Assembly: GCA_031375695.1 (NCBI GenBank)
Contig: JANMIF010000512.1
Coordinates: 1,479-65,478 of the forward strand
Length of the DNA stretch: 64,000 nt
Direction of reading: 5' to 3'
Origin: Planctomyces sp.
GTDB taxonomy: Bacteria > Planctomycetota > Planctomycetia > Planctomycetales > Planctomycetaceae
Positions 1 to 64,000 of this stretch are shown piece by piece. Positions within the stretch are counted from its first letter, which is position 1. Each line of letters starts with the position of its first letter. Position numbers and translations under genes: made by a program. Below the pieces are notes generated by a model. It saw only the letters and a list, made by a program, of their open reading frames with translations. It searched no databases and had not been told where the DNA came from.

Positions 1-689
1 TTCTCGAGCGTATGTACCTTCAGATCGTGATTCACGATCGACTGCTGCAACTCCGCCTTGGTCTTGCCGACGTCGGCGGCATCGACCAGCGCCAGCACGT
101 CGCCCCGTTTCACTTTGTCGCCGACTTGTTTTTCAACGCGGAACAACGTTCCAGAAACGCGTGACGACAACCGCGCCGCGTGAGTCGGATCGAAGCCGAT
201 CTCGCCGTTCGCCATGACCGATTCGGAAATCGAAGCGTACTTGGCCGGAGTCACTTCGATGCCCAGCCGTTCGATGATCTCTGTCGACGCGAACTGAATC
301 CGCCGCTGCTGTAACTTGCACTTGCTGTTGTTCTCTGGACGCGGTGTGAAGTTCAGGGCGTCTTTTGAATGCGGCTTCTCTTCCGCCGCGACCTCGCTGG
401 CATTTGGAATCTGCGCGATGCCTGGATTACAAACAGGGCATTCATGCACGCCATGAATCTTGCACCAACCCCGTTCCTTGGCCGGCGGCAAGCAACCTTT
501 GCGGCACTCGACGCATTCTGAATCCGGGACGTTGTGCGCTTCACACCAATCGTCTTTCTCGACGATGGCCTGCCCGCGCAGTTCCGAGAACTTCGGAATT
601 CGCCAGTGAGTCTTTTGCCCGGCGAACACCAAACCGCTGACCGCCGCCAAAGCGATCACGCCGGGAATGGCATGTCCCATCCAGCTCAT
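1..689 (-). CDS. HlyD/RND-type periplasmic adaptor (membrane fusion protein), C-terminus cut by the window edge; not in the supplied ORF track
   Basis: The reverse frame from ATG at 689 is open to base 1. It reads MSWMGHAIPGVIALAAVSGLVFAGQKTHWRIPKF..DDWCEAHNVPDSECVEC..GWCKIHGVHECPVC..VGDKVKRGDVLALVDAADVGKTKAELQQS. This is paralogous to the 842-2500 adaptor (IGDTVKAGELLAIIDAAEVGKAKTEF). Track ORFs 133-321, 353-544, 365-640 and 541-780 are off-frame overlaps. Confidence 0.85.
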   Translation of the reverse strand, partial: MSWMGHAIPGVIALAAVSGLVFAGQKTHWRIPKFSELRGQAIVEKDDWCEAHNVPDSECVECRKGCLPPAKERGWCKIHGVHECPVCNPGIAQIPNASEVAAEEKPHSKDALNFTPRPENNSKCKLQQRRIQFASTEIIERLGIEVTPAKYASISESVMANGEIGFDPTHAARLSSRVSGTLFRVEKQVGDKVKRGDVLALVDAADVGKTKAELQQSIVNHDLKVHTLE

Positions 690-841
690 CAACCGGCCGG
701 TCAGTGAGCGACGTGGCGGCGAACAGTCGCGGTTTTCCGTGTTTGGAGTGTGAAATTCTGTTATGTTGAGTCTCCGTCATAATTCGCCGTCAGTCCCGGC
801 TACTCACGAAAGTCGAGCCAAGATCGCCAACGGGGGGAATT

Positions 842-2500
842 TCATTGTTGGATTTGCTTTTGGCTCTTGCCGTTTTTGTCCGCGATCGGAGTTCGGTGCT
901 CCGAATGTCGGTGACTTGCCACTGTGACTGAATGACTTCGTTTGAGTTCTTCCGCCAGCAGTACGCTCCCTTTGGTGACAACCACTTCGCCAAGCGCGAC
1001 GCCGACGATGAGCTCCGTATTCAAGGCATTCTTCGCGCCAGTGCGAACCATCCGCGCGTAATACACCTTCGGCCCGTTCGGTTTCAAAAAGTCCTTGTCT
1101 CTGACGAACACGAGTTGGCAGCCACCCACGGCTTGCACGGCTTCGTTCGGGACCGTGATTGCGTGCGGTTCCTCACGGAGCACGATCCGGCCAACGCCCA
1201 AGGCAGACGCTCGCAACTTGCCTTCCGCGTTCGGCATGACGACTCGCACGGGAATCGTGCGAGTCGTCTCGTCCGCCGATGTACTGATCCAATCGACATG
1301 CCCTGTGAACTCCGTTTTGACACCGTCCGGCCGGAACCGCACGGCTTGGCCAACTTGGATCCAGCTCGCGTCCGTCGCCATGACGTTGAGGTTGGCCCCC
1401 ATTTGCCGCGGGTCGGCCACGACGAATAGCACGTCCGCCGGATCAACGACCTCACCGGCGATGACATCGACCTGCATCACCACGCCATCGAGCGGTGCTC
1501 GCAACGGCAACAGCGTCCCTGGAAGGTCTTCATCGGCCGCACTCTTTGGCAGCTCGCGAGACAGTCCCAGCCGTTGCAGTTGATTCGCGATTTCGTCCAC
1601 TTCCAGCTTGCCAAACTCTGCTGCCTTGACCAACAGTCCGAGATTGACGAGCGCTTGCTCGGCACTGAGCAGCCGGACATCGGCATCACGGCGAGCGGCC
1701 TCGGCTTCTTTTTTCTGTCGTTCCGGCACCGGCGCGTTTTTTAGATTAGCCAAGGCCTGTGTCTTGAGCCGCACCTGCACGATGCCATGCAGAAACTCGG
1801 TTTTTGCTTTGCCGACTTCGGCTGCGTCGATGATCGCCAGCAACTCGCCCGCTTTGACGGTATCGCCGATTTGCTTGATGACTCGCCATGCCGTCCCCGG
1901 CACTCGTGCCGCCAGCCGAGCCACTCGAGTCGCGTCAAAGTGGACCTCGCCGCTCGCAGAGATTGACTCGGTCATCGTCGCTTCCCAAACCGGCGCGACA
2001 TCAATCCCCAACTTGTCCGCCGCCTCTTTCGATGCCACTCGCACACGGCTGCCACTTGCCAAACATTGCGGATCGTTCGCCGCCCGCTCGCGAGCCGTGA
2101 ACGCTTTCTGGACTCGCTCTAACTCCTCGGCCGAAGCCGGCTCCAACGGCTGACTGACCTGCGCAAGCGATCGATCACACAGCGGACACGCCGCGACTCC
2201 GTGTTGTTCGCACCACTTGGCACTCGACGCCGAGCCGCTCGTGGACGCATCGGTTTCGGTCGTCAACAAGTCCCCCACTTTTTCGTCTGTCGCAGATTTC
2301 GCACCGTCATGATGCGAGGTCGAGAACTTCCATTCCGTGTGATGTCCCCAATACGCGACACCCGCCAACAGCGCGAACGTCAGTAACATCGGCATTGAGC
2401 CAACGACCGTTCGGAACCAGCTTTGCTGCTCCGGAAATTGATGTTCTTGGCCCATCGGCTCGGTGGGAGCCGAAACGGGCGCACTGGAAGAAGTGGACAT
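842..2500 (-). CDS. HlyD/RND-type efflux periplasmic adaptor subunit
   Basis: 552-554 aa ORF (ATG at 2500, alternative GTG at 2506). It has an N-terminal TM segment, the motif WCEQHGVAACPLCD, a lipoyl-like segment IGDTVKAGELLAIIDAAEVGKAKTEF, a coiled-coil region and a beta-barrel-like C-terminal half, as expected for membrane fusion proteins. Confidence 0.85.
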   Translation of the reverse strand: MSTSSSAPVSAPTEPMGQEHQFPEQQSWFRTVVGSMPMLLTFALLAGVAYWGHHTEWKFSTSHHDGAKSATDEKVGDLLTTETDASTSGSASSAKWCEQHGVAACPLCDRSLAQVSQPLEPASAEELERVQKAFTARERAANDPQCLASGSRVRVASKEAADKLGIDVAPVWEATMTESISASGEVHFDATRVARLAARVPGTAWRVIKQIGDTVKAGELLAIIDAAEVGKAKTEFLHGIVQVRLKTQALANLKNAPVPERQKKEAEAARRDADVRLLSAEQALVNLGLLVKAAEFGKLEVDEIANQLQRLGLSRELPKSAADEDLPGTLLPLRAPLDGVVMQVDVIAGEVVDPADVLFVVADPRQMGANLNVMATDASWIQVGQAVRFRPDGVKTEFTGHVDWISTSADETTRTIPVRVVMPNAEGKLRASALGVGRIVLREEPHAITVPNEAVQAVGGCQLVFVRDKDFLKPNGPKVYYARMVRTGAKNALNTELIVGVALGEVVVTKGSVLLAEELKRSHSVTVASHRHSEHRTPIADKNGKSQKQIQQ

Positions 2501-2628
2501 GATCACGTCCCGTGAAAGAATCGCGTGAGCTCCCGTTCATCCAACTCGGACGGCGGGGGAACGATCACGCAACGACGCCAACAACACTCGCAGCCTTCAG
2601 CCGCGAACAAGCGTCATGCGGAACGCGC

Positions 2629-3105
2629 TTACACGCGCATAACTACGGTCGCCGCGGCGACCAAATGCGGCGACTCATGCAGTCTGAACAGCGACCGCTG
2701 AAGGCTCGCGTTTTCCAAAGCTCGCAGCATTACGATGAGATCCAACATTTTCGGTGTCGGAACGAAAACCTCAGATTGTGACAGTTCATCCGAAGCCAAA
2801 GACTTCGGTTGCACTTGTGACCCCGCCTCCAGCGGCGAATGCTGACAGGAACAATTCTCACAACGAACCTGCCACCCCACGGCAACATCCTGCTCGTTTT
2901 GATCCTCGTCGTCGTGATGGTGGCCGCATGTCGCCCCATGACACACTTCCGGTGAATGTTTTTGCGAGAGGCAATGACAGCCGTGCCCAACCAGTTCCAG
3001 GCACATATGCCCGCTCGGAGCGACGCAGCGAACAAGGTAAACCGGCCCCATTAAGGCCATACCCTGAGCCACCATCGCGACCAAAATTGTCAACCAGCGA
3101 GCCAT
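2629..3105 (-). CDS. small Cys/His-rich membrane-anchored protein (putative metal-binding), first gene of the adaptor operon
   Basis: The internal ATG at 3105 gives MARWLTILVAMVAQGMALMG (hydrophobic N-terminus). This is followed by HMCLELVGHGCHCLSQKHSPEVCHGATCGHHHDDED..RCENCSCQH. It is co-oriented with, and directly upstream of, the two adaptors. Confidence 0.6.
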   Translation of the reverse strand: MARWLTILVAMVAQGMALMGPVYLVRCVAPSGHMCLELVGHGCHCLSQKHSPEVCHGATCGHHHDDEDQNEQDVAVGWQVRCENCSCQHSPLEAGSQVQPKSLASDELSQSEVFVPTPKMLDLIVMLRALENASLQRSLFRLHESPHLVAAATVVMRV

Positions 3106-3353
3106 GATTCCGCAAATCCTCCATCCCTGATCCAGTGTTCGGCATTCCACAAGTTCTGACTGAGCCAACCTTAGCGGAGTCTCGGTTTTGATTGAAGGGC
3201 ATTCCGCAAACATTGAAGAGTTTGCCTAGTTTCGCGACTCTCGTTGCTCGCAGCATCTCTTCGATCTGTGTTTCTGACGAACGGTCGGAGCCGATTGAAA
3301 ACTTTCTCGGCCGGTGCTTTCCTGATGGCGAGTGAGCGGACTACAAAGCCGAC

Positions 3354-4427
3354 ATGTCCTCTGCACCGCTGATCTTGCTGCTGGCTGATTCGTTTTCATT
3401 GCGGGGGACGAGTGCGTACACGTTGAGGCTGGCTAGGCATTTGCCTGCCAGCGAGAGCCGAGTGAAAGTTGTCTGCCCTGACGGTCAACTTCTATCGACA
3501 GATGCCAAGCGGGAGCTGTTCGTTGTCGAATATCCGTACCTGCTTTCTCCGCTATGGGGCTGTGTGACGCGGCGCTGGCTCCGGCGAGACTTGTTAAACG
3601 ATCCTCCGGCACTGATCCATGTGCAATCGCGATCTATGTTGCGGCTGGGAATGTGGCTGGCCAAACGAATCGGTTGTCCGCTCGTACTGACAATGCACGA
3701 CTTTTTGGCGCGAAACGAGCGATTGCCGTTTCAGACCACTTGGGGTCGCCGCGTGATTGCGGTCAGCGAGCCGGTGCGCGAGGCGTTAATTCAACAGGCC
3801 AAGTTGCCGCCGAATTTGATCGATGTCATTCCCAGCGGTGTGGAAGAGTGCAATCAGCCACTTCAACCGGTGCTTGACCCGCATCGCACGCCGGTGATTG
3901 GCACGGCCGGGCCGTTGGAGGTCGTTAAAGGTTTGCCCTTTTTTCTGGGAGCCGCACAGCAAGTGCTCGCCGCCGGCGCGGTGGCGGAATTCGTGGTTGT
4001 CGGGGCTGGGCCAGAAGAGGTCAATCTGCGCCGCTTGTCGCGCGAGTTGGGGATTGCCGGACAAGTAACATTTGTGCCGAATGTGTTGGACCTGAAGGGG
4101 TCACTGTCGGCGATGGACATGTTTTGTTTGCCATCGTTGCGACAAGGCTTGGGGACGATCATGCTTGAGGCGATGGCGCTCGGTCGGCCGGTCATCGCCA
4201 CCAGCGTAGATGGCGTGAACTCCGTCGTGAAAGACGACGAAACCGGATTGCTGGTGACACCAGGGAACAGCGGCGAGCTTGCGAGGCGGATGCTGGAATT
4301 GCTGCGTGACCCGTTTCGCGCCCGGAGGATTGCCGAAGCGGGGCGAGATTTGGTTCGCCGCGAGTTCGGCGTGGACCGCATGGCGCAACAAACGCTCGCA
4401 GTCTATCGGCAGGTGCTGGCGGAATGA
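3354..4427 (+). CDS. glycosyltransferase family 4 (GT1-fold)
   Basis: 357 aa. The C-terminal motif EAMALGRPVIATSVDGVNSVVKDDETGLLV is typical of Glycos_transf_1. Confidence 0.85.
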   Translation: MSSAPLILLLADSFSLRGTSAYTLRLARHLPASESRVKVVCPDGQLLSTDAKRELFVVEYPYLLSPLWGCVTRRWLRRDLLNDPPALIHVQSRSMLRLGMWLAKRIGCPLVLTMHDFLARNERLPFQTTWGRRVIAVSEPVREALIQQAKLPPNLIDVIPSGVEECNQPLQPVLDPHRTPVIGTAGPLEVVKGLPFFLGAAQQVLAAGAVAEFVVVGAGPEEVNLRRLSRELGIAGQVTFVPNVLDLKGSLSAMDMFCLPSLRQGLGTIMLEAMALGRPVIATSVDGVNSVVKDDETGLLVTPGNSGELARRMLELLRDPFRARRIAEAGRDLVRREFGVDRMAQQTLAVYRQVLAE

Positions 4428-4448
4428 CGAATCACTGAAGGACGAATC

Positions 4449-5627
4449 ATGCACGCGGAAATCATTGCCATCGGCACGGAGTTGACGACTGGCGCGAAGT
4501 TGGACACGAACAGTCAATGGCTGAGCGTGGAGTTGGCGTCAGTTGGGCTGCCGGTGCTGGCGCATACCACGATCGCGGATGATTTACCCGCGATGATTGA
4601 ATTGCTGCGGATGGCGGTGCGGCGCTCGGATGTCGTGCTGATCACCGGCGGGCTGGGTCCAACGCTCGACGATTTGACGCGTGAGGCTATCGCCCAGTCG
4701 GCCGGAGTCGAGCTGGTTTTGCATGAGCCAAGCCTGCGGCACATTCGCGATATGTTCGCCAAACGAAAGCGCGAGATGCCAGAGCGAAACGTCATTCAAG
4801 CTCAGTTCCCCTTCGGCAGCGAACCGATCAACAACCCGCATGGAACGGCTCCGGGGATTTGGCTGGAGTTGCCGCGCGATGGCGGCGGGCGTTGTTTGAT
4901 CGCCGCGATGCCCGGTGTCCCCAGCGAAATGAAGCCTATGTTTCGCGACCAAGTGTTGCCACGGCTGCCTCGTTCCGATCGAGTTATTCGGCGAGCACGA
5001 ATCAATTGTTTTGGTGTCGGCGAATCGGCCTGCGAGCAGCAACTCGGCGACGTGACCGCGCGCGGACGTGACCCGGAAGTCGGCATCACGGTTCACGAGG
5101 GAACGATCACGCTGCGGATTGAAGCTCACGGAGCAAGTGAAGCGGAATGCGACGCCAAAATCGCCGCGACCAAACAATTGATCCACGAACGACTCGGCGA
5201 ACTGGTCTTCGGCGAGGAAGACGAACAACTCGAAGACATCGTGGCTCGCGAGTTGATCCGACGCGGTCAAACGGTCGCAATTGCCGACGAGACGACGGGA
5301 GGAATTTTGTCGTCTTGGCTGATTGCCGTCCCGCAAGGCGAGCAGCATTTTGTCGGCGGTTTGATTGGCCGGACAGGTCAGTCCGGCGACGCGGCTCAAT
5401 TGGCCGCCGCCGTCCGATCGCAGTTCGGTGCGGACTTCGGGATCGCAATCACGGGAAGCTTGTCGGTAACCGCCCCAAACACTGGCGAGATTCCGAAGTT
5501 GGACATCGGCTTGGCCAGCGCTACCGGAGCCGAATCCCACGAGCATGTCCCGGTTGCCGACATTTCATTTGCTCGCAGCCGCGTGGCCAAGACGGCGCTC
5601 GACTTGTTGAGGCTGCGCTTGAAGTAG
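4449..5627 (+). CDS. cinA: CinA family protein (MoCF-binding domain + nicotinamide-nucleotide amidohydrolase PncC-like domain)
   Basis: 392 aa beginning MHAEIIAIGTELTTGAKLDTNSQWLS. GAAGGA Shine-Dalgarno upstream. Confidence 0.85.
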   Translation: MHAEIIAIGTELTTGAKLDTNSQWLSVELASVGLPVLAHTTIADDLPAMIELLRMAVRRSDVVLITGGLGPTLDDLTREAIAQSAGVELVLHEPSLRHIRDMFAKRKREMPERNVIQAQFPFGSEPINNPHGTAPGIWLELPRDGGGRCLIAAMPGVPSEMKPMFRDQVLPRLPRSDRVIRRARINCFGVGESACEQQLGDVTARGRDPEVGITVHEGTITLRIEAHGASEAECDAKIAATKQLIHERLGELVFGEEDEQLEDIVARELIRRGQTVAIADETTGGILSSWLIAVPQGEQHFVGGLIGRTGQSGDAAQLAAAVRSQFGADFGIAITGSLSVTAPNTGEIPKLDIGLASATGAESHEHVPVADISFARSRVAKTALDLLRLRLK

Positions 5628-5656
5628 CTCAGTTGCTCCCGCAACTGAGATTTTTA
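5628..5656 (+). terminator. hairpin + T-run immediately after the cinA stop codon
   Basis: ctcagttgc(5628-5636) tccc gcaactgag(5641-5649) followed by attttt. The cinA TAG stop (5625-5627) sits inside a GTAGC motif that precedes the stem. Confidence 0.7.
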
Positions 5657-5729
5657 GTGAGGCGTTGTCTCAGGCGAATGAACTGCAAACCTGACTCGAT
5701 CAGGACGTGTTTTGGAAATAAAGCAGCGT

Positions 5730-6140
5730 TTAGATGTCGAGCACCATTTCGGCGATCCAATCAACGTCCGTTTGTTGCACGAACAGGCCGTGATACGTGA
5801 TCGCTTTGACTTCGTGAGCCAGCCGATGCCGGGCCCGGTCGCACGGTTCGCCGACCATTGAGGCTTCCATTCCGTCGGCGTCGATTCGCACCGAGAAGTC
5901 ACGGCCCAAGAACCCGACGGACTCGAACCGGAACAACAATTCGTTCAGCCAATCAAACAGCAGGTAATCAAGCTGTGTTCCGACGACACGGATCGTTTCG
6001 GATTGTTCCGGCCGCACGTCATCCGCGTTCTCGACCAGCAGCGACGTCAGGCCGCGAGCCGCTTCGACGAACAATTCGTCGCGCGTTGCCGCATGAATTC
6101 GCAAGCCGATGTCGGCCGTGTGGTCGAAGGTTTCAAACAT
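5730..6140 (-). CDS. archease
   Basis: 136 aa beginning MFETFDHTADIGLRIHAATRDELF, the canonical archease N-terminus. Confidence 0.85.
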   Translation of the reverse strand: MFETFDHTADIGLRIHAATRDELFVEAARGLTSLLVENADDVRPEQSETIRVVGTQLDYLLFDWLNELLFRFESVGFLGRDFSVRIDADGMEASMVGEPCDRARHRLAHEVKAITYHGLFVQQTDVDWIAEMVLDI

Positions 6141-6150
6141 ACCAATGCTT

Positions 6151-6176
6151 TGAGTTGAAGTCTGAAATCTGAGATT
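6151..6176 (+). repeat. tandem TGARRTY heptamers (tgaagtc tgaaatc tgagatt)
   Basis: Read directly at 6156-6162, 6163-6169 and 6170-6176. The same array type occurs at 12119-12146 and 59214-59234. Confidence 0.7.
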
Positions 6177-6233
6177 CGCGGGAATGGTACGGGGGATGAA
6201 AACAACTCTGTTGTTGTGTAGCTCGTTTTTCTT

Positions 6234-6300
6234 GTAGCCCGGTTTTTCAAACCGGGCGAGTTCGTTTCGACCGGTTTGAAAAACCGGCCTGCGAGGTCGT
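6234..6300 (+). repeat. GTAGC-anchored double-hairpin REP-like element
   Basis: gtagc(6234-6238), then cccggttt ttc aaaccggg (6238-6256), a linker gcgagttcgtttcga, then ccggttt gaa aaaccgg (6271-6287). Both stems use the same sequence. Confidence 0.7.
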
Positions 6301-6312
6301 TCTGCCTCTCCC

Positions 6313-7059
6313 TTAGACCAATCGCCGTGATTCTAATTCCAGTCCGTCGGCCAGGAATTGCATGGCCCGTGCAGCTTGGTGATTGAAATAGTCCCATGAA
6401 TGGCCACCGTGCGATGTTGTGAAGTCGGACTCGAACGGAATGCCCGACGATCGCAACTTGCTGGCGAGCCGTTCGCAACCAGGGAAGCAATCTCGGTCCA
6501 TCGGATCGCAGGCCAGCCACTGCTGCTTCGGCCAATTCAAGCCTTGCACTTGCACCACGACCGTTTGTTGCCGAACCGCTTCGACGTTCGGGAACATTTC
6601 GTCAAGCGGCAGTCCCTGGCCGTACCAATCTTGCACATCCACCACCGGCGACAACGCGGCAACGACCGGAAACTCTTGCGGATGCCGATATGCCAATTGC
6701 AAAACGCCTTGTCCACCCATGCTGACGCCAAGCAACCCGATGCCGCGAGTCCGGACATCCCACGTCTGTGACAACCACGGCAACACTTGCGATCGAATGT
6801 GCCCGATCGGCGACAACTCCACATCGAACTCTGGGCATACGACCGGCATCCACCACGATCTCTGGCCGTGCGGACAGATCGCTCGCAAGCCGTGCCGGTC
6901 CAGTTCACGCGAATAAACATCGTTGCCGACCAGCGTTTGGCATCCATGTCCGTGCAAAAACAATACGGTTTGCGCTGGTCGGCGAGAGTTTGCGGGGTCG
7001 AATACATCCGCGCGTTTGCCAGCAATCTCGATCGTCTGCCAAGTTCCGTATGAAGTCAT
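6313..7059 (-). CDS. alpha/beta-hydrolase, putative esterase family
   Basis: 248 aa. Contains FLHGHG and the nucleophile-elbow-like GVSMGGQG. Confidence 0.75.
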   Translation of the reverse strand: MTSYGTWQTIEIAGKRADVFDPANSRRPAQTVLFLHGHGCQTLVGNDVYSRELDRHGLRAICPHGQRSWWMPVVCPEFDVELSPIGHIRSQVLPWLSQTWDVRTRGIGLLGVSMGGQGVLQLAYRHPQEFPVVAALSPVVDVQDWYGQGLPLDEMFPNVEAVRQQTVVVQVQGLNWPKQQWLACDPMDRDCFPGCERLASKLRSSGIPFESDFTTSHGGHSWDYFNHQAARAMQFLADGLELESRRLV

Positions 7060-7486
7060 CGTGTGAGCCCAATTTCATGTGGTCCTACACACTTACCCGA
7101 CGTGCCAGTCAGGACGCGTCAGGTTAGTGTGTCGCAGCGTCTCGCGTCCGTTGTCTAAACGCAACGCCAGGACGACATCTTGCCCTTGAGTCTCACCACT
7201 GCGGCGAGTTTTCCGACTCCGAAAATCTTGCTCGTTTTGCGAGTGTCAACAGTCACGCAAACTTGTCGGCAGGTCGGATCGCTGCACGATTGCTACGACC
7301 GACAGTACACGCTCGACATTGAAAAGTTTCGACGCGTGAATCCCTGATCGGATCGCTCACGCTCAAGTTTTGGTGGATGCTGTGGCGGGCAAGTCACTCA
7401 CGAATTGGTTGGCGAGTGATGGGTTCCGGGAGATTCCGGGTCATGGTCTTGTCGGCGAAATAGCCGGCTATCAGGAAAGGGAACGT

Positions 7487-7900
7487 ATGCGAAAGTTTGC
7501 ATTTGGGATGGTGGCATTGGCGGGCGTGGCAGCGTTGGCGGGATCAGCGGAAGCTCGCGAACGACGGTTCTTGTTCTTCCGTTACGACGACGGTCGCAAC
7601 TACTCGCAGCCGATGAATTATCAACCGGCGCCGCAACAACAGCAGGCTCAGACGCCGCCCGCTGCGCCTCCGGCTCAGGAAGCGGTTCAAACGCCAGTTG
7701 TGCAAGCACCCGCGGCCCAGCCCGCGCAGGCTCCGGCGACACAGCCAGCTCAGCCAATGGGCGTGCAACAGCCGATGCAACAACAGTATTACAACAACAA
7801 TTACAATAACAACGGTTACAACAACCGCTCGAATGGCGGGTTCTTCGACGGCATCATGGAGTTTGAACGCCGCAAGAATGCTTGGTTGTTCGGCCGTTAA
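7487..7900 (+). CDS. secreted low-complexity (Q/P/A then N/Y-rich) protein
   Basis: The ATG at 7487 is preceded by AGGAAAGG. Signal peptide [23 protein letters not shown], then [19 protein letters not shown]...[21 protein letters not shown]. The track start at 7370 is probably too far upstream. Confidence 0.7.
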
Positions 7901-7946
7901 TCTTCCAGGAATCGACTTCCTTCCCGCACCGTCGTGCGGACTCTGG

Positions 7947-7981
7947 CGCTCGCCACACCCACAGTGTGGCGAGCGTTTTTC
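7947..7981 (+). terminator. rho-independent terminator
   Basis: cgctcgccacac(7947-7958) / gtgtggcgagcg(7964-7975) followed by tttttcgtttcg. Confidence 0.75.
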
Positions 7982-8154
7982 GTTTCGTGGAACGAGCGGG
8001 GCGCCTGTTCGATGTGTTCGGCAGGGAGCATAGGCGAGCCGCCAATGCCGAAGTGTCGAAACTTGTCACTCTCCCGCAGTCCAACTACAACCGCGTCGCA
8101 AAATCGTGGCGACGGAACGCTGCGAGGTCTTCAGACATCGGGAAAGAAACGGAC

Positions 8155-8946
8155 ATGGCGCGACTGACTCAAGCGGACTTGATTGACCTCAATCAAACCT
8201 TCGAAGAACGAACTCCTCAGGAACTGCTGGCCTGGGCGAAAAAAGCCTTTGGCGACAAGGTCGCGGCGCTCTCGGCCATGCAAGAGGCGGGCTGTGTCAT
8301 CTGTCACATGCTTTCGACCGCGAAGCTCGACATCCATGTGCTGTTCGTGGATACCGGAGTCAATTTTCAGGAGACGCTCGACACCCGCGATCGGATCATC
8401 AAAGAGTACGGCGTTGACATCGTCACCCTTTACCCGAAGCAGACGATGGCCGAGCAGACTCAGCAGCACGGCATTCTGTATTTGACTGTCGACGGCCAGA
8501 AGCAGTGCTGCCATATGCGGAAAGTCGAACCGATGAACGAAGTGGCCGGGCGGTATCACGCTTTCATTGGCAGTCTGCGTCGAGGCGAAGGGGGTCAGCG
8601 GGCGATGTGCCCCATCCTGCAAGTTGATACTGAAAACAATACGCTCCGTATCAATCCGCTGGCGATGATGACAAACGAGCAAATGGAAGCTTACGTCCAC
8701 GAGCACAAAGTCATTTTGAACCCGCTTCACAACCAAGGCTATTCGACCGTCGGCTGCAATCGCTGCACGACCCCGGTCCTGCCTGGTGAGCCGCATCGCG
8801 CCGGCCGATGGCGACATCTTGGCCCGTGGGCAGTGTCCTGCGGCATCAACCCTTCCGACCGCCAACAGGGAGCCAAACAAGTCATCGACCTGCCCCAAGA
8901 CGTCATCGACCGTGTTCTCGGTCGCGAGACCGACTTCGTGATCTAG
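8155..8946 (+). CDS. cysH: phosphoadenosine-phosphosulfate / adenylylsulfate reductase family (Fe-S type)
   Basis: From ATG 8155: [32 protein letters not shown]_reduct-like core. The Cys pair [12 protein letters not shown] plus GCNRCT match the 4Fe-4S cysteines of APS-reductase-type CysH. The track ORF start at 7882 is upstream read-in. Confidence 0.8.
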
Positions 8947-8968
8947 GCAGTGGATTTGAGCAACCGAT

Positions 8969-9409
8969 TCAACGGACTTTCGGTTTCATTGCTTTCTTTG
9001 TTGGTGATGGAATCGGCAAAGTCGCCCGCCCGATCATCCCGCCGATCGTGCTAGTAGCCGAAACAAACAGTGTCGTCCAAATCCAATGGTCCAGGCCGCC
9101 ATGTTGATCCCAATAGTTAACTGCGGCCCAGCCAGCCACCAGTCCTAAGACCACTCCTGTCCAAATACCGGGACTCCATGTCCGATGATCGGGGCGAAAA
9201 CGGAGCCATCCGATGCTTCCGATCAGGCTGGCGAGCGTTCCCAAAGGAGCGAAGATCAACCCGCCAATGTACTGACCGAATCCGCGCGTCCACGGCTCGC
9301 CTCCTGGTGCTTGAATCAGCGAGATCAGAAAGGCGATCCCCAGAAAGCCGACAACTGTCCCCAGCGATGCGACCCCAACGACAAGTAGGACGTTTTGCAG
9401 AATTCGCAC
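8969..9409 (-). CDS. hypothetical integral membrane protein (about 4 TM)
   Basis: 146 aa with four long hydrophobic segments rich in G/W. No family recognised. Confidence 0.6.
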   Translation of the reverse strand: MRILQNVLLVVGVASLGTVVGFLGIAFLISLIQAPGGEPWTRGFGQYIGGLIFAPLGTLASLIGSIGWLRFRPDHRTWSPGIWTGVVLGLVAGWAAVNYWDQHGGLDHWIWTTLFVSATSTIGGMIGRATLPIPSPTKKAMKPKVR

Positions 9410-9419
9410 AGTGAACTCG

Positions 9420-12400
9420 CTAATTCCGAGTGATCGTCTCGTGAAGGTTCAAAATCGTGCGCGCGATGCTGGTCCAAGCTGCAAGTTCAATCTTGTCCAG
9501 ATCAGTCGGAGCTGGCTTTGCACCGACGGTCAACAGTTCGTTTGCGGCAGCGGCATCAGACTTGTATTCAGCGAGATGCGTTTGCAGCAGACGCTCAAGA
9601 ATGTCCGCTTCGGCTGGCTTGATGGATCGGGACAGCGCGCGGCGATAGGCGAACGCCAACCGTTCGCGAGGTGTTGATCCGCCGTGTCGCACGATCTGTT
9701 CGGCGAACGCTCGCGCGGCTTCGACGTAGCTGGGGTCGTTCAGCAAGACCAGTGATTGCAATGGCGTGTTCGAGCGTGCTCGGTCGGCCGTGCATTCCTC
9801 GCGGTTGGGAGCATCGAATGCGAGCAGACTGGGATGCAGGTATTGCCGTTGCCAATGCGTGTAAACACCGCGCCGATACAGGTTGTCGCCAGTGTCGTTT
9901 TGCCATTCACGCGCAGGGAAATTGAGGTACGCGAAATATCCTGGCGGCTGATACGGCTTGACGCTCGTGCCACCGAGTTTTGTCACCAGCAAACCGCTCA
10001 CTGCCAGCGCGTTGTCACGCACCAGTTCGGCATCAAATCGGAAGCGGCCTTGCCGCGCGAGCCAACGGTTGTACGGATCGACTTCGCGCAGAGCATTGCT
10101 GGCAGCGGACGATTGCTGATACGCGCCGCTCATCACGACCGACTTGATCAGCCGCTTCATGTCCCAGCCAGAATCGCGGAATTGTCCGGCGAGATGATCA
10201 AGCAACAGGGGATGACTCGGCCATTCGCCTTGTGCTCCGAGATCATCCAGCTTGCGCGACAAGCCGGCTCCGAAGAGTAGCTTCCAAATGCGATTCACAA
10301 ACACACGCGCGGTCAGCGGGTTGTCTTTCGACACGATCCACCTGGCGAGGTCGAGGCGTGTGAGGCGTTGTTCGGAGTCTAGGCCGATGCGTCCGACATC
10401 GGTACCGACGCGAGGTGCGTCGGTCAACACTGCCGGAAATGCTGGCGTCACAACATCGCCAGAATCGTCCATCCAATTGCCCCTTTTCAAAACGCGGACC
10501 ATTCGCGGTTGTACGGACGCCGTGATCAGCGTGCTGGGAATGCGTGTTTCAAAATCCTTGCGGCCTTTTTCGGCATCGACCAATTGTTTACGAGTCGCAT
10601 CGAGCGCCGAGGCGATTGATCGGAAATACGTCGCAAGTTCATTGCGATGCGCTTCGTTCCGTTGATCGGTGGCAATCGCCAACAGCACGGCGATGTTTGG
10701 CGGTAATCCCTGATCGGCTCGGATCGGGCGAGGCGATGTTGCGACTGATACTCGGAAGCGGCCGATTGTATGATTGGGGTTGTCGAGGTTTTGCAGCAGT
10801 TCAATCGTCAGCGAACCGCCGTCGGCCACGGTCAAATCCTGAACCGTTTCAAACACGGCGGCATGTGGCTGACCGACCTTTTCCATAACGGCCCAGCCCC
10901 ACGTTTTGCCCTTTTCGTCGCCGTCGATCGCGGCCGCGATTGCCCATTTGCGGTACGGGTTCGCCTCAGCGGCTCCGGTTTGTTCGTAAGTCGCGGTCGC
11001 GTTTTGCAACGGCACCAGTTGAGCTTCTGCGTCGGCTGGCTTGTGCGTCACGACGAATTCGGACAGCACGAAGTTGCCGTTTCCCGCTCGCCCCGGGCCT
11101 TTTGCCGGCAGCGAATCATCCGGCAAGACTTCGAGCCGGAAGGCTGTGATCCCACGCGGCACGTTTTTCACAACGAGCGAATAGGTGTCAGTCGCCGGAT
11201 TCGCGCCGCTGGCCACGATCGAACTGTCGTCCTTCGCGGTCAACGTCACGTTGTTCGCGGACGCAATCGACTCCGGCTTGAGCGTTGTCCACACAACTTG
11301 CGATTTTTCCCATTCAGCCTGCGCGACGAGCAGCTCCGGCGTTGAAGTCGCCAACGTTTTCTTGAGTCCTGCGATCTGCTGATCGAACTTCGAGAGTTCG
11401 GCCTCTTGCTCGACCGTCGAAACTTTGACGAACGGACCCCAATTCCCGTCAGCGTGAGCGCCGGAGTACAGCCCGCGCTCTTGAATGTCCGCGAAGAACG
11501 CCTCGAAGCGGTAAAAGTCGCGTGACGTGAAGGGATCAAACTTGTGGTCGTGGCATTCGGCACATCCAAGCGTCACCCCGAGCCACGTCCCCGTCGCGTT
11601 GCGGACTCGTTCGGCAATGTACTTCGCGAGGTATTCTTTGTCCTGCACGCCTCCCTCGGCCGACATCATGCCCAACCGGTTGTATCCCGACGCGATTTTT
11701 TGTTCACGAGTCGCGTCCGGAAGCAAGTCGCCGGCGAGCTGCTCAATCGTGAATTGATCGAACCGCTTATTCGCATTGAATGACTCAATCACGTACTGGC
11801 GGAACGGCGAGACGCTCATGTCCTGATCGCCGTGATACCCGACCGTGTCGGCATAGCGGACCAAATCGAGCCACCACATCGCTTGCCGTTCGCCGAAGTG
11901 CGGCGACTTCAGCAGCCGATCGACCACCTTTTCGTAAGCTGCCGACGAGTTGTCGCTGACAAACGCGTCGACTTCGTCTGGCGTCGGCGGCAACCCGATC
12001 AGATCGAAACTCAGCCGCCGAATTAATGTGATCCGATCCGCTTCGACCGACGGCTTGAGGTTCTGCGCCACGAGTCCTTCAAGAATGAAGGGATCAATCG
12101 TATTCTCGATTGCGGAATTGGGATTTGAGATTAGTGATTTGAGATTGGGCACTGTCGGTTGCTTGATAGGCAAGAACGCCCAGTGCCCTTCGTGCTTTGC
12201 TCCCTGTTCGATCCACTTCTTGATAATCGCGACATCGCGAACCGACAGCGACTTCGCACTGTCGGGTGGCGGCATTTTTTGTTCAGGATCGGACGAAATG
12301 ATGCGGCGGAACAATTCACTGTCGTTCGGCTTGCCTGGCACAACCGGCCGCCTGTCGCTGTCGCCCACCTTGCTTGCCAATCCCGCTTCCGTGTCGATCC

Positions 12401-12587
12401 GCAGGTCGGCTTGCCGCTTGTTCTTGTCCGGCCCGTGACAGAAGAAACAGTTGTCCGACAGAATCGGCCGAATGTCCCGATTGAATTCTACGATTTCCGG
12501 CAACGTCGCGTCGGCCGCCCGACACTCATGCACTGTGGCGAAAAGCGTGAACACAATTCCCAACAGTCGAAACGATTTGTGATTCAT
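9420..12587 (-). CDS. PSCyt1/PSCyt2(DUF1549)/PSD1(DUF1553) domain protein
   Basis: The internal ATG at 12587 gives the signal peptide MNHKSFRLLGIVFTLFATVHECRA. Contains CFFCHGPDKNKRQADLRID (planctomycete cytochrome c motif), LLKSPHFGERQAMWWLDLVRYADTVGYHGD (DUF1549) and CAECHDHKFDPFTSRDFYRFEAFF (DUF1553). Confidence 0.9.
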   Translation of the reverse strand: MNHKSFRLLGIVFTLFATVHECRAADATLPEIVEFNRDIRPILSDNCFFCHGPDKNKRQADLRIDTEAGLASKVGDSDRRPVVPGKPNDSELFRRIISSDPEQKMPPPDSAKSLSVRDVAIIKKWIEQGAKHEGHWAFLPIKQPTVPNLKSLISNPNSAIENTIDPFILEGLVAQNLKPSVEADRITLIRRLSFDLIGLPPTPDEVDAFVSDNSSAAYEKVVDRLLKSPHFGERQAMWWLDLVRYADTVGYHGDQDMSVSPFRQYVIESFNANKRFDQFTIEQLAGDLLPDATREQKIASGYNRLGMMSAEGGVQDKEYLAKYIAERVRNATGTWLGVTLGCAECHDHKFDPFTSRDFYRFEAFFADIQERGLYSGAHADGNWGPFVKVSTVEQEAELSKFDQQIAGLKKTLATSTPELLVAQAEWEKSQVVWTTLKPESIASANNVTLTAKDDSSIVASGANPATDTYSLVVKNVPRGITAFRLEVLPDDSLPAKGPGRAGNGNFVLSEFVVTHKPADAEAQLVPLQNATATYEQTGAAEANPYRKWAIAAAIDGDEKGKTWGWAVMEKVGQPHAAVFETVQDLTVADGGSLTIELLQNLDNPNHTIGRFRVSVATSPRPIRADQGLPPNIAVLLAIATDQRNEAHRNELATYFRSIASALDATRKQLVDAEKGRKDFETRIPSTLITASVQPRMVRVLKRGNWMDDSGDVVTPAFPAVLTDAPRVGTDVGRIGLDSEQRLTRLDLARWIVSKDNPLTARVFVNRIWKLLFGAGLSRKLDDLGAQGEWPSHPLLLDHLAGQFRDSGWDMKRLIKSVVMSGAYQQSSAASNALREVDPYNRWLARQGRFRFDAELVRDNALAVSGLLVTKLGGTSVKPYQPPGYFAYLNFPAREWQNDTGDNLYRRGVYTHWQRQYLHPSLLAFDAPNREECTADRARSNTPLQSLVLLNDPSYVEAARAFAEQIVRHGGSTPRERLAFAYRRALSRSIKPAEADILERLLQTHLAEYKSDAAAANELLTVGAKPAPTDLDKIELAAWTSIARTILNLHETITRN
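12119..12146. repeat. four tandem TGRGATT-like heptamers embedded in the 9420-12587 CDS
   Basis: tgggatt tgagatt agtgatt tgagatt. On the coding (minus) strand this reads aatctca aatcact aatctca aatccca and encodes NLKSLISNPN. Confidence 0.65.
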
Positions 12588-12611
12588 CGAGTGTTCCTTC
12601 TTCTTGTCTAT

Positions 12612-12696
12612 CATTCGTTGAGTTACTTCATTCGTTGGGGCGGCAACCGCGCTGAACACTCAATCGACTCCAACGAATGAAGTAACTCAACGAATG
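12612..12696. repeat. perfect 27-bp inverted repeat with a 31-nt loop in a divergent intergenic region
   Basis: cattcgttgagttacttcattcgttgg (12612-12638) and its exact reverse complement ccaacgaatgaagtaactcaacgaatg (12670-12696). Confidence 0.9.
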
Positions 12697-12822
12697 GTAG
12701 AATAACAACCCAATCCCTCCGACCAAACGATCCGCCGAAGATCCGGCTCAACTTTGTTCGACCTCAGCGTTATCCTGCCGACTGGTCGTAATGGCTTCGA
12801 GTCTTTTCCGAGGCAATTGATA

Positions 12823-14190
12823 ATGATGGCTCTTCGAATCAGATTACTACTCGCGATGATCGGTTTGCTGTGGTGCGGTATCGCGGCAGCTCAGACGCCG
12901 AAAGCCAAAGGGAAGAAAACCGCAGCCGCCGAGATTCCGGGTCCGAAGGATTTTCGGTCGCCGAACTTTGTGGTTCACACCGATTTGTCGGCGGCCGAAG
13001 CCGATGAGTTGCTCAAACGCCTGGAGACGATGCTGACGCTGATCTCGAAGTACTGGGGTCGGCCGAACAAGAATCCGATTGAATGCTTTGTGGTCAAAGA
13101 TTTGGCGATGTGGCCGCCGAATTCGCTTGATCCCGAAGGTTGGGCAAAGATCGAAGAAGGGGCTGGGGTCACGCGATCGCAAACGCTGACGTCGGGGCAA
13201 ACCGGCCAGTTGGTCGCGGCGAAATCGAAGGTTTACGCGATCGCCGATCGAGGCGTGCCGCAGCATGAGGCGGTTCATGCTTACTGCCATCAGAACTTTG
13301 GCCGAGCCGGGCCGTTGTGGTATGCCGAAGGAATGGCCGAATTGGGGCAATACTGGCGTGAAGGGGAATCGCGAGTGAATTGCCATCCCGGGGTGGTGAA
13401 ATACATCCGCGGTTCCGAACCGAAAAGCCTGAACGCGATCGTCAACAACAACGACAAAACCGGAGACTCTTGGCAGAACTATGCGTGGCGCTGGGCGCTC
13501 TGCCATCTGCTGGCCAACAATCCGAATTATTTCGACCGCTTCCGGCCGCTGGGCCTCGGAATCTTGATGGATAAGCCGGACGCGACCTTCGAGAAAGTTT
13601 ACGGCTCGATGGCGAAAGAGATTTCGTTTGAGTACCTCTTTTTCTTGCAGCACTTCGACCTTGGTTACGAAGTCACGCTGACCGCCTGGGACTGGAAAAC
13701 CAAATTCCGTCGCGCGACGAATTCCGCCGCCGTGACCTGCACAATAGAAGCCAATCGCGGCTGGCAGGCTTCGCGGCTGCAAGTCAAATCGGGCGACGTG
13801 CTGGAAGTTTTGCTAGACGGAAGCTGGAGCGTGTCAGCCGCCGGAACCGAACTGAATCCGTTCGGCGACGAGGTTCCCGATTCCAAACCCGCATTCGAAA
13901 AGGCCGCTGCGAAATCGAAGAAGACCGCGCCGAAGAAGACCTCAAAGGCGGAACTTCTCGAAGAACTGCCCGCCGTCGTTCCCTATGAATCGTCGTTTAA
14001 ACCTGGCCAATTGATCGGGGTTCTCCTCAACGACTACGAACTGAGCGAGCCGTTCGCGATCCCCGCTGATGGTCTATTCAAAGCGCCGGGCGACGGCCAA
14101 TTGTTCTTGCGCTGCGAAGACGCTTGGTGCCAACTCGCCGACAACAAAGGCAAAGTGAACGTGAAATTCAAATTGACTGAAAAACCGTAG
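12823..14190 (+). CDS. secreted protein with HExxH peptidase-MA-like core (possibly DUF1570-type) and C-terminal beta-sandwich-like region
   Basis: The ATG at 12823 gives the signal peptide MMALRIRLLLAMIGLLWCGIAAAQ. Contains VPQHEAVHAYCHQNFG....LWYAEGMAELG. The family call is tentative. Confidence 0.6.
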   Translation: MMALRIRLLLAMIGLLWCGIAAAQTPKAKGKKTAAAEIPGPKDFRSPNFVVHTDLSAAEADELLKRLETMLTLISKYWGRPNKNPIECFVVKDLAMWPPNSLDPEGWAKIEEGAGVTRSQTLTSGQTGQLVAAKSKVYAIADRGVPQHEAVHAYCHQNFGRAGPLWYAEGMAELGQYWREGESRVNCHPGVVKYIRGSEPKSLNAIVNNNDKTGDSWQNYAWRWALCHLLANNPNYFDRFRPLGLGILMDKPDATFEKVYGSMAKEISFEYLFFLQHFDLGYEVTLTAWDWKTKFRRATNSAAVTCTIEANRGWQASRLQVKSGDVLEVLLDGSWSVSAAGTELNPFGDEVPDSKPAFEKAAAKSKKTAPKKTSKAELLEELPAVVPYESSFKPGQLIGVLLNDYELSEPFAIPADGLFKAPGDGQLFLRCEDAWCQLADNKGKVNVKFKLTEKP

Positions 14191-14292
14191 CGCGGGCTGC
14201 TCGCCGGTGCCGAATTTCTTTGCTTCCAGATGACGACCACCGATTTCGACGTGCGTATCCGGTCTCGTCAACCAGCGACTCGTTAAATCTGC

Positions 14293-15204
14293 TCAGAATC
14301 TGTTGAGCCGAAATCCACCAAGTTGCCGTTTCGCATTGACGTTCGGCGGCTCCACGAGTTTGACCTTATTCGATTCTTTCTCGTCAGGCTCACCTGGCTC
14401 AGTCGGTTCAAGTGGCAATGCTTGAACCGCAGCCAACTCCGCTTGCAACCGTTTCAACTGTGACTCATCCAGAAAGTTTGCGAAGCGATCCTCTGGCAGC
14501 TTGACCAGTTGCGACAGCAAATACGCCAGTGCCGACGGATATTGCTGGCTAGGCTCAGAGACTTCCTCTGCGACCAGCTTTCGCAACGATTCGGCTTGAT
14601 CGTGGCTCAGTTTCAAGACTCCCGCAAGATAAAACGTCGTGCTGTCTCGCGACGTGCGCCATTGTTTGCTGACAAATGTCGCATGCTGAGCCGGTAGTAA
14701 AGTTCTTCGCAGAACTTTCGCAAACAACGACTCCTTCCCGTGCAAGCCGTCGCGAACGTGAAGGCTCAGTTCATTCTGTCGGATGGCGATCTCTTGAAAG
14801 ATTTGTTGATTGATGATGTTGTCGACGTTCTTATCCAGCAACTCACGCCGCAACTCCGCGATCGCATCGAGATGCCGCTTCATGTCACCTCGCCCCGCCA
14901 ACCGCAGCGCCGCTCGCTGCTGATCCGAAAGTTCCACTTGCCGTTCGAGGTATTCGATCTCCATTTGCAGATTCAATTCCAACCGATGCCGCAGCCTCTC
15001 GTCCGCTTGAAGCAGCCGCTGCTCCACGTTGACTCGCCTCAACACCGGCTGCCCGTCCTCGTCAAAGTCTTCGACTTCCAACGACACATCCACGGCCTGA
15101 GCTGACGCAGCACAGACCATCACAGCTACGCCAATCAACCAGTTCCACAAATGCGTCCGCAACACCCGATTTCCTTGTCTTTGACTGCTGCTCCTCGCGT
15201 TCAT
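14293..15204 (-). CDS. secreted helical paralog P1 of the 14.3-19.3 kb family (most divergent member)
   Basis: 303 aa with a signal-like N-terminus. Contains VELSDQQRAALRLAGRGDMKRHL and KLSHDQAESLRKLVAEEVSEP. Its ATG overlaps the stop of the upstream gene (ATGA at 15201-15204). Confidence 0.85.
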   Translation of the reverse strand: MNARSSSQRQGNRVLRTHLWNWLIGVAVMVCAASAQAVDVSLEVEDFDEDGQPVLRRVNVEQRLLQADERLRHRLELNLQMEIEYLERQVELSDQQRAALRLAGRGDMKRHLDAIAELRRELLDKNVDNIINQQIFQEIAIRQNELSLHVRDGLHGKESLFAKVLRRTLLPAQHATFVSKQWRTSRDSTTFYLAGVLKLSHDQAESLRKLVAEEVSEPSQQYPSALAYLLSQLVKLPEDRFANFLDESQLKRLQAELAAVQALPLEPTEPGEPDEKESNKVKLVEPPNVNAKRQLGGFRLNRF

Positions 15205-16055
15205 TCCTCGTCCTCCTGACGAATGCTTGAATCATCCGGCAACATGCCATAGGTCTTGAGTGTCGATTCGTATCGACCGGCGTTTTGCAATTGCAGCGAA
15301 AGGTTCTGCCACTGTTCTTCGTTGAATAGCGGCTTGATCTTTTCTTCTGGCAACTTCGCGAGATGATACAGCACATAGCCGTGGCAGTACGGGCTGATGG
15401 CTTTCGGTGGCGGGACTTGTTCTTTGATCAGCTTGCGAAACTCCACGTCTTGGTCTTTGCGAAATGTCACAACGCGGTTGATAGTGGCAATGACGGTGTC
15501 CAACTGAGTTTCAAACAGCTCGGTTCGCTGCCGAAGTAAGTGCTTGGCCAACCTCTGCCGCTGTTCGGCGTCAAGCACATTCTGCACAGTCTTGCGAAGC
15601 AACGACGTCTCGCCAAACAGCCCTTTTCGATACGCAACTTGCATTGGCCGAATGGTCTGACTGAGTTCAATGTACGTCGCCTGATCGACGAACCCATTCT
15701 TCGATCTGTCGTTGGCTTGGCGAATCAGCGCGTCGAATTCCTCGAAGAATCTCTTGATGTCGCCCCGCCCAATGAGATCGAACTTCCGTTTCTGATCGGT
15801 CGTCAACTGGCAGGCTGCATTCCAGCGGGCGATCTCGTCTTTTAGCTGCAATTCAAAACGAAATCGCACCGTGCCCTCCGATGTTTGGCTGCCGACAATC
15901 CATTGCTCCAGCGTTTGCTGATTGACCAAAAATCGCGTCACTTCGATTTCTGCTTCCACGAACTCCGCATCGACAACGTCTGCGCTGGCGAAGTTCGCCG
16001 ATACGAAACCAGCCAGCATCGAAGACACGACACAGTGCCGCCAGATCGCAGTCAT
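15201..16055 (-). CDS. secreted helical paralog P2
   Basis: 284 aa. Contains EQWIVGS, CQLTTDQKRKFDLIGRGDIKRFF, GLFGETSLLRKTV and TFRKDQDVEFRKLIKEQVPPP. ATGA overlap with the upstream gene at 16052-16055. Confidence 0.85.
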   Translation of the reverse strand: MTAIWRHCVVSSMLAGFVSANFASADVVDAEFVEAEIEVTRFLVNQQTLEQWIVGSQTSEGTVRFRFELQLKDEIARWNAACQLTTDQKRKFDLIGRGDIKRFFEEFDALIRQANDRSKNGFVDQATYIELSQTIRPMQVAYRKGLFGETSLLRKTVQNVLDAEQRQRLAKHLLRQRTELFETQLDTVIATINRVVTFRKDQDVEFRKLIKEQVPPPKAISPYCHGYVLYHLAKLPEEKIKPLFNEEQWQNLSLQLQNAGRYESTLKTYGMLPDDSSIRQEDEE

Positions 16056-17227
16056 TCGGATTTCTCCTGACTCTCGTCACCGGCATCCGGCAGCAGCCCA
16101 TATTGTCGCAAATACTCTTCGTATCGAGCTGCGTTCCCTTTGATTTGGCCGAACTTGGTGATTTGGGTTTCGTCCAGCACGTTGCTCAGTTTTTCGTTCG
16201 GCATCCGCGACAGGTGATAGTAAACCCACATCGTTAGGTACTGATTGACTCGCACCGGCGGAGGGACTTCCGATCGAATCAACTTCTTCAAGCCCTCCTT
16301 TTGCTCATCTCGCAGCATGAGGAATTGCTTCAAGCTCGCCAGGCTGGCCTCTAATTGCGTTTCAAATTGCTGCCCGCGTTCCCGGATTTGCTCCGCGGCA
16401 TACTCGGCCGCGAACTTCGGCGGGATCGATTTCGGAACGGTTTTGCTCAACAGCGATTGATCGTCGAACAAGCCGCCCCCGGCGGCCATTCGCTGCCGCA
16501 AAGCCATCGCCGTTTGCTGAAGCCGAACGTACTCTTCTTGTTCAAGAAGTTGCAGCGACACGTCCGGCCCCAATTGATCATGTAACGCTTCCGCCAAACT
16601 AACGAAACGCTTGATGTCGCCACGACCGGCCAATTGCAGCTTGCGTCGTTGCGCCGCATCGAGCTGATACTTGGTTTGCAGCGCATCCAACTTCAAAGTC
16701 AACTGCGCCTCCCATTCCCGCTGAACTGCCTCCAGCGCTTTGTTCGATCCGAAAATCAACTGATCCAGATGCTGATGCGTGATCGAGAATCGCCGCACTT
16801 CAATGAGAACCTCATTGCCGTCGTCATCGACCTGCACCACCGGTGCGGCTTGTTGAATCATGACACCCGCCCGAGCGACTCCTGCCCGAACGACTACGGC
16901 TGCCGGCGCTGGTGCGGCCGCCGGTCGCTCGTTCGCCGGAACGAGCTTTTTCAATGCGGCCACGATTTGCACGCGATCTTTCACATTCCGTTCGCCCAGG
17001 GCGGCTTCGAGCTTCTTGGCGAAAGCGGTTCGCTCCCGTTTGTCCTCCGCCGGATGGCAGTACGCGCACGTCACCGCCTGGACCGCCGATGGAAACGCCT
17101 CTTCAAAAGCCACTTTGTATTGAGGCCGTGCGAAACTCGTCGCGGCGGGCAACAACAACATCAACACGATCGAACCACCGACCGCGCGAATGCCCCGACC
17201 CCTCATCGTTTCCATCAATATCCTCAT
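16052..17227 (-). CDS. secreted paralog P3 with N-terminal CxxCH (c-type heme-binding-like) module
   Basis: 391 aa. Contains RPQYKVAFEEAFPSAVQAVTCAYCH (CAYCH at 17054-17068), an Ala/Pro linker, then LDQLIFGSNK, YQLDAAQRRKLQLAGRGDIKRFV and GLFDDQSLLSKTV. ATGA overlap at 17224-17227. Confidence 0.85.
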   Translation of the reverse strand: MRILMETMRGRGIRAVGGSIVLMLLLPAATSFARPQYKVAFEEAFPSAVQAVTCAYCHPAEDKRERTAFAKKLEAALGERNVKDRVQIVAALKKLVPANERPAAAPAPAAVVVRAGVARAGVMIQQAAPVVQVDDDGNEVLIEVRRFSITHQHLDQLIFGSNKALEAVQREWEAQLTLKLDALQTKYQLDAAQRRKLQLAGRGDIKRFVSLAEALHDQLGPDVSLQLLEQEEYVRLQQTAMALRQRMAAGGGLFDDQSLLSKTVPKSIPPKFAAEYAAEQIRERGQQFETQLEASLASLKQFLMLRDEQKEGLKKLIRSEVPPPVRVNQYLTMWVYYHLSRMPNEKLSNVLDETQITKFGQIKGNAARYEEYLRQYGLLPDAGDESQEKSE

Positions 17228-18396
17228 GGCGAAGCTTCCTGACCGTCCTCGTCCACTTCGCCAGGCCAGAGGCCGGAGTTGCGGAGGTGCTGCTCGTATG
17301 CTGCCGCGTTCGCTCTGATCTGGCCGAGTTTCCCGAGTTGGGTTTCGTCGAGCACTTGCTTCAGCCTGTCGTCTGGCATTCGCGAAAGCTGGTACATCAC
17401 ATAGACGTAAGCTTGCTGATTCAATTGCCGCAACGGCGCGATGTCGGATCGAATCAATGCTTTCAACTTGTCCTTTTGGTCTTCTCGCAGCGTCAGGAAT
17501 TGAGTCAGGTTTTGAACGCTCTGAGTCACATAGGTTTCGTACTGCTGATCGCGCTGGAGTTTCTGATCGGCTAGGTACTTCTCGGCGAACTTCGGGCTGA
17601 TCGCTTTTGGAATCGTCTTGTTCAACAGCGATTGCTCGCCGAACAAGCCAATGGTCACACCGTCGCTCAACCTGTTGGCCATCAAAAAGCGATTTCGCAA
17701 ACCGATCGCTCGTTGCTGGATCTGGACGTACTCTTGTTGGTCGAGCGTGATCAATGTCGAGGCGGCGGCTTCCCCTAATTCCGCGTGCAGTGCATCCGCC
17801 TCACCGAGAAATCGCTTGATGTCCCCACGACCGGCCAACTGCAACTTGCGTCGCTGAGTCGCGTCGAGTTCATACTGCTTGGTCACTGTTTCGACGGCCA
17901 TTTTCAATTGCGATTCAAATTCCGTGCGAGCCTGCTCGACGGTTTTATTCGATCCGAAAATCCATTGATCCAGATTTTGATGCGTGATCGAAAATCGCTG
18001 CACTTGGACGTTGATCGCGTTGCCATCGTCATCGAGTTCGACCGCTTGTTCGACGACGAAAGCCGGGGCAAGTCTGCGCATAACAACTGCAGCGCGCGCC
18101 TGAACCACCGGCGCCGCCACTGGTCGGGCTTTGGGAGGACCGATCTTCTTCAAGGCCGCAACGACTTGCGCCTGATCTCGCACCATCTTCGCTCCCAAGG
18201 CGACTTCGAGTTGTTTGGCGTACTCATTGCGTTGCCGCTGGTCGTCTCCTTCGTGACAGGCGGCACACGTCACCTCGCCAAAATCCTGAAAGGCTTGTTC
18301 AAAGCCCAGTTTGTAATTCGGCCGTGCGACGACCGTATCAGCTTGCATCACCACCCACAGCACAATCAGACTGACGAGCAAGGCGCATCGCGGCAT
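17224..18396 (-). CDS. secreted paralog P4 with N-terminal CxxCH module
   Basis: 390 aa. Contains RPNYKLGFEQAFQDFGEVTCAACH (CAACH at 18253-18267), an Ala/Pro linker, then LDQWIFGSNK, YELDATQRRKLQLAGRGDIKRFL and GLFGEQSLLNKTI. Confidence 0.85.
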   Translation of the reverse strand: MPRCALLVSLIVLWVVMQADTVVARPNYKLGFEQAFQDFGEVTCAACHEGDDQRQRNEYAKQLEVALGAKMVRDQAQVVAALKKIGPPKARPVAAPVVQARAAVVMRRLAPAFVVEQAVELDDDGNAINVQVQRFSITHQNLDQWIFGSNKTVEQARTEFESQLKMAVETVTKQYELDATQRRKLQLAGRGDIKRFLGEADALHAELGEAAASTLITLDQQEYVQIQQRAIGLRNRFLMANRLSDGVTIGLFGEQSLLNKTIPKAISPKFAEKYLADQKLQRDQQYETYVTQSVQNLTQFLTLREDQKDKLKALIRSDIAPLRQLNQQAYVYVMYQLSRMPDDRLKQVLDETQLGKLGQIRANAAAYEQHLRNSGLWPGEVDEDGQEASP

Positions 18397-18399
18397 GAT

Positions 18400-19260
18400 T
18401 CACTCCGCTCCATCGGGCATCAAACCATTCTGTTTCAGAAATTCTTCCATGCCTCGGCCCTGAGCCAGATTCGCCTTGACGATTTTCCATTGAGCGGCGT
18501 CGAACAACGGTTTGAGTTTGTCTTCGGGGATCTTCGAGGCTTGCAGCATCACGACGTAATACTCGTATTGCCCGGCCGAGCGGTGAGGCGGTTTCGTTTC
18601 CTCGCGGAGCAGCTTCAGCACCTTTTCCCGTTGCTCGTGCCGTAGCGGCATTTGAGCTTCCAGCATGGCGACCATCAGTTCCAATTTGGCGTGATACCGC
18701 GCCAGCCTGCGATCAGCTACGGCCGTGTCGTAGTTCGCCGTCTGTACGGCATCGAGCGTGTTACGAATCGTCTTCAGCAAGAACGATTGATCGTTGAACA
18801 AGCCGGCATTCAGAGTCATTTGCAACGGTTGAATCTCTTGCCAAATCTCGTTCATCTTCTGCTGGTCTTTGCGAACGATTAGGAATTTCTGACGAGTGAC
18901 TTCGTAATGTTCCCAAAACCGTTTGATGTCTCCTCGCCCCGCCAGTAGGAGTTTGTTCTTTTGAGAATCATTGAGCTGACACTCCCGATCAACCGCATCC
19001 ATTTGCAACTTGAGCTGCGTTTCCAACTTCTGCCGCCCCGTGCTGGCATTCCGTCCGCCGAAAATCCACTGCTCGAAGTTCTCTTCCGAAAACTCCCCCT
19101 GTACCGGCTGCAGCTGCTCGCCATTCGGTTCGTCGTCATCACCTGCAACTGCCGCGTCCAGGAGTTGAATCGCGAAATCATCTGCGACCACAACGCCGCT
19201 CCAGCAAACTGCCGCCGCGATCAAAATCAACAAAAACAACCGACGAATTCGATCTCGCAT
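18400..19260 (-). CDS. secreted helical paralog P5
   Basis: 286 aa. Contains FEQWIFGGRN, CQLNDSQKNKLLLAGRGDIKRFW, GLFNDQSFLLKTI and PLRHEQREKVLKLLREETKPP. Confidence 0.85.
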   Translation of the reverse strand: MRDRIRRLFLLILIAAAVCWSGVVVADDFAIQLLDAAVAGDDDEPNGEQLQPVQGEFSEENFEQWIFGGRNASTGRQKLETQLKLQMDAVDRECQLNDSQKNKLLLAGRGDIKRFWEHYEVTRQKFLIVRKDQQKMNEIWQEIQPLQMTLNAGLFNDQSFLLKTIRNTLDAVQTANYDTAVADRRLARYHAKLELMVAMLEAQMPLRHEQREKVLKLLREETKPPHRSAGQYEYYVVMLQASKIPEDKLKPLFDAAQWKIVKANLAQGRGMEEFLKQNGLMPDGAE

Positions 19261-19283
19261 TTGTTACCAACCTCGGTCAATTC

Positions 19284-20192
19284 TCAATTCCCAACCGCGT
19301 CATCTTCGACCAACACTCCGAACCCACCCCAGCCGCCCCAACCCCAGAATTGGTTTTGGCCGGTGTTGCTGTCTCGCCAAGCCTGCTTTTGAGTCTCATT
19401 CAGAAATGGCACGACCATTTCATCCGCCGGTCGCGGCACGTTCTCGTCACCGTGCATGAACATCTCCAGCGATTGATCCCAGCCGCTCTTCCAATTTGTC
19501 TTCAGCGACTCGCTGATCTTTTCCCGCTGATCCTTCGACAACACCATATCTTTGTCGATCTTGGCCACGAGGTTCAGCAGCGCAACTCGTTTGCGAGCTT
19601 CGCCCCGCTTGACCATCTCCGCCTCATAAGTCGCGAGCTTCTCGGCAGGAAACATCGCCTTGAGCGTTTCCGTGAACGTCTCTTGAATCGGCTTGCGTGG
19701 ATCGGGGTAAATCGAACTCCCGTCGGTTGGCACCTGCCAGCCCCCTTGCTGCATCTTGCGTTGCACATCGGCCAATTTCTTGACGGCGATTTTAAGTCCT
19801 TTTTCACCGACCTTCTTGAGTTCCTTTTGCTGCTCCTTCGTCGGTTCAAATACCCGCTGAATCAACGAGAGTTCCGCCTTGACCAGCGGCTTCAATTGCG
19901 GAGCAAACTGCTGCTCAAGCTGATCGCCCCCCGCAGGCAAGTCGCCATCACCAAGAATGAGCTGCGCTGGCACTGCGGCACCGCCGCCGCCGAACAGATT
20001 CAGCACTCCTTCAATCAACGCGCTGACACCTTCTTTGACAAGCTCCTGCTCCGCCGTCGCCGCCTCAACTGCTTTCTGAGCCGCCTCAACAACCGCCTCG
20101 GCGGCAGCGGCTGCCGGTTTCGGCTTGTCTTCAGCCAAGCCGAAAGTGACGCTCGTCAATAACAGCGACAGGCCCAGACCAACAGCTTTCAT
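19284..20192 (-). CDS. secreted Ala/Lys/Gln-rich helical protein, possibly a distant relative of P1-P5
   Basis: The internal ATG at 20192 (GAAGGGGA Shine-Dalgarno upstream) gives MKAVGLGLSLLLTSVTFGLAEDK. Contains PTKEQQKELKKV, LSKDQREKISESL and FLNETQKQAW. C-terminus is WGWGGWGGFG. Confidence 0.8.
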   Translation of the reverse strand: MKAVGLGLSLLLTSVTFGLAEDKPKPAAAAAEAVVEAAQKAVEAATAEQELVKEGVSALIEGVLNLFGGGGAAVPAQLILGDGDLPAGGDQLEQQFAPQLKPLVKAELSLIQRVFEPTKEQQKELKKVGEKGLKIAVKKLADVQRKMQQGGWQVPTDGSSIYPDPRKPIQETFTETLKAMFPAEKLATYEAEMVKRGEARKRVALLNLVAKIDKDMVLSKDQREKISESLKTNWKSGWDQSLEMFMHGDENVPRPADEMVVPFLNETQKQAWRDSNTGQNQFWGWGGWGGFGVLVEDDAVGN

Positions 20193-20214
20193 CACGATTC
20201 CCCTTCGATCACAT

Positions 20215-20511
20215 TCACTCGCGTTGTTGAACCGCATCAACTTGGCGGTTGAACGACGACTGAAACTCATAAGCTTTCGGAAGCTTCACAGCGAGTGCCA
20301 CCACGAGCACAGCCGCGACGCCGCCAGTTAGCGCGCACCAAAACTGCGTCGTCGTCTTCACGTCGGCGCGTGAGTACGAAACCATCGCCACCACGAACGC
20401 ACCGAAGCCGAACACCATTCCGATCAGGCTGTTCGTAAACACCTGCCCGTCCAAAATCAGCGGAAACGCAACGGCGATCAGCAGCAAGACACCAGCGATC
20501 GACAACCGCAT
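20215..20511 (-). CDS. small integral membrane protein (3 TM)
   Basis: 98 aa: MRLSIAGVLLLIAVAFPLIL...GMVFGFGAFVVAMVSY...ALTGGVAAVLVVALAV. Confidence 0.7.
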   Translation of the reverse strand: MRLSIAGVLLLIAVAFPLILDGQVFTNSLIGMVFGFGAFVVAMVSYSRADVKTTTQFWCALTGGVAAVLVVALAVKLPKAYEFQSSFNRQVDAVQQRE

Positions 20512-20536
20512 GATGCACCTCGTGATTCAACTTCTA

Positions 20537-20636
20537 CGTAGCTCAGTCGCTCCGCGACTGAGGTTTTCGACGGCTCGACGCTGGTAGTCGCACAGAGCCG
20601 CTCGGAATGCGAGTCGCGGAGCAACTCGCCTACGCA
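20537..20636 (+). repeat. GTAGC-anchored double-hairpin REP-like element inside the operon
   Basis: gtagc, then ctcagtcgc tcc gcgactgag (20542-20562), gttttcgac..., then gcgagt cgcggagca actcgc (20609-20629), flanked by tacgta...ctacgca. The first 30 nt closely match the 5625-5655 copy. Confidence 0.7.
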
Positions 20637-20637
20637 T

Positions 20638-23600
20638 TTACTTTTCCGATTTCTTCTCCAGCCGATTGAAGTATTCATCCAAGCCAGATCGGAATTCTTC
20701 CGGAAGTTTTGGGCCGGAGTCGCCGGTGCTTTGTGATACGTCGCGTTCCTCGCGAGATTCTTTTTCGTTCGTGCCGCTGCCGATCAACGCCAGGGCCGAG
20801 TCGTTTGTGTTGCCGCCGCCTCCGCCACCGGGATTGGCACCTCCGCCTCCGCCACCTTTCGGGTTGAAGCGTTTCGACTGCAGCAGTAACTCGATCGCTT
20901 CCGTTTCGGCGGCAATTGCAGGCGAACCGGTTTCCGCGCGGCCGAGGATCAGCATCGCGTCGTGCATCACTTCCGAGACTTTGTTCAGGAGCGCGATCTC
21001 TTTCGCGAATTCCTGTTCGCCGTCCGGCAAGGTGGCGATCCGGTCAACCACTTTTTCGACTCGTTCGCCCAGGATGCGTTGCGTTTCGGCCTGTCGGTCG
21101 GATTCCGTTTTATGTTCGTCCGATTTGACCGCCGGCTTGGCTTGCTCGGCGACTCGTGTTTCTTCTCGCAGATTGATTTCACCTTCCAGGATTTGCAGGA
21201 CTTCTAGAACGACCGAGGGGGGCAAACTTCCCTTCGACTTGCAGCCCGGACACTGACCTTTGCAACCGGCATCCACCAAGTCTTCGGCCCAACGGTCGAG
21301 CGTGTCGGACCAGAATTCGGCTTGAGCCATCGAAAGCCCGTTTTCCTTTTTCAGATCGTCGCCAAGTTGCCGCAGTCCGCCGATGACGTCTTGTTTGCGC
21401 ATGTCGTCGAGCACGACCTTGAACGGGGCCATGCGGCGGCGTTCAAAATAACCCGCGATGTCGTCCATGATGTTCGAGACGTCGAGGCTGCCCTTTCCTT
21501 CTTCTTTCGACAGTTCGATGAAGAGTTTCGTCGCCGTCTCTTTTGTTGCGACCGCCGCCACGCCGAACGCATCGGTCAGTTGATCGCCGAGCCGCCCGGC
21601 CACTTTGTTCTGCGTGCGAGATGCCGCCTTCAATCGTTTGACCAACGTGCTCCCTTCAAGATTCGCCAGCACGCGATTCAACTCGTCGGCAATCTTGTCA
21701 AACTCCGCCAGCAAATCTTGTTGCTGCTTGACCGCCTCTTCGACCTTTTCCGATGCCGGGGGTTTCGGTTGATCGCCACTGCTCGCCTTGCCGGCCAACA
21801 TCGTTGACGGCAGTCGTAAGCTCGGTGAGCTGTTGTTCTTCTTCGGTTCGGACGGCTTCGCATTCGGGTCTTGCGGTTGCTGAGTCGATTCCACATCGGT
21901 GATCGACGGCACGCTGTTCGGTTTCTTGGGTTCGTCTTCGCCTTCCTTCTTTTCTTCCTTGCCGCCGGAGCTTTTCGTTGTCGCGCGGTTCTGTCCCGCT
22001 TGTCGCGGCGGCTCGCTCGGCTTCGCCGATGACGGCTGACCCGATTGAGGTTTGCCGTCGTTTGGATTTGGCTTGCTTGGATTCCCTTGATTCATCGCCA
22101 ACTGCGGAGCTTGAGCACCTTGCTTCAACAGGTCGGCGACCGACGGCATCCGGTTGCCGGAGATGTCTTTTAGGATTTGCAGCATCTCGGCCCACTTCTC
22201 CAAATGGCCGACGCCGAACTCCGGATTGCGACTCGCTTGCTTCACCAAATCTTCGCCAGAGAGGACGAGATTGCTGAGCCGCCGCCCGTTCGCTCGTTCG
22301 TCGACCGCTTGCTTGTCCAACCGCTTGCGATTGTCGGCTTGATCGAGTTCCGCCGGCTCAAGGTCACGCAATTGCTTGTTGGTTTCGTGAAGAGCCATCT
22401 CGCGATCGCGGACTTCGAGCGACTGCCGATGCCACTTGCTCAACTGCTCGGTCATCCAGATCGCGTGTTGTTCGGGGTTGAGCACATAAAACGTGTAGAC
22501 CCCCGAATATGCTCGCTCGCGGCCGGGGAAGAAATCTTCCGCGAAGAGCCGGACCTGAATCGGCTGCGGTTCGATGCCGAGGACTTTCGCTGAGAACGTA
22601 CCGGTCAGGTCGAGCGTTTCTTTGTCGTTGCCACCGGCCGAGAGGATGCGTTCCCCTTTCGCGGGGTCTTTGAAGTTCGTCTTGTCGATACCGTTCCACT
22701 CGATGCCGACGTGCTTCACGCCGAAATCGTCGGTCGCTCGGACTTTGAACGTGAGCTGCTCGGAATCCAACACGACTTTTTGCCGAGGCAATTCTTCGCA
22801 GGCAATTGACGGTATTTCGTCTTCGCGAGCATTGATCGACACGACAAACGGCTCGCGTCCGGCGAGGCCATGCTTGTCGATCCATTGGAACTCCAACTTC
22901 CGATTTTCATCAACCGCGACGACCGGGCTAACGACCTTTGCACCGCTTGGCGATGTTGCCGCGCCGTCCACTTTCGCCCCGGTCAGTTCGCGAGTCGCCG
23001 TGACCGCGACCGTCGCACGACTCCCTTTGACCAGCGACAACGATCCGCCTCGGACATCTTTGTGAACCGGCTTCGTTCGTTCGAGGTATTTCGGGAGTTC
23101 GATATTCGCCTCGATGCCGGACAACTCCGGTCGCAGCGTCGGCTGAATCGTGACATCGCGCCGGAAGTCGCCGATTCGCACGCGTGTCCGAGCCGCGTCA
23201 ATCTGCGGCGGGATTTCAAATTCGTACTGACCGGCATTTAACCGCGCGGTCACCGGCTGCTGCATCCCGACTTGAATCTCCCCGGCTTCTGGTCGCCACG
23301 CAGTGCCGCTGGCCAGCTTGACCGGCTGCGTAAACACTTCGCCATGCGGCACGACGATCGTGTCGGGCAATGCGTCGATTGCGGCAAACGTGTATCGCGG
23401 CGTGTCGCCCCACGGCTTCAAGAATCGCGCCCAAGCATTTGTCGCCGCCGCTGGCACAACCGCCAGCAATGCGATCGCCGCTAGTCCCGCACAACAAGCC
23501 AGCACCGCGCGACCGCGATGCTTCGGAGCCGGCACTGAATCGGAGAAGTCACGCTTCGCCGCAGTCTCGGCCACTTGCCCAACCGCCGCTTGGCACAACG

Positions 23601-23976
23601 CCAACGATCGAGCTTGTTCACTTTCGTTGTGAACCAATTCGATGATTCCGAGCAACTGATCGCCGACGCTCGGATGCTTTCGGCTCAACAATCGAGCCAA
23701 CTGTTCCAGCCGTCGATGTCGCCAAACCCAGCGATGCAGCGCCAGCGGGATCAACGCACAACCGGCAATCGCCGCGATGAAGATGCCGAGTCGCACGCTT
23801 GCCGGCGTGTCAAGGATGCGGTCGAGAGCGAACGTCGCCAGGAATCCAACGAAAACTCCGAACACCGCTCCACAGGCGGCCTCGATCAATTTGATCGTCC
23901 ACACCCGTTTGCGAAACGCCAGCAACTGAGCCTGTAACGTTTCCGGCAACTGCAATTGAGCCTGCGACAAACTCAT
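20638..23976 (-). CDS. large membrane-anchored protein, DUF4175-like (family call tentative)
   Basis: 1112 aa. AAGGAG Shine-Dalgarno. Two N-terminal TM helices, a beta-rich middle, coiled-coil, a K/P/S/Q low-complexity stretch, a poly-Gly tract (GGGGGANPGGGGGG) and the C-terminal EEFRSGLDEYFNRLE. Confidence 0.85.
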   Translation of the reverse strand: MSLSQAQLQLPETLQAQLLAFRKRVWTIKLIEAACGAVFGVFVGFLATFALDRILDTPASVRLGIFIAAIAGCALIPLALHRWVWRHRRLEQLARLLSRKHPSVGDQLLGIIELVHNESEQARSLALCQAAVGQVAETAAKRDFSDSVPAPKHRGRAVLACCAGLAAIALLAVVPAAATNAWARFLKPWGDTPRYTFAAIDALPDTIVVPHGEVFTQPVKLASGTAWRPEAGEIQVGMQQPVTARLNAGQYEFEIPPQIDAARTRVRIGDFRRDVTIQPTLRPELSGIEANIELPKYLERTKPVHKDVRGGSLSLVKGSRATVAVTATRELTGAKVDGAATSPSGAKVVSPVVAVDENRKLEFQWIDKHGLAGREPFVVSINAREDEIPSIACEELPRQKVVLDSEQLTFKVRATDDFGVKHVGIEWNGIDKTNFKDPAKGERILSAGGNDKETLDLTGTFSAKVLGIEPQPIQVRLFAEDFFPGRERAYSGVYTFYVLNPEQHAIWMTEQLSKWHRQSLEVRDREMALHETNKQLRDLEPAELDQADNRKRLDKQAVDERANGRRLSNLVLSGEDLVKQASRNPEFGVGHLEKWAEMLQILKDISGNRMPSVADLLKQGAQAPQLAMNQGNPSKPNPNDGKPQSGQPSSAKPSEPPRQAGQNRATTKSSGGKEEKKEGEDEPKKPNSVPSITDVESTQQPQDPNAKPSEPKKNNSSPSLRLPSTMLAGKASSGDQPKPPASEKVEEAVKQQQDLLAEFDKIADELNRVLANLEGSTLVKRLKAASRTQNKVAGRLGDQLTDAFGVAAVATKETATKLFIELSKEEGKGSLDVSNIMDDIAGYFERRRMAPFKVVLDDMRKQDVIGGLRQLGDDLKKENGLSMAQAEFWSDTLDRWAEDLVDAGCKGQCPGCKSKGSLPPSVVLEVLQILEGEINLREETRVAEQAKPAVKSDEHKTESDRQAETQRILGERVEKVVDRIATLPDGEQEFAKEIALLNKVSEVMHDAMLILGRAETGSPAIAAETEAIELLLQSKRFNPKGGGGGGANPGGGGGGNTNDSALALIGSGTNEKESREERDVSQSTGDSGPKLPEEFRSGLDEYFNRLEKKSEK

Positions 23977-24238
23977 GGTTCACTCCTTCGGTTTCCGGTG
24001 AGCGAGAGCGTTCGTGATTTCAGGAATCGCGGATCGGCCGAGAATCGTAACCGGCCAATCGTCGTTCGTCGCGATCAAAACAGGTCCGATTTGTTCAGAA
24101 TTGACACGCTCGACAAAAGTTTGCGAACGGGGCTGTCAGGCCTCTGTTACTGTTCTTCGATCGAAAAACCAGGGAACTGACGCCTCCCGTTCGCCGACTT
24201 TTATCGGGCACATCAACATTGTCGGACGCAACCCGCCG

Positions 24239-24269
24239 AAAAAAAACGCCCGACTCGAAGAGTCGGGCG
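24239..24269 (-). terminator. rho-independent terminator of the giant RTX gene
   Basis: cgcccgactc(24247-24256) gaa gagtcgggcg(24260-24269). On the minus strand the stem is followed by a run of 8 T (A8 at 24239-24246). Confidence 0.8.
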
Positions 24270-24348
24270 AAGTTTTGAAATCGTGGCGTTCGCAGTACAG
24301 AAACCCGCGAGCCACCGACGCGAGGTCGGTCGGGGTATTGGATTGAGG

Positions 24349-27300
24349 TTAAATCTCGTCCAATGCTTCCGCCAATTGGACTGGCCCCGTCACGCGGCCG
24401 GACACATTATCACGTTTGGTTGGCACCGTCCGAGCGAAGAACCAATCCCGGCCGGACAACCCCTTGAGAGCGTCGTGGCTCGGCGAGTCGTCGTGGACAG
24501 TGGCGGCCGTCAGGAAGGACGTTCCGTTCAGACCACCCCCCGTGGTGCCACGCAAGTGATCGATTCGCACTTCATAGGATCCCCCAACACTGGTCCACTC
24601 GGCAAGGATATTCATCAGTGCCATGATGTCCGCATCGAAGTCCTGTGTACCGGTGATCGGATCGAAGTCGGTATTGCCGGCGATCAGAATGTCGTCCTCC
24701 GAACCGCCGGTGAGCATGTCGCTTCCGGTGCCGCCAATAAGCAAGCTGCCACCCGATCCGCCGGTCAGTTTGTCGTTCCCGTCGCCACCCACTTGGATGT
24801 CATTGCCACTGCCGCTGCCGAGCGTGTCGTTGCCCGTTTCGCCGAACATCTTGTCGTTACCACTGCCGCCGTTGATGGCGTCGTTGCCGTCGCCGCCAAA
24901 GGCTTGGTCGTCTCCGGAGCCAGCATCCAAACCGTCGTTGCCGGCGTCCCCATGAAGGGTGTCATTGCCGCCACCGCTCGTGAGCTTGTCGTTCCCCGCT
25001 CCACCATCCAGGGAATCGTTGCCGTTGCCGCCGATCAGGATGTCGTTGCCAGCACCACCAGAAAACTTGACGTTGACGCTCGTGCCGGATGCGTCCAGTT
25101 TGTCATTGCCGCCATTGCCGTTGACGACCACTTCTCCGGTGAAGCAGCCGTTCAAGGAACTCTCGAGGATGACCCGGTCCGCCTGCGATCCCCCTTCGAG
25201 GTAGATCCGCTCGAACAGATTGTTCGTCCCCATGGCCAGACCGGAGAAGATCACGGTCGAACCTAATTTGATCACCAGATTGCCATTCACGTCGCACGAG
25301 ACACGGACGGTGTTCGACGCGTTGGGGAGCGTGAGGCATGGCCCCAGGGTCTCGATCGACACAAAGTTGACCTGCTGATGAATTCCCGGAGTGTTGTAAT
25401 TGCCCGTGCCGGCGGCGTTCGTCAGCGTGGTCGTCGCGGCCAACGGACTCACAAGTAGTGCGTCGCCGGGAATCGAGCCAGTGGCAGGGAGTCCGCCATC
25501 GACGGTAATCGCGTCTCCGGCAACACTGGTTGGGGCTGGTGTGACAAAGAATTTGTCGTTGTCCGCCTCGCCGTTGAAGTTGTAGATTCCCGCGACTGTG
25601 TTAGCTGGGCTTAGTCCCGGCCCGTTCACGTTGATGGTATCGGTCCCGGCACCAGAGTTGACGGTCAAACTCGCGATCGCGTCACTCGTCCCAGCCACGT
25701 TGATCAGGTTCACGCCGGCCCCCGAATTGAGCACCAGGATGTTCACGTTGGCGTTGTAGGTGATGCTGGTTCCAGCTCCCGCCCCATCACGGTCGATCGT
25801 CGTGGCGTTAATCGTGTAGTCGTTGGCCGTGGTGTCCCCCTGGTCGTTGATGTTCAGCGTATCGTTGGTGTTGGCTGCAGCGTTGTCATTGAAGACCACC
25901 GCGCCGAGGACCGTATCCAGCGAATTGGCCGCGCTGCCGATGCTGACGATGTCCTGCAACGCACCGCCGGTAATCGTTGTCGTGGCGGCGACCGGCGTGC
26001 CAAGCACATTGTACGTGTTGACTCCCAGGCCCCCCTTCACCTCGACAACGTTGACGTTGGCGTTATAGGTGATGAGTGCTGCCGCCGGGGTGAGGGAGCG
26101 TAAGATCGTCCCGTTGCCCGCGGACACGTCAAGCACATAGGTGTTGGGACCGGCGTCACCCTGGTCATTGATGTTCAACGTATCGGTGGCGTTGGCTCCG
26201 GCGGCGTCATTGAACGTCACCGCGCCGAGGATTGCATCCAGAGAATTGGTGCCGAAGCTGCCGATGCTGACGATGTCCTGAGCCGCACCGCCGTTGATCG
26301 TCGTCGCGGCACTGACAGGCGTCGCCCGCACGTCGTAGATGTTGGCCCCCGTGCCGCCGTTCACCGCGACAAAGTTGACGAATTGATTGTAGGCGATGAA
26401 CGCCGCGCCCGCGCGTGAGATTATCATGTAGGGAAACGACCCCAAGCTGGCCACATAGGTGTTAGCCGAGGCGTCCCCTTGATCGAGGATGTTCAGCGCA
26501 TCGGTCGCATCTCCGACGACGTCGTTGTAGATCACTGCGCCGAGGATCGCATCCAGTGAATTGGACGTGGCACCGATGTTGACGATGTCCTGAGCCGTGT
26601 TTCCGGTGATCGTCGTGGTTGCGGTGGCCGGCGTGGCGACCACATTGTAGGTGTTGACTCCGAGGCCCCCCTTCACATCGACAAGATCGACCTTGTCGTT
26701 GTAGGTGATGAGCGCCGCCAAAGGGGTCGCGGTGCGGGAGATCGTCCCGTTGCTGCCGGACACGTTGAGCACATAGGTGTTGGGACCGGCGTCACCTTGG
26801 TCGAGAATGTTCAGCACGTCGGTAAAGACTCCGGCGGCGTCATTGAAAACCACCGCACCGAGGATCGTATCCAGCGAATTCCCCGCGCTGCCGATGTTGA
26901 CGGTGTCCAGCAAGATGTTGCCGGTGATCGTCGTCGTGACACCGGTTGGCGTCGCGAGCAACCCGAAGGTGTTGGCTCCCGTGCCGCCGTTCACCGCGAT
27001 GTTCGGGGTGGTGAACGACGCATCCACCGCCTGTTGGAAATAGCTCTCGCCGTCGTTGCCGAGATTGATCGTCAGCGAGGTGGTGGGCGTCACGAAGTCG
27101 GTCTGCTCAAACGTGTTCGCCAGACTCCGCAGCCGCGAGATGTTGGCGACATTGGGCGTATCGTTCTCCAACTGGGCCATGTCGTTGCCATTGCCACTGA
27201 GCAAGTTGAAGACGACCGTCGCAGGAGTTCCGGCGTTCACCAGAACCGGGCTGAGATTTGAGTAGGCATAGTTCGCCGTCGCGCCACCGACCAGAGCGAT

Positions 27301-28575
27301 CGTCCCATTGTGCCCGTTCGCCCCATCGGCGAGGAACGTATGTGTCTCTCCCGTGTGTGCTCCGCCGAGGATCTGCAAACTGTCGCCTGGAGCGCCGGTC
27401 TGCGTGCCGCCGTCGTAGAAGATGCCGCCGGCGGGAGCGAACAGCCCAGCGGCTGGGTTGTTGATTGTCAGCGTGTCGTTGCCGGCGAGGCCGTTGAATG
27501 TGAACGCGGTGATGCCGGAGAAACTGACGGCTGGTGCGCCGTTCAAGCTGTAGTTGCCCGAGTTGGCCCCGGTTGCCGTAACGACCACCGTGTCCGCGTT
27601 TGCCGTGCCAGGGAGGACGATCGTCGTGCCAACGAAGACCGGAGCGGCGGCCGGAAGCAGCGCCAAATCGGGCATTATCACGGCACCGGAAAGGAGGTTG
27701 CCGACCAACGTGGCCGCACCGGTGCTGAGATTGATCGAGTAAAACTTGGTCGGACCGGGACCGGCATCCGTAATCGAGGTAAATCCCGTGGCAGTCCCGT
27801 CAAGGATGTCGAACCCGCTTCCGTTTGTACCAGTTGCCACGACGCCGGTGGAACCGATCGTGGTGAGCTTCCCGGTGTTTGGTGAATCGGGTGACGCGTT
27901 CACGCTTCCCTGCCGGACAAGAATGTCTTTGAAAAAGTCGATCCCATACAACGTCGTGGTGCCAGTCACCGTCACATTTTGATCGTACGCGGCTGCGACG
28001 ATTGCAGGGTCGTCCCCGAAATTGGAATCCCCAGTGACAAATGCCAGTGGCGTGTCGGTGCCGGCCAGCGCGCCGTCATTCGGATTCACTCGCAAGTTCA
28101 CGTCGGCATTGCTGACGATACGGATGCGATCCACGCGCGGATTGAAGTCGAATCCGTAAAAAGCGCCATCAGTCAAAGTCGAAATGAACGGAGTCGAACC
28201 GACTTGAGTGGCTGCGCCCGTTGTGGTGTTAATCGTGTAGATGCGGCCTGCGCTGTCATTGACTCCAGCACCGTCGACGATTCCGAGAGCGTAGAGCTGC
28301 CCCGTCGCGGGACGGAAGTCGATCCCTTCAATCTGCTCGCCCGCCTGCAGGCCCGTAATCGCCACAGCCGCGCTCAACGCGACAGCGGGTGTCGCGCTGT
28401 CAAAGCTCGACAGTGTCGTTCCCGCAGCATCGACGACAAAAACGGGGGTCAGCAAGGTGCGTTCTTCCAGCCGTTCCAAGGGGACAGTCGACATGCGTTG
28501 GCGACGATTCGTGTTCAGGCGGCGTGGGGTGACGTTCTTCTTCATCCAGCTCAGAAACATTTTGGGAATCAACAT
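24349..28575 (-). CDS. giant secreted protein: LE.R.LL N-terminal motif + DUF4394 + ~4.4 tandem ~105-aa repeats + RTX calcium-binding nonapeptide repeats
   Basis: The N-terminus contains ...[26 protein letters not shown]. Also [17 protein letters not shown] and [15 protein letters not shown] (DUF4394), and [51 protein letters not shown] (RTX). The start is uncertain: ATG at 28575, 28560 or 28545. The track start at 28785 is probably too long. Confidence 0.9.
   Translation of the reverse strand: [1408 protein letters not shown]
25620..27005 (-). repeat. intragenic tandem repeat, period about 315 nt, alternating A-B-A-B similarity
   Basis: Units begin [14 protein letters not shown] / [15 protein letters not shown] / [15 protein letters not shown] / [15 protein letters not shown] / [15 protein letters not shown]. 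The nucleotide stretches around 26020-26260 and 26650-26890 are near-identical by eye. Confidence 0.85.
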
Positions 28576-28884
28576 GGGTGCGGTCCTTTGTTCAGCGATG
28601 TGGAACTTGGAAGTGAGCCAACTGATGGCGATCAGGTCGGGTTTTTTCACGCCGCAGAACCGCTCGCAGAATGGTTCAGCCGCGTGAAAAAAACGCCCGT
28701 CCCCCTTCCACCTTGATGGGAGTGGGAGCCAATCTAAGAACCTCATGGATAATGTCAACCAAGGCAGGATGCGTAGGCTGCGCAAAAGGAATGGTTGTCA
28801 AGAATGCAATTGTCGATCGGACGTCTTGGCGAAAAACGCCGCTTGACCGACTTTGTTTTTCACGACTACATTCCGCCCGCACTT

Positions 28885-28957
28885 GGGGCCGTAGCCAAGT
28901 GGCTAAGGCAACGGATTGCAAATCCGTCACGCGTGGGTTCAACTCCCACCGGCCCCT
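28885..28957 (+). tRNA. tRNA-Cys (anticodon GCA)
   Basis: GGGGCCG TA GCC AAGTGGCTAA GGC A ACGGA TTGCAAA TCCGT CACGC GTGGG TTCAACT CCCAC CGGCCCC T. Cloverleaf folded by hand. 7-bp acceptor stem; the CCA tail is not encoded. Confidence 0.9.
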
Positions 28958-28979
28958 CTGAGTCTTCGGAGACACGAAT

Positions 28980-29020
28980 AGCCTCTTTTCCTCAGGGAAA
29001 TGAGGCTTTTTTCGTTTTTC
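28980..29020 (+). terminator. hairpin + T-run after the tRNA-Cys gene
   Basis: agcctc(28980-28985)...gaggct(29002-29007) followed by tttttcgtttttcg. Confidence 0.65.
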
Positions 29021-29126
29021 GATCCCCGGCGTCGTGGTGAGCACCGACGCGATACCCAACTTCGTATAAAACACCAACTTCAGCGGTCAGCTATGGATCG
29101 CACCCGTCTCAACGAGGTTCACCACC

Positions 29127-30110
29127 GTGTCTCGACCAAGGTCGAACAATTTTCTGACGATCGTCCGAAGCCAAAGTCTGATTTGGCTTGGTGTGTTAAT
29201 TGTTGTTTCTTGGCTCAAACCGCCAGTAACTGCATGGGCCGAAGAAATGCCGACATCTCAGCCGGAACGAGTGATTCGCCGTGTCGCGGGGGCATCGGAG
29301 ATTGTGGTCACGACGACGGCACGCTTGGCGGGGGCGATTCATTCGCTGACGTGGAATGGGCAAGAATTTATCAACAGTGCCGATCACGGCCGGCAGCTTC
29401 AAGCGGCGTGCAGCTTTGATGCGGGATCGGCGTTTTGGGCGGAGTCGTACAACCCGACCGAGGCGGGATCGCGAGATGATGGTGCCGGGCTGAAGTCCAC
29501 AAGCCAGTTGTTGCACTCGTTCGCGACACCCGACAGTTTGCAGACGACAACTCAAATGGCGTTTTGGCTTGCGCCGGGGCAAGAGTCAGCCGGGCATCCC
29601 GCGAAGAACACCACGCGGCTGTCGAATCATTTGCTCACTAAGCGAGTGCAGATCGGATTTCGAGACTTGTCGCACGTCGTGCGATTTGATGTGACGTTTC
29701 AAGTGCCGATTGGCGAGAAGCACACGTTCGCACAATTTGAAGCGGCCACCGGTTACATGCCGCCGGAGTTCTCGTCATTTTGGACGTTCGAACCGAAGAC
29801 CGGCCAATTGCAACCGTTGTCGGACGGGCCGGGCGAACAGTCGCTTCCAATTGTGCTTTCGACCGAGTCTGGGAACCACGCGATGGGGATCTATTCTCCG
29901 GATCAGCCATCGGCTGGGTTTGAAGGGGCAGGCTATGGTCGCTGGAGATTTCAGGCGGAAAAAGTCGTGAAGTGGAATTGCGTCTTTCGACAGCGGCGGC
30001 CCGAAGGGATTGCGGCGGGCGAGTATTCGTTCCGAAATTTCGTGGTGGTCGGGGATCGCGATACGGTCAGGAAGTCGCTGGCGGAATTGATCGCCCGAAA
30101 CAAATCGTAG
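29127..30110 (+). CDS. hypothetical secreted protein
   Basis: 327 aa, GTG start. N-terminal hydrophobic segment LIWLGVLIVVSWL. No family recognised. Confidence 0.65.
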   Translation: MSRPRSNNFLTIVRSQSLIWLGVLIVVSWLKPPVTAWAEEMPTSQPERVIRRVAGASEIVVTTTARLAGAIHSLTWNGQEFINSADHGRQLQAACSFDAGSAFWAESYNPTEAGSRDDGAGLKSTSQLLHSFATPDSLQTTTQMAFWLAPGQESAGHPAKNTTRLSNHLLTKRVQIGFRDLSHVVRFDVTFQVPIGEKHTFAQFEAATGYMPPEFSSFWTFEPKTGQLQPLSDGPGEQSLPIVLSTESGNHAMGIYSPDQPSAGFEGAGYGRWRFQAEKVVKWNCVFRQRRPEGIAAGEYSFRNFVVVGDRDTVRKSLAELIARNKS

Positions 30111-30259
30111 TGCGGGTGGCTTTGCCTGCATCTGCGTCGCTAAGGGCAACGCGACTCAGGCGGACCGCCTGAGCTAAGGGATGCGCGACACGGAAGCCAA
30201 TTGTTTCGCCACGGATCTCATGCCAGAATCTCCGCTGGGGAACGCCGTTAATCAACGAG

Positions 30260-31468
30260 GTGTATTTCGTGGCGAATAAGAGTGTCTTAGCAGCGGTCAA
30301 AGAGGGCAAGCAGGCTCTGGCCAAATTCCGTTCAGCGAACGCCAATGTGCTGCTCGATCTGACCGAGGCCGATTTGCGCGATGCCGATCTGCGCGGTATG
30401 AATCTGCGCCGCGTGTTGCTCGTCGGAGCCAAACTAACTCGCGCCGATTTGACGGGCGCCATGTTGATCGAAGCGGACCTGACGCGAGCGAATTTGAAAT
30501 TGGCCAAACTGCCGAAAGCCAATCTGCATCGAGCCAATCTGTTCAAAGCACAGATCACGGAAGCCGATGCCACTGAAGCGGACTTCAGCCGCGCCAATTT
30601 GAATGGCGTGGACATGTCGAAGTCGAATCTGTCGCAAGCCAACTTCGTTGAGGCGGATCTCACGAAAGTCGAAATGTCGGACGCGAAGGTGTTCGGCACG
30701 GATTTCAGTTTGGCTAAGTTCGCCGACACGCACGCTTCGCGATTGCAGTGCGGTTGGACTCGTTTCGGGAATTGCGATCTGACTCAAGTGACCGGATTGG
30801 ACACGGCTACTCACGCCGGTCCGAGTAGCATCGGCCTGGATACCTGGCTGCGAGCTCGCGGTCGGATTCCGGCGGACTTTTTGTTGGGAAGCGGCTTACC
30901 GGCGGATGTGGTTTCCTCGCTCCGCACGTTGGCGGCACCGACGACTCTTTGTTTCATCCGTTTCAGTCACGAAGACGTGTCGTTCGCCGAGCGATTGGCG
31001 GCTGGGTTGCGACAAGTCGGATTGGTTTGTTGGCTCGACGAAATGCCCGATGCCGCGCGCGTCGAGCCACCGTTGGAGGCTCAGTACGATTCGCAACAGC
31101 CACATAAAGTGATTCTGTTGGCCTCGAAGAATTCCCTGACAGCCCCGTGGATTGAAACTGAAGTCGGCCGGTTGTTGGACCGTGAGCAACAAATCAAAAA
31201 GGAGACCGGCCAAGAGCTCAAGCTGCTGCTGCCGTTGATCCTGGACGGTTTTTTGTTTGGTGGCGATGCCAAAGGCAAACACGATAAAGCGATCGCGGCG
31301 CATGTGGTCGCCGACTTCAACGGCTGGCGTCGCAATGACACAAAGTTTGACGAAGTCTTGCCCAAAGTATTGATCACGCTTGGCGCGCAGTCGCGAAAGC
31401 CCGAAGCCCCCAAAGAGGAGGGCAAAGGGGCATTCGGCTGGTTTCGGAAGAAGGATGACGATGAGTAA
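30260..31468 (+). CDS. pentapeptide-repeat protein fused to a C-terminal TIR domain
   Basis: 402 aa (alternative GTG at 30269). Residues ~33-160 are A(D/N)LxX pentapeptide repeats (ADLRDADLRGMNLRRVLLVGAKLTRADLTGAMLIEADLTRANL...). Residues ~229-372 are TIR_2-like: CFIRFSHEDVSFAERLAAGLRQVGLVCWLDE ... VILLASKNSLTAPWIETEV. Confidence 0.8.
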   Translation: MYFVANKSVLAAVKEGKQALAKFRSANANVLLDLTEADLRDADLRGMNLRRVLLVGAKLTRADLTGAMLIEADLTRANLKLAKLPKANLHRANLFKAQITEADATEADFSRANLNGVDMSKSNLSQANFVEADLTKVEMSDAKVFGTDFSLAKFADTHASRLQCGWTRFGNCDLTQVTGLDTATHAGPSSIGLDTWLRARGRIPADFLLGSGLPADVVSSLRTLAAPTTLCFIRFSHEDVSFAERLAAGLRQVGLVCWLDEMPDAARVEPPLEAQYDSQQPHKVILLASKNSLTAPWIETEVGRLLDREQQIKKETGQELKLLLPLILDGFLFGGDAKGKHDKAIAAHVVADFNGWRRNDTKFDEVLPKVLITLGAQSRKPEAPKEEGKGAFGWFRKKDDDE

Positions 31469-31477
31469 GATTCCTTG

Positions 31478-31714
31478 TCATGGCCAATCGACACCGCCGG
31501 GGTGCCAGGGATGACAGCGGCAGATGCGTCTGAGACCTCGCCATGCTCCGCGGATCGCGCCGTATTTCCGCACGGCCAGAATAAAGTACTCGCTGCAAGT
31601 CGGATGAAACCGGCACTGTCGGCCGATGAGGTGGCTCAGTGTGAGTTGGTACAATCGAACCGCGCCGATGAGCAGCATCGTGGGTATGTGGATGATTCGC
31701 TGCAGCCAGTTCAT
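31478..31714 (-). CDS. yidD: membrane protein insertion efficiency factor YidD
   Basis: 78 aa from ATG 31714: MNWLQRIIHIPTMLLIGAVRLYQLTLSHLIGRQCRFHPTCSEYFILAVRKYGAIRGAWRGLRRICRCHPWHPGGVDWP. Only the C-terminal third of track ORF 31478-32251 is real. Confidence 0.85.
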   Translation of the reverse strand: MNWLQRIIHIPTMLLIGAVRLYQLTLSHLIGRQCRFHPTCSEYFILAVRKYGAIRGAWRGLRRICRCHPWHPGGVDWP

Positions 31715-31786
31715 GATTGCCGTCTCATTCTTTGACCCCGTTCTACTTCTACTTCTACAAACACTTCCAAGGTTGGGAGCTTCGCG

Positions 31787-32596
31787 ATGAACACCTTTCG
31801 GATTCAACCGAGTCACATTGATCAGTATGAAGAAGACGGCTTCTTCGTCGTTCCGAATTTGTTGGATGCGGCAGAAGTTCAGTTGCTGTCGCAGATTGCT
31901 CGCGCGGATCATGAACTGCAACGGCAAAAGGCGACTCGGGCGGATGGCGAAGGGGGGGCGATTGATCTGGTGGTGAGCAACGACTTGCCAACCGATTCGA
32001 TTTACGGCGCGATTGTTCGCAGCGAACGGATCGTCTCCGTGATGGAGACGCTGCTGCTCGACGAGGTTTATCACTATCACCACAAAATGATCTTGAAGGA
32101 ACCGCGAGTCGGCGGGGCCTGGGCGTGGCATCAGGATTACGGCTACTGGTACAGCAACGGTTGTTTGTTCCCGCACCTGGCGAGCTGCATGATCGCGGTG
32201 GATCGGGCGACTCGCGAGAACGGCTGTCTGCAAGTACTGCGCGGGTCGCAACGGCTAGGTCGAATTGATCATGGAAAGGTCGGCGATCAGACCGGCGCGG
32301 ACTTGGAACATGTCCAGGCGGCGTGCGAGCGACTGGAGTTGGTCCACGTCGAACTCGACCCCGGTTCGGCGATCTTCTTTGACTGCAACTTGCTACACCG
32401 ATCGGATCAGAACCGGAGCGATCAGCCGCGCTGGGCGTTCATCGGCTGCTACAACGCTCGGCACAACGATCCGTACAAAGAGTCCCGGCATCCGCGTTAC
32501 TCGCCGCTGGAGATGTGGTCCGATTCGCGCGTTCAAGAAGTGGGGCTGCGGCAGTGGGAGAAACTGCGCGGGGCGGTGAGGCCGTCGAACCCCTAA
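31787..32596 (+). CDS. phytanoyl-CoA dioxygenase (PhyH) family Fe(II)/2-oxoglutarate oxygenase
   Basis: 269 aa. Contains YEEDGFFVVPNLL, WHQDYGYW, ENGCLQVLRGSQ and FFDCNLLHRSDQN. Confidence 0.85.
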   Translation: MNTFRIQPSHIDQYEEDGFFVVPNLLDAAEVQLLSQIARADHELQRQKATRADGEGGAIDLVVSNDLPTDSIYGAIVRSERIVSVMETLLLDEVYHYHHKMILKEPRVGGAWAWHQDYGYWYSNGCLFPHLASCMIAVDRATRENGCLQVLRGSQRLGRIDHGKVGDQTGADLEHVQAACERLELVHVELDPGSAIFFDCNLLHRSDQNRSDQPRWAFIGCYNARHNDPYKESRHPRYSPLEMWSDSRVQEVGLRQWEKLRGAVRPSNP

Positions 32597-32730
32597 GTTC
32601 GTTGCATTTTCCGAGAAGCTGTTCGGGTCGTTGAAGCTACGGTGAACAGGGCCGCTCTACCCGATGTGTAAATTGTCTTGGCGCGGCGATTCGCATTGTG
32701 CGAATTGTCTGCCGCGTGACAAAGCACTCG

Positions 32731-32759
32731 TTGACAATTTTTCATTCCAGGGGTAAGTT
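32731..32759 (+). promoter_or_regulatory. sigma70-like promoter candidate (TTGACA-17-TAAGTT)
   Basis: ttgaca (32731-32736), a 17-nt spacer, then taagtt (32754-32759). It lies about 275 nt upstream of the DUF1573 gene. Confidence 0.35.
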
Positions 32760-33034
32760 CCTGCGGCAGTGGTTGCCGATGGGACAGGCGAGAATACAAC
32801 CCGCTGCCTGAACTCAAGTTGGAGCGGTTGAGCTTCTTGCCCGCACCCTGGCTGGGTGATTTGGAGTTAGTCTGAGTCTGTCTTCAATGCTACGTTGGCG
32901 ACGCGAATTCCGCCCGCCAAGTGCGTTGCCGATTGACCAGGAATCTTGAAGCGGGAATGAGTTCAATGTTCACCGGGAGGCGGTGAACTACTTCCTCTCT
33001 GCCGCGAACGGGGCTGGACCGCGTTCGTTCGGCC

Positions 33035-34072
33035 ATGCGAGAACACATCATGTTGACTATTCGACGAAGAGCTTGCTTGGCATTGATTCTGGGGGTCGCT
33101 AGTGCCAGCAGCGTGTCTGCTCAGGAATTGACCTGGGCGGAGAAGATGTTTGACCAGCGCAAGATCGACTTTGGCGTGGTGGCCCGTGGGTCCGATGCCG
33201 TCGTCCGGGTGAAGATCACCAACTTGTACAAGCAGCAGGTTCACATCGCTGACGTAAGCACGACCTGCGGTTGCTCGGCGGGCAAACCCTCCAAGACTTC
33301 ACTCGAAAGCTTGGAAGAAGGGTATATTGAAGTCACGATGAACACTCAAAAGTTCACGCGACGCAAAGACTCGAATGTGATCATCAAGATCGACGCTCCG
33401 TTGTACGCCGAGGTGAAGATTCCGATCACCGCCTACATCCGCACGGACGTGGTCTTCGAACCGGGTTCGGTGAACTTTGGTGCGGTCGAGATGGGCAAGG
33501 AAGCCACTCGCAAGATCAAGCTGCAATACGCCGGTCGCGATGACTGGAAAGTCACCGAAGTGCGCAGCCGCAGTCAAGCGGTCACGGCCAAAGCGGTCGA
33601 GGTCACTCGTGGCAGCGGTCGAGTTGATTACGACATCGTCGTCAGTCTCGCTCCGAATGCTCCCGTCGGGCCGATCCGCGAACAACTGACGCTGGTAACT
33701 GACGATCAAAATAGCCCGCAAGTCCCGCTGCTGGTCGAAGCCAACGTCGAAGCAGACGTGATGATCACTCCGTCGGTCGTGTCGCTAGGCGTCATGAAGC
33801 CGGGCGAAGCGAAGCAATTCAACGTCGTGATTAAGGGCAAATCGCCAATCCAAATCGACAAGATCGAATGCGACAGCGATACGGGTATCTTCAAAGTCCG
33901 TCTGCCACAGACGATGGCTCAGGTTCATGTGTTGCCGATGACGATCACCGCTCCGGATAAACCGGGTGCGATTATTCAGGAAGAGTTCACTGTGACTGTC
34001 AACGGCCGACCGACAACCATTTCCTTCAAGGCGATGGGCAAGGTTCTGGAAGCCACGGTCACAGGTTTGTAG
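33035..34072 (+). CDS. DUF1573 domain-containing secreted protein (three Ig-like repeats)
   Basis: 345 aa. Signal peptide, IDFGVVARGSDAVVRVKITNLYKQQVHIADVSTTCGCS, then repeated VNFGAVEMG and VSLGVMKPG modules. Alternative ATG at 33050. Confidence 0.85.
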   Translation: MREHIMLTIRRRACLALILGVASASSVSAQELTWAEKMFDQRKIDFGVVARGSDAVVRVKITNLYKQQVHIADVSTTCGCSAGKPSKTSLESLEEGYIEVTMNTQKFTRRKDSNVIIKIDAPLYAEVKIPITAYIRTDVVFEPGSVNFGAVEMGKEATRKIKLQYAGRDDWKVTEVRSRSQAVTAKAVEVTRGSGRVDYDIVVSLAPNAPVGPIREQLTLVTDDQNSPQVPLLVEANVEADVMITPSVVSLGVMKPGEAKQFNVVIKGKSPIQIDKIECDSDTGIFKVRLPQTMAQVHVLPMTITAPDKPGAIIQEEFTVTVNGRPTTISFKAMGKVLEATVTGL

Positions 34073-34105
34073 TCACTTCAGAACGTTGATCCTTTTCTCT
34101 CAACC

Positions 34106-34148
34106 AAATCCCCGGTCGTACCTGATGCGACCGGGGATTTTGTTTTTT
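34106..34148 (+). terminator. rho-independent terminator
   Basis: aaatccccggtcg(34106-34118) / cgaccggggattt(34128-34140) followed by tgtttttt. Confidence 0.85.
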
Positions 34149-34253
34149 ACGAGACGTTTGCTGAAAGCGCTGTTTGCCGACCCGGTGGAATCTGATATCC
34201 CCCCAGAGTGCTGCGGTTCGACGCAGCCCTCAAAGGTCGTAACAGGATCGATA

Positions 34254-34916
34254 ATGGAACGTAGTTTGGCTATTGGATCGGCCGATCGGTTTGAGATCGC
34301 CGAGATCTCGAATCAATGGACTCACGGAGTTGGCTTCGCGTTGAGTCTTCCCGCCGGTTGGTGTCTGTTGCGTGCGGCGGTGGAACGCGAGAACCCGTGG
34401 TTGAGCGTCGGATGTCTGATTTACGCCGTGACATTGTCGCTGCTGTACGCGGCCTCAACCTTGTCGCACAGTTTCCGGCGCGGCATCTGGCGGCACCGCT
34501 TTCGGACGTTCGATCAGGTTTGCATTTTTCTGTTGATCGCGGGGAATTACACGCCGTTTGGTCTTACATATCTGCGTGACGGTTGGGGCGGCGCGTTGTT
34601 GGTGGCGATGTGGTGCTTAGCCGTCGTGGGCATCCTCTTGAAGCTGACTCGAACCCGGCAACATGGCGTTGCAACGTGGTTTTATGTGCTGATGGGTTGG
34701 ATTCCGATTGTGGCTTTGCCGGAGTTCTATCGCTGCTTTGGACTGGACGGTCTGTCTTGGGTCTTCGCGGGCGGTTTGGCCTATTCGGCTGGTACGTGGT
34801 TCTTCATGAATGACGAGCGCCGCTTGTTTTATCACGCGGTGTGGCATGTGTTGGTGATGCTGGGCAGCGTCTGCCATTTCGTCGTGGTCCTGAAGTATGT
34901 GGTCGGCTGCGCGTAA
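34254..34916 (+). CDS. hemolysin III / PAQR family channel protein
   Basis: From ATG 34254 (AGGA Shine-Dalgarno): 220 aa, 7 TM. Contains LLYAASTLSHS, DQVCIFLLIAGNYTPF and HAVWHVLVMLGSVCHF. Confidence 0.85.
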   Translation: MERSLAIGSADRFEIAEISNQWTHGVGFALSLPAGWCLLRAAVERENPWLSVGCLIYAVTLSLLYAASTLSHSFRRGIWRHRFRTFDQVCIFLLIAGNYTPFGLTYLRDGWGGALLVAMWCLAVVGILLKLTRTRQHGVATWFYVLMGWIPIVALPEFYRCFGLDGLSWVFAGGLAYSAGTWFFMNDERRLFYHAVWHVLVMLGSVCHFVVVLKYVVGCA

Positions 34917-35162
34917 TCCGTGCGATTTCTTTGCGCTGGCGAGTGGGGCCGCGTTAGCCACGGTGGTGCGGAATTGTCGAATTCTCAGCCCAGTCGGGGG
35001 GCTGATGCCGCGCCGCTCGCGAAGTCGTTCATGCAAACATCGACGCGCGAAATTTCTGACTGGCCGCTGGATGCGCGGCGGTTGGCTCGATTACAACTGT
35101 GGACCGTTTTCGGTGTGATTTCACCGTGCTTTTCGGTTCCGTGTTTTCGTCAGGAGTCTGTC

Positions 35163-36332
35163 ATGTCAGGTCACTCTGCGCCCGCCGCCGCCTCGTCAGG
35201 TCCGCCTCCCAAACGATCCTTTGGTGCCACGAAGAATCTGGAAGTCGACAAAATCTTCCGAGCGATGGTCAAGCACAAAGGCTCAGACTTGCATATGCAG
35301 GTCGGCCGACCGCCGATCTTCCGCATCAAAGGGACGCTGGTGCCGTTGGACATGGAACCGATCACCAGGGAGAAAATGGAAGCGCTGCTGATGCCAATGA
35401 TGGACGAGCGGTTGACCGAAATTTTCTGGAACGAAGGAGGCTCCGACTTTTCGCATGTGATCGAAATGGACGGCGACAAATGGCGATTCCGCGTGAATTT
35501 GTTCGTGCAAATGGGCATTCCCGGCATGGTCAGCCGTAAAATCGAACGCACGATTCCCAACTTCGAGGGCCTGTACCTTCCCCCCTCGATGGAGTGGTTG
35601 ACCGAATACGACCAAGGCATGGTGTTGCTCGCCGGAGTCACCGGCTCAGGCAAGTCAACGACGATCGCTTCGATGTTGGACCTCATCAATCATCGCAAGA
35701 GCGTTCACATTCTGACGATCGAAGACCCCATCGAATTCGTCTACACGTCAGACAAGGCGTTGATCAACCAACGCGAGGTTGGCATGGACGTGAAGGATTT
35801 TCACATCGCCATGAAGCACGCCGTGCGACAAGATCCGGACATCATGCTGGTGGGCGAAATGCGCGATCAAGAATCGTTCGGCACCGCGATCCACGCCGCC
35901 GAAACCGGCCACTTGGTCTACGGAACGATCCACGCCTCGAACGCTCCGTCGTGCATCGGCCGTATTCTGGACCTCTTTCCGCAAGACATGCACAAGGCTT
36001 TGCGCGGCGCGATGGCGTTCAACATGAAGGCCATTGTGGCTCAGAAGCTCATCAAGACCGTCGTCGATAAGCCCAGCCGCGTGCCGATCATCGAACTCAT
36101 GCTCTTCAACGGAGTCGTCCGCAAGCTGGTCTTGGAAGAGCAAGACAACAAGCTGGCCGCCGCGATCCGCATCGGCAAAGAAGAAGGCATGCAATTGTTC
36201 AATGACTCGTTGCAGTATTTCATCGAGAAAGAATTGATCAGCCGTTCCGATGCGTTCGAGATTTCGCCCAACATCGAAGAACTGAAGATGGCGCTCAAAG
36301 GAATCAACGTCCGCGGTGCGGCCATTCTGTAA
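35163..36332 (+). CDS. pilT: type IV pilus twitching-motility ATPase PilT
   Basis: ATG 35163 with AGGAG 6 nt upstream. 389 aa. Contains GSDLHMQVGRPPIFRIKG, Walker A GVTGSGKST, TIEDPIEF, QDPDIMLVGEMRD and TGHLVYGTIHA. Confidence 0.9.
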   Translation: MSGHSAPAAASSGPPPKRSFGATKNLEVDKIFRAMVKHKGSDLHMQVGRPPIFRIKGTLVPLDMEPITREKMEALLMPMMDERLTEIFWNEGGSDFSHVIEMDGDKWRFRVNLFVQMGIPGMVSRKIERTIPNFEGLYLPPSMEWLTEYDQGMVLLAGVTGSGKSTTIASMLDLINHRKSVHILTIEDPIEFVYTSDKALINQREVGMDVKDFHIAMKHAVRQDPDIMLVGEMRDQESFGTAIHAAETGHLVYGTIHASNAPSCIGRILDLFPQDMHKALRGAMAFNMKAIVAQKLIKTVVDKPSRVPIIELMLFNGVVRKLVLEEQDNKLAAAIRIGKEEGMQLFNDSLQYFIEKELISRSDAFEISPNIEELKMALKGINVRGAAIL

Positions 36333-36337
36333 ACCCC

Positions 36338-36403
36338 GTAGCACAGGTGGCCCGCCTGTGTCATTCGGCCCCAGTCCGAGCAGGCGATCCGCCTGCTCTA
36401 CGT
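36338..36403 (+). repeat. GTAGC-anchored double-hairpin REP-like element after pilT
   Basis: gtagc(36338-36342), then cacagg tggcccg cctgtg (36342-36360), a linker, then gagcagg cgatccg cctgctc (36378-36398), then tacg. Confidence 0.65.
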
Positions 36404-36424
36404 TCATAACGATCGGAATCCCAC

Positions 36425-37672
36425 ATGCGTCAAATTCATTCCCGGCTGACGTTGCCAGTGTGTCTGCTCGCCACGTTCGGCTTGTCTTGCGAGCGAGCGC
36501 CGACATTCCCCCCGTCACCGATCCCCCCGATACCGGTCGTGAAATCCCCGAGCACAACGTCTCCGGTCACTTCTCCTTCCGATCCACTCACAGCCAAAGA
36601 GCCTGAAATGAGCGCCGCCAAAGTCACGCAACAAAAACTTGATGCCGAATTCGACGGAAAGTCGCTGGAGCAATTCACGATTACTAACAAGCATGGCTTG
36701 CGAGTCGTCGTGTTGAATTTTGGGGCCACGATTGCGTCGGTGGAGGTGCCGGATCGGAAAGGCAAGTTGGACAACGTCGTCTGTGGGTTTTCTCCGGACA
36801 ACACCAAGTTCGTGAAGAATCCTCCGTACTTTGGTGTCGTGTGTGGTCGGTACGGGAACCGCATTGCGAACGGCAAGTTCAAGATTGGCGATGCCGAATA
36901 CACGCTCGCAACGAACAACGGCAATCATCATTTACACGGCGGGATAAAAGCCTTCGACAAGGCGATTTGGGCCGGCGAACCGTGGAGCGGCGAAGGTTGG
37001 GCCGGTGTGAAGCTGACGCATGTCAGCCCAGATGGCGACGAAGGATATCCCGGTACGTTGACCTCGTCGGTGACGTACAAGCTGACCGACGGCAATGAAC
37101 TGCGAATGGAATACGAGGCGACAACCGACAAGCCCACGCCGATCAATTTGACGAATCATGCGTATTGGAATTTGAAGGGGGCTCGGCCGGAGAACGGCAC
37201 GGTGCTGGAGCACACCTTGCGGCTGAATTGCGATCACTACTTGCCAGTTGACGAAGGATCGATACCGACCGGCGAGTTGGCCTCGGTCAAAGAGACCGTG
37301 ATGGATTTCACTCAAGCGAAAGCGATCGGGACCGATCTCGGCAAGCTGACGAACGAGCCGCAAGGTTACGATCACTGCTGGGTCATCAACGGCGGCGAAA
37401 GGCCGAAAGAGCCGGTCTTGGCGGCCGAAGTCAAAGAGCCAACGACCGGCCGCGTGATGCGAGTCTTGACAACCGAACCGGGCATTCAGTTTTACACCGG
37501 CAACTATTTGCCCGGCACACCGGACGTCGGCGGTTTTGCGAAGCATGGAGCCTTTTGCCTGGAAACTCAGAAATTCCCGGACAGCCCGAATCAGCCGTCG
37601 TTTCCGAGCAGCATCTTGAAGCCGGGCGAAACGTATCGCCATGTGACGGTGCATCAGTTCTCGGCGGAATGA
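36425..37672 (+). CDS. galM: aldose 1-epimerase (galactose mutarotase), exported
   Basis: 415 aa. N-terminal signal-like segment, then FGVVCGRYGNRIANGKF, NNGNHHLHGG, TNHAYWNL and FCLETQKFPDSPN. Confidence 0.85.
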   Translation: MRQIHSRLTLPVCLLATFGLSCERAPTFPPSPIPPIPVVKSPSTTSPVTSPSDPLTAKEPEMSAAKVTQQKLDAEFDGKSLEQFTITNKHGLRVVVLNFGATIASVEVPDRKGKLDNVVCGFSPDNTKFVKNPPYFGVVCGRYGNRIANGKFKIGDAEYTLATNNGNHHLHGGIKAFDKAIWAGEPWSGEGWAGVKLTHVSPDGDEGYPGTLTSSVTYKLTDGNELRMEYEATTDKPTPINLTNHAYWNLKGARPENGTVLEHTLRLNCDHYLPVDEGSIPTGELASVKETVMDFTQAKAIGTDLGKLTNEPQGYDHCWVINGGERPKEPVLAAEVKEPTTGRVMRVLTTEPGIQFYTGNYLPGTPDVGGFAKHGAFCLETQKFPDSPNQPSFPSSILKPGETYRHVTVHQFSAE

Positions 37673-37692
37673 ATTGTCGAGACAAAACCCGT

Positions 37693-37720
37693 GGGTCGGC
37701 CGGGAAAGGCCGACCTACAG
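37693..37720. terminator. GC hairpin between convergent genes; on the minus strand it reads CTGTAGG + hairpin
   Basis: ggtcggcc(37694-37701) gggaaa ggccgacc(37708-37715). The TAG stop of the 37715-40699 gene (cta at 37715-37717) lies inside the GTAG motif. Confidence 0.6.
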
Positions 37721-40699
37721 CGGTGATTCCATATAGGCGAATAAGTCGCGAAGGTCTTGCGGCTTGAGCTGTCGATAGAGATCGTCCGGCATCAGCGATA
37801 CGGGAGACTCGCGAATCTCGTCGATGTCCCCTCTGGTGATCGTGGTTTTTTCGTTCTTGGGGTTGACCAGTGTCATACTGGCCTCATCGCGAACCCCGAC
37901 CAAGCCGGTGAGCACTCGGCCATCTTTTGTGGTTACGACGAAGCTCACAAATTCCTTGCGAATGACGCTGCTGGGATCGACGAGCGAAATCAACATGTAT
38001 TGGCGGTCGAGTCGATTGGCGGTTGTCAAATCGGGACCGAGCTTTGTTCCTTCACCAAACAATTGATGGCATGAGGCACAGTGCTTTTTGTAGACCAACT
38101 TCCCCGCCGCGACATTCCCCGGCGCAGCCCGCACATCGTTGGACAGACGTCGGACTTCCGCCAGCTTCTCTTCACGACTCGCCGCCTGCAGCTTGCCCCA
38201 ATGTTTCGCCACCACAGAATCCAGTTGAGCGTCGTCAAAGAGAGCGACTTGCCGAACCTGTTCAAGCGGCGTGGCCGAGGCCGCGATGTCACCTCGATCC
38301 ACCGCTGTCAGCCAAGCTCGCGCACCTTCCTTCCGACCGAGCAGCTCGTCGCGGATGCGAGAGTTCAACTTTTCCGAGGTTGATCGACGATGCAACTCGA
38401 TCAACGTACTCGCGATACGAGGATCATTGAGACGCCCCAACGTCTGCAGAGCTGCGATCCGAACCATTTCCGGCTCGTCGGAAGCGATGAGCTTGAGGAG
38501 CGGTTCGATCAGCGAAGACTCAGCCACATCAGCCAAAATGCCGAACAGAACCACTCGCCGCGAGACATCGATTTGCGGATTCATTGAATCGCGAAAGGCC
38601 GTCTCGAACGATTCGCGATTTCCCAACGCGAGACTTAGTTGCAGCAACGTCGCATCGTCAGGCTCCGCACGCCATCGAGCAAGAACCAAATTGGAAAGTT
38701 CTTGTCCACTCGCGTGACCAATCCGATCTTCCGGCTGCTGAGCGTGCGGAATCTCACGCCAACCTTGCAGGATCTGTGACCAAAGTGCGTGACGTGCAGC
38801 GTCGTCGGGAGCTGCCTGAACAAGTTTCAGAACCGAGTCCATTCCGGCTGAGCTCCCTTCAGCGGCATAACGGCGAATCAGTCGAATCAACAACGTGTCC
38901 CGGCCAAGTTTTGATTTCCACAAGCTCGGGCGCACGAATCGTCGCAGCACTTCTTCGCGACCGCTGACGCTGTGCCGTTCGACCGCCCACCACCACAGCA
39001 AAGGCAAATACGGATCGTCGTTGTCGATGTCCCGGTTGATGTTGGCGTTGATGATCGGCAACGCTTGTGAAGCCGCCAGCAGAGCGGCGGTCGAAGCGAG
39101 TTGCTGTCGGACAGTCACAACGGGCTCTTTCTCCGCGAACTTGTCAAGTCGATGAGCCATCTCGGCCGATATCGGCCCGCTGTCGACAAGCAGCCGAACC
39201 GTCCACGAACGGACGGCCGGATGCGGACTACCAAGCAACCTCATGCCCAACGATTCGTCAAATCCCCCGACAACATTCAGCGACCACAATACTTCGAGTG
39301 CCGCAACTTCATCGTGATCGGCAGCCAATTTGTCTTTCAGCGTTTGGTGAACGGAGTTCTCATGGCGTCGAACCAGCTCTTGTCTCGCACGGCGGACGTA
39401 CCACTGACTTCGATGCTGATGCAGGTCGAGCAACTCTGTGGTCGAAAGCTTTGCGAAATCAATCGGCCTCGCTGGCGGCGTCCCCTTCGCCGCGATCCGA
39501 TAAATCCGACCGTTAGAGCGGTCCCAATCGGCATCGGGATCGGGGTGAGCCGTTCGGGAGTCATGCCAATCGGCAACGTAGATCGCCCCGTCCGGACCCA
39601 TCGTTACGTCACATGGGGCGAACCAAGTGTCGTTGGCGATCAGCAACTCGCCACCGTAGGACGATTGAAACGTTGAACCGCGCGGCACGATGTTGTGCCA
39701 AGTGACGCAATGTTTCAACAGGTCCGCCGCGATGTACTTGCCTCGGAACGAATCAGGGAACGAGTCCCCTTGATACACGATGCCACCCGCCGTGATGTGA
39801 CCCCCGCGAAAGTCCTTGTACGGAACGTGATCGAAGTAGCCGTAGGCGTGCGGATTGTGCAGCGCTCCATGTTTGCCAAACGACTTCCAATAGGACGCCC
39901 CTTGCACGCCATGCAGCATCGCGTATCCACCATGATTGGTGCTGTAAAGCAATTGGCCGACTCGGTCGAAGTCCAGACCCCAGGCGTTTCCGCCCCCTTC
40001 GCAGAAGAGTTCGAATGCACGCGTCAGCGGGTGATATCGCCACACTCCCTGTTGAAATTCGATCCCGCGAATGTTGGCGGTGACCGTGCTTCCCTGACAG
40101 CCGTAAAGCCAACCGTCCGGCCCCCACATCAGCGAGTTGGCGACACTGTGTGCGTCCTCCATTCCAAAGCCGGTGAGCAACACTTCCGGGTCGCCATCCG
40201 GAACATCGTCGCGATTCATGTCAGGATAAAAGAGCAAGTACGGCACGTTGATCACGAACACGCCACCATGTCCAAAAGCGATGCCGGTCGCCAGATTCAG
40301 CCCGTCGATAAAATCTCGGCTGTGGTCCATGTGCCCGTCGCCGTCGCGATCTTCCAAAATCGTGATACGATCCGCACCACGCGGTCCGTGCGGCGGCGGC
40401 TCCGGCACGCGATCGTATTTCGTGCGAGAAAAGCGATCGACTTGCACACGCTTCAACCCTGCCGGATTCGGATACTGCAAGTACTGAATGACCCACAACC
40501 GACCCCGATCATCGAACTCGATGCACACCGGCTGCCGCACGAGCGGTTCGCTGGCAAGCAATTGAACTTCAAAGCCCGCCGCAGGAGTCATTCGCCGAAC
40601 CGCCTCTTCCGGAGAAAACCCCTGGGCGGAGGCAGTCGATTCTGTCGCTAACGTGAAGCGCACAGTGACCAGAATGCCGATGATTGCCAAGATCCGCAT
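37715..40699 (-). CDS. membrane-bound-dehydrogenase-domain / HEAT-repeat / C-terminal CxxCH heme-binding protein (Pirellula-Verrucomicrobium type)
   Basis: The internal ATG at 40699 gives the signal peptide MRILAIIGILVTVRFTLA. N-terminal motif GFEVQLLASEPLVRQPVCIEFDDRGRLWV. C-terminal KKHCASCHQLFGEGTKLGPDLT...TGLV...VSLMPDDL. Confidence 0.9.
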   Translation of the reverse strand: MRILAIIGILVTVRFTLATESTASAQGFSPEEAVRRMTPAAGFEVQLLASEPLVRQPVCIEFDDRGRLWVIQYLQYPNPAGLKRVQVDRFSRTKYDRVPEPPPHGPRGADRITILEDRDGDGHMDHSRDFIDGLNLATGIAFGHGGVFVINVPYLLFYPDMNRDDVPDGDPEVLLTGFGMEDAHSVANSLMWGPDGWLYGCQGSTVTANIRGIEFQQGVWRYHPLTRAFELFCEGGGNAWGLDFDRVGQLLYSTNHGGYAMLHGVQGASYWKSFGKHGALHNPHAYGYFDHVPYKDFRGGHITAGGIVYQGDSFPDSFRGKYIAADLLKHCVTWHNIVPRGSTFQSSYGGELLIANDTWFAPCDVTMGPDGAIYVADWHDSRTAHPDPDADWDRSNGRIYRIAAKGTPPARPIDFAKLSTTELLDLHQHRSQWYVRRARQELVRRHENSVHQTLKDKLAADHDEVAALEVLWSLNVVGGFDESLGMRLLGSPHPAVRSWTVRLLVDSGPISAEMAHRLDKFAEKEPVVTVRQQLASTAALLAASQALPIINANINRDIDNDDPYLPLLWWWAVERHSVSGREEVLRRFVRPSLWKSKLGRDTLLIRLIRRYAAEGSSAGMDSVLKLVQAAPDDAARHALWSQILQGWREIPHAQQPEDRIGHASGQELSNLVLARWRAEPDDATLLQLSLALGNRESFETAFRDSMNPQIDVSRRVVLFGILADVAESSLIEPLLKLIASDEPEMVRIAALQTLGRLNDPRIASTLIELHRRSTSEKLNSRIRDELLGRKEGARAWLTAVDRGDIAASATPLEQVRQVALFDDAQLDSVVAKHWGKLQAASREEKLAEVRRLSNDVRAAPGNVAAGKLVYKKHCASCHQLFGEGTKLGPDLTTANRLDRQYMLISLVDPSSVIRKEFVSFVVTTKDGRVLTGLVGVRDEASMTLVNPKNEKTTITRGDIDEIRESPVSLMPDDLYRQLKPQDLRDLFAYMESPL

Positions 40700-40876
40700 G
40701 AAAACCGACTGGTTCACGATCTTTCCTTTCGTGGAGTGCCAATCGAGCATCGTGGATTCTGTGCAAAAAACCAACCTTCCGTGCTTTGCAAGATCTCAGG
40801 ACGCGGTTACATTCCCGCACCTCAAAACCTGGGGATTTGGAAAATCGTTGACGGAATTTGATCTAAGGGATATCTC

Positions 40877-40975
40877 ATGGCCAAGAATAATCGCAAAATC
40901 ACCAAAGCCAATCACGGTGCTCGCCCGTGTTGCTCACGCCAGCGCCGCCAAAAGCGGAGTAAGGTGAAGTTGTAA
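40877..40975 (+). CDS. 32-aa highly basic small protein (candidate; below the ORF-track cutoff)
   Basis: MAKNNRKITKANHGARPCCSRQRRQKRSKVKL. AAGGGA Shine-Dalgarno 7 nt upstream, and a strong terminator about 20 nt downstream. Confidence 0.5.
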   Translation: MAKNNRKITKANHGARPCCSRQRRQKRSKVKL

Positions 40976-40995
40976 CTCATCGTGATTTAAAAACG

Positions 40996-41033
40996 AAAAA
41001 AACCCGGCCGGAGAATTCCGAGCCGGGTTTTTC
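40996..41033. terminator. bidirectional rho-independent terminator
   Basis: acgaaaaaa-aacccggc(41001-41008) ... gccgggtt(41022-41029)-tttcgt. An A-run and a T-run flank the stem symmetrically between convergent genes. Confidence 0.85.
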
Positions 41034-41076
41034 GTTGTTGCGTTGAGGTCATTGAGGCAAAGCTCTGACAATCGGA

Positions 41077-41403
41077 CTATCGGCATCGGCCGCCACCGTG
41101 ATGATGACCGCCAAATCCACCACCGTGGCCACCGCGATACCCACTACCCCAGCCGCCATAGCCCGATCCAATCGCGATGCTCAGGCCAGGTCGATAGTAT
41201 CCAATGCCAGACGACGGATAGCCGTAACCGCTGTAGCCGTAGGAATACGCGGGTGCATAACTGTAGGCCGGAGCGTAGCTGTACCCGCTGTTGTATCCTC
41301 CATAGCCACCTCCCCAGCAATTGTGATCGGCCTTGGCCATCGAGGTCCCACCCACGGTCATCACACCAGCAACCAACGCAATCAGGATCAGTAACTTTTT
41401 CAT
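41077..41403 (-). CDS. secreted Gly/Tyr-rich low-complexity protein with His/Gly C-terminus
   Basis: AAGGAG Shine-Dalgarno. Signal peptide MKKLLILIALVAGVMTVGGTSMAKA, then GGGYGGYNSGYSYAPAYSYAPAYSYGYSGYGY...GGHGGGFGGHHHGGGRCR. Confidence 0.75.
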   Translation of the reverse strand: MKKLLILIALVAGVMTVGGTSMAKADHNCWGGGYGGYNSGYSYAPAYSYAPAYSYGYSGYGYPSSGIGYYRPGLSIAIGSGYGGWGSGYRGGHGGGFGGHHHGGGRCR

Positions 41404-41844
41404 GGCAGGCTCCTTTTGGCCAAACTTGAATCGAACGGGATTGAGCTTTCCGGGACACTCCCGTGTTTTGCTGCTCAGTAGGTTTGATTCGCAGTGTCTG
41501 TGCCAATCCGGGAAAATTTGCCGGTGCGAAATCTAGCGACTCTTCGGTTGAACAACGTTGACTTCAATCCATTGCGATAGTGAGCCGAAAATCGTTGAAA
41601 AACTTTAATGCTCGATTGAGCTGGCTGTTCTCCAACCAACGGATTTGAGCCGCCGGACCTGGAAATACGAGTGTCTCCGAATTGGTGATTCGGTCGTCGG
41701 AGTGATGACGACCGAATTCGCAGAGGACTCCGGCACAAGGTTTGATCACGATCAACGAACTGGGGGCATCCAGCGTATTTGGCAGCGTCAATTTGGGGCG
41801 ACAAGCGATCTCGCGTGTGCTGCTCCACCTTTGGGAGATCAATC

Positions 41845-42528
41845 ATGTTTATGAGCTTCGGCCTTCTGATCGCTACCGCTCCGGCGTTGATTCTGATGCT
41901 GTGGGCTCAATGGCGAGTGAAATCGGCGTATCACCACGGGATGCAAGTTCCCGCACCGCTCAGTGGAGCAGCAGCGGCTCGACACATTTTGGATAACTCC
42001 GGCTGCCATGATGTGGGCGTGGAAGTGGCTCAAGGCTGGTTGTCGGATCACTACGATCCATCCGCGAGAGTCTTGCGACTCAGCCCAGAAGTCTACGAAA
42101 GTCACACAGCCACGGCGGTTGGGATTGCGGCTCACGAAGCGGGGCACGCGCTACAACATGCTGAACATTACGCTCCGCTTGTGGTGCGAAACGCGGCCGT
42201 CCCGGCGGCTCAGGTTGGTCCGACATTGTCGATGATTTTGTTGGCGCTCGGAGCGATCTTCAGTTCGCCGAAACTGATCGTGCTGGGAATCGTCGCGTTC
42301 GCTGGCATCGTGGTGTTTCAGGTGATTAATTTGCCGGTCGAATTTGATGCCAGCAATCGAGCCAAGCGGCTATTGGGGCAACTTCAAATCGTGGATGGCG
42401 ACGGTGCATTGGCTGTTCGCGATGTGCTCAACGCCGCCGGTTGGACGTATGTCGCAGCGACACTGCAATCGGTCCTGACGCTGCTTTACTATCTGTTCCA
42501 CTTTACCAGTGGCTCGCGCGACGAGTGA
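41845..42528 (+). CDS. zinc metallopeptidase, YugP/Zn_peptidase_2-like membrane protein
   Basis: ATG 41845 with GGGAG Shine-Dalgarno. 227 aa. Contains [21 protein letters not shown] and [10 protein letters not shown]. Confidence 0.85.
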
Positions 42529-42535
42529 CGATGAT

Positions 42536-43039
42536 ATGCCGGAAGAAATGTTTGACGTGGTCGATGAGCAAGATCGGGTGATCGAACAACGGCCGCGATC
42601 GGAAGTTCACCGTTTGAACCTGCGTCATCGAGCGGTCAGCATTTTTGTGTTCGATTCGGCGGGGCGGCTGTTGTTGCAGCAACGCTCGGCGACGAAGGAC
42701 GAATACCCGCTACGGTACACTTCGTCCGCATCGGGCCACGTTTCCGCCGGCGAGACCTTCGACGAAACCGCTCCGCGCGAGATGCAAGAAGAACTCGGTT
42801 TGACCGCTCCGCTGGAACGACTGGCGAAATTTCCTGCCGGCCTCGAAACGGCAAACGAGTTCACTGTCTTGTATCGCGCGATCACCGATGAGCCTCCCTG
42901 TTTCGATCCCGATGAAATTGCCGGCGGCGGCTTTTATGAACTCGTGGAAATCGACGCTTGGCTCGATCACGCCCCGGAAGACTTCTCGCCGCCATTTCAA
43001 GTTGCCTATCGCTGGTTTCGCGTCAACGTTCGTTGTTGA
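42536..43039 (+). CDS. NUDIX hydrolase
   Basis: 167 aa from ATG 42536. Nudix-box-like [23 protein letters not shown]. Confidence 0.8.
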
Positions 43040-43140
43040 AGAATTGGCCGACCGTGGTTAATTCCACGAGGGACATCGCGGTTTGGTTGCTTGATGAGTA
43101 CCGTGCTCTACTAACGCTCCCCATCGAAACGAGGAACATC

Positions 43141-43593
43141 ATGACCACAGTTGCAACTTACTTGGTTTACGTGGCTCTCAGTGTTGCGGTTGCCATCTGG
43201 GTAGGACGCACATTGCGACGTTACGGCACCATCTACCTCATCGAAGGCCATGAAGAGAAACGTGGTTTACAAGAAGCGCTGTCTCACTTGCTTGTGGTCG
43301 GCTTCTATCTGGTGAGTTTTGGCGTGATCTGCTTCGTCCTGAAAATCGATCGAGAAGTCAGCGATACGAAAACCAGCATCGAAATTCTCAGCACGAAGGT
43401 CGGCACCGTTCTGGTGTTCTTGGGCGCGTTGCACTTCCTTGTCATGGTTGGGCTGGCTGTGGCTCGTAAGCAAGCGGCTTCCGAGCACCGTTTAAACCAC
43501 TGGCGGAAACTGACCCGCGAATTGCCGGCGAAGGCGGACGACGATGGCGGCGAACTGCCGACGTTGGATTCCGCCGACAGGACGATGCCATGA
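43141..43593 (+). CDS. small 3-TM membrane protein, tandem paralog 1
   Basis: ATG 43141 with GAGGAA Shine-Dalgarno. 150 aa: MTTVATYLVYVALSVAVAIWVGRTLRRYGTIYLIEG...LLVVGFYLVSFG...ILSTKVGTVLVFLGALHF. Confidence 0.7.
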   Translation: MTTVATYLVYVALSVAVAIWVGRTLRRYGTIYLIEGHEEKRGLQEALSHLLVVGFYLVSFGVICFVLKIDREVSDTKTSIEILSTKVGTVLVFLGALHFLVMVGLAVARKQAASEHRLNHWRKLTRELPAKADDDGGELPTLDSADRTMP

Positions 43594-43955
43594 CGATCGT
43601 CGTCTGGACCTATGCGGCTTATCTTTGCGTGAGTGCCACGATCACCGTTTGGGTAGCCGAGACACTCTCGCGGCACGGTCGTGTGTTCTTGATCGATGTG
43701 TTCCAGGGCAATGCGGCTCTGGCAGATGCCGTGAATCGGTTGCTCGTTGTGGGCTTCTATCTGATGAATCTGGCCGGAGTGCTCTTCAACCTGAGGGTCG
43801 GCAGTTCGGTGGCAACACCGGTGGAAAGCGTCAACTTCCTGTCGTCCAAGATTGGTCTCGTCTTGACCGTTCTCGGAACGATGCACTTTTTCAATCTGAT
43901 TGTGCTGACCGCGATTCGTCGCTGGCCGCAACGGCGGATGATGAAAAGGGGATGA
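43590..43955 (+). CDS. small 3-TM membrane protein, tandem paralog 2
   Basis: 121 aa: MTIVVWTYAAYLCVSATITVWVAETLSRHGRVFLIDV...LLVVGFYLMNLAG...FLSSKIGLVLTVLGTMHF. ATGA overlap with paralog 1. Confidence 0.7.
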   Translation: MTIVVWTYAAYLCVSATITVWVAETLSRHGRVFLIDVFQGNAALADAVNRLLVVGFYLMNLAGVLFNLRVGSSVATPVESVNFLSSKIGLVLTVLGTMHFFNLIVLTAIRRWPQRRMMKRG

Positions 43956-44014
43956 TGAACGACTACGATTTTCAAACGTCAGTCCCTCAATGAATTGGAA
44001 CAGAAACGCCAACC

Positions 44015-44830
44015 ATGCGAACCAGTCGAATCAAAGCCAAGCTTACTCAGAACAAACCGGTGTTGCTGACGACGTTGCATTATCCCGATGCGACGCTTTA
44101 CGAGATGACGAGCCTGATGGGGTTCGACGGGATTTGGCTCGACCTGGAGCATCATCATCACAGCGTGGCAACGGCCGAACAATTGCTGCGAGCCGCTCGC
44201 GTGGGGACTTCGGACGTGATGGTTCGCCCGGCGAAAGGTGAGTTCATGCGGATGGGCCGCATTCTCGAAGCGGGAGCGACCGGGATCATGTACCCGCGCT
44301 GTGACGACGCGGCGGAGGCTCACGAGGTGGTTCGTTGGGCCAAGTTTGCTCCGCAAGGCCAGCGTGGGATCGACGCCGCGAACGCCGATAACCCGTTTTG
44401 TATGACGCCGCTCGTCGATTATTTGAAAGCCGCGAACGAGCAAACTTTTCTCGTCATCCAAATTGAAGATCCGAAAGCGCTCGCTCAAGTGGACGAGATC
44501 GCGGCCGTGCCGGGCGTGGACGTCGTCTTCTTTGGGCCCGGAGATTTTAGCATTTTGTCCGGCATCCCCGGTCAGATGAATCACGCGCTGATCAAAGACG
44601 CCATGCGCACAATTTCCGCCGCCGTGCAGAAACATGGCAAGCACTGGGGCATGCCGATCTTCAGCGTCGAGCACGCTCAAGAAGTCCTCAGTCTGGGAGG
44701 CCGATTCCTGTGCCACGGTGCAGACATCATCATCATGAAAAACGGTCTCGAAGCCATTCAAAAGAACTTCACGCCGCTGGGCGTGACGTTCGAGCAACGA
44801 GAATCTGTCACGACTCGTAAAGATCCTTGA
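44015..44830 (+). CDS. HpcH/HpaI family aldolase
   Basis: 271 aa. Contains GFDGIWLDLEH, MVRP, GATGIMYPRCDDAAEA, PQGQRG, LVIQIED and GVDVVFFGPGDF. Confidence 0.85.
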   Translation: MRTSRIKAKLTQNKPVLLTTLHYPDATLYEMTSLMGFDGIWLDLEHHHHSVATAEQLLRAARVGTSDVMVRPAKGEFMRMGRILEAGATGIMYPRCDDAAEAHEVVRWAKFAPQGQRGIDAANADNPFCMTPLVDYLKAANEQTFLVIQIEDPKALAQVDEIAAVPGVDVVFFGPGDFSILSGIPGQMNHALIKDAMRTISAAVQKHGKHWGMPIFSVEHAQEVLSLGGRFLCHGADIIIMKNGLEAIQKNFTPLGVTFEQRESVTTRKDP

Positions 44831-45185
44831 TCGGGTGGCAGGCGGGATCGAGGAAGTGGCTGGCAGGGTCGATGCCGAGCGAGGCAATCATCTTGGCGGT
44901 GACGTCGGCGGGGGTGAACGGAGTCGTTTCGGGAAACGCGGCAACGCGGTCGGAAGTTCCGACGATTTGGCCTCGCGAAACTTCCGCGCCGGCCAGCATG
45001 ATCGAAAAGGCCTACGGCCAGCGCTTGCGGTCGGATGGTAAACCTTTGAATCGCTGCTCCAGCGCGACGCACGCTGCACGCTCTGAAGTCTTCCGCGTCC
45101 ACTGCGAAAGAAGCACCGCCAAGGAAAGTTGCGCCGCCACGGAAAGCCACGTCGCGCAAATCGAAGTCTCGCCGTTGAGTCTCGG
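44808..45185 (-). pseudogene. decayed 3' fragment of a DUF1501 paralog
   Basis: The minus-strand reading gives ..ERAACVALEQRFKGLPSDRKRWP*AFSIMLAGAEVSRGQIVGTSDRVAAFPETTPFTPADVTAKMIASLGIDPASHFLD. The intact neighbour reads GRAPRVALEPRFKGATPGRKHWPSVYSIMLAGADVSRGRIVGASDRIAAYPATTPVTPADVTATMFASLGINPASHYLD. The fragment has an in-frame TAG at about 45014 and at least one frameshift further upstream. Its last 23 nt overlap the aldolase 3' end. Confidence 0.8.
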
Positions 45186-45282
45186 GTCAATCGCCTAAAC
45201 GAGCGACAAAACCTGGAGACTCACCCTGTTGTCTCGATACGATGTGCCGCCACCTTGAGTTCCTGTTCCGAAGAGAGATGAT

Positions 45283-46731
45283 ATGTCGTTGCAGTTTTTG
45301 ACCGGTGAAACGGCTGCTAGGTCGGGGTTGTCCCGGCGCGAGTGGCTGCGCGTCGGCGGATTGGGCGGATTCGGGTTGATGACTGCGGCCGGACTCGATG
45401 TCGCGCGAGCCGTCGAGGTCGGTACTCAATCACAGCAAAAATCTGCGGGGTTCGGCAAAGCCAAGTCAATAATTCTCCTCTACGCCGCTGGTGGGCAAAG
45501 CCAATTAGAGATGTGGGATCCAAAACCGGAGGCTCCTGACGGGATTCGGGGTGAGTTCGCTTCGATCGCGACCAGCGTACCGGGAGTCCGTTTCGGTGAG
45601 CACATGCCACGTATTGCCAAGCTGGCGGATCGGTTCACAGTTGTTCGCAGCATGTCGCACGACGATCTCGATCATGGGTCGGCGACGTATTTGGCTTTGA
45701 CCGGCGTTCCGCATCCGAAGAAATCGTCGAACCCGTTGCCGTCGCCGCTCGATGTGCCGACATTCGGTTCGATGTTGCAGCGGGTTCGGCCGGCTGATCG
45801 GTTTCCGCATACGGCCATCCATTTGAACGGGCCGTTGCTCGCACCGACGTTGCCTTGCGCGGGTCAGTCTGCCGGTCTGTTAGGGAAGCGGTTTGAACCG
45901 TTCGTGCTTGGAGATGTCACTGCCGAGTCAACTGCTGTCGACGGGCTTGATCCGCTGCCCGATTTGCCGCTCGTCAGGCAGTCGGCTCGGCAGACGTTGC
46001 TCGATGCGATTGATTCGGCACGGCGCGGCTTCGACAACAATCGCGAAGTGGTTGGCATGAGCGACCTGTATCGGCAGGCGAGGCAACTACTCGACACACC
46101 GTACTGTCGCGAAGCGTTCGATTTGTCGCGTGAGCCGGACAACGTTCGCGACCGATACGGACGGTTCCGATCCGGGCAAGCCTGCTTGCTCGCGCGGCGA
46201 CTGGTCGAGGCGGGGGTGCCGTTCGTTACCGTGATGTTGTGCCACTCGAACCGAGGACAGGACGATCGTCCGGATGAAACCGATCAATACGGCTGGGACA
46301 CTCACAACGACATCTTCGACGCGATGCGAAATCATTTGTTGCCCCGATTCGATATCAGCGTTTCGGCGTTGCTGGAAGACTTGGATCAGCGTGGGTTGCT
46401 CAACGAAACGCTCGTTGTGTGCATGGGCGAATTCGGCCGCGCACCTCGCGTCGCGCTGGAACCGCGGTTCAAAGGAGCAACTCCTGGCCGGAAGCACTGG
46501 CCGTCAGTCTATTCGATCATGCTGGCCGGCGCAGACGTTTCACGAGGTCGCATCGTCGGAGCCTCCGACCGCATCGCCGCCTATCCCGCGACGACTCCAG
46601 TAACTCCTGCCGACGTCACCGCCACGATGTTTGCCTCGCTCGGCATCAATCCCGCCAGCCACTACCTTGATCTCGCCAGCCGCCCAGTCACATTATCCGA
46701 AGGACGTCAGATCGCGGACCTTTATCAGTGA
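45283..46731 (+). CDS. DUF1501 domain protein (sulfatase-like fold, Tat signal)
   Basis: 482 aa. Contains SRREWLRVGGLGGFGL, GGQSQLEMWDPKP, RSMSHDDLDHGSA and WDTHND. Confidence 0.9.
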   Translation: MSLQFLTGETAARSGLSRREWLRVGGLGGFGLMTAAGLDVARAVEVGTQSQQKSAGFGKAKSIILLYAAGGQSQLEMWDPKPEAPDGIRGEFASIATSVPGVRFGEHMPRIAKLADRFTVVRSMSHDDLDHGSATYLALTGVPHPKKSSNPLPSPLDVPTFGSMLQRVRPADRFPHTAIHLNGPLLAPTLPCAGQSAGLLGKRFEPFVLGDVTAESTAVDGLDPLPDLPLVRQSARQTLLDAIDSARRGFDNNREVVGMSDLYRQARQLLDTPYCREAFDLSREPDNVRDRYGRFRSGQACLLARRLVEAGVPFVTVMLCHSNRGQDDRPDETDQYGWDTHNDIFDAMRNHLLPRFDISVSALLEDLDQRGLLNETLVVCMGEFGRAPRVALEPRFKGATPGRKHWPSVYSIMLAGADVSRGRIVGASDRIAAYPATTPVTPADVTATMFASLGINPASHYLDLASRPVTLSEGRQIADLYQ

Positions 46732-46771
46732 TCAATTTTGATTTGATGCTGATGGCTTACGATCGTTTCTC

Positions 46772-49700
46772 ATGGAGAAAATACCGATGAAGAGCACCAA
46801 CGGTCGGCGATTCCTACTATTCGCGAAGTTGAGATTCGTCCGAATGGTGGCGCAGATCTTCACCGTGATCGCGCTGAGTACCGCAGCGAGCCATGCCGAG
46901 GGAATCTCTGAGAAATACGCTGGGGTGAATTCCGAGGACTATTTCGCCGGACCGTTAGTCGAAGAGATAAAGATCGTCGACGACAAGGTCTTCACCGAGG
47001 GACCGGCTGTCGCGGCGGATGGGCGAGTTTTCTTCACGAATGCCACGGCGGCGAAGATTCTGGTTTGGGATCAGCAGGCCAAGAAGCTGACGACGTTTCG
47101 CGAGAACAGCGGTGAGGCGAACGGCTTGCTGTTTGATCAGGCAGGAGCGTTGCTGGCCTGCGAAGGGAAGTCGGGGCGAGTGACTCGCACCGATTTGGCG
47201 ACTGGCAAAATCACCGTCTTGGTCGATCAGTTTGGCGGGCATCCGCTCGGTGCTCCGAACGATTTGACGATCGACGCGAGCGGACGAATCTATTTCACTT
47301 CGCGACTGCCGAATGATGACCCGAAAAAGCACAACGTGAATTCTGTGTATCGCATCGACACGGACGGCAAGGTGTCGCGAGTTTTGTACGAGCCGGACAT
47401 TCACATGCCGAATGGAGTCGAGGTTTCTCCCGATGGCCGAACGCTGTATCTGATCGAATCGGACGGGCGCGAGGGGCGGAATCGTTGCATCCTGGCGTAT
47501 GACTTGCGAGAGGACGGGACGACCGCGAATGCTCGGCGGCTGATTGACTTTTATCCGGGTCGAGGGGGCGATGGACTCTGCGTGGACAGCGTCGGCAATT
47601 TGTACGTCGCGGCAGGATTGCACAAGACTCGCGGTACGCATGAGACGCTGGAGACGAAACCAGGAATTCACGTCATCTCGCCGACTGGCAAGTTGCTGGC
47701 GTACCTCGCGACGCCGGTGGACACGATTACCAACTGCACCTTCGGCGGCCCGGATCGCCAAACGCTGTTTATCACCTGCGGCGATCGATTGCTCAGCGTT
47801 CGCACGAAGCAATCTGGGGCCATCGCGAAGTCGAGCAACCAGGATTCGGCCGATAAAGATTACTCGGCCGAGCTGCCTCGGATCGCGCCGAAGTCGGCGG
47901 AGGAATCGATCAAGGCGATGAAACTCAAGGCGGGGTTTCATGCGGAGATCGTCGCGACCGAGCCGCTGATTCGATCACCGATGGCGATGGACTTCGATGA
48001 GTTCGGCCGAGCGTTTGTTGTCGAGCTTCCCGAATACAACCAGTACGGCAGCGTGAAGCCTCACGGCAAAGGGGCGATCAAACTACTGGAGGATACAAAT
48101 GGCGACGGGCGCTTTGACAAAGCGACGGTCTACGTCGGCGATCTCGATTATCCGACGGCCGTTGCCTGCTGGGACGGTGGTATCTTGGTGGGCGTCGCGC
48201 CTGACATCCTCTTCTGCAAAGACACTGACGGAGACGGCAAGGCGGATGTTAGACAAAAACTCTTCACCGGATTCGGCATGGACAAGGCCGGTGAAGGGAT
48301 GCTGAATTCGTTCCGTTGGCGAATCGACAATCGGTTCCACATCCCGTGCGGTTTGAACGGCGGCGAAGTCGTAGCAGTTGGCGGCCCGACTGCTGCCGAC
48401 GCGCCAATACTCCCCAAGCCAATCAACGTCCGCGGCCAACACCTGCTGCTCGAACCGCGAGCCATGACAATCACTGCGACCAGCGGCGGCGGCCAACACG
48501 GCATGAGTTTCGATGATTGGAACTTGCGCTCATTCGTCTGCGGCAACAGCGAACCGGTGCATCTGGTGATGTACGACGGGCGATACCTCGCGCGGAATCC
48601 CTACCTGCAAGCACCAGCCGCCGCGATCAACATTGCTCCCGAAGGAAAGTTCACGAAGCTGATGCGGATCAGCGGCGTCGAACCGTGGCGAGTGCTGCGG
48701 ACTCGGCTGCGGAATAAAGGGATCATTCCCGGCTCGGACGAAGGAGGGACGCCGTCTGGTTTCTTCACCGGAGCGACCGGGATCACGGTTTATCGCGGCG
48801 ATGCTTGGCCAGTCGAGTATCGCGGGCAACTGTTCGTCGGCGAGGTCGCGAACAATCTCGTCTATCGAGCGAAGCTGGAACCGAATGGCGTCGGCCTCAC
48901 CGCGCATCGGGCCGACACCGACGCCGAGTTCCTTGCCTCTACTGACAACTGGTTCCGACCGGTGCAATTCGCGAACGCTCCCGATGGCACGCTTTATGTG
49001 ATCGACATGTATCGCGAACTGATTGAAGGGGCTGCGTTCCTGGCTCCGCAGATTTTGAAGCACATGGATGCGAGTGCCGGTGCCGACAAAGGCCGCATCT
49101 ACCGGATCGCCCACGAGGGTTTTCAGTTCAAACTCGCGCCTCGACTCGGCGATCAGCCGACCGTTGAATTGGTGAAACTTTTCGAGCATCCGAACGGCTG
49201 GCATCGCGACACGGCGTCGCGTTTGATTTATCAACGCCAAGACCGCGCCGCCGTCTCACCGCTGCGTGAATTGGCGACTTCATCGAAGTCTGCACTCGCA
49301 CGCGTGATGGCGCTGTACTCTTTGCGCGGGCTGTCGGCGTTGGAACCGGAAGCGGCAATCGCTGGAACAAAAGGGACCAAAAGGACCGAAGGGTTGGGGG
49401 TGAGCACACCGTCGGCAATTCACTTGTTGAAGATTGCCGAATCCTTTGCCGATCGTGCCGACGTGCGTGATGCCGTACTCACGCTCGCCGACGATGCCGA
49501 CTTGTTGGTCCGCTACCAAGCTGCCTTCACGCTCGGTGCATTTCCCGGCGAAGTGGCCACAAAGGCGCTGGCTCGATTGGTGATCAAAGACGGAACCGAT
49601 TCGTGGATGCAGTTGGCGATCCTCAGCTCGATCGGTAGTCGGCGCGGTGAGTTTCTGGCTGCACTCCTCGCGGATCGTTCGGTAACGAAACTGAGTCATG

Positions 49701-50800
49701 TGAAATCGCTGCTCACGGCGGTGGCGACTCAAATCGGCGCGGCCAACGCGAAAGATGACCTGGCGATTTTCTTACGGCAGGTCGAAACTCTTTCTGCCGA
49801 CGCGGGGGATAAGGTGCTGGCCGAGGAACTCGTGAAAAGCTTGATTGCCAAGCAACCGGCCGTCGCCACGATGTTGGCCGGAGCGACCGCTGGCAAAGCC
49901 AAAGAGATCGTGGCAGGAATCATTCGTGACGCGCTGGTGACTGCTCGCGACGAGTCGAAATCTCCCGCCGATCGAGCGACCGGCGTCCGTACACTCGCAA
50001 CCGCCAGCCTGTCCGAAACGAAAGCCCTGTTCACCGAATTGCTGCAATCGCGACAACCGCAACCGGTGCAAGCGGCGGTGCTCGAGACGCTGACTCGATT
50101 CGATCACGCCGACGTGCCGCAGTTGATTCTCGCCGCGTGGCCGTCGCAGACTCCGCAGCTTCGAGCGACCTCGGTTGAAACCTTGTTGTCGCGGCCGAAG
50201 TGGATCATTGCGTTTCTGGATGCCGTCGAACAAAAACAAATCGCGAGAGCCGACATCGACCCCGCGCGGATCGTGCTGCTGCAAAAGCACAACGACTCTG
50301 CGATTCGCGATCGAGCCACAAAGCTCTTCGCCGGAACATCGCTCGCTCGGCGGCAAGAGGTGGTCGATGCATATCAAAAGGCACTGGAGCTCAAAGGGGA
50401 CGTCGATCGAGGCCGAGCAGCGTTTCGCAAAACGTGCGCGGCGTGTCACAAGTTGGAAGGTTTCGGCGAATCGATCGGAGCTGAACTGAACGCGATCCGC
50501 GACCGAGGAACCGCCGCCGTGCTGCTGAACATCCTCGACCCAAACCGCGAAGTGAAGCCGCAGTTCCTGAGCTACGTCGTGATCCTCGACAGCGGCCGCA
50601 GCCTGACTGGCATGATCACCGCCGAAACCGCCAATAGTCTGACCCTTCGCAAAGCAGACAACACGACCGAAACGATCCTGCGAATCAACATTGATGAACT
50701 CAAAAGCACCGGCCTGTCGTTCATGCCGGAGGGAATCGAGAGGCAACTCGACGCCGCCGCGATGGCCGATGTGCTGGCGTATTTGAACGCGATCAAGTGA
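46772..50800 (+). CDS. SMP-30/gluconolactonase-like + membrane-bound-dehydrogenase domain + HEAT + C-terminal CxxCH heme-binding fusion protein
   Basis: 1342 aa. Contains PNDLTIDASGRIYFTS and PNGVEVSPDGRTLYLIES (SMP-30), GFHAEIVATEPLIRSPMAMDFDEFGRAFVVE, and KTCAACHKLEGFGESIGAELN...TGMI...LSFMPEGI. Confidence 0.9.
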   Translation: MEKIPMKSTNGRRFLLFAKLRFVRMVAQIFTVIALSTAASHAEGISEKYAGVNSEDYFAGPLVEEIKIVDDKVFTEGPAVAADGRVFFTNATAAKILVWDQQAKKLTTFRENSGEANGLLFDQAGALLACEGKSGRVTRTDLATGKITVLVDQFGGHPLGAPNDLTIDASGRIYFTSRLPNDDPKKHNVNSVYRIDTDGKVSRVLYEPDIHMPNGVEVSPDGRTLYLIESDGREGRNRCILAYDLREDGTTANARRLIDFYPGRGGDGLCVDSVGNLYVAAGLHKTRGTHETLETKPGIHVISPTGKLLAYLATPVDTITNCTFGGPDRQTLFITCGDRLLSVRTKQSGAIAKSSNQDSADKDYSAELPRIAPKSAEESIKAMKLKAGFHAEIVATEPLIRSPMAMDFDEFGRAFVVELPEYNQYGSVKPHGKGAIKLLEDTNGDGRFDKATVYVGDLDYPTAVACWDGGILVGVAPDILFCKDTDGDGKADVRQKLFTGFGMDKAGEGMLNSFRWRIDNRFHIPCGLNGGEVVAVGGPTAADAPILPKPINVRGQHLLLEPRAMTITATSGGGQHGMSFDDWNLRSFVCGNSEPVHLVMYDGRYLARNPYLQAPAAAINIAPEGKFTKLMRISGVEPWRVLRTRLRNKGIIPGSDEGGTPSGFFTGATGITVYRGDAWPVEYRGQLFVGEVANNLVYRAKLEPNGVGLTAHRADTDAEFLASTDNWFRPVQFANAPDGTLYVIDMYRELIEGAAFLAPQILKHMDASAGADKGRIYRIAHEGFQFKLAPRLGDQPTVELVKLFEHPNGWHRDTASRLIYQRQDRAAVSPLRELATSSKSALARVMALYSLRGLSALEPEAAIAGTKGTKRTEGLGVSTPSAIHLLKIAESFADRADVRDAVLTLADDADLLVRYQAAFTLGAFPGEVATKALARLVIKDGTDSWMQLAILSSIGSRRGEFLAALLADRSVTKLSHVKSLLTAVATQIGAANAKDDLAIFLRQVETLSADAGDKVLAEELVKSLIAKQPAVATMLAGATAGKAKEIVAGIIRDALVTARDESKSPADRATGVRTLATASLSETKALFTELLQSRQPQPVQAAVLETLTRFDHADVPQLILAAWPSQTPQLRATSVETLLSRPKWIIAFLDAVEQKQIARADIDPARIVLLQKHNDSAIRDRATKLFAGTSLARRQEVVDAYQKALELKGDVDRGRAAFRKTCAACHKLEGFGESIGAELNAIRDRGTAAVLLNILDPNREVKPQFLSYVVILDSGRSLTGMITAETANSLTLRKADNTTETILRINIDELKSTGLSFMPEGIERQLDAAAMADVLAYLNAIK

Positions 50801-50885
50801 AGATCTGGCGGCGGCCAATGACTGACGTCACACACATCGTGTCGCCGATGGTTGCACCGCGAATTGACACCCCAGCGTAGCCGCG

Positions 50886-52310
50886 TTACGCGAACAACTC
50901 GCGCACGACGTTTCCTTCCACATCGGTGAGCCGGAAATCGCGGCCAGCGTGCCGATAGGTCAATCGTTCGTGATCCAGGCCGAGCAGATGCAGCAGTGTG
51001 GCGTGGAAGTCATGGATGTGGACTTTGTTCTCAACGGCGAAGTATCCGTAATCGTCTGTTGAGCCATATCGAAAGCCCCCCTTCACACCGCCGCCGGCCA
51101 GCCACATCGTGAAACCTTCGGGATTGTGATCACGACCATTGGCAGTTTCGGCAGTGGGCGTGCGACCGAACTCGCTCCCCCACCAGATCAGCGTGTCGTC
51201 GAGCATTCCGCGAGCTTTCAGGTCCGTCAGCAGGCCAGCGATTGGCAGGTCCACTTCGCGAGCATTCTTTTCATGTCCGTTCTTCAAGTCGGCATGTTGA
51301 TCCCATTGCACTTTGTCGTCGTTGTGAGTGACCTGAATAAACCGCACGCCCGCCTCAGCGAAGCGGCGAGCCATCAGGCACATGCGACCAAAGTTCGCTG
51401 TCACGGAATCGTCCATTCCATACAGCTTCAACGTCGTGGTCGATTCGTTGGACAAGTCTTCGACCTTGGGAATCTCAGTCTGCATGCGAAAGGCCAACTC
51501 GAAGGAATTGATCCGCGCTTCCAGCGATGCTTCGGTACCAATCTGGGTCAGATGTTCGCGGTTCATCAAGTTCAAGCGATTCAGTTGCAGTCGTTGAACG
51601 TCGCGAGACAGTTGACCATTGTTGAGGAATTTGACGTGAGCTTTTTCCGATGGCACGCTGGCGTTTCCCAGTGGAGTTCCCTGATACACAGCCGGGAGAA
51701 ACGAAGAACTCCAATTGTTGACTCCACCAAACGCCAGCGTAGGACAGATCGTCACGAACGCCGGAAGATTGGCGTTGTCAGTACCCAAGCCGTAGTTCAC
51801 CCACGATCCGATGCTGGGCCGAACGAAGTTGTCGCTGCCCGTATGCAGCTTCATCATCGCGCCGCCGTGCGCTGGATTCGTCCCATGCACCGAATGCACC
51901 ATGCACAGATCGTCCACACGCTCAGCAAGCCGGGGGAAAAGTTCGCTCACCCACAGGCCGCTCTCGCCGTATTGACGGAATTTCCAGGGGGACTTGAGCA
52001 GGTTACTTGTCGTGTTGAACTGCACTCGCGGCTTCGCGAAGGGGAGCGGCTTGCCATCGTCTCGCGTGAGCAGCGGCTTGTAATCGAATGTGTCAACCTG
52101 CGAAGGGCCACCAGACATCAGGAGAAAAATGATCCGCTTTGCGCGAGCCGCAAGGTGCGGCAACTTCGCTGCCAGCGGATTGTCGTCTACCGCGCGAACC
52201 GATGATTCATTCGCAAGCATCGAGGCCAACGCCAGCGAACCAAACCCAGCGGCGGATTGTCGCAGCAGTTCTCTGCGTGACACCGCAGATGGAAATTCCG
52301 ATTGGCTCAT
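50886..52310 (-). CDS. DUF1501 domain protein (Tat signal)
   Basis: The internal ATG at 52310 gives MSQSEFPSAVSRRELLRQSAAGFGSLALA. Contains GGPSQVDTFDYKP, VHSVHGTNPAHGGA and WDQHADL. The track start at 52565 is too long. Confidence 0.9.
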   Translation of the reverse strand: MSQSEFPSAVSRRELLRQSAAGFGSLALASMLANESSVRAVDDNPLAAKLPHLAARAKRIIFLLMSGGPSQVDTFDYKPLLTRDDGKPLPFAKPRVQFNTTSNLLKSPWKFRQYGESGLWVSELFPRLAERVDDLCMVHSVHGTNPAHGGAMMKLHTGSDNFVRPSIGSWVNYGLGTDNANLPAFVTICPTLAFGGVNNWSSSFLPAVYQGTPLGNASVPSEKAHVKFLNNGQLSRDVQRLQLNRLNLMNREHLTQIGTEASLEARINSFELAFRMQTEIPKVEDLSNESTTTLKLYGMDDSVTANFGRMCLMARRFAEAGVRFIQVTHNDDKVQWDQHADLKNGHEKNAREVDLPIAGLLTDLKARGMLDDTLIWWGSEFGRTPTAETANGRDHNPEGFTMWLAGGGVKGGFRYGSTDDYGYFAVENKVHIHDFHATLLHLLGLDHERLTYRHAGRDFRLTDVEGNVVRELFA

Positions 52311-52354
52311 ATCGACTCCGTGGCAGGCGCACTCGTTCCAGTCAGGCCCTGCGG

Positions 52355-53704
52355 TTACACCTCCGGCAAGACCCACGGTTTTCGCCATTCCGTGCGACCG
52401 CGCAGCGAGTTCGCTTCGGCATCTCCGACGAACGTCTCGGTCGCGGGATCGAGCGTCAGCTTGCGGCCGAGTCGCGCGGAGATGTTGCCGGCGTGACACA
52501 GCACCGACGCCGGATGTCCGATCATTTCGAGATCGCAATACGGTTTCGCTCGCGACTTGATGCACTCGATGAAGTTCTGAACGTGTGGGCCTTCATGGCT
52601 GTCTCCGTCACCCTTCGCGAGCACTTGGCCTCCCTTGTCGTAAGCGGCCCAGCGCGTGTTGCCGAGCACGATGTAGCCCTGATCGCCGAACAGCGCTGAA
52701 CCTTCCGATTCGCCGAGATAGTTGTACGGAGCCCAGACTCGCATTTCGTAAGTCAGCAGCTTCGGATGCTTGCCGTCTTTGACATTGCCTGAACCGAACT
52801 CGTAATTGACCTGCATGGTGTCGGGGAACTCTTGAGCGTCATCGAAATACCACTTGCCGCCGTTCGCGAAGACGGTCGTCGGCAGGCCGAGCGGTTCGTC
52901 CTTCTGAACTTCGCACGCGGCCGCGAGCACCGCGACCGCCATGTCCAATCTGTGGACGCCGTCGTTGCCTAGATCACCGGTCCCGAAGTCATAGAACCAG
53001 CGCCAATTGCCATGAAACCGATTCGGATTGAACGGCCGCTTCTGCGCCGATCCGAGCCACATGTCGTAATCGACTCCGGCCGGTGACATCGCGTCGGGCC
53101 GTATCGGCAAGGCTCCCTGCTTTGAGCTTTCCCACGCCTTGGCTACCGTGCAGCGGCCAAGTTTTCCGGTCTTCACGAATTCAATGGCCGACTGCATCCG
53201 CGTGGTCGAGCGATGCTGCGACCCCATTTGCACGACTCGCTTGTGCTTCCGCATCGCTGCGACCATCCGCATCCCTTCGACGATGTTATGGCTGTCCGGC
53301 TTCTCAACATACACGTCCTTTCCCGCCTGACAGGCCAAGATCGTCGGAATCGCATGCCAATGATCGGGTGTCCCGATGACGATCGCGTCAATCGACTTGT
53401 CATCAATCAGTTTCCGAAAGTCACTCTCTCCTCGCGGTTTCTTCCCCTGCAACTTCTCAGCGGACTCAAGCCCTTTCGGCAACCGATTCGCATCCAGGTC
53501 CGCAATCGCGACGACCTCGACCGACTTGTTTGCCGAGAACGAGGCAATCAGTGACGCCGCTCGTCCACCTGCCCCGACGATTCCGACGCGAACCCGCTCG
53601 CTGGCCTGAGCCTTCGCGACTTGATCGAGATGCGAGAGCAACACTCCCGAAGCGACGGCGACGGACGAACTCTGCAAGAACGAGCGACGAGTTTGGGAAG
53701 ACAT
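52355..53704 (-). CDS. Gfo/Idh/MocA family oxidoreductase with Tat signal
   Basis: The ATG at 53704 gives MSSQTRRSFLQSSSVAVASGVLL. Contains VGIVGAGGRA, IGTPDHWH and VYVEKP. Confidence 0.9.
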   Translation of the reverse strand: MSSQTRRSFLQSSSVAVASGVLLSHLDQVAKAQASERVRVGIVGAGGRAASLIASFSANKSVEVVAIADLDANRLPKGLESAEKLQGKKPRGESDFRKLIDDKSIDAIVIGTPDHWHAIPTILACQAGKDVYVEKPDSHNIVEGMRMVAAMRKHKRVVQMGSQHRSTTRMQSAIEFVKTGKLGRCTVAKAWESSKQGALPIRPDAMSPAGVDYDMWLGSAQKRPFNPNRFHGNWRWFYDFGTGDLGNDGVHRLDMAVAVLAAACEVQKDEPLGLPTTVFANGGKWYFDDAQEFPDTMQVNYEFGSGNVKDGKHPKLLTYEMRVWAPYNYLGESEGSALFGDQGYIVLGNTRWAAYDKGGQVLAKGDGDSHEGPHVQNFIECIKSRAKPYCDLEMIGHPASVLCHAGNISARLGRKLTLDPATETFVGDAEANSLRGRTEWRKPWVLPEV

Positions 53705-54063
53705 TGTGGCTCCAATTCGTGAGGCTCGAAACGACGGTGTCATTTTAAGTTGCTTTCGATTTCTTCCTGCGGACCGCAATGCTGACCTGCGGATGAAGAA
53801 AACAAAAGGTCAACGCAAATCCTCCGCCAACTCAGATCGCCGTCCGGTTATAGCGGTTGTAGTGATTCCACTAGTGAATTACCGCGTGTCCGAACGAGCT
53901 GCGGGTGTTGATGGCGCAACGTGTTCCGGTTGGGGACAATAATCGCTCTTCAATTGCGATCTTTCGAGCATTGTCAGAGGGAGTGGACCGAAAGCTGTCG
54001 TATCTTTTTTAACGTTGAAAATTGAGGGCCGATGATCGGCGCCACAACAGGACGAGGAACGAC

Positions 54064-54648
54064 ATGAGCGAGATGTTGGACATGGAACCACGAGTAATGA
54101 TCTTTTTGACGTGCGTTGGGCTGCTGACTGCTGTGGCGGCGGTGTTCGACTTTCGGATCAAGAAGATTCCGAACAAGTTGACCCTGCCGGTCTTCGCGGC
54201 CGGGCTGGTCTACAAGACATGGTTCTTTGGCTGGGGGGGGAAGCTTTTGGTTCCTGGTTTGGTCGATTCGCTGGCGGCCTTTGCCTGTGGCTTCGGGTTG
54301 TTTTATGTCATGTGGATGACCGGAAGCGGTGGTGCTGGTGATGCCAAATTGATGGGCGCGCTGAGCGTTTGGATTGGTTTTAAGCTGACTTGGTATGTGA
54401 TGGTGGTGAGCACGATCTTCGTGATTCTCGGCACGATCGGTGTCATGACCTGGCAGGTTTTGACTCACGGGCTGTTTCGAACCAAAGAGACTTATCTGGC
54501 TACTGACAAGACGCCGAAAGGACAGACGCCGGTGGCAGAAACTGCCGGTCAAAGACAAAGTCGCCGGGTTATGGGCTATGCGCCGCCGGTCGCTTTGGCA
54601 ACGTGGTTGATCGTTCTATGGAAGCTCCCAAAGTTTCCGCAGTTCTGA
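54064..54648 (+). CDS. cpaA: A24-family prepilin peptidase (CpaA/TadV-like)
   Basis: 194 aa from ATG 54064. Contains FDFRIKKIPNKLTL and GSGGAGDAKLMGALSVW. Multi-TM. Confidence 0.8.
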   Translation: MSEMLDMEPRVMIFLTCVGLLTAVAAVFDFRIKKIPNKLTLPVFAAGLVYKTWFFGWGGKLLVPGLVDSLAAFACGFGLFYVMWMTGSGGAGDAKLMGALSVWIGFKLTWYVMVVSTIFVILGTIGVMTWQVLTHGLFRTKETYLATDKTPKGQTPVAETAGQRQSRRVMGYAPPVALATWLIVLWKLPKFPQF

Positions 54649-54684
54649 GCCACGCCGGTTTTGACAGGTAATGGAAACGTCACC

Positions 54685-55137
54685 ATGCAATGGATCACGC
54701 ACAACACAACGGCTCAACAACGCCGCGCAGGTGGGCGAGTCGCGCGAGCGACTCGCCTGCCACGTGCCGGTGTGTTGAGCATCGAGTTGGTGATGACGCT
54801 GCCCATATTGATGCTGGTGCTCCTGGGATTATTTGAATTCTCGATGTTGTTTTTCGCGCGTGGTGAAGTGGTGGAAGCGAGTCGTGTAGCGGCTCGCGCG
54901 GCCAGTATGCCTGGCGCGACGATTGACGACGTCGAAGACGAAGTTCGCAAAGTGTTGAACCCGCGATTTCACAACTCGCTGCAAGTGGACGCGCTGCTAG
55001 GTGAGAAATCGGGGGATGTGGTGGCTGTGGCTGTGGCTGTGGATATGCAAGCCGCGGCACCCGATTTGTTGTGGCCGATCGGCTACAGCTTGCAGGGACG
55101 CCAATTGTTGTCGGAAACATGCATGGTTCGGGAATGA
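54685..55137 (+). CDS. TadE-like pseudopilin/assembly protein
   Basis: 150 aa. TadE N-terminal-type segment RAGVLSIELVMTLPILMLVLLGLFEFSMLFFARGEV. Confidence 0.75.
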   Translation: MQWITHNTTAQQRRAGGRVARATRLPRAGVLSIELVMTLPILMLVLLGLFEFSMLFFARGEVVEASRVAARAASMPGATIDDVEDEVRKVLNPRFHNSLQVDALLGEKSGDVVAVAVAVDMQAAAPDLLWPIGYSLQGRQLLSETCMVRE

Positions 55138-55174
55138 CCCGGATCGTTCTTTAGTTAGTTCAAGGAGACTCGAC

Positions 55175-56416
55175 GTGAATCTCACACCGGCGAAAGTCAC
55201 GATGCTGATGCTCGTGGCCGTGGCAGCGTTAATTGGAATGTACATCGTCAAAGGGCTGTTCGCGGGTGCCAAGCCCGTGGCACGGAATCCGTATGTCAAC
55301 ATTCCGTTGGCGGCGGCGGATTTGTCCCCCGGCACGCGGATCACTCGTAATCACATCGGCTTCGGACCGTTTCCTGAAAAGGAATTGAAGCAAGACATGC
55401 TTCGCAGCGAACGAGTGATCGTCGGCCGCGTGGTCAAAGACGGAATCAAGGCGGGCGAGCCGCTGCAAGGTTCGCAACTGTACGAACCGGGCGAGAACGC
55501 GCCGCTGGACCTCGCCGAAGGATACCAGGCGCTCTCGCTGGAAGTGAAAAACTCCGCTGATATGGTGGATGGACTGATCAAGCCAAACGATTACGTTGAT
55601 ATTCATTTCATTCTGAATGGTGAGAACGGCGGGATTGATTCGCGAATCGCTCGTTTGGGTGGCGTCAGTATGACGTTACTCAAAGGGGTTAAGTTGTTAG
55701 CCATGAATCGCACGATGCGGCAAGGTCCGGTGCTGACCAGCGGTAACTCGGTGACGCTGGAACTGACCCCAGCTCAGACGAACATCCTGCTGGTCGCTCA
55801 AGGCAAAGGGGAGTTATCGCTGAGTTCCAATCCGTCCGGTAAAGGAGACGGGGGCGTGGCCCTGAATAATGCCGACCGCGCAACTCTGTGGGAAATCCTG
55901 GGACTCAAGAAGCCGACCCCACCAAAGGATCCTCCCGAACCGGAAAAACCGTTCGAGACGGAAGGGATTCGTGGTACCGGCAGCAGCCTCACCATGTGGG
56001 ACAAGAGTGGCAAAAAGTGGTCGGGAAACATGGGTGGCGGCCGATACGGAGGGTTGGGTTACGGATACCAAGGTTTTCAAAGTGCTCGCGATTGGCCGGC
56101 CGGTTCTGGTGCGTCATCGGGAGGCTCGGACGATCGCTGGTGGGGCGGTGGCAGCTACAGCGATCCGTATAACTACAACCGAGACAACTACCAACGTGGC
56201 CGCAGCGGCGGTGGCGACTCCTTCGATCCGAGCGACGTGTTTGAGTCGCCGGGTTCCGGGTCCGGATCAGGTTCGGGAGCCAGCAACGAACCAAGTGCTG
56301 GCCGCATCAATCCGGATTCGGATATCCCGATGACGTCGCCGGGTTTGAATCCGATGCGTTCGCTGCGAAGGAGTGTGCAACTGACCGCTCCAGAACCAAC
56401 CTCGTTGCGCAGATGA
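55175..56416 (+). CDS. cpaB: Flp pilus assembly protein CpaB/RcpC (SAF + RcpC domains) with long G/S/Y/D-rich C-terminal extension
   Basis: GTG 55175 with AAGGAG 7 nt upstream. TM segment, GTRITRNHI..VIVGRVVKDGIKAGEPL (SAF), and GYQALSLEVKNSADMVDGLIKPNDYVDIHF. The last ~150 aa are low-complexity (GGRYGGLGYGYQG..GSGSGSGSG). Confidence 0.8.
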   Translation: MNLTPAKVTMLMLVAVAALIGMYIVKGLFAGAKPVARNPYVNIPLAAADLSPGTRITRNHIGFGPFPEKELKQDMLRSERVIVGRVVKDGIKAGEPLQGSQLYEPGENAPLDLAEGYQALSLEVKNSADMVDGLIKPNDYVDIHFILNGENGGIDSRIARLGGVSMTLLKGVKLLAMNRTMRQGPVLTSGNSVTLELTPAQTNILLVAQGKGELSLSSNPSGKGDGGVALNNADRATLWEILGLKKPTPPKDPPEPEKPFETEGIRGTGSSLTMWDKSGKKWSGNMGGGRYGGLGYGYQGFQSARDWPAGSGASSGGSDDRWWGGGSYSDPYNYNRDNYQRGRSGGGDSFDPSDVFESPGSGSGSGSGASNEPSAGRINPDSDIPMTSPGLNPMRSLRRSVQLTAPEPTSLRR

Positions 56417-56441
56417 TATTAGTGGGGCTGATGGAACATTT

Positions 56442-56542
56442 GGGACTGATGGGGCGATGAATTTCCAAAGCCCCACCAGTCTCATTCGTCACAGTCCTCC
56501 AAATCTCATAAGTCCCATTCGTCCCCTAAGCCTCATAAGTCC
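56442..56542 (+). repeat. imperfect palindrome plus direct 11-mers in the cpaB-tadG spacer
   Basis: gggactgatggggc(56442-56455) / gccccaccagtctc(56470-56483), with 2 mismatches. ctcataagtcc occurs twice (56505-56515 and 56532-56542). cattcgtc occurs twice. Confidence 0.7.
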
Positions 56543-56586
56543 GCATCCCCATGCGATACCCGACCTCTCCCAGCTTGAAGACCGTG

Positions 56587-57813
56587 ATGCGGTCGCGTCG
56601 CGCCGGCAGCTTGATGCCAGCGATCGTGGTGGCGCTGATTGTGGTCTTGGCGGGGACTGCGTTGGTGCTGGATCGGCTGTGGCTGGACAACTCCAAAACC
56701 GAATTGCGAGCGGCAGCGGAATCGGCCGCGCTGGCGGCGGGTCGCGAGTTAGCCAGCGATGCGTTGCTCCAAAAGGAATTCAACGCTGACGCCTATCTAA
56801 TGAAAGCTCGGTTGGCCGCCGCTCGCATAGCGGCTGAGAACAGAGTGGCTGGCGACACGGTGTTACTGAATACCGACCGCGACGGAGATATCCGTTTTGG
56901 CAAAGTGACAACGAACGAATTCGGCGAGATGACGTTTCTCGAAACCGATTCGCATCCAATGAGCGTAGCGGTTGCCGCGCGGCGGACGTCCGATCGCGGT
57001 TCCGCGGTTGGTTTACCGATGCTCACGCCGGGCGGGCCTCGCAACGCGGATGTCGTGTGCGTGGCGGAGGCGAGTCTGGACAATCACGTCGTCGGCCTGC
57101 GTCCGGTAGGCAATGTTCCGCTGATGACGTTGCCACTGGCGATCTTGAATAAAATCGTTCCGTCTCTCGCGAAGCCTGACCCAAAGACAAAGCCGAAGGT
57201 TGCCACTTGGGACAATCAAGTGGAGCAGCGTCGCGGCCAAGATCGGTTCAGTTACGAGCAATCGACCGGCGAGGTGATCCAACAATCGGACGGCATTCCC
57301 GAAATCGTGCTGCGAACTCACGCCGGCAAGCTCGACCCGTTGGCGAATTCGTTCGTGGTCAACTTCGGTGGCGATCAAACCCTGAACGACTTGCATCAGC
57401 AAATCGTGACTGGCTGGACGGTCGATGACCTTGAGCCACTCGGAGGCGAGTTGATGCTCAATGCGGGAGTGAAATTGCCGGGGTTGAAAGGTGTGGATTC
57501 CAACACATTGGCCGAGGGGCTGCAAAGCGTTATCGGACAAAGCCGTGTTTGCCTGCTTTACGAACAAGCAAATCTCAACCCCCAAGCGAACGTCGCCACG
57601 GTTTCGATCAGCGGCTTTGTGGCGGGTCGAGTGATGTCGGTGAAACAACTTTCAAGCGACTGCTGTGAGATCGTGTTTCAGCCAGCGGTGATGACTGTTC
57701 GCGGAGCGGTCGTCGCGTCGGAATTGAGTGCCGATGCGGCTCATCAAAGCAACGACGGCCAATCCGAATCAGATGCGAATAAGTACGTTTACAAACTGCG
57801 ACTGACCAATTGA
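56587..57813 (+). CDS. TadG-like (Tad_N) pilus assembly protein
   Basis: MRSRRAGSLMPAIVVALIVVLAGTALVLDRLWLDNSKTELRAAAESAALAA matches the TadE/G-like N-terminal architecture. Alternative ATG at 56551. Confidence 0.7.
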   Translation: MRSRRAGSLMPAIVVALIVVLAGTALVLDRLWLDNSKTELRAAAESAALAAGRELASDALLQKEFNADAYLMKARLAAARIAAENRVAGDTVLLNTDRDGDIRFGKVTTNEFGEMTFLETDSHPMSVAVAARRTSDRGSAVGLPMLTPGGPRNADVVCVAEASLDNHVVGLRPVGNVPLMTLPLAILNKIVPSLAKPDPKTKPKVATWDNQVEQRRGQDRFSYEQSTGEVIQQSDGIPEIVLRTHAGKLDPLANSFVVNFGGDQTLNDLHQQIVTGWTVDDLEPLGGELMLNAGVKLPGLKGVDSNTLAEGLQSVIGQSRVCLLYEQANLNPQANVATVSISGFVAGRVMSVKQLSSDCCEIVFQPAVMTVRGAVVASELSADAAHQSNDGQSESDANKYVYKLRLTN

Positions 57814-57833
57814 GTGTTCGAGGAGATTTAATT

Positions 57834-59210
57834 GTGGAATCAACGGCAACACCAACTAGCCCGACAACGACAGCAACTCTGAACCGGCCGACGACGACGG
57901 CGACCGATCCGCGGCAGGCGTTTCAGCGTCTGAAGACGCACTTGCACCGGCGGATGATCGACGCGATCGATCTGTCGAAGGCCGGGACGCTGAACGAGGG
58001 CGATCTGCGGTCGCAGTTGCGGTCGCTGGCGACGCACTTATGCACAATGGAAGCGGTCGCTCTGCCGAACGAGCACCGCGAAGTCATGGTTCGCGAAATC
58101 ATGGACGAGATCTACGGCTTTGGACCGCTCGAACCGCTAATGAACGATCCCGACGTGAGCGACGTTCTGGTCAACGGCGCGGACCGAGTGTTCGTCGAAA
58201 GACGCGGGTTGCTGGAGGCGACGGAAATCAAGTTTGCCGACGATCAACATTTGATGCGGCTGATTCACCGTTTGGTTGGAAGAGCAGGGCGGCGTATCGA
58301 CGAAGTCTCGCCGATGGTCGATGCCAAGTTGCCGGACGGCTCGCGATTGAACGCGGTTATCCCGCCGCTGGCGCTCAAAGGCCCGACCATTTCAATTCGT
58401 AAATTCATGGCTCGTGGCTTGATGTTTGAAGACATGGTGCGGCTGGGTTCACTGGCACCGGAGATGGCGGACTTCTTGATTTTGGGAGTGCGCGGACGGC
58501 TGAACATCTTGATCAGCGGCGGCACCGGTGCCGGCAAGACGACGATGCTCAACAACATCAGCCGGTTTATCTCGCCCTCCGAACGTGTGGTCACGATCGA
58601 GCAAACGGCCGAACTGCAATTGCAGCAGCCGGACGTCGTGTCGCTGGAAGCTCGGCCAGCGAATGTCGAAGGCAAAGGGGAAATCTCGCAGCGTGAACTG
58701 TTGCGGAACACTTTGCGAATGCGGCCCGATCGGATCATCGTGGGGGAAGCTCGCGGCGGCGAAGTTCTGGAAATGCTGCAAGCGATGAACACCGGCCACG
58801 AAGGTTCGATGAGCACCGTTCATGCCAACGACACGCGTGACGCACTCGACCGTTTGGAAATGATGATTGCTTTGGCTGGCGTCGATATGCCGACGCTGAT
58901 CGCTCGACAGTACATTGCTTCGGCGATTCACCTGTTGGTGCATATCACGCGGCTGAGCACCGGCGAACGTAAGGTGACTCGAATTTCCGAATTGGCCGCC
59001 TGCCGCGACGGGCACTATCAGATCGAAGACATTTTTGTGTACCGCATGACCGGGATCGGGCCCGACGGCAAATCACGCGGCTCGTTCTATTCGACCGGCT
59101 ACGAACCAATCTGCTTCAAGCGATTGAGCGCCGTCGGCTACGAACCGCCGAAGGGCTTGTTCTTGTCGAGAGAACTGTCGACGGGGACGAACTACCGTCC
59201 TAACGTGTAA
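57834..59210 (+). CDS. cpaF: CpaF/TadA secretion ATPase
   Basis: GTG 57834 with GAGGAG 8 nt upstream. Contains GFGPLEPLMNDPDVSDVLVNG, Walker A GGTGAGKTT, RPDRIIVGEARG and GHEGSMSTVHAN. Confidence 0.9.
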   Translation: MESTATPTSPTTTATLNRPTTTATDPRQAFQRLKTHLHRRMIDAIDLSKAGTLNEGDLRSQLRSLATHLCTMEAVALPNEHREVMVREIMDEIYGFGPLEPLMNDPDVSDVLVNGADRVFVERRGLLEATEIKFADDQHLMRLIHRLVGRAGRRIDEVSPMVDAKLPDGSRLNAVIPPLALKGPTISIRKFMARGLMFEDMVRLGSLAPEMADFLILGVRGRLNILISGGTGAGKTTMLNNISRFISPSERVVTIEQTAELQLQQPDVVSLEARPANVEGKGEISQRELLRNTLRMRPDRIIVGEARGGEVLEMLQAMNTGHEGSMSTVHANDTRDALDRLEMMIALAGVDMPTLIARQYIASAIHLLVHITRLSTGERKVTRISELAACRDGHYQIEDIFVYRMTGIGPDGKSRGSFYSTGYEPICFKRLSAVGYEPPKGLFLSRELSTGTNYRPNV

Positions 59211-59213
59211 GGT

Positions 59214-59234
59214 TGAGATTTGAGATTTGAAATC
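59214..59234 (+). repeat. three tandem heptamers tgagatt tgagatt tgaaatc
   Basis: Read directly, between the cpaF stop (59208-59210) and the tadB start. Confidence 0.75.
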
Positions 59235-59250
59235 GAAGAGAGTCACTGCC

Positions 59251-60114
59251 ATGTCCACTGGCTTACCCGTATCACGACCGATCGCCTCGAATCCCGGCTA
59301 TGCGGGCATCCTGAAACAGCAAGAACTGTTCGCGGGCGCGGATGACGATGCAACGTCAAATCGCATCAATTCCAGCTTCGATCGGCTGATGCTGCAATCG
59401 GGGGTCGGGTTGACTCCGATGACCGTGTTGATGCTTTGTTGCCTGAGTGGGTTGATTGTCGGCGGACTGATTCTGGTGATGCAGGAAAATCCGATGACGG
59501 CTTCATTCGGGTTAGTCCTCGGTGCGATCTTGCCGCTGGCGTGGGTAATGATCGCTCGCGTTCGACGGCAACGAGAAATGACGCGGCAATTGCCCGGCAT
59601 GATCGAAGAGTTGGCACGCGCGGCGAAAACCGGACGCAGCATCGAACAGTGTTGGGCAATGGTCGCGCACGACACGCCGCGACCCCTCGGTTCCGAGATG
59701 CAAATTTGTTCGCGGCGGATGCAGATGGGCCAGGACGTCGCCTCGGCCATTCATGATCTGCCGTATCGCACCGGTTTGGTCTCGCTCAACATTTTGACGA
59801 CCGCGATGAGCGTACATCAGCGGAGCGGCGGCGACCTTGTGAGCGTTTTGGAACGACTGGCTCGGACGATTCGCGACCGACTGTTGTATCTCGGTCGGCT
59901 TCGAGCCGTCACGATCGGCAGTCGTTGGACCGCGATCCTGATGCTGATCCTGCCGCCGTTGATTGTCTTCTTCTTCATGTTGCGAGACCCGACGTACCTA
60001 ACGCAATTACTGAGCACATTCGGCGGCCGAATGATCACAATTACGGCGATCGGCTTGCAGTTGGTCGGTTCGCTGTGGGTTCTCGCGGTACTGCGAAACA
60101 GCCAGCGGAGTTAA
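59251..60114 (+). CDS. tadB: type II secretion system F family protein (TadB)
   Basis: 287 aa from ATG 59251. Contains LPGMIEELARAAKTGRSIEQ and C-terminal TM helices. Confidence 0.8.
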   Translation: MSTGLPVSRPIASNPGYAGILKQQELFAGADDDATSNRINSSFDRLMLQSGVGLTPMTVLMLCCLSGLIVGGLILVMQENPMTASFGLVLGAILPLAWVMIARVRRQREMTRQLPGMIEELARAAKTGRSIEQCWAMVAHDTPRPLGSEMQICSRRMQMGQDVASAIHDLPYRTGLVSLNILTTAMSVHQRSGGDLVSVLERLARTIRDRLLYLGRLRAVTIGSRWTAILMLILPPLIVFFFMLRDPTYLTQLLSTFGGRMITITAIGLQLVGSLWVLAVLRNSQRS

Positions 60115-60122
60115 AGAACGAG

Positions 60123-60205
60123 CCCGAAGCGTGAACGAGGGTGACGCTTCACGAGACTTGAAATTCATCGAGTTCTAGAGCGATCACCCTCGCTCACGCT
60201 TCGGG
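60123..60205. repeat. 22-bp inverted repeat (1 mismatch) with a competing local hairpin, in the tadB-tadC spacer
   Basis: cccgaagcgtgaacgagggtga (60123-60144) versus tcaccctcgctcacgcttcggg (60184-60205). The alternative local stem is gaagcgt(60127-60133)/acgcttc(60144-60150). Confidence 0.8.
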
Positions 60206-60231
60206 TTACTTGGCCAATTCGGAATCAGATT

Positions 60232-61638
60232 ATGTTCACAGCTCAAGGCGTTCAATGGTTGGTTTACGGCGTGTGTGCTGCCGTCGGATTGGCTTCGTTG
60301 GTGAGCTATCTGCGACGGAAGAGCCAGGAACTGGACCTGCGGAAGCAGCTCGCGGCCGAGGTTCGACATCGCCAGCAGTTGCAGTTGGAATTGGCTCGGC
60401 TCGACGACATTCGCGCTGCCGGTTCCGTACCGTCGATTCCAGTTGTGGCATCCACAGAAGTCACCGCCACGCGGCTATTCACTGAGTCACGTTCCACAAC
60501 TGTTGAAGTTCCGAAAGAAATCACGATCGCGAAGTCGCGCGTTGAGTCCGCCGGCAGCATGCCGCTGACAACTCCCGCCGTGTCATCAATGGCCTCAACG
60601 AACGTCGCGGCAGCCAGTATCGCTCCGTCGATCTACGGTCACGGGACTGGCGCGACGACGTGGCAAGATCGGACGTTGTTTGCACACCAGTCACCGACCA
60701 TGTGGCGCGGTAGCGCGGCGATCCCACGACTAGAGGCTCGCGATACGCCGAACATCGGCGGCAGCGATTACACCTATGGGGCGGTGACCCCCGTGCTCGC
60801 GTCGTTCTGCCCGGAAACGGAAGAACGGAGCCGCGACCTTGGCCGCAAACTGCGACAGGCAGGAGATTACGCGCCGCACGCTCCAGAAAATCTGGCGGCC
60901 ACGCGATTCCTGTTCATGATCGGCGCGTTGTTGCTCGGCGGAGTTTGCGTGCTGTTGGCTCCGCAAGCGGCCGAACGACCACTGCTCTTCGGCACGTTGG
61001 TGCTGACGGGACTCGGCTGGGCACTTCCCGCGCTGTTCGTCCGAAATAAAGCCGAATCGCGGAAGGCTCAGATCGAACGCGGCATCCCCGACATGATGGA
61101 CATGCTGAACATGTGCGTTAGCCAGGGTCTGACCGTTCCCGATTCGTTGGCTCGCGTTGCGGTCGATTTGAAACCGGTGTACCCCGCGTTGTCGGAAGAA
61201 TTGCAGATTGTGGTCGATCAAGGCCGTGTCGGTACGCTGAACGAGGCATTGACCAACTTCGCCGGCCGAGTCGATCTGCCGCAAGTCGATTCCTTCGTCT
61301 CGCTGCTGACGCAAACCGAACGAATGGGAACCAGCGTCTCGGCCTCGCTCAACGACTATTCGGACAACATGCGGGAAAGCTTGCGTCAACGAGCTGACGA
61401 GAAAGGGAACGCCTCGGCGTTCTGGCTGCTGCTCCCGACGGTGCTCTGCCTGATGCCGGCCGTGTTCATGTTCCTGATGGGCCCGGCCGTGATTGAGTAC
61501 GCCAAGTTCTACAACGCCGGCGGTTTGTCCGGATTGAACCAGGGCCGCCAAAACCTCCGCGCTCTGAATGAACAAGAAATCCGCTCTGGCGGCAGCCGTA
61601 TCGGCGGCACGCAAGGGCAGCGAAATCTGAATCGATAG
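60232..61638 (+). CDS. tadC: type II secretion system F family protein (TadC-like) with ~230-aa N-terminal extension
   Basis: 468 aa. The T2SSF core is IERGIPDMMDMLNMCVSQGLTVPDSLARV...ALTNFAGRVDLPQVDSFVSLLTQTERMGTS. The N-terminus has one TM segment plus a coiled-coil and a Ser/Thr/Ala-rich region. Confidence 0.8.
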   Translation: MFTAQGVQWLVYGVCAAVGLASLVSYLRRKSQELDLRKQLAAEVRHRQQLQLELARLDDIRAAGSVPSIPVVASTEVTATRLFTESRSTTVEVPKEITIAKSRVESAGSMPLTTPAVSSMASTNVAAASIAPSIYGHGTGATTWQDRTLFAHQSPTMWRGSAAIPRLEARDTPNIGGSDYTYGAVTPVLASFCPETEERSRDLGRKLRQAGDYAPHAPENLAATRFLFMIGALLLGGVCVLLAPQAAERPLLFGTLVLTGLGWALPALFVRNKAESRKAQIERGIPDMMDMLNMCVSQGLTVPDSLARVAVDLKPVYPALSEELQIVVDQGRVGTLNEALTNFAGRVDLPQVDSFVSLLTQTERMGTSVSASLNDYSDNMRESLRQRADEKGNASAFWLLLPTVLCLMPAVFMFLMGPAVIEYAKFYNAGGLSGLNQGRQNLRALNEQEIRSGGSRIGGTQGQRNLNR

Positions 61639-61750
61639 CTCGCGATGATCACAATCGACGCGACGACTGAAAAGCTGCTAGCGCAGGCGGCGTCGGAAGT
61701 AGAGATCGTTCTCGCGTTCACAGAAGATCGGTTGCCGACGGCTGCCGCAA

Positions 61751-62035
61751 TTGTCGACGTGGTTCTTCAAGACCATTCAAACCGAACTCAACGATCTGGA
61801 AACCAACGCTCGCAAAGCCAAGAACTACGCGGCCTCGGCTCACTGGTTTGAGACTTGTGCAAAGTCAATCAGCCAACTTCCCAGACGCGACGTCGATCAA
61901 GACTTGCTGAAGTATTCCATAAGTGTCGTCAATAAATTGCGAGCAATCGCCCGTTCGCTGCGCGGCGTGCCATTGGACCTCGGTGCTTTGCAGTTCGCCA
62001 AAGAGCAAGAACTCTACGTCTATCCACAGAACTAA
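61751..62035 (+). CDS. hypothetical protein (weak TTG start; possibly the back half of a frameshifted gene starting at 61645)
   Basis: 94 aa with protein-like composition (WFFKTIQTELNDLETNARKAKNYAASAHWFETCAKS). No Shine-Dalgarno. The upstream ORF 61645-61851 is in another frame. Confidence 0.3.
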   Translation: MSTWFFKTIQTELNDLETNARKAKNYAASAHWFETCAKSISQLPRRDVDQDLLKYSISVVNKLRAIARSLRGVPLDLGALQFAKEQELYVYPQN

Positions 62036-62323
62036 TACTCAAACGGTTGGGACAGAGTGAGCTACGGCACCGGGTACGCTTTTGCTCAAACGCGATACGA
62101 ATATCACAACAACTTCGCCGACGTCGACGTCAGACAAGCCAAGGTCATCGCCGATGCCGAAAAGAAACGCCAAAAAGTCTGGGACATGCTGACCGACCAA
62201 ACCTTTTCAACCCGCTCACGTCTGTCGAAACAATGCGGCGTGGACCGTTAGGACTACCGATTTGTTTGCTTTCAGCATCGAGCGAATGCTGAGCGGTCGC
62301 GCATTGTAGTGTGACTGTTCGAA

Positions 62324-64000
62324 TCATTCGCCGCGCAGGGTTGCGACGATCGGTGTCCGCACGGATTCTCGCGTGGCAGCAAAGGCGGACAACAGACCGA
62401 TGGCGAAGAGTCCGAGAAGCAGCGTGAGGCCCGATCCCCACGGCGTGTCGGCACCGGTGCTCAGTATGTGCGGCAACATGGCCAGCAAGGCAGAGACGGT
62501 TCCCGCCGCCAAACCGCAGATCAGCAGGAACGCATTTTCCAACTGCACTAACCAGCGGATTGACGACGGCCGGAACCCAACTGCGCGAAGCAGCGCCAAT
62601 TCACTGCGGCGTTCGAGCACGTTCCGTAGCATCACCGTGCCGAGGCCCAGCGTGCCGAGCAGCAATCCCAGGCCGCCGAGCGTTTGAAATGTGCTCAAGT
62701 ACGTGTTCTGCACCGCCAGAAAAGTGGCCAGCCGGTCGCCAATCGGCTCGGCGTCGAAGCCAAACGATGCCAAGTCCGTTTCGAGTTGATCGGACAAAGC
62801 ACGAACCTCCTCTTTCGACAGTGCGATGCCACGTGGCTCGAACCGCCGATCACCGATCAGGAAGTAACGGAAGCCAGCGCGTTCCGGTTCTGGAAACAGC
62901 CGCAGAAAGTTCTGCTCCGACATCAGCACCACGCCTTGAAACACGCTGCTGTCCAGCATCCCGACGACCTTGAGTATGGCTTTCGGATTCGAGTCGTCTG
63001 GCATGGACAGCGTGTCGCCGACCCCTTTGTGCAACGAATACATCAGCGTGTTCATGTCGCCGATAATCGGGATCGAACCGTCCGGCTGCGCGACATCCAG
63101 TAACTCCCAGGGCGACGCCACACCGCGCGGCGGGCTGACGAACTTGAAGCCGCGCAGATCTTTCGGCACGCCCAAGATTGTCGGCATCCGTGTTTGATAC
63201 AGATTCAAACAGCTTGCATTTTCGCCGGGCCGAACGCGGAACGAGGCGACCTGCATCGAGTTGTAGAGTGGCTCTTCGACTGGCTCGCTGTCCGATTGTG
63301 TCTGTCGCTGAAGTCGTGAGACTTCGGACGAGGGCGCAATCACCGACGACACTGTCTCCGAACTCTCACGAGTTCGGCTACGAGACAGACCACGCGCACC
63401 GAGTTTGACGCGGCCAGCAGCTGTTCCCAAATCGTGAATCAGCGGTGCGGTCGATTCGGCGACGAACAAGAATCCTCCATTGCCAGAGTTCATATCGGGA
63501 GCCTCCACCGTTGGATTTCGCCGTCCTGCGGCGACCGCCACCAACAGAAATGTCGCACAGGCAATCAACGCCAACGACAACAAACTCCGCTGCCGCTGCC
63601 GTGTCGTATTCCGCAAACTCAAACGAATCAGCCCGGCGCGATGTGACCCGATGAGTCGAAACGCGCGAGCGTCCGGTTCCATGCGACGTGAACCGGACGC
63701 TTGCGCGTTCCGGCTGATTGAGTCAGTCACATTTCCGTCCAGCCACGCTGCGAATCGAAACACGACCGACGTCAGCAAACCGCCGCCGACGACAAAGAAC
63801 AACACCGTGGACCATGACAATCCCGCGAACGCTTCCTTGGCCGGCATCCCAAAGCCGATCACGACCGCAATTACGATCAGGCTCAGCAGAGCCAGCCAAT
63901 TCGCGAGCCGCGCTGATCGCACGCGTCGTCTCGCTCGTTGCTCGTCAAGTTCCACAAGCGACGTTTGACCGGCAAGCAGTTCACGCGGCGATAACTGTCT
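62324..64000 (-). CDS. FtsX-family ABC transporter permease, N-terminus probably beyond the window
   Basis: C-terminal FtsX domain: LRAVGFRPSSIRWLVQLENAFLLICGLAAGTVSALLA. The reading frame stays open from the GTG at 63955 to base 64000 (RQLSPRELLAGQTSL-VELDEQ), which suggests a longer double-FtsX (MacB-like) protein. Confidence 0.8.
   Translation of the reverse strand, partial: RQLSPRELLAGQTSLVELDEQRARRRVRSARLANWLALLSLIVIAVVIGFGMPAKEAFAGLSWSTVLFFVVGGGLLTSVVFRFAAWLDGNVTDSISRNAQASGSRRMEPDARAFRLIGSHRAGLIRLSLRNTTRQRQRSLLSLALIACATFLLVAVAAGRRNPTVEAPDMNSGNGGFLFVAESTAPLIHDLGTAAGRVKLGARGLSRSRTRESSETVSSVIAPSSEVSRLQRQTQSDSEPVEEPLYNSMQVASFRVRPGENASCLNLYQTRMPTILGVPKDLRGFKFVSPPRGVASPWELLDVAQPDGSIPIIGDMNTLMYSLHKGVGDTLSMPDDSNPKAILKVVGMLDSSVFQGVVLMSEQNFLRLFPEPERAGFRYFLIGDRRFEPRGIALSKEEVRALSDQLETDLASFGFDAEPIGDRLATFLAVQNTYLSTFQTLGGLGLLLGTLGLGTVMLRNVLERRSELALLRAVGFRPSSIRWLVQLENAFLLICGLAAGTVSALLAMLPHILSTGADTPWGSGLTLLLGLFAIGLLSAFAATRESVRTPIVATLRGE

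Follow-up and report, generated by a model that had tools for sequence, protein, structure and literature searches.

An eight-gene planctomycete unit as the probable detached periplasmic half of a MoxR/BatA-type cluster

To our knowledge, operons of the MoxR–DUF58–BatA type are among the most widespread bacterial gene clusters still without a mechanism. The Bat (Bacteroides aerotolerance) operon, with homologues in spirochaetes and Francisella, has the order MoxR – DUF58 – BatA – BatB – BatC – BatD – BatE. In Rhizobium leguminosarum, RL3499-RL3502 reportedly encodes MoxR – DUF58 – DUF4159/TIGR02226 – DUF4175/TIGR02302, an order that Vanderlinde et al. in 2011 and the TIGR02302 description are said to give. 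By definition, DUF4175/TIGR02302 proteins have two to three N-terminal transmembrane (TM) helices, after which comes a long stretch outside the cytoplasm that is rich in Gly/Gln and of low complexity. For the Bat proteins, a complex in the periplasm has been proposed whose task is to reduce damaged proteins or to export reducing power; no oxidative-stress phenotype was seen in bat mutants of Leptospira, which counts against a redox role (PMC3557215). Membrane integrity and cell shape depend on the MoxR protein RL3499 (PMC3893208).

The window, the 64,000-nucleotide stretch of a Planctomyces sp. contig that was analyzed, contains a unit of eight genes at 14293-23976, all on the minus strand. 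This strand and these coordinates were given correctly in the original prediction, which counted nine genes where the checked ORF list holds eight. All eight products are exact called genes on the 67,050-nt NCBI contig, and all eight ORFs are intact, with ribosome-binding sites and normal GC3 periodicity. The first gene encodes a giant protein of 1112 aa. From it downward the gaps are 126, 22, 23, 3, -4, -4 and -4 nt (taking the start of the 302-aa gene at 20192), in line with the tight spacing of -4 to 23 nt predicted between the last seven genes. As also anticipated, hydropathy showed an N-terminal hydrophobic signal-like segment in every product downstream of the giant. Its genes are thus co-directional and tightly packed, and their products are extracytoplasmic proteins. 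Its 5' boundary is an intrinsic terminator (24247..24269, minus strand; a 10-bp GC-rich stem then T8) of the upstream gene (24349-28785), which matches DUF4394 and RTX repeats. Past its 3' side, a convergent gene ends at 14190.

In related genomes the giant belongs to a larger cluster. Synteny was assessed in 80 loci/genomes found via the giant, an unbiased set in which the denominators vary by gene, and partner domains were identified with Pfam and NCBIfam. The order in the relatives is MoxR – DUF58 – BatA-domain protein – 734-aa protein – giant – A – B – 364-aa protein – ~980-aa oxidoreductase, and this planctomycete version of the MoxR–DUF58–BatA operon is a fixed 9-10-gene unit. The 734-aa protein was found upstream of the giant in 61/65 loci, and all four upstream partners together in 50/52. 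Downstream, A or B was present in 58/59 loci, so that the giant–A/B neighborhood, whose conservation the original prediction proposed to check, is conserved, with the 364-aa protein in 43/43 and a thioredoxin-fold protein in 40/43. The MoxR protein is an AAA+ ATPase (AAA_3) and the DUF58 protein is of VWA type, VWA_2 being recorded on this protein only. The next protein carries the BatA N-terminal double-TM domain (PF07584/TIGR02226; E 1e-17 for PF07584). The 734-aa protein is BatA-like, the 364-aa protein has a terpene-cyclase-like repeat, and the ~980-aa partner ends in a ResA/TlpA/DsbE-like thiol:disulfide oxidoreductase domain (E 1e-32).

The MoxR, DUF58, BatA-domain, 734-aa, 364-aa and thioredoxin-fold genes are all absent from the 64-kb window, where the cluster is represented by the giant, A and B only, with B in five copies. 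Across lineages, B varies from 1 to 6 copies, and the extra copies in the window are divergent. Modules of the cluster are separated in other lineages too, and linkage is therefore not required. In some genomes the giant stands alone, with neither A nor B adjoining it (loci L088 and L016), an observation that counts against the proposed system.

Since the cluster in relatives starts with MoxR/DUF58/BatA and ends with a TlpA/ResA-like protein, the locus belongs to the known, poorly understood MoxR/Bat-like class of envelope systems. Judged by gene order, the window unit appears to be the detached outer (periplasmic) half of a planctomycete-wide MoxR/BatA cluster, apart from the ATPase half. The original prediction of a dedicated extracytoplasmic assembly and undescribed system was right about the extracytoplasmic set, but not about a stand-alone system, as the relatives show the distal half of a MoxR–DUF58–BatA–TlpA-like cluster. 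A literature search covering the DUF families and MoxR/BatA/aerotolerance in combination with planctomycetes found no description of this cluster.

As in the Bat operon, the locus of the relatives lies directly downstream of MoxR, DUF58 and a BatA double-TM-domain gene, and a membrane and periplasmic multi-protein complex is predicted for both. The periplasmic reducing function proposed for Bat (PMC3557215) has a parallel in the TlpA-like reductase and conserved thiols of the planctomycete cluster. Unlike in Bat, the searches detected no VWA domain in the BatA-domain protein of the planctomycete cluster, and no Pfam match to TPR (BatC/BatE) or BatD was found among the window products, the scanned Singulisphaera cluster proteins and the precomputed Pfam lists of related loci. 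Described Bat operons contain nothing comparable to the giant, the A/B family, the 364-aa protein or the ~980-aa oxidoreductase, and the window itself differs further in missing MoxR, DUF58 and BatA. With RL3499-RL3502 the cluster shares MoxR, DUF58, a double-TM BatA-domain protein and, after these, a long protein that is anchored in the membrane and has a Gly-rich, low-complexity C-terminal region outside the cytoplasm. In contrast to this four-gene alphaproteobacterial operon, the planctomycete cluster adds the 734-aa protein, A, B, the 364-aa protein and the oxidoreductase, and the planctomycete giants scanned lack a DUF4175/TIGR02302 HMM match even at E up to 5.

The giant (20638..23976, minus strand) was examined by hydropathy, AF2 and homologue alignments. 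Hydropathy and AF2 predict three TM helices, at about residues 31-54, 59-86 and 153-175, rather than the two originally counted, and a cytoplasmic helical domain is predicted at about residues 90-147. In the AF2 model (mean pLDDT 76), three periplasmic Ig-like beta-sandwiches at about 200-500 lead into long helices (501-630), a disordered low-complexity linker (631-738) and a helical bundle (740-1032). A poly-Gly stretch (1040-1056) then precedes the final helix. The long helices, the low-complexity stretch and the poly-Gly stretch agree with the original prediction. Within the helical bundle, an exposed, low-pLDDT loop, CKGQCPGC (residues 905-912), holds C909, which is invariant in 76/76 sequences. 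The loop has the spacing of the Sco motif, C-x3-C-P, a likeness of motif and not a fold match. More than 1500 homologues of ~60% identity occur across Planctomycetota. Identity is likewise ~60% across Isosphaeraceae, Gemmataceae, Planctomycetaceae and Pirellulaceae, which places the giant among the best-conserved large proteins of the phylum. The window copy retains every family-invariant residue.

The giant was at first called DUF4175-like. Its architecture fits that definition (three TM helices, disordered 631-738, poly-Gly 1040-1056), and one homologue bears the UniRef name 'DUF4175 family protein'. The DUF4175 context, the distal end of a MoxR – DUF58 – double-TM TIGR02226 operon, is seen in relatives (the 50/52 loci above) and is absent from the 64-kb window. 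The label has no HMM support: neither the DUF4175 (PF13779) nor the TIGR02302 HMM matched the window giant (E<=1), the Singulisphaera giant or 14 aligned giants (E<=5). No match to the window giant was found in Pfam and NCBIfam (E<=1), a profile search of PDB sequences with the giant alignment returned nothing, and a tblastn search against plasmids, aimed at annotated DUF4175 genes, gave no match. Foldseek retrieved generic Ig/macroglobulin-domain arrays only, and these assign no function.

The first conserved partner downstream of the giant is the A-type secreted helical protein of 302 aa (19284..20192, minus strand), whose signal peptide is MKAVGLGLSLLLTSVTFGLA; A orthologues adjoin the giant downstream in most loci. 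The original prediction saw this protein correctly as secreted and set it apart from the five paralogs that follow. Comparison of the A and B families by hhalign (probability 98.9%, E 3e-17) indicates instead that it is a distant sixth member of the B superfamily. The five B-type genes are also on the minus strand. Paralog 1 (18400..19260, 286 aa) is the canonical orthologue, with 50-60% identity to B proteins of other species, and keeps the conserved Cys and GRGDIKRF. Paralog 2 (17224..18396, 390 aa) joins an N-terminal CxxCH module (residues about 21-105) to a B core, which AF2 models with pLDDT >90 (residues 113-380) as a beta-hairpin and helical bundle. Paralog 3 (16052..17227, 391 aa), with the same CxxCH module and B core, is a duplicate of paralog 2 (50% identical). 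Paralog 4 (15201..16055, 284 aa) keeps the Cys, and paralog 5 (14293..15204, 303 aa), the last gene of the unit, is the most divergent copy, with GRGDMKRH and the Cys lost. The tandem paralogy claimed at the outset is upheld by the alignment (27-32% identity, invariant GRGDxKR motif) and by BLAST E-values between paralogs down to 1e-122. Sec-type signal peptides are predicted for all A and B proteins. The conserved Cys is present in 113/122 B-family members and in 93% of the A family, where the window copy has F141. The window A protein and three of the five window B paralogs lack it, which counts against a thiol/haem scheme.

The B paralogs were originally placed outside characterized families, and the searches agree. 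Pfam, NCBIfam, PADLOC and PHROGs gave nothing significant for any of the eight products, and Pfam on 122 B-family members and on 14 giants gave scattered weak matches only, none to DUF4175. Foldseek of the confident AF2 core of B against the PDB found no match (best E 1.1, TM <0.2), nor did the B model against BFVD, and a profile search of PDB sequences with the B paralog alignment returned nothing. No relationship of A/B to the giant, the 734-aa and 364-aa proteins or the oxidoreductase was detected by hhalign. The periplasmic half of the cluster consists of families for which no Pfam model, solved relative or paper was found.

The original statement that no product has an enzyme, transporter or regulator signature overlooked the CxxCH module of the 390-aa and 391-aa paralogs. 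The motifs, CAACH at nt 18253-18267 and CAYCH at nt 17054-17068, respectively, both lie after the signal peptides, and the module homologues retain the Cys and His without exception (33/33). The module is lineage-specific; no small CxxCH genes were found in 84 related loci. Assignment to a known cytochrome c family was rejected, as no Pfam family was over threshold and two cytochrome families matched 1/33 members each at E about 0.006. Profile matches in the PDB were weak (E 0.005-0.015) and came solely from the haem-binding CxxCH segments found in reaction-centre cytochromes, which, with the invariant motif, speaks for a haem role. The 33-member alignment showed no conserved Met or second His as distal haem ligand; this, with the lack of a cytochrome Pfam family, counts against a haem role.

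Taken with the TlpA-like partner, the lone conserved cysteines of the giant, B and A families suggest a scaffold in the periplasm that carries out thiol or haem chemistry. The preferred reading, with a probability of roughly 0.45, is that the window codes for the extracytoplasmic arm of an envelope system found throughout Planctomycetota, with a scaffold and thiol/haem mechanism and a role in envelope maintenance or redox protection. In this genome, the giant–A–B block would have been cut from both cluster ends, a small 3-TM gene gained and B multiplied to five copies. The giant would be anchored in the inner membrane by its three helices and extend about 930 residues into the periplasm, where its Ig-like domains, long helical bundles and flexible linkers would make up a scaffold on which the six secreted A/B proteins may dock as subunits. 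Because its partner genes are absent from the 64 kb, their presence in this genome is assumed. A MoxR/DUF58 pair encoded elsewhere would assemble or remodel the complex from the cytoplasmic side, making contact through the conserved cytoplasmic domain of the giant. The working sites would be the lone exposed cysteines in the giant, A and B, forming inter-subunit disulfides or a thiol/metal relay, and the TlpA-like reductase would hold them in the right redox state. In this lineage, a haem-type CxxCH module may have replaced the Cys in two B copies. Such a system would be expected to serve in maintaining the envelope or in redox protection of the periplasm, along the lines put forward for Bat operons.

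This scheme resembles that of TlpA, ResA and CcmG with their clients (Sco, CoxB, apocytochrome c), in that the cluster partner has a ResA/TlpA/DsbE-like domain and the candidate clients are secreted, with a conserved exposed Cys or CxxCH. It differs in that the window lacks the oxidoreductase, the clients have no relationship to Sco, CoxB or any known cytochrome, and most family members have one Cys, not a pair. The lone cysteines and dedicated TlpA-like reductase offer a concrete, testable handle on MoxR/Bat-like systems. The split arrangement of the window shows that the ATPase arm and the periplasmic arm need not be encoded together, which bears on the choice of joint deletions. A bolder and rather doubtful extension is that the giant, A/B and the TlpA-like protein form an undescribed, Planctomycetota-specific trans-periplasmic machine, assembled by MoxR/DUF58 and working as a single-Cys (here also haem) thiol/electron relay. 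Because the giant is ~60% identical across four orders, such a machine would be a core determinant of the unusual envelope of planctomycetes and not an accessory stress system.

Possible, if on balance unlikely, is a purely structural envelope scaffold for shape or integrity, in which the cysteines form static inter-subunit disulfides with no redox or electron transfer. The Ig-like domains, long helical bundles and disordered linkers of the giant resemble structural envelope proteins, and the all-helical bundle of the A/B core shows no catalytic signature. TlpA/ResA-type reductases usually hold thiols reduced and do not form structural disulfides, so the TlpA/ResA-like partner conserved in 40/43 loci argues against static disulfides, as does the acquisition of CxxCH modules by two paralogs. 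The comparison with alphaproteobacteria cuts both ways: RL3499-RL3502 affects morphology and membrane integrity (PMC3893208), and in Rhodobacter CenR, a regulator of the envelope and of division, targets both a TIGR02302 protein and a MoxR protein (PMC9275681), but the giant fails the TIGR02302/DUF4175 HMM test.

It is improbable that A and B work independently of the giant, as secreted or surface proteins (adhesins or coat components, for example) that are merely co-transcribed with it, with the five-copy array as diversification of an exposed protein. The Sec signal peptides, the variable copy number with its divergent window copies and an RGD inside the invariant motif would suit such proteins. 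Canonical A and B, however, retain many near-invariant buried-type residues at 40-60% identity, unlike diversifying surface proteins, and the fixed giant–A–B order over four orders argues for a functional link; the RGD would presumably have no integrin target in free-living planctomycetes.

Still less probable is that A and B buffer unfolded proteins of the envelope as periplasmic stress chaperones, in the manner of CpxP, Spy and ZraP (LTXXQ type). Like these, A and B are small, secreted and all-helical, with repeated L-x-x-x-Q-x-x-K-L helix starts. Faint LTXXQ Pfam (PF07813) matches occur in 4/122 family members (best E 0.011), but they are far below threshold, cover 3% of members and include 0/5 window paralogs. 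The Foldseek search against the PDB included Spy, CpxP and ZraP structures without a match, and the A/B core, about 270 residues beginning with a beta-hairpin, is much larger than the Spy cradle. A decaying remnant, severed from the MoxR half and the oxidoreductase and no longer functional, would explain the partner genes missing from 64 kb and the family-conserved residues, Cys included, lost from several window copies, but is scarcely credible given eight intact ORFs, a giant with all its invariant residues, a small TM gene under constraint (pN/pS 0.16, below) and the module separation in other lineages.

Two non-coding stretches of the unit are strongly structured. Ahead of the giant gene, a leader or promoter region of 270 nt (23977..24246, minus strand) contains a long imperfect hairpin, an inverted repeat with arms at 24101-24131 and 24186-24216. 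The predicted RNA fold of this region is -105.6 kcal/mol (z = -4.16), and 0/200 shuffles were equally stable. The repeat has no second copy in the window and the leader no Rfam family; an Rfam scan of the whole locus gave sub-threshold matches only, on the upstream terminator. A sigma-70 promoter scan, uninformative for planctomycetes, found no site. The 126-nt intercistronic spacer (20512..20637, minus strand) forms a stem-loop with a 15-bp core, an inverted repeat, and was rightly described as structured (-56 kcal/mol, z = -3.1). The stem has no trailing U-tract and does not include the ribosome-binding site of the next gene, and Rfam gave no match to the spacer. A repeated or conserved element was considered and rejected, as the hairpin is single-copy in the window and its sequence is not conserved in the only close relative with the 98-aa gene. 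This gene (20215..20511, minus strand), preceded by the ribosome-binding site GAGGTG, encodes three hydrophobic segments, matching the predicted 3-TM protein. No homologue was found between the giant and A genes in 84 related loci, and only one, at 88% identity, among 5.8 billion proteins. With a pN/pS of 0.16 against that sole homologue, it is a lineage-specific orphan yet a real gene.

The locus at 14293–23976 comprises eight minus-strand genes. Nine had been counted in the original prediction, a slip given that its own list also holds eight; the coordinates of its ORFs match exactly. In gene order, ORFs encode the giant, a 1112-aa membrane-anchored protein (20638–23976), a 98-aa protein with three TM helices (20215–20511), the 302-aa secreted A-type protein A302 (19284–20192), and five paralogs of the B family, named by length: B286 (18400–19260), B390 (17224–18396), B391 (16052–17227), B284 (15201–16055) and B303 (14293–15204). 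The ATG of A302 was chosen for its clean signal peptide, the maximal ORF being 328 aa. Intergenic gaps, 5'→3' in gene order, are 126, 22, 23, 3, −4, −4 and −4 nt, and a GGAG-like ribosome-binding site precedes most starts. Each of the eight products occurs, as an exact match, among the called but unnamed genes of the 67,050-nt NCBI contig. The operon is delimited at both ends, by a strong terminator (24269–24247) belonging to the DUF4394/RTX gene upstream and by the end, at 14190, of a convergent gene whose frame shows coding GC3 periodicity.

Conservation of the giant's gene neighbourhood, a check put forward with the original prediction, was assessed by ORF-level BLAST in 80 loci retrieved via the giant, counting loci with enough flank as denominators. 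Gene order was nearly fixed. Upstream of the giant lie genes for MoxR (AAA_3), DUF58, a BatA-domain protein (~665 aa; double-TM domain PF07584/TIGR02226) and a 734-aa protein with weak Ig-like and GATase1-like matches. The giant is followed by A (1–2 copies), B (1–6 copies), a 364-aa protein with a squalene-hopene-cyclase-type repeat, and a ~980-aa protein with a C-terminal ResA/TlpA/DsbE-like thiol:disulfide oxidoreductase domain (E = 1e-32). The 734-aa gene preceded the giant in 61 of 65 loci and all four upstream genes did so in 50 of 52, while A or B followed in 58/59, the 364-aa protein in 43/43 and the ~980-aa protein in 40/43. The locus is thus not the free-standing new system that had been proposed, being part of a MoxR–DUF58–BatA-class cluster in relatives.

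The MoxR, DUF58, BatA-domain, 734-aa, 364-aa and ~980-aa genes are all absent from the 64-kb window. The 734-aa gene is still found upstream in the closest relative of the giant (71–73% identity), and in a few other lineages too the cluster is split or the giant stands by itself. On this comparison of gene order, the window locus is therefore interpreted as the recently detached middle block of the larger conserved cluster. At one related locus, L088, the giant gene (P0123, 65% identity) is isolated, with no BatA-like gene upstream and no A/B gene downstream, so the giant can be encoded apart from all partners. Directly upstream of the window operon, at the position held in relatives by the 734-aa BatA-like gene, is a minus-strand gene (24349–28785) for a 1478-aa protein with a DUF4394 domain (E = 2e-64) and RTX calcium-binding repeats. 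The 270-nt leader 5' of the giant gene (23977–24246, minus strand) has an unusually stable fold (−105.6 kcal/mol, z = −4.16). Within it, a 31-nt imperfect inverted repeat (arms 24101–24131 and 24186–24216) has no second copy in the window and no Rfam family. The leader may represent either a regulatory 5' UTR or a scar left when rearrangement divided the cluster.

Three hydrophobic helices were found in the giant rather than the two TM helices claimed. The strongly basic segment between helices 2 and 3 is predicted to place residues ~88–150 in the cytoplasm and ~930 residues in the periplasm. In the AF2 model (pLDDT 76), three Ig-like sandwiches at ~200–500 are followed by long helices (501–630), a disordered stretch (631–738), a helical bundle (740–1032), a poly-Gly tail and a terminal helix; Foldseek matched only generic Ig/macroglobulin-domain arrays. 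The label DUF4175-like had no HMM support, as neither the window giant nor 14 homologues matched the DUF4175 or TIGR02302 HMMs, although one homologue carries the UniRef name 'DUF4175 family protein'. More than 1500 full-length homologues (~60% identity) come from Isosphaeraceae, Singulisphaera, Schlesneria, Planctomicrobium, Gemmataceae, Pirellulaceae and others, and a pattern scan gave matches in 477 species genomes. Residue C909 is invariant in 76/76 sequences. Its loop, CKGQCPGC in the window, is modeled with low confidence and is probably exposed.

The five tandem paralogs are related as predicted, with mutual identities of 27–32% and an invariant GRGDxKR motif; exact GRGDIKRF occurs in 77 of the 120 best homologues. 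A302 was linked to the B family by hmmsearch (E = 2.7e-5), and the alignments of A-type orthologues and B-type proteins matched in hhalign with 98.9% probability (E = 3e-17). By profile comparison A302 thus belongs, as a distant relative, to one superfamily with the B proteins, of which the window holds six members. B286 is the canonical orthologue, with 50–60% identity to B proteins elsewhere. B390 and B391 are 50%-identical duplicates, each with B284 as its next closest relative, so at least this pair arose within the window's lineage. The copies B284 and B303 have diverged, and each finds its best matches among the B proteins of other species. Five B copies are near the upper end of the range in related loci.

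The B390 core (residues ~113–380), modeled by AF2 with 122 aligned sequences, has pLDDT mostly above 90 and comprises a beta-hairpin and then a helical bundle. Foldseek with this model matched nothing in the PDB (best E = 1.1, TM < 0.2) or in BFVD. Pfam, NCBIfam, PADLOC, PHROGs and PDB sequence profiles were empty for every product, in agreement with the earlier view that the five paralogs could not be placed in a characterised family. Among 122 B-family members, Pfam gave only faint LTXXQ matches (4/122). The B family has no fewer than 224 homologues, counted among the 8000 best candidates that were scored, and these are all unnamed or hypothetical and have no Pfam domain; the few with a taxon name are all Planctomycetota. 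A weak internal repeat in the core (alignment columns 92–119 against 202–229, E = 0.0025 in a B-versus-B comparison) and three L-x-x-x-Q-x-x-K-L helix starts were also seen. Derivation of the B domain from a duplicated helical unit is suggested.

One cysteine is present in 113/122 B-family members, with exactly one past residue 30 in 88/122, and 93% of A-family members have a cysteine at the equivalent place. In the window it is kept by B286 and B284 and lost from A302, B390, B391 and B303. Lone conserved cysteines, predicted to be periplasmic, recur across the giant, B and A. In addition, B390 and B391 carry an overlooked N-terminal module of ~85 aa (18082–18336 and 16874–17140, minus strand) whose CxxCH motif immediately follows the signal peptide. 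An exhaustive HMMER search yielded 147 representative clusters (P0242–P0387) sharing ARPxYKxxF…CxxCH…RNxYGKAL…KNVKD. Most are stand-alone secreted proteins of 90–150 aa; some modules are N-terminal to esterase-like, DUF1080-like, redoxin-like or caspase-like domains, as judged from reading the sequences, and fusion to the B core is confined to the window's lineage. The module has no Pfam family, and its weak PDB matches are all haem-binding segments. The probable reading is a mono-haem or metal-binding module not described before.

The 98-aa protein is an orphan, with a single homologue among 5.8 billion proteins and none in 84 related loci. The pN/pS of its gene, 0.16, shows purifying selection. 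The 126-nt spacer downstream of the giant gene is structured as claimed (−56 kcal/mol, z = −3.1 by RNA folding). Its hairpin has no U-tract, and the spacer has no Rfam match, no further copy in the window and no conservation in L086, the sole close relative with the 98-aa gene. At L086 ~432–605 (counterpart of window 20193–20214), a ~170-nt insert between the 98-aa and A-type genes contains a perfect-looking palindrome, AAATTTCATTTTTGGT…ACCAAAAATGAAATTT; it may be a MITE-like element.

The giant/A/B locus is documented in its synteny, topology, fold predictions and conservation, and the best supported reading is that it encodes the periplasmic arm of an envelope system of the MoxR/DUF58/BatA type. 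The giant would be an inner-membrane-anchored scaffold on which A and B dock as secreted helical subunits, with MoxR/DUF58 acting in trans. The full cluster would add a dedicated TlpA-like reductase, and the conserved cysteines and CxxCH would serve a thiol or haem role. A purely structural scaffold of the giant and A/B is also quite plausible, while A/B as independent secreted or surface proteins is less likely. Spy/CpxP-like chaperones were considered for A/B, but profile and fold searches came out against them. Against a decaying remnant speak ORFs that are intact, residues that are conserved and selection that is purifying.

The periplasmic-arm reading echoes, by analogy, the proposal that Bat proteins form a periplasmic complex supplying reducing power (PMC3557215) and the envelope-integrity phenotype reported for rhizobial MoxR RL3499 (PMC3893208). 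The locus would work like the MoxR–DUF58–BatA class, of which it is physically part in relatives. Nevertheless, it has none of the VWA BatA/B, TPR and BatD proteins of Bat proper; with the giant also unmatched by the DUF4175/TIGR02302 HMMs, the closest named systems are analogues and not families that include the locus. Neither a Pfam model nor a solved relative exists for the giant, the A/B superfamily or the CxxCH module, and a literature search found no description of them. The cluster is solidly supported as real, phylum-wide and uncharacterised, now with a testable thiol/haem hypothesis.

Elsewhere in the window, pentapeptide repeats and a TIR domain (TIR_2, E = 3.7e-9) are combined in one protein (30260–31468, plus strand); bacterial TIR domains are often tied to NAD+-consuming defence. 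A Tad/Flp-type pilus-like cluster (55001–61638, plus strand) encodes an RcpC/CpaB-domain protein, a 420-aa protein without a Pfam match, a T2SSE ATPase and two T2SSF platform proteins, and a second T2SSE-like ATPase lies at 34920–36332. Two giant DUF7133 and HEAT-repeat proteins (37715–40774, minus strand; 46772–50800, plus strand) contain a cytochrome c domain in one and an SMP-30/gluconolactonase domain in the other. Their genes are adjoined by two DUF1501 genes (45283–46731 and 50886–52565), and a PSCyt1/PSCyt2/PSD1 protein is encoded at 9420–12659. DUF7133/HEAT, DUF1501 and PSCyt1/PSCyt2/PSD1 proteins are typical planctomycete families.

Follow-up and report, generated by a model that had tools for sequence, protein, structure and literature searches.

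A tandem array of predicted all-helical proteins, possible periplasmic adaptors of a Bat-like envelope system in Planctomycetota

Five tandem genes, P1 to P5, together with the gene Up that precedes them, belong to a large unnamed protein family found almost only in Planctomycetota, and in related genomes this family is usually encoded in a conserved operon with MoxR and VWA genes. The family proteins may act in the periplasm as adaptors or scaffolds within a Bat-like (MoxR-VWA) envelope system of this phylum that is linked to redox chemistry, a function that we infer tentatively and regard as possible rather than probable. Adaptor or scaffold is a weak and generic class here, as a regulatory or chaperone role would suit all-helical proteins with conserved charged helices just as well. 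Throughout, the window is the whole 64-kb stretch of DNA that was analyzed.

Paralogy and distribution of the family

P1 to P5 span positions 14293-19260 of the window and are all co-oriented on the minus strand. The first-pass annotation had described them as five tandem paralogs with a common module of about 250 aa, and their paralogy was confirmed far above chance level, with pairwise BLASTP E values of 7e-18 (P1-P3) to 8e-126 (P3-P4) at 25-50% identity and matches of each protein to a family HMM at E values of 5e-72 to 4e-111. The motifs that had been quoted, (A/I)GRGD(I/M)KR, QWI(F/V)G, GLF..QS.L.KT, a third block, and a C-terminal block, occur verbatim in the translations, and P1, singled out as the most diverged member, scores lowest in the BLAST comparisons among the five. 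P3 and P4 are 49% identical, and their comparison (dN, 0.37; dS, 1.26) indicates purifying selection.

The family is not confined to one genome. It has 3632 cluster representatives at an E value of ≤1e-3, nearly all from Planctomycetota where a source was named, and family genes were located at 40 genome loci, almost all in Planctomycetota MAGs. All source-named matches listed are annotated "hypothetical protein," and none carries a Pfam domain. Pfam and NCBIfam hold no model for the family, and the window proteins gave 0 Pfam matches at an E value of ≤1.

Up (Up328/302; 19284..20192, minus strand; 302 aa) had been credited with LTxxQ-like units only. The units are present, but the restriction did not hold: in an hhalign comparison with the family (Prob, 98.9%; E value, 3e-17; 188 columns), the homology of Up, although remote, extends over the full length of the module. 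Up is therefore a sixth paralog, divergent and without the GRGD motif.

Gene layout and transcription unit

The most diverged paralog, P1 (14293..15204; 303 aa; family HMM E value, 5.5e-72), carries its AGRGDMKR motif at aa 103-110 (nt 14875-14898), and P2 (15201..16055; 284 aa; family HMM E value, 6.8e-95) carries IGRGDIKR at aa 95-102 (nt 15750-15773). The open reading frames of P3 (16052..17227; 391 aa) and P4 (17224..18396; 390 aa) are lengthened by an N-terminal extension, about 110 aa long in P3 and of the same kind in P4. The canonical family copy is P5 (18400..19260; 286 aa), which shares about 50% identity with the family protein encoded next after Up in other loci. The P4/P3, P3/P2, and P2/P1 junctions are 4-nt ATGA overlaps, each with a purine-rich Shine-Dalgarno-like stretch ahead of it.

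The first gene of the unit encodes Big (20638..23976, minus strand), a membrane protein of 1112 aa with no Pfam, NCBIfam, or PDB match. Between Big and Up lies a hydrophobic 98-aa open reading frame (20215..20511, minus strand) with about three predicted transmembrane helices; tblastn found no relative of it in any related locus, so that it is specific to the window, and its reality as a gene is uncertain. A hairpin resembling an intrinsic terminator (24247..24269, minus strand; 10-bp stem with 8 G-C pairs and a T8 tail) separates a DUF4394/RTX gene upstream from Big and delimits, on the upstream side, the unit that runs from Big to P1. With this layout, Up, P5, P4, P3, P2, and P1 would be cotranscribed and translationally coupled behind Big, yielding six related exported proteins.

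Big contains a cysteine cluster, GQCPGC, at aa 907-912 (nt 21241-21258). In eight related loci, an in-frame TGA stands at the position of the first cysteine of the cluster, while the site is Cys in the window (TGT) and in nine other loci. About 19 nt downstream of the TGA, and in the TGA loci only, lies an invariant GGCAGTTTGCCGCC hairpin built from rare AGT/TTG codons. An Rfam search gave no SECIS match for this hairpin. Big of the eight TGA loci is a candidate selenoprotein with a SECIS-like hairpin.

Domain architecture and predicted structure

Each of the six proteins is predicted to have a Sec-type signal peptide, directing probable export, a linker that is acidic and disordered, and a module of two all-helical domains. 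In P5, the signal peptide and acidic linker are followed by an N-domain (aa ~55-170) and a C-domain (aa ~166-283). AlphaFold2 models of P5 are all-helical, with a pLDDT of 87.9 over the whole protein and 92.7 in the model of the C-domain, and Foldseek found no significant PDB neighbor for either. The C-domain is modeled as a small helical bundle around LTxxQ-type helix caps.

The N-domain holds a nearly invariant LxLAGRGDIKRFF helix and a GLFxxxSLFxKT turn, which in P5 correspond to AGRGDIKR (nt 18919-18942) and GLFNDQSF (nt 18781-18804). Conserved polar residues of the family are concentrated in these two motifs (D111, 99%; G110, 94%; R114, 90%; S159, 98%; K163, 90%). The N-domain also occurs by itself in proteins of ~210 aa, is fused to LRR in five loci, and is present twice, with a TPR, in protein P0020; it is a portable unit.

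The LTxxQ-like units reported in the first-pass annotation are genuine. There are four LxxxQ units per module (aa 96, 169, 206, and 253 in P5), their glutamines are each at least 90% conserved (90-97%) across 146 family members, and each unit lies directly ahead of a predicted helix, at its N terminus in the AlphaFold2 model. Many homologues have the literal LTxxQ. The N and C halves of the module have an internal helix-plus-LTxxQ repeat in common (Prob, 70%).

A conserved operon with MoxR and VWA genes

BLAST across the related loci revealed a recurring gene order of MoxR, DUF58, a BatA-like protein, X732, Big, Up, the family copies, an SQHop-cyclase-like (alpha/alpha-toroid) protein, and a ResA/TlpA-like thioredoxin fusion. 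MoxR, DUF58, and VWA genes lie upstream of Big, Up, and the family genes in about ten related loci, most clearly in L003, L011, L014, L016, and L017. In these loci, MoxR is of the AAA_3/bpMoxR type, the BatA-like protein (BatA660) has a BatA-N-terminal domain, and X732 is a second TM-VWA-like protein; a DxSxS MIDAS-like motif can be read from the translations of BatA660 and X732 alike. In most of 22 loci, an orthologue of Big (50-63% identity) is the immediate upstream neighbor of Up, and a family gene directly follows 32 of the 37 Up-type open reading frames in related loci. Across the phylum, the arrays comprise 1-7 family copies.

No BLAST match to the MoxR, DUF58, BatA660, X732, toroid, or thioredoxin genes was found within the 64 kb of the window; because these genes are absent from it, only the orthologous Big, Up, and P5 tie this window to a Bat-like system. 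The array occurs without Big in loci L009 and L010, and therefore no single partner is obligatory.

Proposed function

The family proteins would serve as the periplasmic adaptor or scaffold of an extended, Planctomycetota-specific MoxR-VWA "Bat-like" system. Through the conserved surface of the N-domain, they would dock to a shared partner, for which Up or the periplasmic part of Big is the most plausible candidate, while the other, variable regions and the additional paralogs would widen the range of bound targets. Four observations suggest that the system is redox linked: the ResA/TlpA-like fusion, the Sec/Cys site in Big, the conserved cysteine in Up and the family, and the CxxCH on P3 and P4. 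For the family itself, we infer export, complex formation, docking, and a redox role.

Cysteines, CxxCH extensions, and a possible redox relay

A cysteine beside the first LTxxQ is 80% conserved in the family, where it is often the sole cysteine of the module, and 25 of 29 Up proteins have a cysteine at the equivalent site. P2 retains it (AAC-QLTTDQ). P1, P3, and P4 lack it, and Up of the window has Phe at the site, and therefore thiol chemistry cannot be essential to every copy.

The extensions of P3 and P4 each carry a CxxCH motif behind a hydrophobic N terminus, CAYCH at aa 54-58 of P3 (nt 17054-17068) and CAACH at aa 44-48 of P4 (nt 18253-18267). Each is a candidate c-type heme site. P3 and P4 are the only proteins with the motif among the 170 family members retrieved and in all loci checked. 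Searches of the extension against Pfam at an E value of ≤10 gave no cytochrome family above noise, the sole heme-protein model listed for P3 being CCP_MauG at an E value of 0.13, far below cutoff. Matches to the PDB were at the level of the motif only and fell on four heme sites of one tetraheme subunit. Near the CxxCH of P3, the sequence shows no Met or His that would be an obvious distal ligand.

These features raise the alternative, unlikely in our judgment, that the family proteins are parts or substrates of a periplasmic thiol/selenol redox relay, here also involving heme, in which mixed disulfides would link the cysteine near the first LTxxQ to Up, Big (Sec/Cys), or the thioredoxin fusion, and electrons would in addition be transferred via c-type heme on P3 and P4. 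The conservation of the cysteine in the family and in Up argues for such a relay, as do the ResA/TlpA-like domain conserved in the operon, the TGA/Cys pair of Big with its conserved downstream hairpin in eight loci, and the CxxCH of P3 and P4 behind a signal peptide. However, the cysteine is missing from P1, P3, P4, and Up of the window, the thioredoxin gene is not within the window, the extension has neither a cytochrome match in Pfam nor, in P3, an obvious distal ligand, and the most conserved residues of the family are D, R, K, S, and Q rather than Cys.

Relationship to Spy and CpxP

It is likewise improbable that P1 to P5 and their relatives are very distant true members of the Spy/CpxP/ZraP/CnrX (LTXXQ) superfamily, and as such putative ATP-independent periplasmic chaperones or proteins that inhibit, or are accessory to, a sensor of envelope stress. 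Predicted export to the periplasm, the four conserved L(T/S/D/N)xxQ helix caps, and the helix-plus-LTxxQ repeat internal to the module would suit such membership. The top recurrent Pfam matches, though below threshold, were PF16231 (DUF4890; 6 of 146 members) and PF07813 (LTXXQ; 5 of 146 members), and both models match Spy itself. When the C-domain was aligned by hhalign with a thin Spy-plus-CpxP profile (Prob, 45%), both LTxxQ motifs and the PP turn were in register, and the score was 27.1, versus 9.8 ± 1.6 in 150 column-shuffled controls. Foldseek, which is weak on small helical folds, placed the full P5 model on CnrXs at an E value of ~5 (target-normalized TM, 0.55; rmsd, 4.3).

Against this, none of the matches passed a curated threshold in Pfam or NCBIfam: searched at an E value of ≤10, the 146 members reached at best 0.071 for LTXXQ and 0.048 for DUF4890 in Pfam, and NCBIfam gave none. 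The family and C-domain profiles found no Spy, CpxP, ZraP, or CnrX chain among all PDB sequences at an E value of ≤10; Spy itself finds CpxP at 1e-12. The C-domain model, despite its pLDDT of 92.7, had no Spy-family match in Foldseek (best E value, 2.3, with the same weakness on small helical folds). The two hints may also concern different halves of the module, as the hhalign match is to the C-domain and the CnrX fold match does not recur with the C-domain alone. Moreover, the hhalign alignment skips alpha2 and most of alpha3 of Spy, the cradle hairpin, and the client surface of Spy is plastic, unlike the charged and nearly invariant GRGDIKR site. For the distant Spy/CpxP relationship proposed in the first-pass annotation, there are weak recurrent profile hints, and a common fold stays conjectural: the family carries Spy-like LTxxQ motifs yet does not test as a Spy/CpxP member, and the link stays below threshold.

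Other readings of the operon

A broader reading, which we consider quite unlikely, is that Up, the paralogs, the Sec/Cys protein Big, and the ResA/TlpA-like fusion make up a previously unrecognized, Planctomycetota-specific periplasmic thiol/selenol redox or repair machine, assembled or powered by MoxR-VWA, with the GRGDIKR N-domain as a dedicated docking module on a new helical fold. If this were true, the heme-c-fused paralogs would connect the machine to electron transfer in this genome.

MoxR ATPases act in the maturation of dedicated complexes. This would suit MoxR-VWA as the assembly chaperone of a periplasmic or envelope-associated lattice into which the paralogs polymerize as structural blocks, with the coupled genes supplying stoichiometric subunits, but although the translational coupling of the tandem paralogs and the recurrence of 1-7-copy arrays across the phylum fit such a lattice, it is very unlikely, as Foldseek gave no significant coiled-coil or filament-like match, copy number differs widely between lineages (from 1 to more than 5), and the fusion of the N-domain to LRR suits an adaptor better than a polymer.

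Comparison with known systems

Like Spy, CpxP, ZraP, and CnrX (PF07813; PF13801, Metal_resist; PF16231), the family proteins are all-helical and predicted to be exported, with repeated L(T)xxQ(K/R)xxL caps in the same order: a first motif, a Pro-Pro turn, and a second motif near the C terminus. They differ in that their two-domain module has about double the length, without the alpha2-alpha3 cradle hairpin in the alignment, and in that their invariant GRGDIKR and GLFxxxS site has no counterpart in Spy or CpxP. Furthermore, the family forms multiparalog arrays in a MoxR-VWA operon, whereas the Spy type is a single stress-induced gene.

The CxxCH motifs of P3 and P4 lie downstream of a signal peptide, as in c-type cytochromes, and their local context, (V)TCxxCHxG(D/E), resembles the heme sites of a reaction-center tetraheme cytochrome. 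Unlike in c-type cytochromes, the extension has no cytochrome match in Pfam, its similarity is confined to the motif, and a distal ligand is not identifiable.

A parallel in gene order is the Bat operon (BatA-E). Related loci begin with MoxR, DUF58, a BatA-N-terminal-domain protein with DxSxS, and a second TM-VWA-like protein, and genes for large membrane and helical periplasmic proteins come next, in places that resemble the positions of BatC, BatD, and BatE. Nevertheless, no similarity to BatC, BatD, or BatE was detected in Big, Up, or the family proteins, none of which is matched by a Pfam or NCBIfam family, and in the window the MoxR/VWA half is not adjacent. The planctomycete operon further departs from the Bat operon by adding the alpha/alpha-toroid protein and the ResA/TlpA-like thioredoxin fusion.

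The array and its transcription unit

Five paralogous ORFs lie in tandem on the minus strand at 14293-19260: P5 (18400-19260, 286 aa), P4 (17224-18396, 390 aa), P3 (16052-17227, 391 aa), P2 (15201-16055, 284 aa), and P1 (14293-15204, 303 aa). The coordinates in the first-pass annotation were exact, and the motif strings it quoted were all found in the translations. Pairwise BLASTP confirmed the paralogy (E values of 7e-18 to 8e-126; 25-50% identity) and reaffirmed P1 as the most diverged copy. The suggested use of dN/dS was feasible for P3-P4, the sole marginally usable pair (dS, 1.26; omega, ~0.3), all other pairs (25-35% amino acid identity) being beyond synonymous saturation. ATGA overlaps were found at the P4/P3, P3/P2, and P2/P1 junctions, with purine-rich stretches upstream of each. 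Farther upstream are Up (19284-20192, 302 aa) and the membrane protein Big (20638-23976, 1112 aa). A strong terminator-like hairpin (24269-24247) separates Big from the preceding DUF4394/RTX gene, so that Big, Up, P5, P4, P3, P2, and P1, in that order, most likely form one transcription unit.

Big and Up are 445 nt apart, and this interval holds a 98-aa hydrophobic ORF (20215-20511, minus strand) with about three transmembrane segments, of which no relatives were found in the other loci, where Big and Up adjoin. Directly upstream of the hairpin, a 1478-aa protein (24349-28785, minus strand) carries an N-terminal DUF4394 and C-terminal RTX calcium-binding repeats. A 402-aa protein at 30260-31468 (plus strand) has pentapeptide repeats and, at its C terminus, a TIR domain (PF13676), an architecture possibly related to defense or signaling. 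The window is planctomycete-like, a neighboring gene coding for a PSCyt1/PSCyt2/PSD1 protein.

Up had been credited with LTxxQ-like units only. An alignment of 33 Up orthologues, however, matched the family profile over 188 columns (hhalign Prob, 98.9%; E, 3e-17), identifying Up as a full-length but divergent sixth paralog. Its motif position holds non-GRGD sequence. In related loci, 32 of 37 Up genes are followed immediately by a family gene, so that Up-then-family is a conserved gene pair; in the window, one Up precedes five family copies.

Size and distribution of the family

Neither Big nor any of the six proteins gave a usable match in scans against Pfam, NCBIfam, and PADLOC, and the 22 relatives of P4 recovered by a word-indexed search all lacked a functional name. 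The possibility that a profile would retrieve this genome alone was not borne out: an exhaustive search of 1.84 billion cluster representatives returned 3632 proteins at E ≤ 1e-3 (1016 at E ≤ 1e-30), and the family is therefore not confined to this genome. Among the best 120 matches listed in a further search, source names, where given, were all "hypothetical protein," and none had a Pfam domain. A scan of species-representative genomes yielded 40 loci, almost all in Planctomycetota metagenome-assembled genomes (Planctomycetia, Planctomycetaceae, Isosphaeraceae, and Gemmataceae). The canonical copy is P5, which shares about 50% identity with the equivalently placed copy elsewhere. P1 to P4 had no relative above ~33% identity in the fetched genome loci; their closest relative found was the retrieved protein P0003, 44% identical to P4. 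A literature search on the motif and on the planctomycete operon found nothing relevant.

Predicted fold and domain organization

The AlphaFold2 model of P5, built from a 21-sequence alignment (pLDDT, 87.9; pTM, 0.71), begins with a hydrophobic helix (the signal peptide), continues through a disordered acidic linker (aa 22-50), and contains eleven helices. Two evolutionary units make up the module. The N-domain (profile positions ~24-170) holds LxLAGRGDIKRFF and GLFxxxSLFxKT; the C-domain (P5 aa 166-283), modeled alone, reached a pLDDT of 92.7 and a pTM of 0.81. A helix plus LTxxQ unit is common to both halves (hhalign Prob, 70%; P, 4e-5). The N-domain stands alone in ~210-aa proteins (L027, L029, L033, L035, and L038), is joined to C-terminal leucine-rich repeats in ~470- to 610-aa proteins of five loci (L036, L037, L039, L041, and L044), and occurs twice, together with TPR, in the retrieved protein P0020. 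The only N-domain carriers lacking a Planctomycetota label were three "Deltaproteobacteria bacterium MAG277" contigs (L031, L040, and L042), which may reflect mis-binning or rare transfer.

Across 146 members (P5 numbering), the most conserved residues were D111 (99%), S159 (98%), Q100 (97%), F155 (95%), G110 (94%), and R114 and K163 (90% each); in the three remaining LxxxQ units, Gln was 90-95% conserved, and C94 was 80% conserved. Foldseek searches of the PDB with the full P5 and C-domain models gave no match at E < 1, and the family and C-domain profiles, run against PDB sequences, produced nothing above noise.

Possible relationship to Spy and CpxP

The LTxxQ-like units had raised the idea of a distant relationship to Spy/CpxP/ZraP periplasmic chaperones. 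Part of this stands: the LxxxQ units, which cap helices at their N termini, are conserved, and in many homologues they spell LTxxQ literally. The two most recurrent subthreshold Pfam matches among the 146 members were DUF4890 (6) and LTXXQ (5), models that also match Spy itself, although none reached its curated threshold. When the C-domain was compared with a Spy+CpxP profile, hhalign placed LxxxQRxxLxxLLxxETxPP on Spy LTDAQKQQIREIMKGQRDQMKRPP and FDxxQW on LTPEQK (Prob, 45%; score, 27.1, against a mean of 9.8, standard deviation of 1.6, and maximum of 14.8 in 150 column-shuffled controls); this template was thin (Neff, 1.7), limiting the test, because the Spy search gave only near-identical enterobacterial Spy proteins. 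However, the alignment skipped Spy alpha2 and most of alpha3, the family profiles retrieved no Spy, CpxP, ZraP, or CnrX from PDB sequences at E ≤ 10, and Foldseek found only CnrX with the whole model (E, ~5) and no Spy-family match with the high-confidence C-domain model. We read the arrangement of LTxxQ motifs as nonrandom; it could reflect either shared ancestry of great age or convergence toward one way of capping helices, but LTXXQ family membership is not established, and the predicted fold appears to differ from the Spy cradle. That the array proteins are true Spy-like chaperones or regulators is unlikely.

The operon in related loci

BLAST of reference proteins across loci revealed a conserved operon with the gene order MoxR (AAA_3/bpMoxR), DUF58, a BatA-N-domain protein and a 732-aa protein (both with DxSxS in translation), Big (~1100 aa, N-terminal TM helices), Up, one or more family copies, a squalene-hopene-cyclase-like alpha/alpha-toroid protein, and a protein of ~950 aa whose C-terminal end is a ResA/TlpA-type thioredoxin domain. 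Of these, the window has Big, Up, and the family copies only; the other components had no BLAST match anywhere in its 64 kb. Two loci (L009 and L010) have the array with the toroid and thioredoxin genes and without Big. The element that remains linked, either to one half of the operon or to the other, is thus the Up/family pair.

Several features hint at redox chemistry. Besides the ResA/TlpA-like domain of the last gene, there is the family Cys before the first LTxxQ (R-x-C-x-L-T-x-x-Q), which is 80% conserved and often the sole Cys of the module; the equivalent Up site holds Cys in 25 of 29 Up proteins and Phe in the window's Up. P3 and P4 alone carry a ~110-aa N-terminal CxxCH extension, absent from the 170 other family proteins retrieved and from all loci (P4, 18082-18330, aa 23-105, TCAACHEGDD; P3, 16883-17131, aa 33-115, TCAYCHPAED). 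It had no Pfam match, and its likeness to cytochrome heme sites is at the motif level only; it is a lineage-specific fusion of a possible mono-heme c-type domain. It seems doubtful that the array proteins are direct components of a redox relay.

Big orthologues in eight related loci have an in-frame TGA (L005:2710, L006:1285, L008:1715, L011:8305, L015:5016, L017:8259, L018:2803, and L034:7302) at exactly the position of a Cys in the window and in nine other loci (21241-21258 in the window; Big aa 907-912, GQCPGC, the aligned Cys being aa 909). The invariant GGC AGT TTG CCG CC, which folds into a GCGGCA-GUU-UGCCGC hairpin ~19 nt 3' of the TGA, was found only in these eight loci, its codons being avoided by the Cys-type loci. 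The hairpin sequence 3' of the TGA, likewise confined to TGA loci, is invariant GGCAGTTTGCCGCC, also written GGCAGUUUGCC. An Rfam scan for SECIS at this site gave no match. Together, the TGA/Cys pair and the hairpin amount to the classic signature of Sec/Cys with an added SECIS-like element, making Big a candidate selenoprotein in these loci, where gene callers split it into ~900-aa and 195-aa ORFs. One further orthologue is interrupted in frame by TAG at a different Cys-aligned position (L025:7974; DPA*CGTC versus DPACNGQC in L026); several family copies there are frameshifted, so assembly errors or pseudogenization are likely.

Discussion

Our tentative proposal, each functional step of which is inferred, is that the array proteins serve in the periplasm as adaptors or scaffolds within a Bat-like, redox-linked envelope system. 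The GRGDIKR/GLF surface of the portable N-domain would provide the docking site for a conserved partner, and binding would be diversified by the C-domain, LRR fusions, or extra paralogs. That the proteins instead form a structural polymer is very improbable. Defense or conflict systems and immunity-protein arrays were rejected because the housekeeping-like operon is conserved across the phylum, PADLOC matches are absent, and selection is purifying; lipoproteins were rejected because the sequences, on reading, show no lipobox ahead of the N-terminal Cys residues.

The analysis demonstrates the homology of the proteins, their distribution and genomic context, the predicted fold, and its modularity. 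An unannotated family is in itself unsurprising in Planctomycetota, which are rich in hypothetical proteins and whose envelopes are unusual and poorly understood; this one has thousands of members, is covered by neither Pfam nor NCBIfam, and as a rule belongs to an extended MoxR-VWA operon. It offers D111, R114, S159, K163, and C94 (P5 numbering) as mutagenesis targets. The outcome is an annotation-level advance and a lead rather than a mechanistic discovery. MoxR-VWA ("Bat") envelope operons are widespread, and to our knowledge their function is still obscure; the parts list for the extended form now includes the family with Up as its conserved partner paralog, Big as a candidate selenoprotein, and a periplasmic thioredoxin. 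The family is unannotated but very large, its helical fold is confidently predicted yet unmatched, and its context is an extended variant of a known operon type.
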